Shown: one piece after another, positions 1 through 21,319 of the stretch | Layout: each line of letters begins with the position of its first letter | How positions within the stretch are numbered: the first letter of the stretch is position 1 | From: a bacterium | GTDB taxonomy: Bacteria; Zhuqueibacterota; Zhuqueibacteria; Oceanimicrobiales; Oceanimicrobiaceae | Assembly (NCBI GenBank): GCA_046757165.1 | Contig: JBHHXT010000071.1 | Location: forward strand, 1-21,319 | DNA length: 21,319 nt | Direction: 5' to 3' | Translations under genes and position numbers: made by a program | Notes under the pieces: model-generated | Told to the model about the DNA's origin: nothing | What the model saw: the letters and a program-made list of their open reading frames with translations, nothing else | Databases searched by the model: none

Positions 1-156
1 TTCTGCCCCCACCCATATTCTTGACTTATGAGCACGTACTTTCTTACAGCTAACACTGCTCCTCTGAGATGACCCCTGCTCTCCCCCTCCAGCCCCTCGC
101 GATTATGAAGCGTCCCCTGGTTGTTGGCCGCTCTTGTTTAGGAGGTATTTTATTTC

Positions 157-220
157 ACTATAGCCATATCTTACATAAGTGCAGCATTAATTGTCGTTTA
201 TCAAGATTAACATTCCGTTA
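157..220 (-). promoter_or_regulatory. Putative activator-dependent promoter: tandem TTAA-like boxes plus -10-like TATAGT, pointing leftward out of the window
   Basis: Plus-strand ATTAA(186), GTTTA(196), ATTAA(206), GTTAT(217); minus-strand TATAGT at 162-157; 175-210 matches 11610-11645 at 27/36 positions without gaps. Confidence 0.6.
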
Positions 221-353
221 TGTTGAACGGCTACGTCTTATGGATGCCCCACAAGGGGGCATGGCTACATAGTCGGTGGGGGTCGCCACTCGTCCGCGCA
301 TTCCCCGGTGGGTTTCAATTCGCCACTCGTGCGCCATCTCTTGTTCAACCCCC

Positions 354-2003
354 TCACAAATCATCTCCTCTGCCCATATTCTCATCCCCGGTAATGATTT
401 TCGGCTGCAGCAGAATCACCAGCTCTGACTTGACTTTCTTGGTACTTTTGCTGCGAAAAGGGAAACCGAGAATCGGAATGCTGCCCAGGATGGGAACCTT
501 CTTCTCGTTATCGATCACCTGGTCTTTGATCAACCCGCCGATAATAATGGTCACCCCATCCTTGACGATTACCGTGGTTTCCGACTCGGATTTCTCAATC
601 ACCGGAATGTTGTCGATGAAGCTGGTGACTTCACTGACCTCAGGCTTGATCTTCATTGTAATGAAGCCTTCATCGTTGATATGAGGCGTGACGCGCAATT
701 TCACGCCGACCTCCACGGTGACCACTTTTTCGAAAGTCCGCAGCGTGCCGCCCTGATCCTCGCGCGTATCGATGGTCTTGTAGGGAACGGTGCTCCCTAC
801 CAGGATGTACGCCTCCTGCCCATCTATGGCGGTTATGCGGGGATTGGAAAGCAGGTCTGTCTTGCCGATACTTTGCAGCGCCTCAATCAATCCGGTCAGG
901 GAAAAATCGTCGACTGAAAGATCGGTGGCACGGACTCGTGCACCCGCATCGCTGTCGGCCAGGATTCGAAAGGATGAGCTGATATCGAGATTGCCGCCAA
1001 GCTTGTCCGCCATCGCGTTCCAATCCACACCCATCTTGTACTCATCCGTCAAGTTCACCTGGATGATCTTTGCTTCGATGAGCACCTGCCGGGTCCGCCG
1101 GTCGAGGGCCTGGACTACCTGCTCGATGTTGGGGAGGTTGTCGGGCAAATCTCTAACAAAGAGCTGATTCGAGGTTTTGTCGACGGTTGCAGAGCCAATA
1201 CCCGGGGTCAGCTCGTCCTGCAATCTTGTGGCGATCGCCTCTGCATCGGCGTATTGCAATGAAAAGGTCTCCATGACTGCAGCTCCGGGCGTATCTGCCT
1301 CGTCCAGGAATGTGGCGATTCGTTCTATTCTTTCGGCATCATCAAAAACCACAACCTGATTGGTCCCGGGATCAATTCTGAGCCGGCCGCCGGAGGACAC
1401 CATGTGTTTCACGGCTTCTTCGACGTGCTGAACCGGGACGTGTATGAGCGTGAACGTACTCGTCTGCAGCGGCACGTCGATTTTCGTGATCACCGCTTGC
1501 ATGTCCTGCAGGACAGCCGGGAGATCCACGAGAATGACGCTGTTGCTGCGCGCGTCTGCGATGACATTCCCACTTTTTGACTTCAACTGGAAAATCGATT
1601 TGACCACCTGTTCTGTGCTGGCATGATGCAGCTTCACGACACGCGTCTGCACACGGTCCTTGAAGGGTCGGCCGAACCGGGTCAGGTACTCCTCTGCTGT
1701 CACCACCTTGATAATGCCTCGCTCCCGGTAGTACGCCAGTCCCTGCATCTCAACGACCAGACCGAGCGCGTCCATGACTTTCACGCTGTCGACGAATATC
1801 GTCACGGTGCCCTGAACGGATTTGCTGGTCACAATATTGATGTTTGCGGCTGAGGACAGGGTCTTGAAGACATCATGGACATTGACATTCCGGAATTGCA
1901 GACTCACCTTTTTCTGCTCGCTCCTGCCCCCCTGTGCCCACGTGGTTCCAAAACTGATCAGCATCAAGCAAAAAAACAATGAAAGAGGTCGTTTGTAGCA
2001 CAT
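354..2003 (-). CDS. gspD: Type II secretion system secretin (GspD/PilQ family)
   Basis: Signal peptide (MCYKRPLSLFFCLMLISFGTTWA-Q), N0-like domain, repeated secretin_N domains, secretin core (RQVLIEAKIIQV, LLSNPRI, VKDGVTIIIGGLI, KVPILGSIPILGFPFRS, ELVILLQPKII). The ATG at 2003 follows GGAAGGA; the ORF track extends to 2069. Confidence 0.95.
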   Translation of the reverse strand: MCYKRPLSLFFCLMLISFGTTWAQGGRSEQKKVSLQFRNVNVHDVFKTLSSAANINIVTSKSVQGTVTIFVDSVKVMDALGLVVEMQGLAYYRERGIIKVVTAEEYLTRFGRPFKDRVQTRVVKLHHASTEQVVKSIFQLKSKSGNVIADARSNSVILVDLPAVLQDMQAVITKIDVPLQTSTFTLIHVPVQHVEEAVKHMVSSGGRLRIDPGTNQVVVFDDAERIERIATFLDEADTPGAAVMETFSLQYADAEAIATRLQDELTPGIGSATVDKTSNQLFVRDLPDNLPNIEQVVQALDRRTRQVLIEAKIIQVNLTDEYKMGVDWNAMADKLGGNLDISSSFRILADSDAGARVRATDLSVDDFSLTGLIEALQSIGKTDLLSNPRITAIDGQEAYILVGSTVPYKTIDTREDQGGTLRTFEKVVTVEVGVKLRVTPHINDEGFITMKIKPEVSEVTSFIDNIPVIEKSESETTVIVKDGVTIIIGGLIKDQVIDNEKKVPILGSIPILGFPFRSKSTKKVKSELVILLQPKIITGDENMGRGDDL

Positions 2004-2065
2004 AGGCGTCATTCCTTCCAGTTCTGTGAGTGAGGCAGTGACTCGCACAAATTCATCTCCAGGAC

Positions 2066-2728
2066 TCACATTCGTAAATTGATGAGATCTCCATCGCGCT
2101 GCAGGAGAACCCGGTCAGAGAATATCTCCTGAACCTGATAGCCGTCGAGGCTTTGGCCCCTGGTCAGAAACAGGGTGGTGTTGCTGCTGTTTTCCCGCAC
2201 GATCGCCTGCGGTACCTCCCCCATCAGAATCCCGAGCAGGGTGAAGCGCTGGGTAAATCCGGGCACCTCACTTGCGTTTAGTGGATTGGCGGTTTTGTGC
2301 ACGGGCTCATGCACCTCGACACGAAAGTATCTGCGCCGGGCCGCCACCGTGCTGTAAGACGGATTGCGCTGATTTGCAGTGGCGGAAGGGTTGTCGTTTG
2401 TGCCCGCGACCGCCTGCGGCATCTGTAATTTTTCTGCCAGCGCTTTTCCATCATGCCACAAAAAGAGAAAAACAGCCAGGGTCATGAACAGGGCTAGCAA
2501 AAGAAGCCCTCTGTTGACCAACAACATTGGCTTTTGACGCCAGAGTTGTTTTAGCGGCTGTCCTGGTCTGGTAGCTCGCACCATGCGCAGCTTCTGCCAT
2601 TGTTTGCGCCAGAAGGGCTCTGGCCTGGCTTTGGCTGGCGAGGGCAGGGCTCTGTTGTGCTTGCCATTGGTGGCAGGACCGCTTTCCCGGGCCGGTTTCA
2701 AAAAGAATTTCGCGATTCGGTTCATCAT
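2066..2728 (-). CDS. gspC: GspC/PilP-like protein (one TM helix plus HR domain, no PDZ)
   Basis: Basic N-terminus, TM helix (GLLLLALFMTLAVFLFLW), C-terminal HR-like domain (FTLLGILMGEVPQAIV...GQSLDGYQVQEIFSDRVLLQRDG); directly upstream of the secretin. Start is either ATG 2728 or TTG 2746. Confidence 0.75.
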   Translation of the reverse strand: MMNRIAKFFLKPARESGPATNGKHNRALPSPAKARPEPFWRKQWQKLRMVRATRPGQPLKQLWRQKPMLLVNRGLLLLALFMTLAVFLFLWHDGKALAEKLQMPQAVAGTNDNPSATANQRNPSYSTVAARRRYFRVEVHEPVHKTANPLNASEVPGFTQRFTLLGILMGEVPQAIVRENSSNTTLFLTRGQSLDGYQVQEIFSDRVLLQRDGDLINLRM

Positions 2729-2735
2729 GCTATAC

Positions 2736-3281
2736 TCAGGAAGCAAACATTCTTACGATCACAAACTGACATTGCAGCCCGTCCTTTCGACCTCCCTCAG
2801 GGGCGAGGTAGAGATGGCGAATCCGTGTCAGCCTGTCGCCTGTCTCCAGGCGCTGAAAGAAGGTCATTAGGTCCGGCAACTGGCCAAAACATTCAATCTT
2901 GACTTCGAGCAGCGTGAATCTTTTCCGCTTTCGTTCCCGGGCAGTTGCCGTTCGGTTGTTCAGGGTCGCCCGCACGGGTTGAAAACGGTGAATGGCGACT
3001 CGTCCCGCAGCCGCTTGGATTTCCCGCAGAAACTGAGCCGTGAGTGCGCTTTGAGAGCCATCCTGAGCCTGTTCCGTCTGATTCTGTTCCAGGTGACCCG
3101 CTTCATGCACCACCTTCAACATACTGGCATATTGCAGCCTCCTCTGGGCTATCTCTGTTTCGCTTTGCTGCAGGCCGTTTGTCAGCGGCAGCAGCAGCCC
3201 TTGCATCCCGATGTAAAGAGAGACGCCACCTAAGGCCAACCCGAGCAGGATCTTTTCCCGTTTCGTCAAAGGTCTTTTCAT
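2736..3281 (-). CDS. gspM: GspM/PilO-like inner-membrane platform protein
   Basis: N-terminal LTKREKILL, TM helix, coiled coil, then a ferredoxin-like region (VKIECFGQLPDLMTFFQRLE..RLTRIRHL); position in the operon fits. Confidence 0.75.
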   Translation of the reverse strand: MKRPLTKREKILLGLALGGVSLYIGMQGLLLPLTNGLQQSETEIAQRRLQYASMLKVVHEAGHLEQNQTEQAQDGSQSALTAQFLREIQAAAGRVAIHRFQPVRATLNNRTATARERKRKRFTLLEVKIECFGQLPDLMTFFQRLETGDRLTRIRHLYLAPEGGRKDGLQCQFVIVRMFAS

Positions 3282-4855
3282 CAGTCACGTTCCTGCAGAG
3301 TTTGCTGCAAACTGATTTGCATCTCAAATTCAATTTCTGGCTCTTTCCCCTGTCGCTGGCGGCGGTCTGCGGAGGTGATGACGGTTTCTCCCAGACCGGG
3401 CTGCACTGCCAGCTTCTGAGGGAGATTGAACACGTCACCGAGACGCCTGGCTACCCCTCGCACCACGACCTTTTCACCGCGCATGAAGGTGATGGAGCGC
3501 AGCTCTATGCTGGACGGCAGTTTCTCCAGCACCTGCGCAATGAGAAAGGAGGTGGCTTCTGTCGACACCAGCTCTTTCTCGAGCGAAGCCTCGACCTGCT
3601 GTCTTTTGTGCAGGGCTCGAACCCGGGGTTGCAGAGCCACGACTTTTTCGTTCAGCTCAGCCAGCACCAGATGTCTCTGATGCAGAGCATACCGCGCCGT
3701 GCCGGCGATAAGCAGGACCATGTACAACAGAATCAGCCCGGCATGCACTGCACCGCGGATGAGCTCGCGCTTGCGTCTCTGCTGCCGATCTTCATCCGGA
3801 AGCAGGTTCATCAGCTCATGACCGCGCCCGCCAACCATGCCAAGCAAAGTCGAAATCGAGAACCAGTGATGCCGGGTCGATTTGTCCTCGCTGCCAGCAA
3901 GATGTCCAAGCGGCATCGTCAGGTCGAACCAGCTCACAGGCACCCCCAGGGTTTCCTCCAGTTTGCCGGTCAGGTTTTGGACACGCGGTAACCACCCGGT
4001 GAGCGCAATGTGACCGACCGGAAGGTTGACCCCGGACTGGTCGAAGATCGCAATCGTGTCGGTGACGCCCCTTGAAAGCTCCTCGATCCAGTTGTCGTAC
4101 TCGGCCAGGCGTTGCGGGCCGACCATGCGCTCCATCAAATCTTCCATGCCCTTGCCAACACTGCGGCAAAACAGAAGGTTGTCATCATCGATAATGATGA
4201 CATTGGTGGCAGAAAAGTCAACATCGACCAGCGCCATGCATTTTGACTGAAGGTCCGGAAAATCCTTCAAGAAAAGCAGAAAGGAATGGTAGATAGCTTC
4301 GATGTTCAACCGGATGGCATCCACGACCATGCCAACACTCTCACACAGCTCCACATACCGTTTGCTCTCCCGCTTGTGCGCGATCACCACCATGATCCTG
4401 GCATACCCGTTTTGCTCGCGGGCAATGACGCGGACATCATAGACCACTTCTTTGGGCTCGATGGGAATTTCGTTCTGCAAATGATAGAAGGCCATCTTGC
4501 GCAGCTCACCTGCGTCGTGGCTGGGGAGACGCAACACTTTTGCGTGCACGCTATGCCTGGGGATGGAAATCGTCACGTGGGTGCCCTTCCGGAGCTCCAT
4601 TTCCTCCAGATGGTCCTGCAAGACTTTTCGGATCTCCTCATCCTGATTGGAGGAGAGAAACTTCACTTTCAGGAACTGCACATGGTCTGTCACCGACGGT
4701 CCATTGACCTGGATGAATTTTATCAGATTGCGGTCAAACTCGATGGCCACAAACTTGTGCACCTTGGGCAGAAGCTCGTGTGCCCAGATGAATGCCTTAT
4801 TCTGGAACTCAGCTCCTGACCATCCGGGCTTTGTTTTTTCTGCAACTTGCTCCAT
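3281..4855 (-). CDS. gspL: GspL-like protein: PilM-like actin-fold domain fused to a PilN-like TM/periplasmic domain
   Basis: PilM-like segments (VAIEFDRNLIKF, VTISIP, EIPIEPKEVVYD, ALVDVDFSATNV, HIALTG), then MNLLP, a TM helix, a coiled coil and a PilN-like domain (LPSSIELRSITF...VVVRG). Confidence 0.75.
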   Translation of the reverse strand: MEQVAEKTKPGWSGAEFQNKAFIWAHELLPKVHKFVAIEFDRNLIKFIQVNGPSVTDHVQFLKVKFLSSNQDEEIRKVLQDHLEEMELRKGTHVTISIPRHSVHAKVLRLPSHDAGELRKMAFYHLQNEIPIEPKEVVYDVRVIAREQNGYARIMVVIAHKRESKRYVELCESVGMVVDAIRLNIEAIYHSFLLFLKDFPDLQSKCMALVDVDFSATNVIIIDDDNLLFCRSVGKGMEDLMERMVGPQRLAEYDNWIEELSRGVTDTIAIFDQSGVNLPVGHIALTGWLPRVQNLTGKLEETLGVPVSWFDLTMPLGHLAGSEDKSTRHHWFSISTLLGMVGGRGHELMNLLPDEDRQQRRKRELIRGAVHAGLILLYMVLLIAGTARYALHQRHLVLAELNEKVVALQPRVRALHKRQQVEASLEKELVSTEATSFLIAQVLEKLPSSIELRSITFMRGEKVVVRGVARRLGDVFNLPQKLAVQPGLGETVITSADRRQRQGKEPEIEFEMQISLQQTLQERD

Positions 4856-4893
4856 ATATCAACTCTCTTCCGATGCTGTTTCAGGAACTCAAT

Positions 4894-5895
4894 CTACTGC
4901 TCATTCCAGGCAACGATCTGCACCTCTCTGTCGCTCAGGCGCTGCACTGTCACAGATATCATTTTTCGCACCAGCCCGTTCAGCGTTACACCAACCGCGT
5001 GAATGGTAAAGTGGGTCGATTGGACGCCCAGCGACCCTTCGGAAACGAGCCTGTTCAGCAGAACCTGGTCACTCGGTTTGAGCTTGATCAGTTGATTTAG
5101 CTGGGTGACCAAATCACCGGGCACCTTGAACGCGATGTCATCCCCGGTGAACGGGGAGTCATCATGCCCCTGTCTCACTTTCGTAATCGCTTTGGCCACC
5201 TCCTTGCGGATGCCAAGCATGGACAACACCTCTGCCGGGGCGGTGTTGATGTTGACTTTCCCGTCACCATGGACCGTAATCCAGGGCGCCAGCTGGCGCA
5301 CTTCTTCTTCGTTGAAGCCTTTCACCAGGCGCAATTCTTCCACAAAATCAAACTTGCCGTTCTTGCACGGATAAGAAGCGTTGTGCTCATAGTAATTCGC
5401 CTCTGCGCCGCCCGGTCTCGTCTCGTTGTCCTCGTCGCGCCAATCCATCAGGGCAGCCACTTTTTCTGCCTTCATTCCGGGCAAACGCAACAACGCCTCC
5501 GCCGGAGCATGGTTGATGTTGATCTTTCTATTCTCGTCACACACGCCGTAGATAGGCTGCCGGACATCGTCCCGGCCTGATTCGTTCGAGTACCCGACCT
5601 CAAAGAAGCCGACTCCGCAGCGAATCTGTTTGAAAAGCGCTGGACTGTAGGCCCAGGCCTGCGTGAAAGCGTGGTATGAATCAACCGTATCCTCAGCCGA
5701 AGTGCTCTTCAAAACGGCGATGGCCTGGTAAACCCCGGCTCTGGCAAGCCAGACAGCCTCCGTGGCTCGCAGCGTGTAGCTTTCCAGACGAAGCCCAACC
5801 ACTGCATTACGCACCAGCCCGGCGGTCAGCAAACTGAGCAAGGCCAGAATCCAGAGTGCGGTGATTGAAAGCCCGCCTTTGCTGTCCCTAAGCAT
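4894..5895 (-). CDS. gspK: Minor pseudopilin GspK
   Basis: KG-GLSITALWILALLSLL without Glu5 (typical of GspK), LARAGV, DENRKININ, DWRDED, EELRLVKG, GKVNINTAPAEVL. The ATG at 5895 overlaps the end of gspJ; the ORF track starts at 5937. Confidence 0.93.
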   Translation of the reverse strand: MLRDSKGGLSITALWILALLSLLTAGLVRNAVVGLRLESYTLRATEAVWLARAGVYQAIAVLKSTSAEDTVDSYHAFTQAWAYSPALFKQIRCGVGFFEVGYSNESGRDDVRQPIYGVCDENRKININHAPAEALLRLPGMKAEKVAALMDWRDEDNETRPGGAEANYYEHNASYPCKNGKFDFVEELRLVKGFNEEEVRQLAPWITVHGDGKVNINTAPAEVLSMLGIRKEVAKAITKVRQGHDDSPFTGDDIAFKVPGDLVTQLNQLIKLKPSDQVLLNRLVSEGSLGVQSTHFTIHAVGVTLNGLVRKMISVTVQRLSDREVQIVAWNEQ

Positions 5896-6514
5896 CCGGC
5901 GCCTCGGAGTTCGGGTCTTCCTTGCCGTCACGCGCACGAATCGGACAGATGATCTCCATCTGCTCCCCGGAGGGGGACACCTGCAAGCGAACCTGGACCG
6001 CGAACGGCAATCGTTCCCTATCCGGCCAGTGCGCCCTCCATTGATAGCCAGCGCTTGTGCGTTGCAGATACTGCAAGCTCATTTCCGTGATCTCAGATAA
6101 CAGCGTTTCGTTTCGCCGTCCACTGGTGAAATCCGAAGTTGTTCGGATCAGGCTTTTGAACTCCCCTTCCTGACTCCTCCTCACAGCATAGGAGACGTTA
6201 ATGGGTTTCTTTCCACCGGTCAGGGCGGTCCCAAGGATGGTGAAGCTCAGCGAATCTGCGCTGCCTGTCAGTGGCGCGAAAGAAAAAGCCTGCACGCTGG
6301 CCAAATCAGACGTCCACCTCGAAATCGCATGCCGAACTTCCAGCAGCTTCTGCGTCTTGTCCCGGGTCAGATTTCGTACGGCAATCCCCCGGCGGATGAG
6401 GGTCAGCGTGGCCACCCCGACAATCGCAAAAATCGTCAACGCAACCAGGACCTCGACGAGCGTAAAGCCCGCTTCGTTCAACACCAATTGCTTTCTATTC
6501 TTCTTCTTGCACAT
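5888..6514 (-). CDS. gspJ: Minor pseudopilin GspJ
   Basis: Class III signal AG-FTLVEVLVALTIFAIV; C-terminal WRAHWP..RLPFAVQVRL motif typical of GspJ. Confidence 0.88.
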   Translation of the reverse strand: MCKKKNRKQLVLNEAGFTLVEVLVALTIFAIVGVATLTLIRRGIAVRNLTRDKTQKLLEVRHAISRWTSDLASVQAFSFAPLTGSADSLSFTILGTALTGGKKPINVSYAVRRSQEGEFKSLIRTTSDFTSGRRNETLLSEITEMSLQYLQRTSAGYQWRAHWPDRERLPFAVQVRLQVSPSGEQMEIICPIRARDGKEDPNSEAPDA

Positions 6515-6941
6515 GGACGGGTTGTGGTTTCGGCAACAGCGTGGTCAGAGTTATCTCGCCAGGTCTTCCGCGGTTCTCCCAACGCACGGTCACAGATAGG
6601 TGTTGCAAACCAGGAACATCGCCCCAATCGGAAACCAGGACCTCATAAGGAAAGCCGCCGCTTTCACCGGCTCTGGGCAGGTTTGCAGAGTAGACCCCGC
6701 TAAGCGCATCCAACTCGAACCGGGTTAGAATCTCTTCGGCAACGTGGCGAGCGGGTCCATAGTCGTGCTCGCGCACCTGCACGGAGCGCAGGGAGTTTTG
6801 CGACGCAGACAGGAGGGCGACGATGCCGACGGACAAGATGGTCACGGAAAGGAGCGCCTCAAACAGGATGTACCCCCTCTCACAGGTCCCCTTCGCCGGC
6901 GCCACGCACCGTGATCTTGCTGTTTTCGATCCGGATTTCAT
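6495..6941 (-). CDS. gspI: Minor pseudopilin GspI-like
   Basis: Class III signal RG-YILFEALLSVTILSVGI; C-terminal LSVTVRW...ITLTT; lies between gspH and gspJ. Exact start uncertain. Confidence 0.8.
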   Translation of the reverse strand: MKSGSKTARSRCVAPAKGTCERGYILFEALLSVTILSVGIVALLSASQNSLRSVQVREHDYGPARHVAEEILTRFELDALSGVYSANLPRAGESGGFPYEVLVSDWGDVPGLQHLSVTVRWENRGRPGEITLTTLLPKPQPVHVQEEE

Positions 6942-7365
6942 AAACTTTTTCGTTACCGTCTTTGATTCTCAGCACCAGGTCCGGGCACGCCCCGGCCGGT
7001 GTCCACTCCAATGGTTGAGCCATGGGTTTCAGGTGCGTGCCGCTGGCCAGCGTTCTTTCCAGCTCCACTTGCCACTCATCTTGCCATGACCAGCTCGGCT
7101 GGCCCGGCAGCTCCTGATCGCGGTGGTGTTCAATGGTGTACCCGCGGCCATCCGGCCAGATTTTGACCCGTCGCGCGTGGCCGGTAAGAATGGCCCGCTG
7201 CTGACACAGAACCAGGTCTGCCGCCACCTCCTCGGCGATATTCTGGATGCGCAAATCTTGAAATGAGCGCGACAGCTTGGGCGTGGCCGCCATAACGATC
7301 AGGCCGAGGATGAGCAATGTCAAGCACAGCTCGATCAGGGTGAGACCGTGCTCATTACTGCCCAT
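6880..7365 (-). CDS. gspH: Minor pseudopilin GspH/FimT-like
   Basis: Likely start is ATG 7365 (MGSNEHG-LTLIELCLTLLILGLIVMAATP), overlapping the gspG stop; AEEVAADLVLCQQRAI helix typical of GspH/FimT. Confidence 0.85.
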   Translation of the reverse strand: MGSNEHGLTLIELCLTLLILGLIVMAATPKLSRSFQDLRIQNIAEEVAADLVLCQQRAILTGHARRVKIWPDGRGYTIEHHRDQELPGQPSWSWQDEWQVELERTLASGTHLKPMAQPLEWTPAGACPDLVLRIKDGNEKVYEIRIENSKITVRGAGEGDL

Positions 7366-7807
7366 TTGTTTCGCCGCTCTCCCAATTTGTGACGTCATCG
7401 TCGCCGCCTTTCTGCTGGTCCGGACCGATAGAATACAGATCATAACTCTCCTCGTTCTGTTCGCCCGGAGAGACATAAACATAGGGCTGCCCCCACGGAT
7501 CCTTCGGGTGGGTGTTGCTCTTAAGGTAAGGCCCGTTCCAGGAGAAAGGAATGGGATGAGTCTCTGGTTTGTTGAGAAGCGCCGCCAGCCCCTGCTCTGA
7601 GCTCGGATAGACGCCGTTGTCCAGGTAGTACAGCTCCAGGGCGGTCGCAATATTGGCGCGGATATCAGCAAAAGCTGCCGCGCGCCGTGCCTGCTCTGTT
7701 CGACCAGAAAATTGCGGCACCACCAGCGCGACCAGGACGCCCAGGATGATGACTACCAACATGACCTCGATCAAGGTGAGGCCGCATTCGTTCTTCAAGG
7801 ATCTCAT
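7355..7807 (-). CDS. gspG: Major pseudopilin GspG
   Basis: CG-LTLIEVMLVVIILGVL, ALELYYLDNGVYPSSEQGLAAL, WNGPYL, PKDPWGQPYVY and the acidic Ca-binding tail SIGPDQQKGGDDDVTNW. Confidence 0.97.
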   Translation of the reverse strand: MRSLKNECGLTLIEVMLVVIILGVLVALVVPQFSGRTEQARRAAAFADIRANIATALELYYLDNGVYPSSEQGLAALLNKPETHPIPFSWNGPYLKSNTHPKDPWGQPYVYVSPGEQNEESYDLYSIGPDQQKGGDDDVTNWESGETNGQ

Positions 7808-7813
7808 GATCTC

Positions 7814-8593
7814 TTACTCCGATAATGAAAAACACCACATAAGCAATTCACGCTCCCACAAGAGCACCACCAACGCCCCGAGTGCCAGAAAGGGTCCAAA
7901 CGGCACTTTCCGCGTGGCAGCAGAATACCCCTTCACCAGGATTTGAACCAACCCGGCAACTGTCCCGGCAAAGGCCGCAACCGTCACGGCCAACAGCCCG
8001 GCTTGCCACCCCAAAAACGCGCCGATCATGGCAGCCAATTTGATATCTCCGCCGCCCATGGCGTCAGGCTTTTTGAAGAGAACTTCACCCAACCAGCCGC
8101 CTAAGTAGAGAAACCCTCCGCATACGGCCGTGCCTGTCAGCGCGCCCGCCAGGTCGTGTGACGGCCCCGCGCCGGCGAGCAGCAGACCTGACAGGATGCC
8201 GGTCAAGGTTATCTTGTCTGGAATGATCCGATGGGAAAGGTCGATAAAAGTTGCAATGGTGAGCAATGCACCCAAAAGAATGGCCGAGAACAGCCGGATG
8301 TCAGAGCCAAAATGCCAGAACAAAAGCAAGAAAAGAACCCCGCTCACGATCTCGAGCACCAGATAGCGCGATGGAATCGGCTGCTTGCAACAGCGGCTGC
8401 GGCCGCGAAGCAGGAGATACCCCAGAATCGGGAATTTGTATGGCCAGCGAAGACTGGCCTTGCAATTGTCACAAAAGGAGAGGCCCAGCACGACCGATTG
8501 GCCTTGTGGGATTCTGTAAATACACACGCCGATGAAGCTGCCTGTCAGAAGGCCGCCAAAGAACATGCTCATGTTGCAGATAAACGCGGTCAT
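7814..8593 (-). CDS. gspO: Prepilin peptidase (A24 family, GspO/PilD)
   Basis: GSFIGVCIYRIP, Cys cluster (CDNC...SRCC), both catalytic Asp motifs (FIDLSHRIIPD, MGGGDIKL), PFGPFL. Confidence 0.95.
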   Translation of the reverse strand: MTAFICNMSMFFGGLLTGSFIGVCIYRIPQGQSVVLGLSFCDNCKASLRWPYKFPILGYLLLRGRSRCCKQPIPSRYLVLEIVSGVLFLLLFWHFGSDIRLFSAILLGALLTIATFIDLSHRIIPDKITLTGILSGLLLAGAGPSHDLAGALTGTAVCGGFLYLGGWLGEVLFKKPDAMGGGDIKLAAMIGAFLGWQAGLLAVTVAAFAGTVAGLVQILVKGYSAATRKVPFGPFLALGALVVLLWERELLMWCFSLSE

Positions 8594-8595
8594 AG

Positions 8596-9813
8596 CTATT
8601 GCACCATAAAATCCATTTGGAATATGGGCATCATCATGGCAAACACGATGAACCCGATGATGACGCCCAAAATGATGATCATGCCGGGCTCCAGAAGCTT
8701 TGTAAAAAGAGCTACCCGGCGCTCCACCTCCCTGGCGCTCGATTTGGCAATTCGATCAAGCGCCGTTTGCAGTTGATTGGTGAATTCCGCCGTGGTAATC
8801 ATCTGGCCCAGCAGAGGGGGCAAAACAGTGGAACTCAACAGGCTGGCGCCGATGCGTCCTCCTTTGCGAATGGTTTCAGCCGTTTGACAGAACTCGCGTT
8901 TCACAATCGAGTTGTTGCATGAGGCGACGACCACATCAAAGGCCTTATCCACGGGCACGCCGTGGCCGAGCAATGCGCTCAGGGTGCGGGCAAACTGCGC
9001 CACCTCACCCTCGACAATGAGCGAACCGAAAAAGGGCAGGCGCAGCTTGAAACCGTCGAGCTTCTCACGAAAAGCGCGATTCGCAAGATTCATTTTGAAA
9101 CCGAACACCAGGAGGGTCACCACCACAGCCAGGACAAAGCCGTTGTGCACCACAAAATCGGAAACGGATATTAATACTCGTGTCGGCCACGGCAGGGTCT
9201 GGTTGATCTCATCAAACATTTGAACGATGTTTGGGACGACAAAGGTGAGGAGCAGCACAAGAGTGATAATTCCCATGCCGAGCATGAGCAAAGGGTAGGC
9301 CATGGCGGCACGAATCTGTTTCTTGACGTCGTCTTCACCTTCCAGGTAGTCGGCCAGGTGCATCAGGACCAATTGCACCATCCCGCCGGTTTCGCCTGCC
9401 CGCAGCATGTTGACATACAAGGGCGAAAACAGCTTTGGCCAGGCCGCGCACGCCTCCGAAAGCTGTTGACCATCTTGAAGGCGCCTGAGAACATCCTGCA
9501 ATACCTGTTTGAGCGACGCCTCTTTGGTTTGACTCTGCAGCAGGTGCAAAGCAGAGTAAACGGTCATCCCGGCTTCCATCATGTTGGCCAACTGGCGTGT
9601 AAAAGAGATCAGGGCCTTGCGGGTGGCGCCGGAGTTACCCACGCTCAGACGCTTGCCCCCCAGGATCTGCTCTTCCAGAATGGCAGAAATGTCGACCGGA
9701 TAAAGACCGAGCTCTGTGAGCTGGCCTGCCAGTGCATCTTCGCTCTCGGCCTGCATTTCCCCCTGAACGAATTCCGTGGGCGAAGCTTTGGCCAGATATT
9801 TGAAAACCGGCAT
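8596..9813 (-). CDS. gspF: T2SS inner-membrane platform protein GspF
   Basis: MPVFKYLA, FTRQLANMMEAG, YVNMLRAGETGG, AMAYP, FARTLSALLGHGVP, LLEPGMII...MMMPIF. Confidence 0.96.
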   Translation of the reverse strand: MPVFKYLAKASPTEFVQGEMQAESEDALAGQLTELGLYPVDISAILEEQILGGKRLSVGNSGATRKALISFTRQLANMMEAGMTVYSALHLLQSQTKEASLKQVLQDVLRRLQDGQQLSEACAAWPKLFSPLYVNMLRAGETGGMVQLVLMHLADYLEGEDDVKKQIRAAMAYPLLMLGMGIITLVLLLTFVVPNIVQMFDEINQTLPWPTRVLISVSDFVVHNGFVLAVVVTLLVFGFKMNLANRAFREKLDGFKLRLPFFGSLIVEGEVAQFARTLSALLGHGVPVDKAFDVVVASCNNSIVKREFCQTAETIRKGGRIGASLLSSTVLPPLLGQMITTAEFTNQLQTALDRIAKSSAREVERRVALFTKLLEPGMIIILGVIIGFIVFAMMMPIFQMDFMVQ

Positions 9814-9815
9814 CG

Positions 9816-11444
9816 CTAAGATTCCGTCTCCTGTGTGACGCGAAGAACTTCGTCGAGCGTGGTCACGCCACGCCTTATTTTCTCGATTCCGTCCTGCCGA
9901 AGATGGACCATTCCTTTTGAGATGGCGATCTCGCGCAGTTGATTGGCTGGCGTCTTTTTCACGATGTGCTCCCGAATCTCGTCATCGACAACCAGGAACT
10001 CATAGACGGCGGTCCGCCCCCAATACCCACTCTCCTTGCAATGCGGACAGCCGCGCCCTTTGAACCAGACCGCGTCGTCTCCCAACAACTGTTTTGCCAT
10101 CTCAGCCTTGCCATTGTGTCCCACCTCGACGGTCTTGCACTGAGAACACACCACCCTGACGAGTCGTTGGGCAATAATGCATTCCACTGAGGCCGCAATC
10201 AAGTAGGGTTCAATTCCCATGTTGATCAATCTCGCTACAGCGCTGGCGGCGTCATTGGTATGCAACGTGCTGAACACTAAATGTCCTGTCATGGCGACCT
10301 GAATGGTCACCTCAGCGGTTTCATGGTCGCGAATCTCACCGACCAGCATCACGTCAGGGTCGTGGCGCAGCATCGAGCGAAGGCCCTGTGCGAACGAGAG
10401 ACCAATCTGCGGGTTCACCTGAACCTGAGTGATCCCTGGCAACTGGTATTCGATGGGGTCTTCGACAGTAATGATCTTTCGGTCCGTCTCGTTCAGGCGG
10501 CTCAAACACGAATAGAGCGTTGTTGTTTTCCCGCTGCCGGTCGGTCCGGTGAGCAGGATGATCCCGTGCGGTCGTTGAATCAGCCCTGCGATCAGCGCCA
10601 GGTCGCGCGGCAGCATGCCAAGACTGTCCAGATTGAGGGAGACCTGATTGCAGTTCAGAATTCGCAGATTGACAGACTCCCCAAACGGCGTTGGCAGGAT
10701 CGAGATGCGCAGGTCCAGCTCTTTCTGCCTGGTGCGGACTTTTATGCGGCCGTCCTGGGGCAGACGCTGTTCAGCGATGTTCAAGTTGGCCATGATCTTG
10801 ATGCGCGAGACGATCGCCGTGTGCAAGTGCTGCAGGGATTCGGGCACCGGCACTTCATAGAGAATGCCATCGATGCGGTACCGGATGCGCAAGCTCGACT
10901 CGGAGGGCTCGATATGGATGTCGGTCGCCCGCTCCTGAAAGGACTCGATGAGGAGCTCGTTGACGAACCGGACAATGCTCGCTTCCTCCCCGCCCTCATC
11001 CAGTTCCGACGTCAGGCCGACGGTCAAATCGACGTAGTTGCGGTTCTTGCCATCGCTGAGCATCCGGCCAACGGTTTCAGCGCCAACACCGTAGATGATG
11101 CGCAGCGTCTCCTCGATCTGCTCCAGCTCGGCTTTTTGGGCCTCGACCTCCACGCCGAGCGCCCACTGGATCTCATCCAGAAGGGCGACATCTCCCGGAT
11201 CGGCCATGGCGATCAGAAGGCGATTTCCCTTCTGCCCAAGGGGGACGACCTTGTACCGGCAGGCTATCGTAGACGGCATGAGCTCGCTCAACGCTTTCGG
11301 CTCCGCGGACACCAGCAGAGTGGACAGATCGATAACAGAACTGTGACCGGGCATATCCTGACGCAGCTCCTTACCACTCTTCCCCGCGAGGGTCAAGCCA
11401 TTCTGTTCTTCTCTGTGTCCAGCTTTGTTCTTGACGATAAGCAA
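9816..11444 (-). CDS. gspE: T2SS assembly ATPase GspE
   Basis: T2SSE_N-like region, ATDIHIEP, RLPQDGR, Walker A GPTGSGKTT, TVEDPIEY, LRHDPDVMLVGEIRD, His box TGHLVFSTLHTN, tetra-Cys (CSQC...CPHC). Start is either TTG 11444 or ATG 11354. Confidence 0.97.
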   Translation of the reverse strand: MLIVKNKAGHREEQNGLTLAGKSGKELRQDMPGHSSVIDLSTLLVSAEPKALSELMPSTIACRYKVVPLGQKGNRLLIAMADPGDVALLDEIQWALGVEVEAQKAELEQIEETLRIIYGVGAETVGRMLSDGKNRNYVDLTVGLTSELDEGGEEASIVRFVNELLIESFQERATDIHIEPSESSLRIRYRIDGILYEVPVPESLQHLHTAIVSRIKIMANLNIAEQRLPQDGRIKVRTRQKELDLRISILPTPFGESVNLRILNCNQVSLNLDSLGMLPRDLALIAGLIQRPHGIILLTGPTGSGKTTTLYSCLSRLNETDRKIITVEDPIEYQLPGITQVQVNPQIGLSFAQGLRSMLRHDPDVMLVGEIRDHETAEVTIQVAMTGHLVFSTLHTNDAASAVARLINMGIEPYLIAASVECIIAQRLVRVVCSQCKTVEVGHNGKAEMAKQLLGDDAVWFKGRGCPHCKESGYWGRTAVYEFLVVDDEIREHIVKKTPANQLREIAISKGMVHLRQDGIEKIRRGVTTLDEVLRVTQETES

Positions 11445-11591
11445 CTCCGCTCACCTGCGTCTGATAAGGAGCTCTTTCGATGAGCCCAATCAGTCATGTT
11501 CACCTATTCATCGCCCACCAAGCGCGGCAGGCCGGAAATATCTCAAAAGCAGCCGTGAAAACAACTATTTGGCCGCAACAATTATTACAAA

Positions 11592-11655
11592 AACATAACT
11601 CCTATCAGGATAGGTGCAGGATTAATTCGCGCTAAGATAGATTAATTTCTGTTAA
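11592..11655 (-). promoter_or_regulatory. Putative response-regulator binding array and promoter of the gsp operon
   Basis: ATTAA(11621), GCTAA(11631), ATTAA(11641), GTTAA(11651) at an exact 10-bp period; minus-strand TATGTT at 11597-11592; AT-rich divergent intergenic region; second copy at 175-210. Confidence 0.65.
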
Positions 11656-11802
11656 TCTTGGTGATTTCAGGACGAAACTCAGGGTGGGGCCGGAAAAGAC
11701 AGATTTCTACCTTGCCACAAGCGTAAAGAAGCCGTCCGCACAAAACAAGCTGTGTATGTAGAGAAGGGCAAACAGACACCCACTAAACATGAGGGCCGCA
11801 GC

Positions 11803-12483
11803 ATGAAAGTACTGATAGTTGAAGACGAGGTCCGGGTTGCCAATTTTATTCGCAAAGGCTTGCGCGAGGCGGGATACGCGGCCGACATTGCACAAAGTGC
11901 CGGGGAAGGCGCAGATTGCATGTCGAACAATGAGTACGACCTGGTTTTGCTCGACTGGTTACTCCCCGACAAACCGGGCATCGACTTGTGTCTTCAATGG
12001 CGCAAAGAAAATCTGCTTTTGCCCGTGATCATGGTCACCTGTCGCGACGCAACCGACGATGTGGTTTCCGCCCTGGACAATGGCGTCGATGACTACATCG
12101 TCAAACCCTTTACCTTCAGCGAGCTGCTCGCCAGGATGCGCGCCCTGCTCAGGCGAGCTTCGACAAAGGGCGTATCGCCCACCCTGAAACTGGACGATCT
12201 GGAGGTCAATCCCGCCCGGCGCACAGTCAACCGTGGCGAAACCAAGATCCACCTCTCGGAGCGCGAGTTCGCATTGCTCGAATATCTGCTCCGAAACTCG
12301 GGCAGAGTCTCAACCAAGAAGGAGATTCTGGCCCAGGTGTGGGACATTCAGCACAATATCAATTCCAATCTGGTCGAAGTCTTCATCAACCGCTTGCGGC
12401 TAAAGCTGGATTGCGGCTCGAGACGTCCGCTCATTCATACGCTACGAGGGGCCGGGTATCTGATGAAAGCCCTGGCTGCATGA
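11803..12483 (+). CDS. OmpR/PhoB-family response regulator
   Basis: MKVLIVEDE, DLVLLDWLLP (phospho-Asp), IMVT, DDYIVKPF, winged helix (LSEREFALLEYL, VEVFINRLRLKL, IHTLRGAGY); ATG 11803 preceded by GAGG. Confidence 0.96.
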   Translation: MKVLIVEDEVRVANFIRKGLREAGYAADIAQSAGEGADCMSNNEYDLVLLDWLLPDKPGIDLCLQWRKENLLLPVIMVTCRDATDDVVSALDNGVDDYIVKPFTFSELLARMRALLRRASTKGVSPTLKLDDLEVNPARRTVNRGETKIHLSEREFALLEYLLRNSGRVSTKKEILAQVWDIQHNINSNLVEVFINRLRLKLDCGSRRPLIHTLRGAGYLMKALAA

Positions 12484-13547
12484 TCATGTCCAAGTTTGCT
12501 ATTTTTGCCTGGGTCGCGTTTGCGTGTACGTTGATGCTGACGCGAGATGGCTCGAGCCAGGAATTCATTGGGCCTCATGGCTATTTGACCTTCGAGGCCG
12601 AGATCAGCAACAAAGATTCTGTCGGCGAAAGAGGAACATTCGACCTGCACCATCTCAACATCATCGGCAATTTCTTACTTGATTCAAAAACGCGCGTGTT
12701 CGGCGAGATTGAATGGGAACACGGCATTGATACGGAAGCCGAGGGACAGAACGGAAAGGGGATTGGTTTCGTGCGAGTGGAACGGGCATGGTTCGAGGTC
12801 GTGTTGTCTGACCAGCTCGCGTTCCGTTTAGGCAAATTCCTGACGCCGTATGGCATCTACAACGAAATACACGACGCGGCCCCTGCATACGACACCTCGA
12901 TCCTGCCGACATCTATTTATGGACAACACGAAAATCCATTCGGGCAGCAGCAAAGATTCTATGCGAAGTTTTCAATCGGCATTCAAGCACTGGGGAAGCT
13001 CGAGTTCGGCGGTCTGGGGCTAGACTATCAGGCTTTTGTGTCAAATGGTCGCGGCAGTAAGCCATTTGAACAAGATGATAATGGGAACAAAGGAATCGGC
13101 TTCCGCTTGGAGTCAGATATTGCGGCCGCAGGTCTGAAGCTGGGCTATTCTCTTTACACCGACAGGAATGGTCTTGCAAACAATACCCGACAAACCTCCC
13201 ATGCCTGGGATGTTCGATTCGAGCACAAGCGATGGCGCCTGAGCGGAGAGGTTGCGCTTTCCAGATTAGGCAGGGGCAAAGCGGCTGCCCATGACCAGGT
13301 TGCCAACGCTGGCTATGGAGAGCTGGCTTATCATCTTTTTCGTCGTCAGACCGTCCTGGTGCGGTATGACATTTTTGACGCTGACCGACGACGATCAGGC
13401 GACCTGGAAAAGGACCTCACCCTTGGCATGAGCATTCAAGCGTCCCAAAAAGTTGTCGTTAAGAGTGAGGTGCATTTTCTGCACGCTGAAAACGCAGCTC
13501 GCCAGGATTTCGTTCTGGCCATCGCCTCCCTGGCGGTCGTGTTTTGA
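12480..13547 (+). CDS. Outer-membrane beta-barrel/porin (OprO/OprP-like fold)
   Basis: Signal peptide, amphipathic beta-strands, motifs GEIEWEH, VRVERAWF, FRLGKFLTPYGIYN, NGNKGIGFR, C-terminal Phe (ASLAVVF). The ATG at 12480 overlaps the regulator stop (ATGA). Confidence 0.85.
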   Translation: MIMSKFAIFAWVAFACTLMLTRDGSSQEFIGPHGYLTFEAEISNKDSVGERGTFDLHHLNIIGNFLLDSKTRVFGEIEWEHGIDTEAEGQNGKGIGFVRVERAWFEVVLSDQLAFRLGKFLTPYGIYNEIHDAAPAYDTSILPTSIYGQHENPFGQQQRFYAKFSIGIQALGKLEFGGLGLDYQAFVSNGRGSKPFEQDDNGNKGIGFRLESDIAAAGLKLGYSLYTDRNGLANNTRQTSHAWDVRFEHKRWRLSGEVALSRLGRGKAAAHDQVANAGYGELAYHLFRRQTVLVRYDIFDADRRRSGDLEKDLTLGMSIQASQKVVVKSEVHFLHAENAARQDFVLAIASLAVVF

Positions 13548-14083
13548 CAGTCTTTACTATCATGCACATACCTGAACTGACAAGACGCTGCTGGTCCCTG
13601 ATTGTTTTCTCAATATTTGTCGTGGGCATCGTCTCACCACTCAGTGTGCAGGCACAAATTGTGGTAGTTGTGCCATCGAGCAGCAACGTCGACAGCCTGG
13701 TGACCAAAGATCTGCAGCAGATTTTCAAAGGGGAGGTGGCTTTCAAACGGGAAGGCGTTCCCTATCAAATTGTAGAATTTGCCCCTGTCAGTGACAAATT
13801 CTACAAGATTCTTTATAACCTGGACGCCTATTCAATCGGGAAGCATTGGCTTCGACGGATCTTTTCCGGTGAACGGGTGCTGCCGCCCAAGAGTTTTTCT
13901 AAAGTCGATAGATTCGAGAAGTTTCTTCTCGCCCATGAAAATGCGATTGGGTTCATGACCGCAGATGCATTTGGCAAGATCAAGCGCAACGCGGTGCGAG
14001 CGGTAATCGTCAATGGCTGCCATTATCAGCAGCCAGAATATGCGCTCAGAAAACCTCAAAGGGAGCCGGCTCCCCAAAAATGA
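13544..14083 (+). CDS. Small exported protein resembling one lobe of a type II periplasmic binding protein (often labelled phosphate ABC substrate-binding)
   Basis: Signal peptide ending VQA-Q, then IVVVVPSSSNVDSL..KDLQQIFKG, W..RIFSG...PP and NAIGF, resembling the short PstS-like family. Start is either TTG 13544 or ATG 13562. Confidence 0.75.
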   Translation: MTVFTIMHIPELTRRCWSLIVFSIFVVGIVSPLSVQAQIVVVVPSSSNVDSLVTKDLQQIFKGEVAFKREGVPYQIVEFAPVSDKFYKILYNLDAYSIGKHWLRRIFSGERVLPPKSFSKVDRFEKFLLAHENAIGFMTADAFGKIKRNAVRAVIVNGCHYQQPEYALRKPQREPAPQK

Positions 14084-14096
14084 GCCATGACTCGAC

Positions 14097-15608
14097 ATGA
14101 TGAAGATCTCCTTCAACAATCTGCCTATCCGGCTAAAGCTCGTCATTCCACTGATCACTGTTGTGGCGGCCCTGTTGATTTCAATGAATATCTATTTTCC
14201 GAGGCTCTACAAGCAAAACCTCGCACAAGCCTACGCACAGGAGGCCGCCCGAACGGCGGAGCTTTTTTCAGTCGCGGCCTCTGCCGCTCTCGAGCTCCAT
14301 AGCTTCGAGCTCCTGCAGCAAACCCTGCACAATGCCAAGAGGCATGCCAGCATCCTGTATATCTTTCTGTTTGAGAAAAACGGCGAACCTCTTGCTACCT
14401 ACAGTCCCCGCAGTACCCCGGTACCCAATCCTCCTGTCAGCGATAAAACGTCCATCACCACGAAACCGGAAGCGATCGTGGTGAGGCAGCAAATTGTGGG
14501 CTGCGAGCAAAACGTCCTTGGCCATCTTGTGCTTGGCTACAGTTTGGAAAGTCTGAATCAAAAAGTCAAAAAAGTCCGCGCCGTCACGATTCTTCTGGCC
14601 GGCGTCTCCTTCCTGCTAGGACTCTTTTTTCTCAACAGCGTTTCGAAACGAATTACGAGATCGGTGCAGCAACTGCACACACAGATGCAGGAAACGATCA
14701 AAACGGGCTGCTATACCTCCAAAGTGCCCGTTTCGACTCACGATGAGATTGGCCAGCTCGCAGAGGTTTTCAACCAGATGATAGCGGAGCTGATGCGACG
14801 ACAACAAAGCACGATCGAGTCGCAACAACGCTATCGTGACCTCTATGAGAAGATTCGAAAGCTGAATCGGCTGAAAACCATGTTTGTGTCAGATGCCTCG
14901 CACCATCTCCGCACACCGCTTACGATCATCAGAGGAGAAGTCGAAGTCTCGTTACAGAAAGAAAGAAGTCCAGCAGAATACAATGAAACCCTCATGATTG
15001 TCGAGGAAGAGGCCCGGCACCTGGGGAAGATCGTTGAGAATCTCCTGACCCTGGCCAAGGCAGACACCGGTAACCTGGTCGCGCTGCAAGATGCCATAGA
15101 TTTCTCGCATGTTTGTGAAACCCAAATACGACACGCCAGCGTGCTGATCCAGGACAAAGGTCTGCATCTAAGCTGTCAAATCGAAAAGAACTGTTTTGTG
15201 CGCGGAGATCCTAACCGACTCTCAGAGGTCGTTTTCAACCTTCTGGATAACGCCGCAAAATATACGCCTGAAGACCAATCCATCACTCTGAAGCTCGAAT
15301 CCAGGGAGAACAGCGCGCTCCTGACTGTGACGGATACCGGACCAGGCATACCGGAGCAGGACCTTGACAGAATCTTCGACCGGTTCTACCGCGGTGAAAA
15401 TTCGCGCAGCCGCTCAAAAGGATCGGGCCTGGGTCTGGCAATTTGTAAGAGCATTATCACTGCCCACGGAGGAAAGATTCGCGCTGCAAGCATCCCCGGT
15501 CAAGGAAGCACGTTCAAAGTGGAGCTGAGACGAGCCAGGATTGATGATGAAATACCGCTGACGACTGAAACCGAAGACGCTCCTCATCGCAGAACCGGAG
15601 TCACCTGA
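14097..15608 (+). CDS. Membrane-bound HAMP sensor histidine kinase
   Basis: Two TM helices flanking a periplasmic Cache-like domain, HAMP (DEIGQLAEVFNQM), H-box ASHHLRTPLT, N-box NLLDNAAKY, G1 DTGPGI, F-box IFDRFYR, G2 GSGLGLAI. Confidence 0.96.
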   Translation: MMKISFNNLPIRLKLVIPLITVVAALLISMNIYFPRLYKQNLAQAYAQEAARTAELFSVAASAALELHSFELLQQTLHNAKRHASILYIFLFEKNGEPLATYSPRSTPVPNPPVSDKTSITTKPEAIVVRQQIVGCEQNVLGHLVLGYSLESLNQKVKKVRAVTILLAGVSFLLGLFFLNSVSKRITRSVQQLHTQMQETIKTGCYTSKVPVSTHDEIGQLAEVFNQMIAELMRRQQSTIESQQRYRDLYEKIRKLNRLKTMFVSDASHHLRTPLTIIRGEVEVSLQKERSPAEYNETLMIVEEEARHLGKIVENLLTLAKADTGNLVALQDAIDFSHVCETQIRHASVLIQDKGLHLSCQIEKNCFVRGDPNRLSEVVFNLLDNAAKYTPEDQSITLKLESRENSALLTVTDTGPGIPEQDLDRIFDRFYRGENSRSRSKGSGLGLAICKSIITAHGGKIRAASIPGQGSTFKVELRRARIDDEIPLTTETEDAPHRRTGVT

Positions 15609-15756
15609 AGACCCCGTTGAACGGTTCGACGAACGCCGCGCAAAACATTCCTGCACAACGCCCCAGGTATTCGACCTGCCCGTCGGGAACAGACCGTCCA
15701 GCCAACATCGAGCCCACCCACATTTGACACCCCTGCCCCGGCCTGGCTGAAAGCCC

Positions 15757-15784
15757 TTGCTTTTATCGCAAAAAATCTTAGTTT
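15757..15784 (+). promoter_or_regulatory. Possible sigma70-type promoter for the cytochrome c-SCO-PCuAC genes
   Basis: TTGCTT (15757-15762), 16-bp AT-rich spacer, TAGTTT (15779-15784), in the gap after the kinase. Confidence 0.4.
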
Positions 15785-15842
15785 CTCCCGAGTGTGCGTG
15801 TCGAGAACAGACCATTGTGAGTTTCAATTCAGGCCGAGCAAC

Positions 15843-16292
15843 GTGTTCAGATTCGTCTTAGCCGCCTGCGGATGCCTTCTTCTCCTCAATGCGTGCAGCG
15901 AGGAAGCAAAACCGGTGAACCCCAGCCATCGTCAACGTCAGGCGCAGGTGCGGGAACAACTGAGACTGAAGCTGGGCGAGAGATACGATGAGCCCGTGCC
16001 GGCGGCCACGCCGCAGCAGCTTGAACGTGGGAGTAAGCTTTACGTTCAACTCTGCGCTCCATGCCACGGGGGTCGTGGGGACGGCAGAGGCCACACGGGT
16101 GTGGCACTCGCCATCCCGCCATCGGTTTTCACGGACCGTGAGCAGGCGAGGTTTTTTTCGGAGCAAGCGCGCTTGCACATCATTCGGAAAGGCATGCCGG
16201 GTACCGCAATGATGGGGTGGGAAACGGTGCTGCCAGAAAAGGACATCCAGGCGCTCTATGGTTACATTCGTTCTTTAATTGACACGAGGTGA
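15843..16292 (+). CDS. Monoheme class I c-type cytochrome, probable lipoprotein
   Basis: Single CXXCH (CAPCH), distal Met in GMPGTAMMGW, lipobox-like LLNA-C. Start is either GTG 15843 or GTG 15792. Confidence 0.9.
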   Translation: MFRFVLAACGCLLLLNACSEEAKPVNPSHRQRQAQVREQLRLKLGERYDEPVPAATPQQLERGSKLYVQLCAPCHGGRGDGRGHTGVALAIPPSVFTDREQARFFSEQARLHIIRKGMPGTAMMGWETVLPEKDIQALYGYIRSLIDTR

Positions 16293-16322
16293 ATAGAACC
16301 CGAACGGAGGAAAGAGGAAAGA

Positions 16323-16913
16323 ATGAATCGGTGCAGAAAAACCCTGCTGGCGCTTCTATGCGGTGCGGCAGCCCTGGCAGCCAATTGTCGGTCTTCTGAC
16401 ACGCTGCGGGGCACGACGCTGCCGGACATGCCGTTCACCGACTTTACGTTGACAGACCAAAACGGCAATCTGTTCACGCTCAGTGATCACAAGGGCAAGG
16501 TCATCTTGATGTTTTTTGGCTACACGACTTGCCCGGATGTGTGTCCCCTGACCCTCTCGACGTGGCGCCAGGTGGAGGAAAAATTGCAGGACGAGGCCGG
16601 AGAGGTCGAGTTCGTCTACATCACGGTCGACCCCCAGCGCGACACACAACAGAAGCTGCAAAATCATCTCGCCGTTTTCAGCCAGAGCTTCATCGGCCTG
16701 ACCGGCACCGCGGAAGAGCTCGACCCGGTCTACCGCGGCTACGGCGTCTATCGCGAGAAACAGGAGATCTCTGAAAGTGCCGCCGGCTACCTGATGAACC
16801 ACACCTCCAGCATGTACTTCCTGGACCGCAACGGCATCTGGAAGTCTCGGATGTCAAATGACGCCAAAGCCGATGACATCGTCCACGACATACGGGTTCT
16901 GCTGAAATCCTGA
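16323..16913 (+). CDS. SCO1/SenC family copper chaperone
   Basis: DFTLTDQNG, FFGYTTCPDVCP (CxxxC), ITVDPQRDT, IGLTG, conserved His in YLMNHTS; RBS GAGGA. Confidence 0.97.
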   Translation: MNRCRKTLLALLCGAAALAANCRSSDTLRGTTLPDMPFTDFTLTDQNGNLFTLSDHKGKVILMFFGYTTCPDVCPLTLSTWRQVEEKLQDEAGEVEFVYITVDPQRDTQQKLQNHLAVFSQSFIGLTGTAEELDPVYRGYGVYREKQEISESAAGYLMNHTSSMYFLDRNGIWKSRMSNDAKADDIVHDIRVLLKS

Positions 16914-16946
16914 CGACGCGGAAACAATCAAAGGAGGGAAAGGATC

Positions 16947-17450
16947 ATGAATCGAGTGCAAACATGCTGCGCCTGTTTGCTGGCCCTGCTGTGCTTCACC
17001 ACCCTGCACCTGGCGTGCAAAGGTAGCTCAGCTCCACCCAGGATTGTCATCGAAGACATCTGGTCCCGGCCCGTTCTGATAGACGTTGACCTTAGCTCAA
17101 GGGGGGCAGCAAAAGTAGAAGAGCAACCATGGAGCAGCAATGGGGTTGTCTATCTTAGAATAAGAAATGACGGCGGCACAAGCGATCGCTTGTTGGCGGC
17201 CAAATCAACTGTCTGCAAAGCCACCGAGATTCACATCACCGTCGTCGAGGGCGAGGTCATGAGTATGCATCGCTTGCACGAGGGGCTTGAAATTGCGGCC
17301 GGAGCGGTCGCGGAGTTCGAGCCGGGCGCAGCCCACCTCATGTTGCTCGGCCTGACCCGTTCCCTGAAGCCAGGCGACCGGTTTGAGGTGACTTTGCAGT
17401 TTGAAAAAAGCGGGCAGATGACGGTGGTGTCACAGGTGCAGAAGCCATGA
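16947..17450 (+). CDS. Periplasmic copper chaperone PCu(A)C
   Basis: VYLRIRNDG..DRLL, Cu motif H-x10-M-x22-H-x-M (EIH...MSM...HLM), LKPGDRFEVTLQFEKSG; lipobox-like HLA-C; RBS GGAGG/AAGGA. Confidence 0.95.
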   Translation: MNRVQTCCACLLALLCFTTLHLACKGSSAPPRIVIEDIWSRPVLIDVDLSSRGAAKVEEQPWSSNGVVYLRIRNDGGTSDRLLAAKSTVCKATEIHITVVEGEVMSMHRLHEGLEIAAGAVAEFEPGAAHLMLLGLTRSLKPGDRFEVTLQFEKSGQMTVVSQVQKP

Positions 17451-17531
17451 TCGCCCAACTTCCTGCCCGACCTGCTGGGGCGGAACAAAACACCTTCGCG
17501 CTTTGTTAGCTGTTTCCTGAGACTGAGGGGA

Positions 17532-17798
17532 ATGAAACGAATGAGAGAGAAACTACGAATTGCGTGTGAGCCCGATGTCGTCCGCCGTGCCCTGTTCTAC
17601 GCTGCTGTCGTTGGATGCATCTTGATCGCCATCAACCACGGAGATGCCATTTTGCGTGGTGACTTTGGACAGGCGAGATTGGCCAAAATGGGACTCACGG
17701 TGCTGGTTCCTTACCTGGTGTCAACCCTGTCGAGCGTTGGCACCATTTCGCAGATGCGGAAATCTAACGCCCGGAAGCAGATCACGCCTCGGGTTTGA
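17532..17798 (+). CDS. nrtS: NrtS-family small membrane protein (putative nitrate/nitrite transporter)
   Basis: RRALFYAAVVGCILIAINHGDAI...LTVLVPYLVST matches the NrtS pattern as I recall it; RBS GAGGGG. Confidence 0.75.
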   Translation: MKRMREKLRIACEPDVVRRALFYAAVVGCILIAINHGDAILRGDFGQARLAKMGLTVLVPYLVSTLSSVGTISQMRKSNARKQITPRV

Positions 17799-20784
17799 GG
17801 ATAATCCCACGATTCTTGCGGCCATTCATCTTCACGGTAAGCGGCAGCTCGAAGCGAAGATGGCGGGTGAATTTCAGCCGTTTGCAGGCTTGTTGCGCAT
17901 AGAGCCACGACCAATCGATATGCCCCTCTGGCATCCTCGACGTGACGGTGAAGTAGCCAACACGAAACGACGTCAGGTTGTGGAAAAAGTGCGAGCCCTG
18001 AGACGGGGTGACCTCGATGTCATCAAATCCAGATTCTACAATAACCCGGGCACCAGAAATCTGCTCCCACTTTACCGGGATGCCCAACAACGGATCGAGG
18101 GAGCCCCAGCGCCCCACCCCTACCAGGAGATAGGGCCGGTTCTGCGTCATCAGCGCTTGATTCAAGCTGGTGAGCTCGCTGGCGGCCTCATGGCTCCGCT
18201 GTCGATCAAACCCCTCGGGACCAACCATGACGATATCACGAATGTCATCGATGAGGCCATTGCCCAGCACGTTGCTGCTTCGGCATATCAGCTTCTCGGT
18301 CTCGGTTTCTTCAATCTCCAAAGTATCGAACTCATGCCGAATCACCAGCGGCCGCATTTGCAGAATGGCGAATTCCATCGGCTCGTTTTTGGGGACAGAC
18401 ATCCTGACCGCAAACTCGATCTCGATCGGGGTTCCCATCGCCCAGACGCCTATCTCCAGCAAATGCTCCAGGATTTCGGCCAGCGGGAAGACCTGGTACT
18501 TCAAGACCGGTGCGAACGTCACCAACCGCTGCCCCGGTCGTGAAATCCCGTCATAAATCGCTTCGTTCTCATGGCAATACGTCGAGCCGGCGTACTTCAG
18601 CGTCCCGTCCTGCTCAGCCGTCTCGAGATCCAGCCGCTGGAGCAGAGTGTCTTGCATCTCATTCAAGTTAGCAACGTGACCATTCAGGTTCAGGGCGTAA
18701 AACTGCTGCTGGTTGTTGTTGAGGGTTTCCCGGATGGAATTGAACTGCGGCAGCAGCTGGGGATATCTTGGACAGAACTTCACACACACGCCGCCATCAA
18801 CGACCGTTTTCCCCAGCCCGAGAGCGACCGAGACCAACCCATCTTTGGACACTTGCGGCGCGACGGGGTAGAAATTATACGACTTCGCCACCCCGGCAAA
18901 ATCGGGATAGAAGTAATCGCCGTGCGGACCGCCAACCATCTCCTGAATGACGACAGCCATCTTCTCCTCCTCGAGACGGTAGTCCGTGATTTTGAAATAG
19001 CTTTTGGCGTCTTGCGAGAACGTCGAAGCATAAACCCGTTTGATAGCGCTAAGAAGCTCAAAGAGACGCACATTCAAGTTCTCGTGGTTATTCGGCAGCA
19101 TGAACGTGTCGTACACGCCCGCAAAGGGATAGTACTGGGAGTCCTCGAGCAGACTGGATGAGCGGACCGCCAGCGGGACCTCGATCATCTCGATAAATTC
19201 CCGCAGCTTGTGCAGGGCGTCAAGCGGGAAGTTTTGCACCTCGAGAAACCGACGATTGAGCTCGCGGTCATCCTCGCAGGTGAGGGCAAATTGGTGCAGA
19301 TCGTTTTCATCGAGAAAACGGTCAAAAACCTCTGTGCCCAACACCACAGCCGGCGGCACGGACACATTCACCCGGTCATACGACTCATTGACCTTGTAGT
19401 TGTAAACCAACCTGTTGACGAAACTCAGGCCACGCGCTTTGCCGCCCAAAGAACCGCCGCCGATGCGGGCAAAACTGCTGTGCGGATAAAACGTATCGCG
19501 GTCGAAGTCGGTGATGATGCCGCGTTGTCGATTCCTGCGGTACTCCTGCAGCGATGAAATCAACATCTCACGCAACCCCTGGACAGACTCGAACTCGGAG
19601 AGATGGCGGGGCCGCAATTTGTGCGCAAGCCAGAATTCGGTGCGCGCCTTGAGCCACTTGGAGAAGTGATTGTGGTTGCTGTGGTAGACGATGCTTTCGT
19701 CCGGCACCGCGTGAAGCTGGTGCTCGAGAGACTTCAAATCCGTGGCGCGCCCAACCTCCACACCATCCCCTGTGCGAAAAACAAAATCGCCAAACCCGAA
19801 GTTTTCATCCATAAATTTTCGCAGATCTTGCAGCAACGTCGACGACCCCTTGAGCAAAAAGGCGGCACCAACAGCATTGGCCTTTTGCTCGTTTTCCGGG
19901 TGACTCGATTGCAGCAGAATCGGAATATCGAACTGGTGTCGTTTGACGTTCCTGGCGAACTTCAATCCCGCCTGCGGGTCATATTTTCCCTTACGTTTGT
20001 AATTGATGTCTGAGATGATTCCGAGGATATGGTCCTGATATTTTTTGAAATATTGCCACGCCTCTTCATAGTTGGTGCACAGAAGAATCTTCGGCCGCGC
20101 CCGCATACGCAGAAATTTGTGTGACAGGCTGATGCCTTCCGAGATCAGGCGCCGTGCCTGCTTGAAGAGCTCGACGTAGATAATCGGCAAGAATGAAGAA
20201 TAGTAACGCACGCGATCCTCTATCAGAATAATCGATTGCACGCCAACCATGTCTGTATCCTGCTCCACATTGCGCTTGTCCTCCAGGTACTTGATAATGG
20301 CAATCATGATGCGAAAATCCCCCTGCCACACAAACACCTGGTCGAAGACAGACATGTCATGGTAGAGGGCCAACTCAGAGAGCTCGCGATTATCGTACGC
20401 CAGCAGCACGATCGGAATGGTCAGGCCGGCATCCCGGGCCTTCTTAGCCAATCTGTGCACGGGCATATCCTCGATATGCAGCGTACAGATGATCAAATCA
20501 AACTGCCGCCGTGATTTGGCCAGGGTGATTGCGTCCTTGCCGCTGGAAACCCGAGTCAATTCCGGGGTATGCGTCAAATTCAAGCCCTTGTACTCCTCCC
20601 GGAGAAGCTCGTAAAGACGGCCATCCTCTTCGAAAAGGAACAGGTCATACAAACTGGAAACTAACAGAATATTGCGAATCCGGAACGGCATCAGATTCTG
20701 AAAAACCTGCAAACGGGTGCCATAGCCGTGCTCCAGCCAGTAAGGATTGAACGGCGGCAGAGAATCTCTCTTTTTTTCTTTCAT
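17782..20784 (-). CDS. Large PEP-synthase/PPDK nucleotide-binding-domain protein with N-terminal receiver-like domains
   Basis: Receiver-like segments (NILLVSSLYD; SIILIEDRVRYYS...ILGIISD), PPDK_N motifs (GSLGGKARGL, PLAVRSSSLLEDS, FAGVYDT, EEKMAVVIQEMVG, ALGLGKTVVDG, EIEFA, ILQMRP), C-terminal GRWGS and SQGSHFF. ATG 20784 follows AGGAAG; the track's TTG start at 20865 overlaps the -35 box. Confidence 0.88.
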   Translation of the reverse strand: MKEKKRDSLPPFNPYWLEHGYGTRLQVFQNLMPFRIRNILLVSSLYDLFLFEEDGRLYELLREEYKGLNLTHTPELTRVSSGKDAITLAKSRRQFDLIICTLHIEDMPVHRLAKKARDAGLTIPIVLLAYDNRELSELALYHDMSVFDQVFVWQGDFRIMIAIIKYLEDKRNVEQDTDMVGVQSIILIEDRVRYYSSFLPIIYVELFKQARRLISEGISLSHKFLRMRARPKILLCTNYEEAWQYFKKYQDHILGIISDINYKRKGKYDPQAGLKFARNVKRHQFDIPILLQSSHPENEQKANAVGAAFLLKGSSTLLQDLRKFMDENFGFGDFVFRTGDGVEVGRATDLKSLEHQLHAVPDESIVYHSNHNHFSKWLKARTEFWLAHKLRPRHLSEFESVQGLREMLISSLQEYRRNRQRGIITDFDRDTFYPHSSFARIGGGSLGGKARGLSFVNRLVYNYKVNESYDRVNVSVPPAVVLGTEVFDRFLDENDLHQFALTCEDDRELNRRFLEVQNFPLDALHKLREFIEMIEVPLAVRSSSLLEDSQYYPFAGVYDTFMLPNNHENLNVRLFELLSAIKRVYASTFSQDAKSYFKITDYRLEEEKMAVVIQEMVGGPHGDYFYPDFAGVAKSYNFYPVAPQVSKDGLVSVALGLGKTVVDGGVCVKFCPRYPQLLPQFNSIRETLNNNQQQFYALNLNGHVANLNEMQDTLLQRLDLETAEQDGTLKYAGSTYCHENEAIYDGISRPGQRLVTFAPVLKYQVFPLAEILEHLLEIGVWAMGTPIEIEFAVRMSVPKNEPMEFAILQMRPLVIRHEFDTLEIEETETEKLICRSSNVLGNGLIDDIRDIVMVGPEGFDRQRSHEAASELTSLNQALMTQNRPYLLVGVGRWGSLDPLLGIPVKWEQISGARVIVESGFDDIEVTPSQGSHFFHNLTSFRVGYFTVTSRMPEGHIDWSWLYAQQACKRLKFTRHLRFELPLTVKMNGRKNRGIILKPEA

Positions 20785-20836
20785 CTGCTTCCTGACGCCC
20801 ACATCTACAAATGACAAGCTCAACGATTCAACAGAC

Positions 20837-20865
20837 AAAGTACAAATTGCCCGCCAATCTGTCAA
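20837..20865 (-). promoter_or_regulatory. Sigma70-type promoter for the PPDK_N-domain gene
   Basis: Minus strand: TTGACA (20865-20860), 17 bp, TACTTT (20842-20837), about 50 nt upstream of ATG 20784. Confidence 0.7.
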
Positions 20866-20995
20866 TGATTAAACGGTCTGTCCAGGGAATCGGTTTACCC
20901 TTGCAGATCGACGATGGCCGTCGCCGGAATGAAACTATGCACGAGGAAGGTTCGTAAGTAGCTTCGACACTCCAATCAACGGTCAGGAGGAAAAA

Positions 20996-21271
20996 ATGGA
21001 CGTAGCTGTCATCCTGTTGCTGCTCGCGGCGTTTTTGATTTTCTTTAAATTGCTGGGCGTTCTGTTCAAGGCTGGCATCTTCGTTTTGACCCTCCCTTTG
21101 CAGATCATTGGCGCCGTCCTGGGGGTTGTCGTGCTCATGGTGCTCGTTCCGTTCGCGATGGTTGCGGGCGTTGTGGCGACGGTTCTTGCGCCATTGCTGG
21201 CCGTGGGGCCCCTCCTGCCCTTTTTGTTGATCTTGCTTGGCGTTTATCTCATCGGCAGACATCACTCCTGA
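20996..21271 (+). CDS. Small hydrophobic membrane protein of unknown function
   Basis: Strong RBS AGGAGG just upstream of the ATG; 91 aa, almost entirely hydrophobic, 2-3 TM segments. Confidence 0.8.
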   Translation: MDVAVILLLLAAFLIFFKLLGVLFKAGIFVLTLPLQIIGAVLGVVVLMVLVPFAMVAGVVATVLAPLLAVGPLLPFLLILLGVYLIGRHHS

Positions 21272-21319
21272 GCGAACACCACGAGATTTTTCGAAACCGC
21301 TTCATCGAATTTGCTTCTC

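Follow-up and report, generated by a model that had tools for sequence, protein, structure and literature searches.

The DNA window analysed here, a stretch of 21,319 nucleotides, is an entire contig (C71), with nothing assembled to the left of position 1. Its features include a T2SS-type operon and, encoded divergently beside it, a regulator with its sensor operon:

1–55, minus strand: end of a multi-copy cassette of about 630 bp with a GxxExxY gene, which breaks the assembly
240–344, no strand: dispersed REP-like repeat that separates box copy 1 (below) from the gspD stop, outside the element, with 45 BLAST matches in the genome
354–11444, minus strand: T2SS-type operon of 12 genes, gspE-F-O-G-H-I-J-K-(PilM-like L)-M-C-D, identified with Pfam and NCBIfam; gene order kept in relatives
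11803–12483, plus strand: OmpR/PhoB-family response regulator, predicted to bind the box, with the receiver (Response_reg, PF00072) and winged-helix (Trans_reg_C, PF00486) domains of that family above cut-off
12483–13547, plus strand: porin-like β-barrel (Porin_O_P/BBP2-like; Atlas features 0.98, TM 0.8–0.9), adjoining the regulator in 14/15 orthologous loci
13544–14083, plus strand: small predicted exported protein, conserved with the regulator
14097–15608, plus strand: sensor histidine kinase, the predicted cognate sensor (HAMP, HisKA, HATPase_c; a CHASE8-like sensor domain is sub-cut-off), conserved with the regulator

The T2SS core genes gspC to gspM and gspO lie in this one locus, with C, D, E, F, G, J, K and O above their Pfam cut-offs and GspM below its own; GspH and GspI were assigned only by position and a pilin-like N-terminus. 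The best NCBIfam matches of GspD and GspE are T2SS models, both below cut-off (291 vs 351 and 599 vs 630 bits, respectively). The regulator is one of four Trans_reg_C genes in the genome. Its best match was to the heavy-metal CzcR/CusR/CopR models, an identity rejected at sub-cut-off scores (TIGR01387, 214 vs 279 bits; TIGR01386, 210 vs 293 bits), as was that of PmrA (175 bits vs a cut-off of 330). For the small exported protein, PDB, Pfam and NCBIfam returned no significant match, and PstS appeared at E=1.9 only.

The original prediction placed the same promoter element on both sides of the T2SS operon, serving gspE-D on one side and a candidate gene for the secreted cargo off the left edge on the other. 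The elements concerned are as follows:

157–162, minus strand: predicted −10 of promoter 1 (TATAGT), start predicted near 150
180–185, minus strand: conserved −35-position element of promoter 1 (sense nnYGCA; plus-strand TGC)
186–220, no strand: box copy 1, expected to bind two regulator dimers, with four TTAA-like half-sites repeating every 10 bp
11592–11597, minus strand: predicted −10 of promoter 2 (TATGTT), start predicted near 11585, upstream of gspE
11615–11620, minus strand: conserved −35-position element of promoter 2
11621–11655, no strand: box copy 2, in the gap separating gspE from the divergently encoded regulator

As claimed, positions 175–210 and 11610–11645 agree at 27/36 positions, without gaps and in the same orientation. 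The claimed 10-bp period of TTAA-like units also holds, over four units, one beyond the 36-mers first compared (187, 197, 207 and 217 in copy 1; 11622, 11632, 11642 and 11652 in copy 2), and the full element of 41 bases reads TGC-n3-A-TTAA-n6-TYYA-n6-TTAA-n6-TTAA.

Chance likeness of AT-rich intergenic DNA could produce short versions of this motif: a 13-base form was unspecific, with 57 matches in 61 genomes vs 55 for the reversed control, and a mis-spaced pattern with one extra N before the last unit matched 20 metagenome loci, mostly AT-rich, none with a gene of the window or the cargo gene; given the wrong spacing, these loci carry no information. The complete element behaves otherwise. 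On both strands of the 6.1-Mb genome the runner-up for copy 1 agrees at 24/36 positions and that for copy 2 at 23/36, and above 24/36 each copy matches only the other, so the abundance of similar matches that would have spoken against the prediction is absent. When the two intergenic regions were shuffled locally 500 times, the best match between ungapped 36-mers was 19–25, and 27 was never reached. A matrix built from relatives' sites only ranks copy 2 first and copy 1 second of 12,140,706 genome positions. The third-ranking site (contig C125; 19.5 and 10.8 bits), which has neither the TGC nor a −10, was excluded from the count, leaving two strong sites in the assembled genome. Together with the phylum-wide scan and the positional conservation at orthologous loci, which refutes it, these tests make chance a negligible explanation.

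Each −10-like hexamer lies, as claimed, 24 nt from the first TTAA, and 17 nt from the common TGC. Across the window and its relatives, a −10-like TA is found 17 or 18 nt from the TGC position in 21/22 sites, while shuffles reach at most 13 (n = 20,000); the final T of the −10 is present in 11/22 sites only. The two promoters had further been said to share the same non-consensus sequence at −35. The sameness stands, but the reading of this sequence as merely a weak −35 does not: because TGC is conserved at the −35 position in 16/22 arrays, it is a fixed promoter element. The repeats lie upstream of it, at about −37 to −70, and, as in OmpR/PhoB-type promoters, they are tandem, spaced by roughly one turn of the helix, set at a constant distance from the −10, and kept across orthologues. 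A σ70 consensus scan recovered neither promoter at the predicted register. A σ54 reading was rejected on spacing, judged by eye, and an 8-mer common to both leaders was discarded as a signal, being missing from 20/20 relatives' leaders.

Motif conservation at orthologous loci had been predicted and was confirmed. The strict pattern occurs in 11/167 genomes of the phylum, which are kin and not independent; the neighbouring OmpR-type regulator is present in 11/11 of them, this GspD in 10/11 and the downstream large protein in 8/11. The box upstream of gspE is strong in 7/10 genomes with the region assembled; in G002 and G042 the gap between regulator and gspE has no box above background, and G027 has a weak, TGC-less array only. 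Four sites outside the training set scored 26–42.5. Arrays lie upstream of 12/14 regulator orthologues (6 of the 12 not in training) vs 0/4 more distant regulators. G052, in which this GspD was not detected, has its array facing the regulator's own gene, followed by TATAAT at a distance of 18 nt.

These data also bear on whether a genuine co-regulated promoter might be read by another factor, such as an alternative σ or one of the other three winged-helix regulators. The conserved YGCA and the loose −10 fit the σ70 consensus poorly, three further Trans_reg_C genes are available, and binding by the neighbouring regulator is itself a prediction. The arrays, however, track the regulator orthologues, including in three genomes in which this T2SS was not detected (G014, G052, G055), every box genome has such an orthologue, and tandem repeats one turn apart fit the OmpR/PhoB family; we consider a different reader improbable and retain the neighbouring regulator as the likely one.

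The predicted leftward gene after the box, with an export signal, was found in relatives, where it encodes a β-helix protein of 1,470–2,450 amino acids with a signal-peptide-like N-terminus (by eye). The box heads this gene in 7/7 relatives with an assembled 5′ end, including G002, in which the gene lies on another contig than the T2SS and retains its own box. In several relatives the box directly adjoins the gspD stop; in 3/10 relative loci (G002, G006, G013:C604) gspD is not followed by a box. Other strong sites head an AraC-type gene (G006:C263) or have no clear target (G004:C60). FlgD/T9SS-type tails are carried by a box-headed protein in G006 and by a small protein after gspD in G015; being box-headed is thus not equivalent to being T2SS cargo.

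It is conceivable, though we think it doubtful, that the regulon is as described and the large protein exits by another route, the T2SS serving other proteins or building a filament. Homologues of the large protein occur in Nitrospirae, Phycisphaerae, Ferrigenium and Chloroflexi, and Chloroflexi are not known to have a classical outer membrane; neither of the two Chloroflexi loci fetched has the box. The T9SS-type tails of other regulon members and the sub-cut-off GspD and GspE scores point the same way, as does the caution, in the part of PMC6668835 drawn on here, that the so-called T2SS of Bacteroidetes branches with type IV pili. Against this, the large protein has no T9SS tail and does have the signal-peptide-like N-terminus, it adjoins gspD or lies within 2 kb of it in 6/10 relative loci, and all eight genomes encoding it have this T2SS (seven by GspD, G012 by gspE-pilM). 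Export of the large protein by the T2SS remains our preferred reading.

For the source genome, the prediction of a gene off the left edge needs amending: such a gene exists in relatives and has an orthologue in the genome, but the immediate neighbour of promoter 1 is the mobile GxxExxY cassette. A complete cassette copy lies on contig C3, where its gene passes TIGR04256 (140 bits, cut-off 35), and 46 of 49 similar cassette ends in the genome lie within 105 nt of a contig end. The single large-protein orthologue, on contig C336, is 63% identical to that of G004 and is cut at both contig ends. Since the left edge of the window falls at a multi-copy cassette end, the join of C71 to C336, unassembled, can only be inferred, with the cargo gene placed beyond the cassette. 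Among the contigs of four sequencing runs from one study (one run possibly the source), none joins the left edge to new sequence, and neither of two contigs found to start with the far cassette end leads into the cargo.

Copy 1 could be orphaned in this strain, with the cassette separating the gene or blocking read-through, so that the promoter drives the cassette gene only or nothing useful. Some 95 nt separate the predicted start from the cassette end downstream, which reads in the same direction; the fourth unit of copy 1 is more degenerate and the matrix score of copy 1 is below that of copy 2; and the assembly lacks the N-terminal 460–560 residues of the cargo, with no match to residues 1 to about 460. 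The frame on C336, however, is uninterrupted over 1,553 codons, and the missing piece is close in size to the shortest contigs retained (1,526 nt), so that its absence can be put down to filtering. We judge an orphaned copy 1 unlikely. The original claim of two activator-dependent promoters, for gspE-D and the candidate cargo, is upheld in both its comparative predictions, the cargo gene here lying, by inference, beyond a mobile cassette.

We propose, with a probability of roughly 0.7, that both copies are conserved promoters, probably dependent on an activator, through which the neighbouring OmpR-family regulator would switch on the T2SS operon and the large β-helix gene beyond the left edge, the predicted cargo. 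In this model, the sensor kinase, probably with help from the porin and the small periplasmic protein encoded alongside it, would phosphorylate the regulator, and two head-to-tail regulator dimers would occupy about −70 to −37 on the four TTAA half-sites, beside the non-consensus yet conserved −35 (YGCA) and the TA-anchored −10 at 17–18 nt. Promoter 2 would drive gspE-D, and promoter 1 would provide the cargo gene with its own start, added to possible read-through; in the source strain, the cassette would have inserted between promoter 1 and this gene. More speculatively, and with little confidence, the porin, small periplasmic protein and kinase may form one trans-envelope device that senses a product of the secreted β-helix enzyme. 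Feedback would then pass through the TTAA box, with its four sites at 10 bp, and a YGCA −35 peculiar to the lineage, and act on a patchy mobile module of KSB1-like bacteria that unites the regulator and the T2SS with giant enzymes active on polysaccharides, a family not yet described.

That a two-component system can co-activate a T2SS together with its substrate is already established, and the comparisons made here concern excerpts of the reports cited. Txc of Pseudomonas aeruginosa PA7 is a T2SS with TtsS/TtsR and the substrate CbpE, shown by experiment (PMC8623646). The module described here would likewise place a dedicated T2SS and the gene of a substrate, with a putative role related to carbohydrates, under a single two-component system. 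It is predicted to work like Txc-TtsSR-CbpE, and the type of system is therefore known, its prediction in a KSB1-like lineage new. It differs from the excerpted account of Txc in phylum, in the porin and small exported protein of its sensor operon and in its predicted cargo, whose co-regulation with the T2SS is predicted by comparison with relatives only. In Serratia marcescens, the global regulator PhoP binds a box upstream of the gsp operon and activates it (PMC13729183). Our locus shares the two-component regulator and the box, with binding predicted; its regulator, unlike PhoP as excerpted, is encoded beside the operon and has two strong sites only, the second heading the predicted cargo.

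The boxes of PmrA/BasR (PMC10570014) and SaeR (PMC5083920) are, as excerpted, TTAA-cored direct repeats with an 11-bp period, the former replacing the −35. Ours shares the TTAA-cored direct repeats and the OmpR/PhoB-family reader (predicted), and differs in its 10-bp period, its four units and the conserved −35-position element downstream of the repeats. The recognition-helix Asn and Val with which PmrA reads TAA (PMC10570014) align with an Asn and a Val of our regulator. Xcm of Pseudomonas putida GB-1, a specialised T2SS for manganese oxidases, has SCO-type copper chaperone genes nearby (PMC13689576), as does this T2SS. Unlike the Xcm substrates in that excerpt, the predicted cargo has no oxidase domain (Pfam); the loci fetched from relatives yielded none of the window's cytochrome c-SCO-PCuAC genes, and the Tat-type multicopper oxidase encoded in this genome is present in only 3/167 genomes. 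A manganese-oxidase or copper role was rejected.

Because T2SS substrates, to our knowledge, carry no readable export signal, a shared promoter box offers a rare route to naming T2SS cargo from sequence alone. The result, for an uncultured lineage, is a promoter and regulon model that is precise and can be tested; the matches listed for KSB1 with secretion or regulon terms include no such model. The box points here to an uncharacterised family of β-helix proteins of 1,500–2,500 amino acids. A genome-collection search with one cargo protein returned 4 loci only, and a fold search with the cargo core retrieved generic β-helix carbohydrate enzymes only (TM by query 0.25–0.42, 9–14% identity), too unspecific for an activity to be assigned. 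Members of the family share invariant acidic and His residues.

The window makes up the whole of contig C71 in a 6.09-Mb assembly of 531 contigs, and the four sequencing runs containing it are all hydrothermal-vent metagenomes from one study. Its T2SS-type operon carries an array of four TTAA-like units with a 10-bp period on either side and is divergent from a regulator-kinase group.

1-55, reading leftwards: end of a GxxExxY cassette, about 95 nt past the predicted start of promoter 1
186-220: array, copy 1, after gspD
11444 to 354, minus strand: T2SS-type operon of 12 genes
11621-11655: array, copy 2, before gspE
11803-12483, plus strand: OmpR-family regulator, followed by a porin-like gene, a small exported protein and a sensor kinase

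The original prediction placed one promoter/operator element on both sides of the operon, and its coordinates for the two copies were all correct on rechecking. The match between them (27/36) was not reached in any of 500 local shuffles, the best of which gave 25, and similar matches are not common in the genome, the next best being 24 and 23 of 36 for the two copies. A seed derived from the window (TTAA-n16-TTAA), applied to 21 loci of relatives, yielded 22 distinct arrays, 16 of which carry TGC seven bases ahead of the first TTAA. A matrix was trained on 17 of these; four arrays that lack TGC and precede regulator genes were excluded, as was one at another place, so that the seed and the weight of TGC are partly selected. 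Conservation at orthologous loci is borne out. This matrix, built from relatives only, ranks the window copies first and second among 12,140,706 positions (39.7 at 11615 and 33.9 at 180, against 19.5 for the next site; when an AT-rich background is assumed, 34.3 and 27.5 against 10.8). Sites outside the training set also score highly: 42.1 before gspE in G012, 42.5 before an AraC-type gene in G006, and 35.2 and 26.0 before a large beta-helix protein gene in G002 and G004. The cis-element of both copies is real and well conserved.

A strong array precedes gspE in seven of the ten genomes in which the region is assembled (our own, G003, G004, G006, G012, G013 and G019); it is weak in G027 and absent from G002 and G042. 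A strict pattern, which was tuned on known sites including the untrained ones and which fits copy 1 and misses copy 2, occurs at 18 places in 11 of the 167 phylum genomes (reversed control, 0). All 11 encode a regulator orthologue, 10 GspD and eight the large protein, against phylum totals of 15, 10 (close GspD orthologues, own genome counted) and eight; as these are kindred, in part incomplete genomes, with G013:C604 nearly identical to G006, the counts are not independent trials. A loose 13-base form is unspecific (57 matches versus 55 for the control in 61 genomes). The second GspD locus of G013 (C604, L027) is almost the same DNA as G006:C16 (L023-L024), which suggests contamination or recent transfer.

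Written on the target sense strand, the element is TTAA-n6-TTAA-n6-TRRA-n6-TTAA-T-nn-YGCA. At 21 of 22 sites, a set that includes both window copies, TA occurs 17 or 18 nt beyond it (13 at most for the best pair of offsets over 20,000 shuffles), and TAnnnT is complete at 11 (null maximum, 9). Counted from the predicted starts near 150 and 11585, YGCA spans −33 to −30, with the units further upstream at about −37 to −70. What was taken for a non-consensus −35 is thus a conserved element, which either sigma or the regulator may read.

Of the 14 regulator orthologues with sufficient upstream sequence, 12 have the array in the preceding 700 nt; the exceptions are G002 and G042, and G012, with only 82 nt upstream, was dropped. 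Six of these 12 are not training sites. No array precedes four regulators at 45-50% identity, nor the only further full-length OmpR-like gene that this search recovered from our genome, which holds four Trans_reg_C genes in all. A second OmpR-like regulator (47-48% identity) just after the kinase in G013:C40 and G003:C45 (L025, L028) has no array upstream. The G052 array points at the regulator gene itself, with TATAAT 18 nt further, which suggests autoregulation. PmrA contacts TAA via T187, N188, V192 and H195 (PMC10570014); its Asn and Val are aligned in the regulator and kept in orthologues, although many family members share these residues. The boxes of PmrA and SaeR have an 11-bp period (PMC10570014; PMC5083920), in contrast to 10 bp here. 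We infer that the regulator binds the array and would activate both promoters. The porin, small exported protein and kinase (12483-15608), which also follow the regulator in 14 of 15 orthologous loci, possibly form a trans-envelope sensing module.

The exported gene predicted beyond the left edge is present in relatives, but the immediate sequence here belongs to a cassette. Within 2 kb after gspD, six of ten relative loci carry a large gene of 1,467-2,454 aa (G003, G004, G015, G027, G042 and, N-terminus only, G013:C40). In G019 the array follows gspD and the contig ends; the contigs of G006 and G013:C604 show a small beta-helix gene and no array up to their ends; in G002 a short beta-helix-like frame takes this position, and the large gene lies at another place under an array of its own. 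The protein combines a signal-peptide-like start (by eye), SdrD_B and carboxypeptidase-regulatory Ig-like repeats and a beta-helix, with PKD and CBM96 modules in some strains; CBM96 is described as alginate-specific (PMC9971899). It has no FlgD/T9SS tail. A conserved Pro/Gly-rich tail after a choice-of-anchor Q segment (alignments A1, A2) may serve as a signal for export or anchoring. A confident model of its core (pLDDT 86) matches generic beta-helix carbohydrate enzymes only, and the invariant Asp, Glu and His residues hint at a catalytic or metal-binding role.

In our genome the sole orthologue is a single open frame on contig C336, cut at both ends. Because the cassette end at 1-55 reads leftwards, the next gene is literally the cassette's, and the large gene would follow it; that C336 continues C71 in this way is likely. 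The prediction of a co-regulated exported protein was successful, and the large protein would be the cargo of this T2SS.

Arrays also head the genes of a choice-of-anchor-D protein with a T9SS-type tail in G006 and of its likely homologue in G015, so the regulon seems to comprise a range of exported proteins and not to be confined to T2SS substrates. Two genomes in which a search did not find this T2SS have the array in front of a cytochrome c-like gene (G055:C2, L090) or an exported CBM96 protein (G014:C185, L089); the regulator may thus be re-used for other exported proteins. A degenerate TTAA array also precedes a minus-strand cluster of our genome (C125, 1-12703, L107) encoding a MerR-like protein, a cytochrome c, a Tat-type multicopper oxidase and a 1,981-aa protein with CBM96, PKD and di-haem cytochrome c peroxidase modules and a FlgD tail.

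The design matches that of Txc-TtsSR-CbpE in P. aeruginosa PA7 (PMC8623646) and that of the Serratia T2SS under PhoP (PMC13729183); the window system would be another case of two-component control of a T2SS and its substrate. T2SS membership outside Proteobacteria is treated with caution because of PMC6668835, and the parts of a KSB1 survey bearing on the question (PMC9012183) describe no secretion-system regulon. A manganese-oxidase reading after P. putida Xcm (PMC13689576) failed a co-distribution test.

After the kinase lie cytochrome c, SCO1/SenC, PCuAC and NrtS-family genes (15792-17798), none of which was found in the relatives' fetched loci, and a 1,027-aa PPDK_N (PEP synthetase-like) protein that begins with a receiver-like domain (17782-20865). 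Between the gspD stop and copy 1, a GC-rich REP-like hairpin repeat (240-344) has 45 matches in the genome.

The best integron integrase match stays below the cut-off (188 versus 265 bits). The cassette ends resemble integron cassette/attC core motifs, and several copies follow attC-like tails. A complete cassette of about 630 bp with a single GxxExxY gene lies at C3 (about 9330-9958, L165). The genome holds 49 cassette left ends, 46 of them at contig ends, and only about four matching right ends were found; the cassette may be spreading genome-wide.
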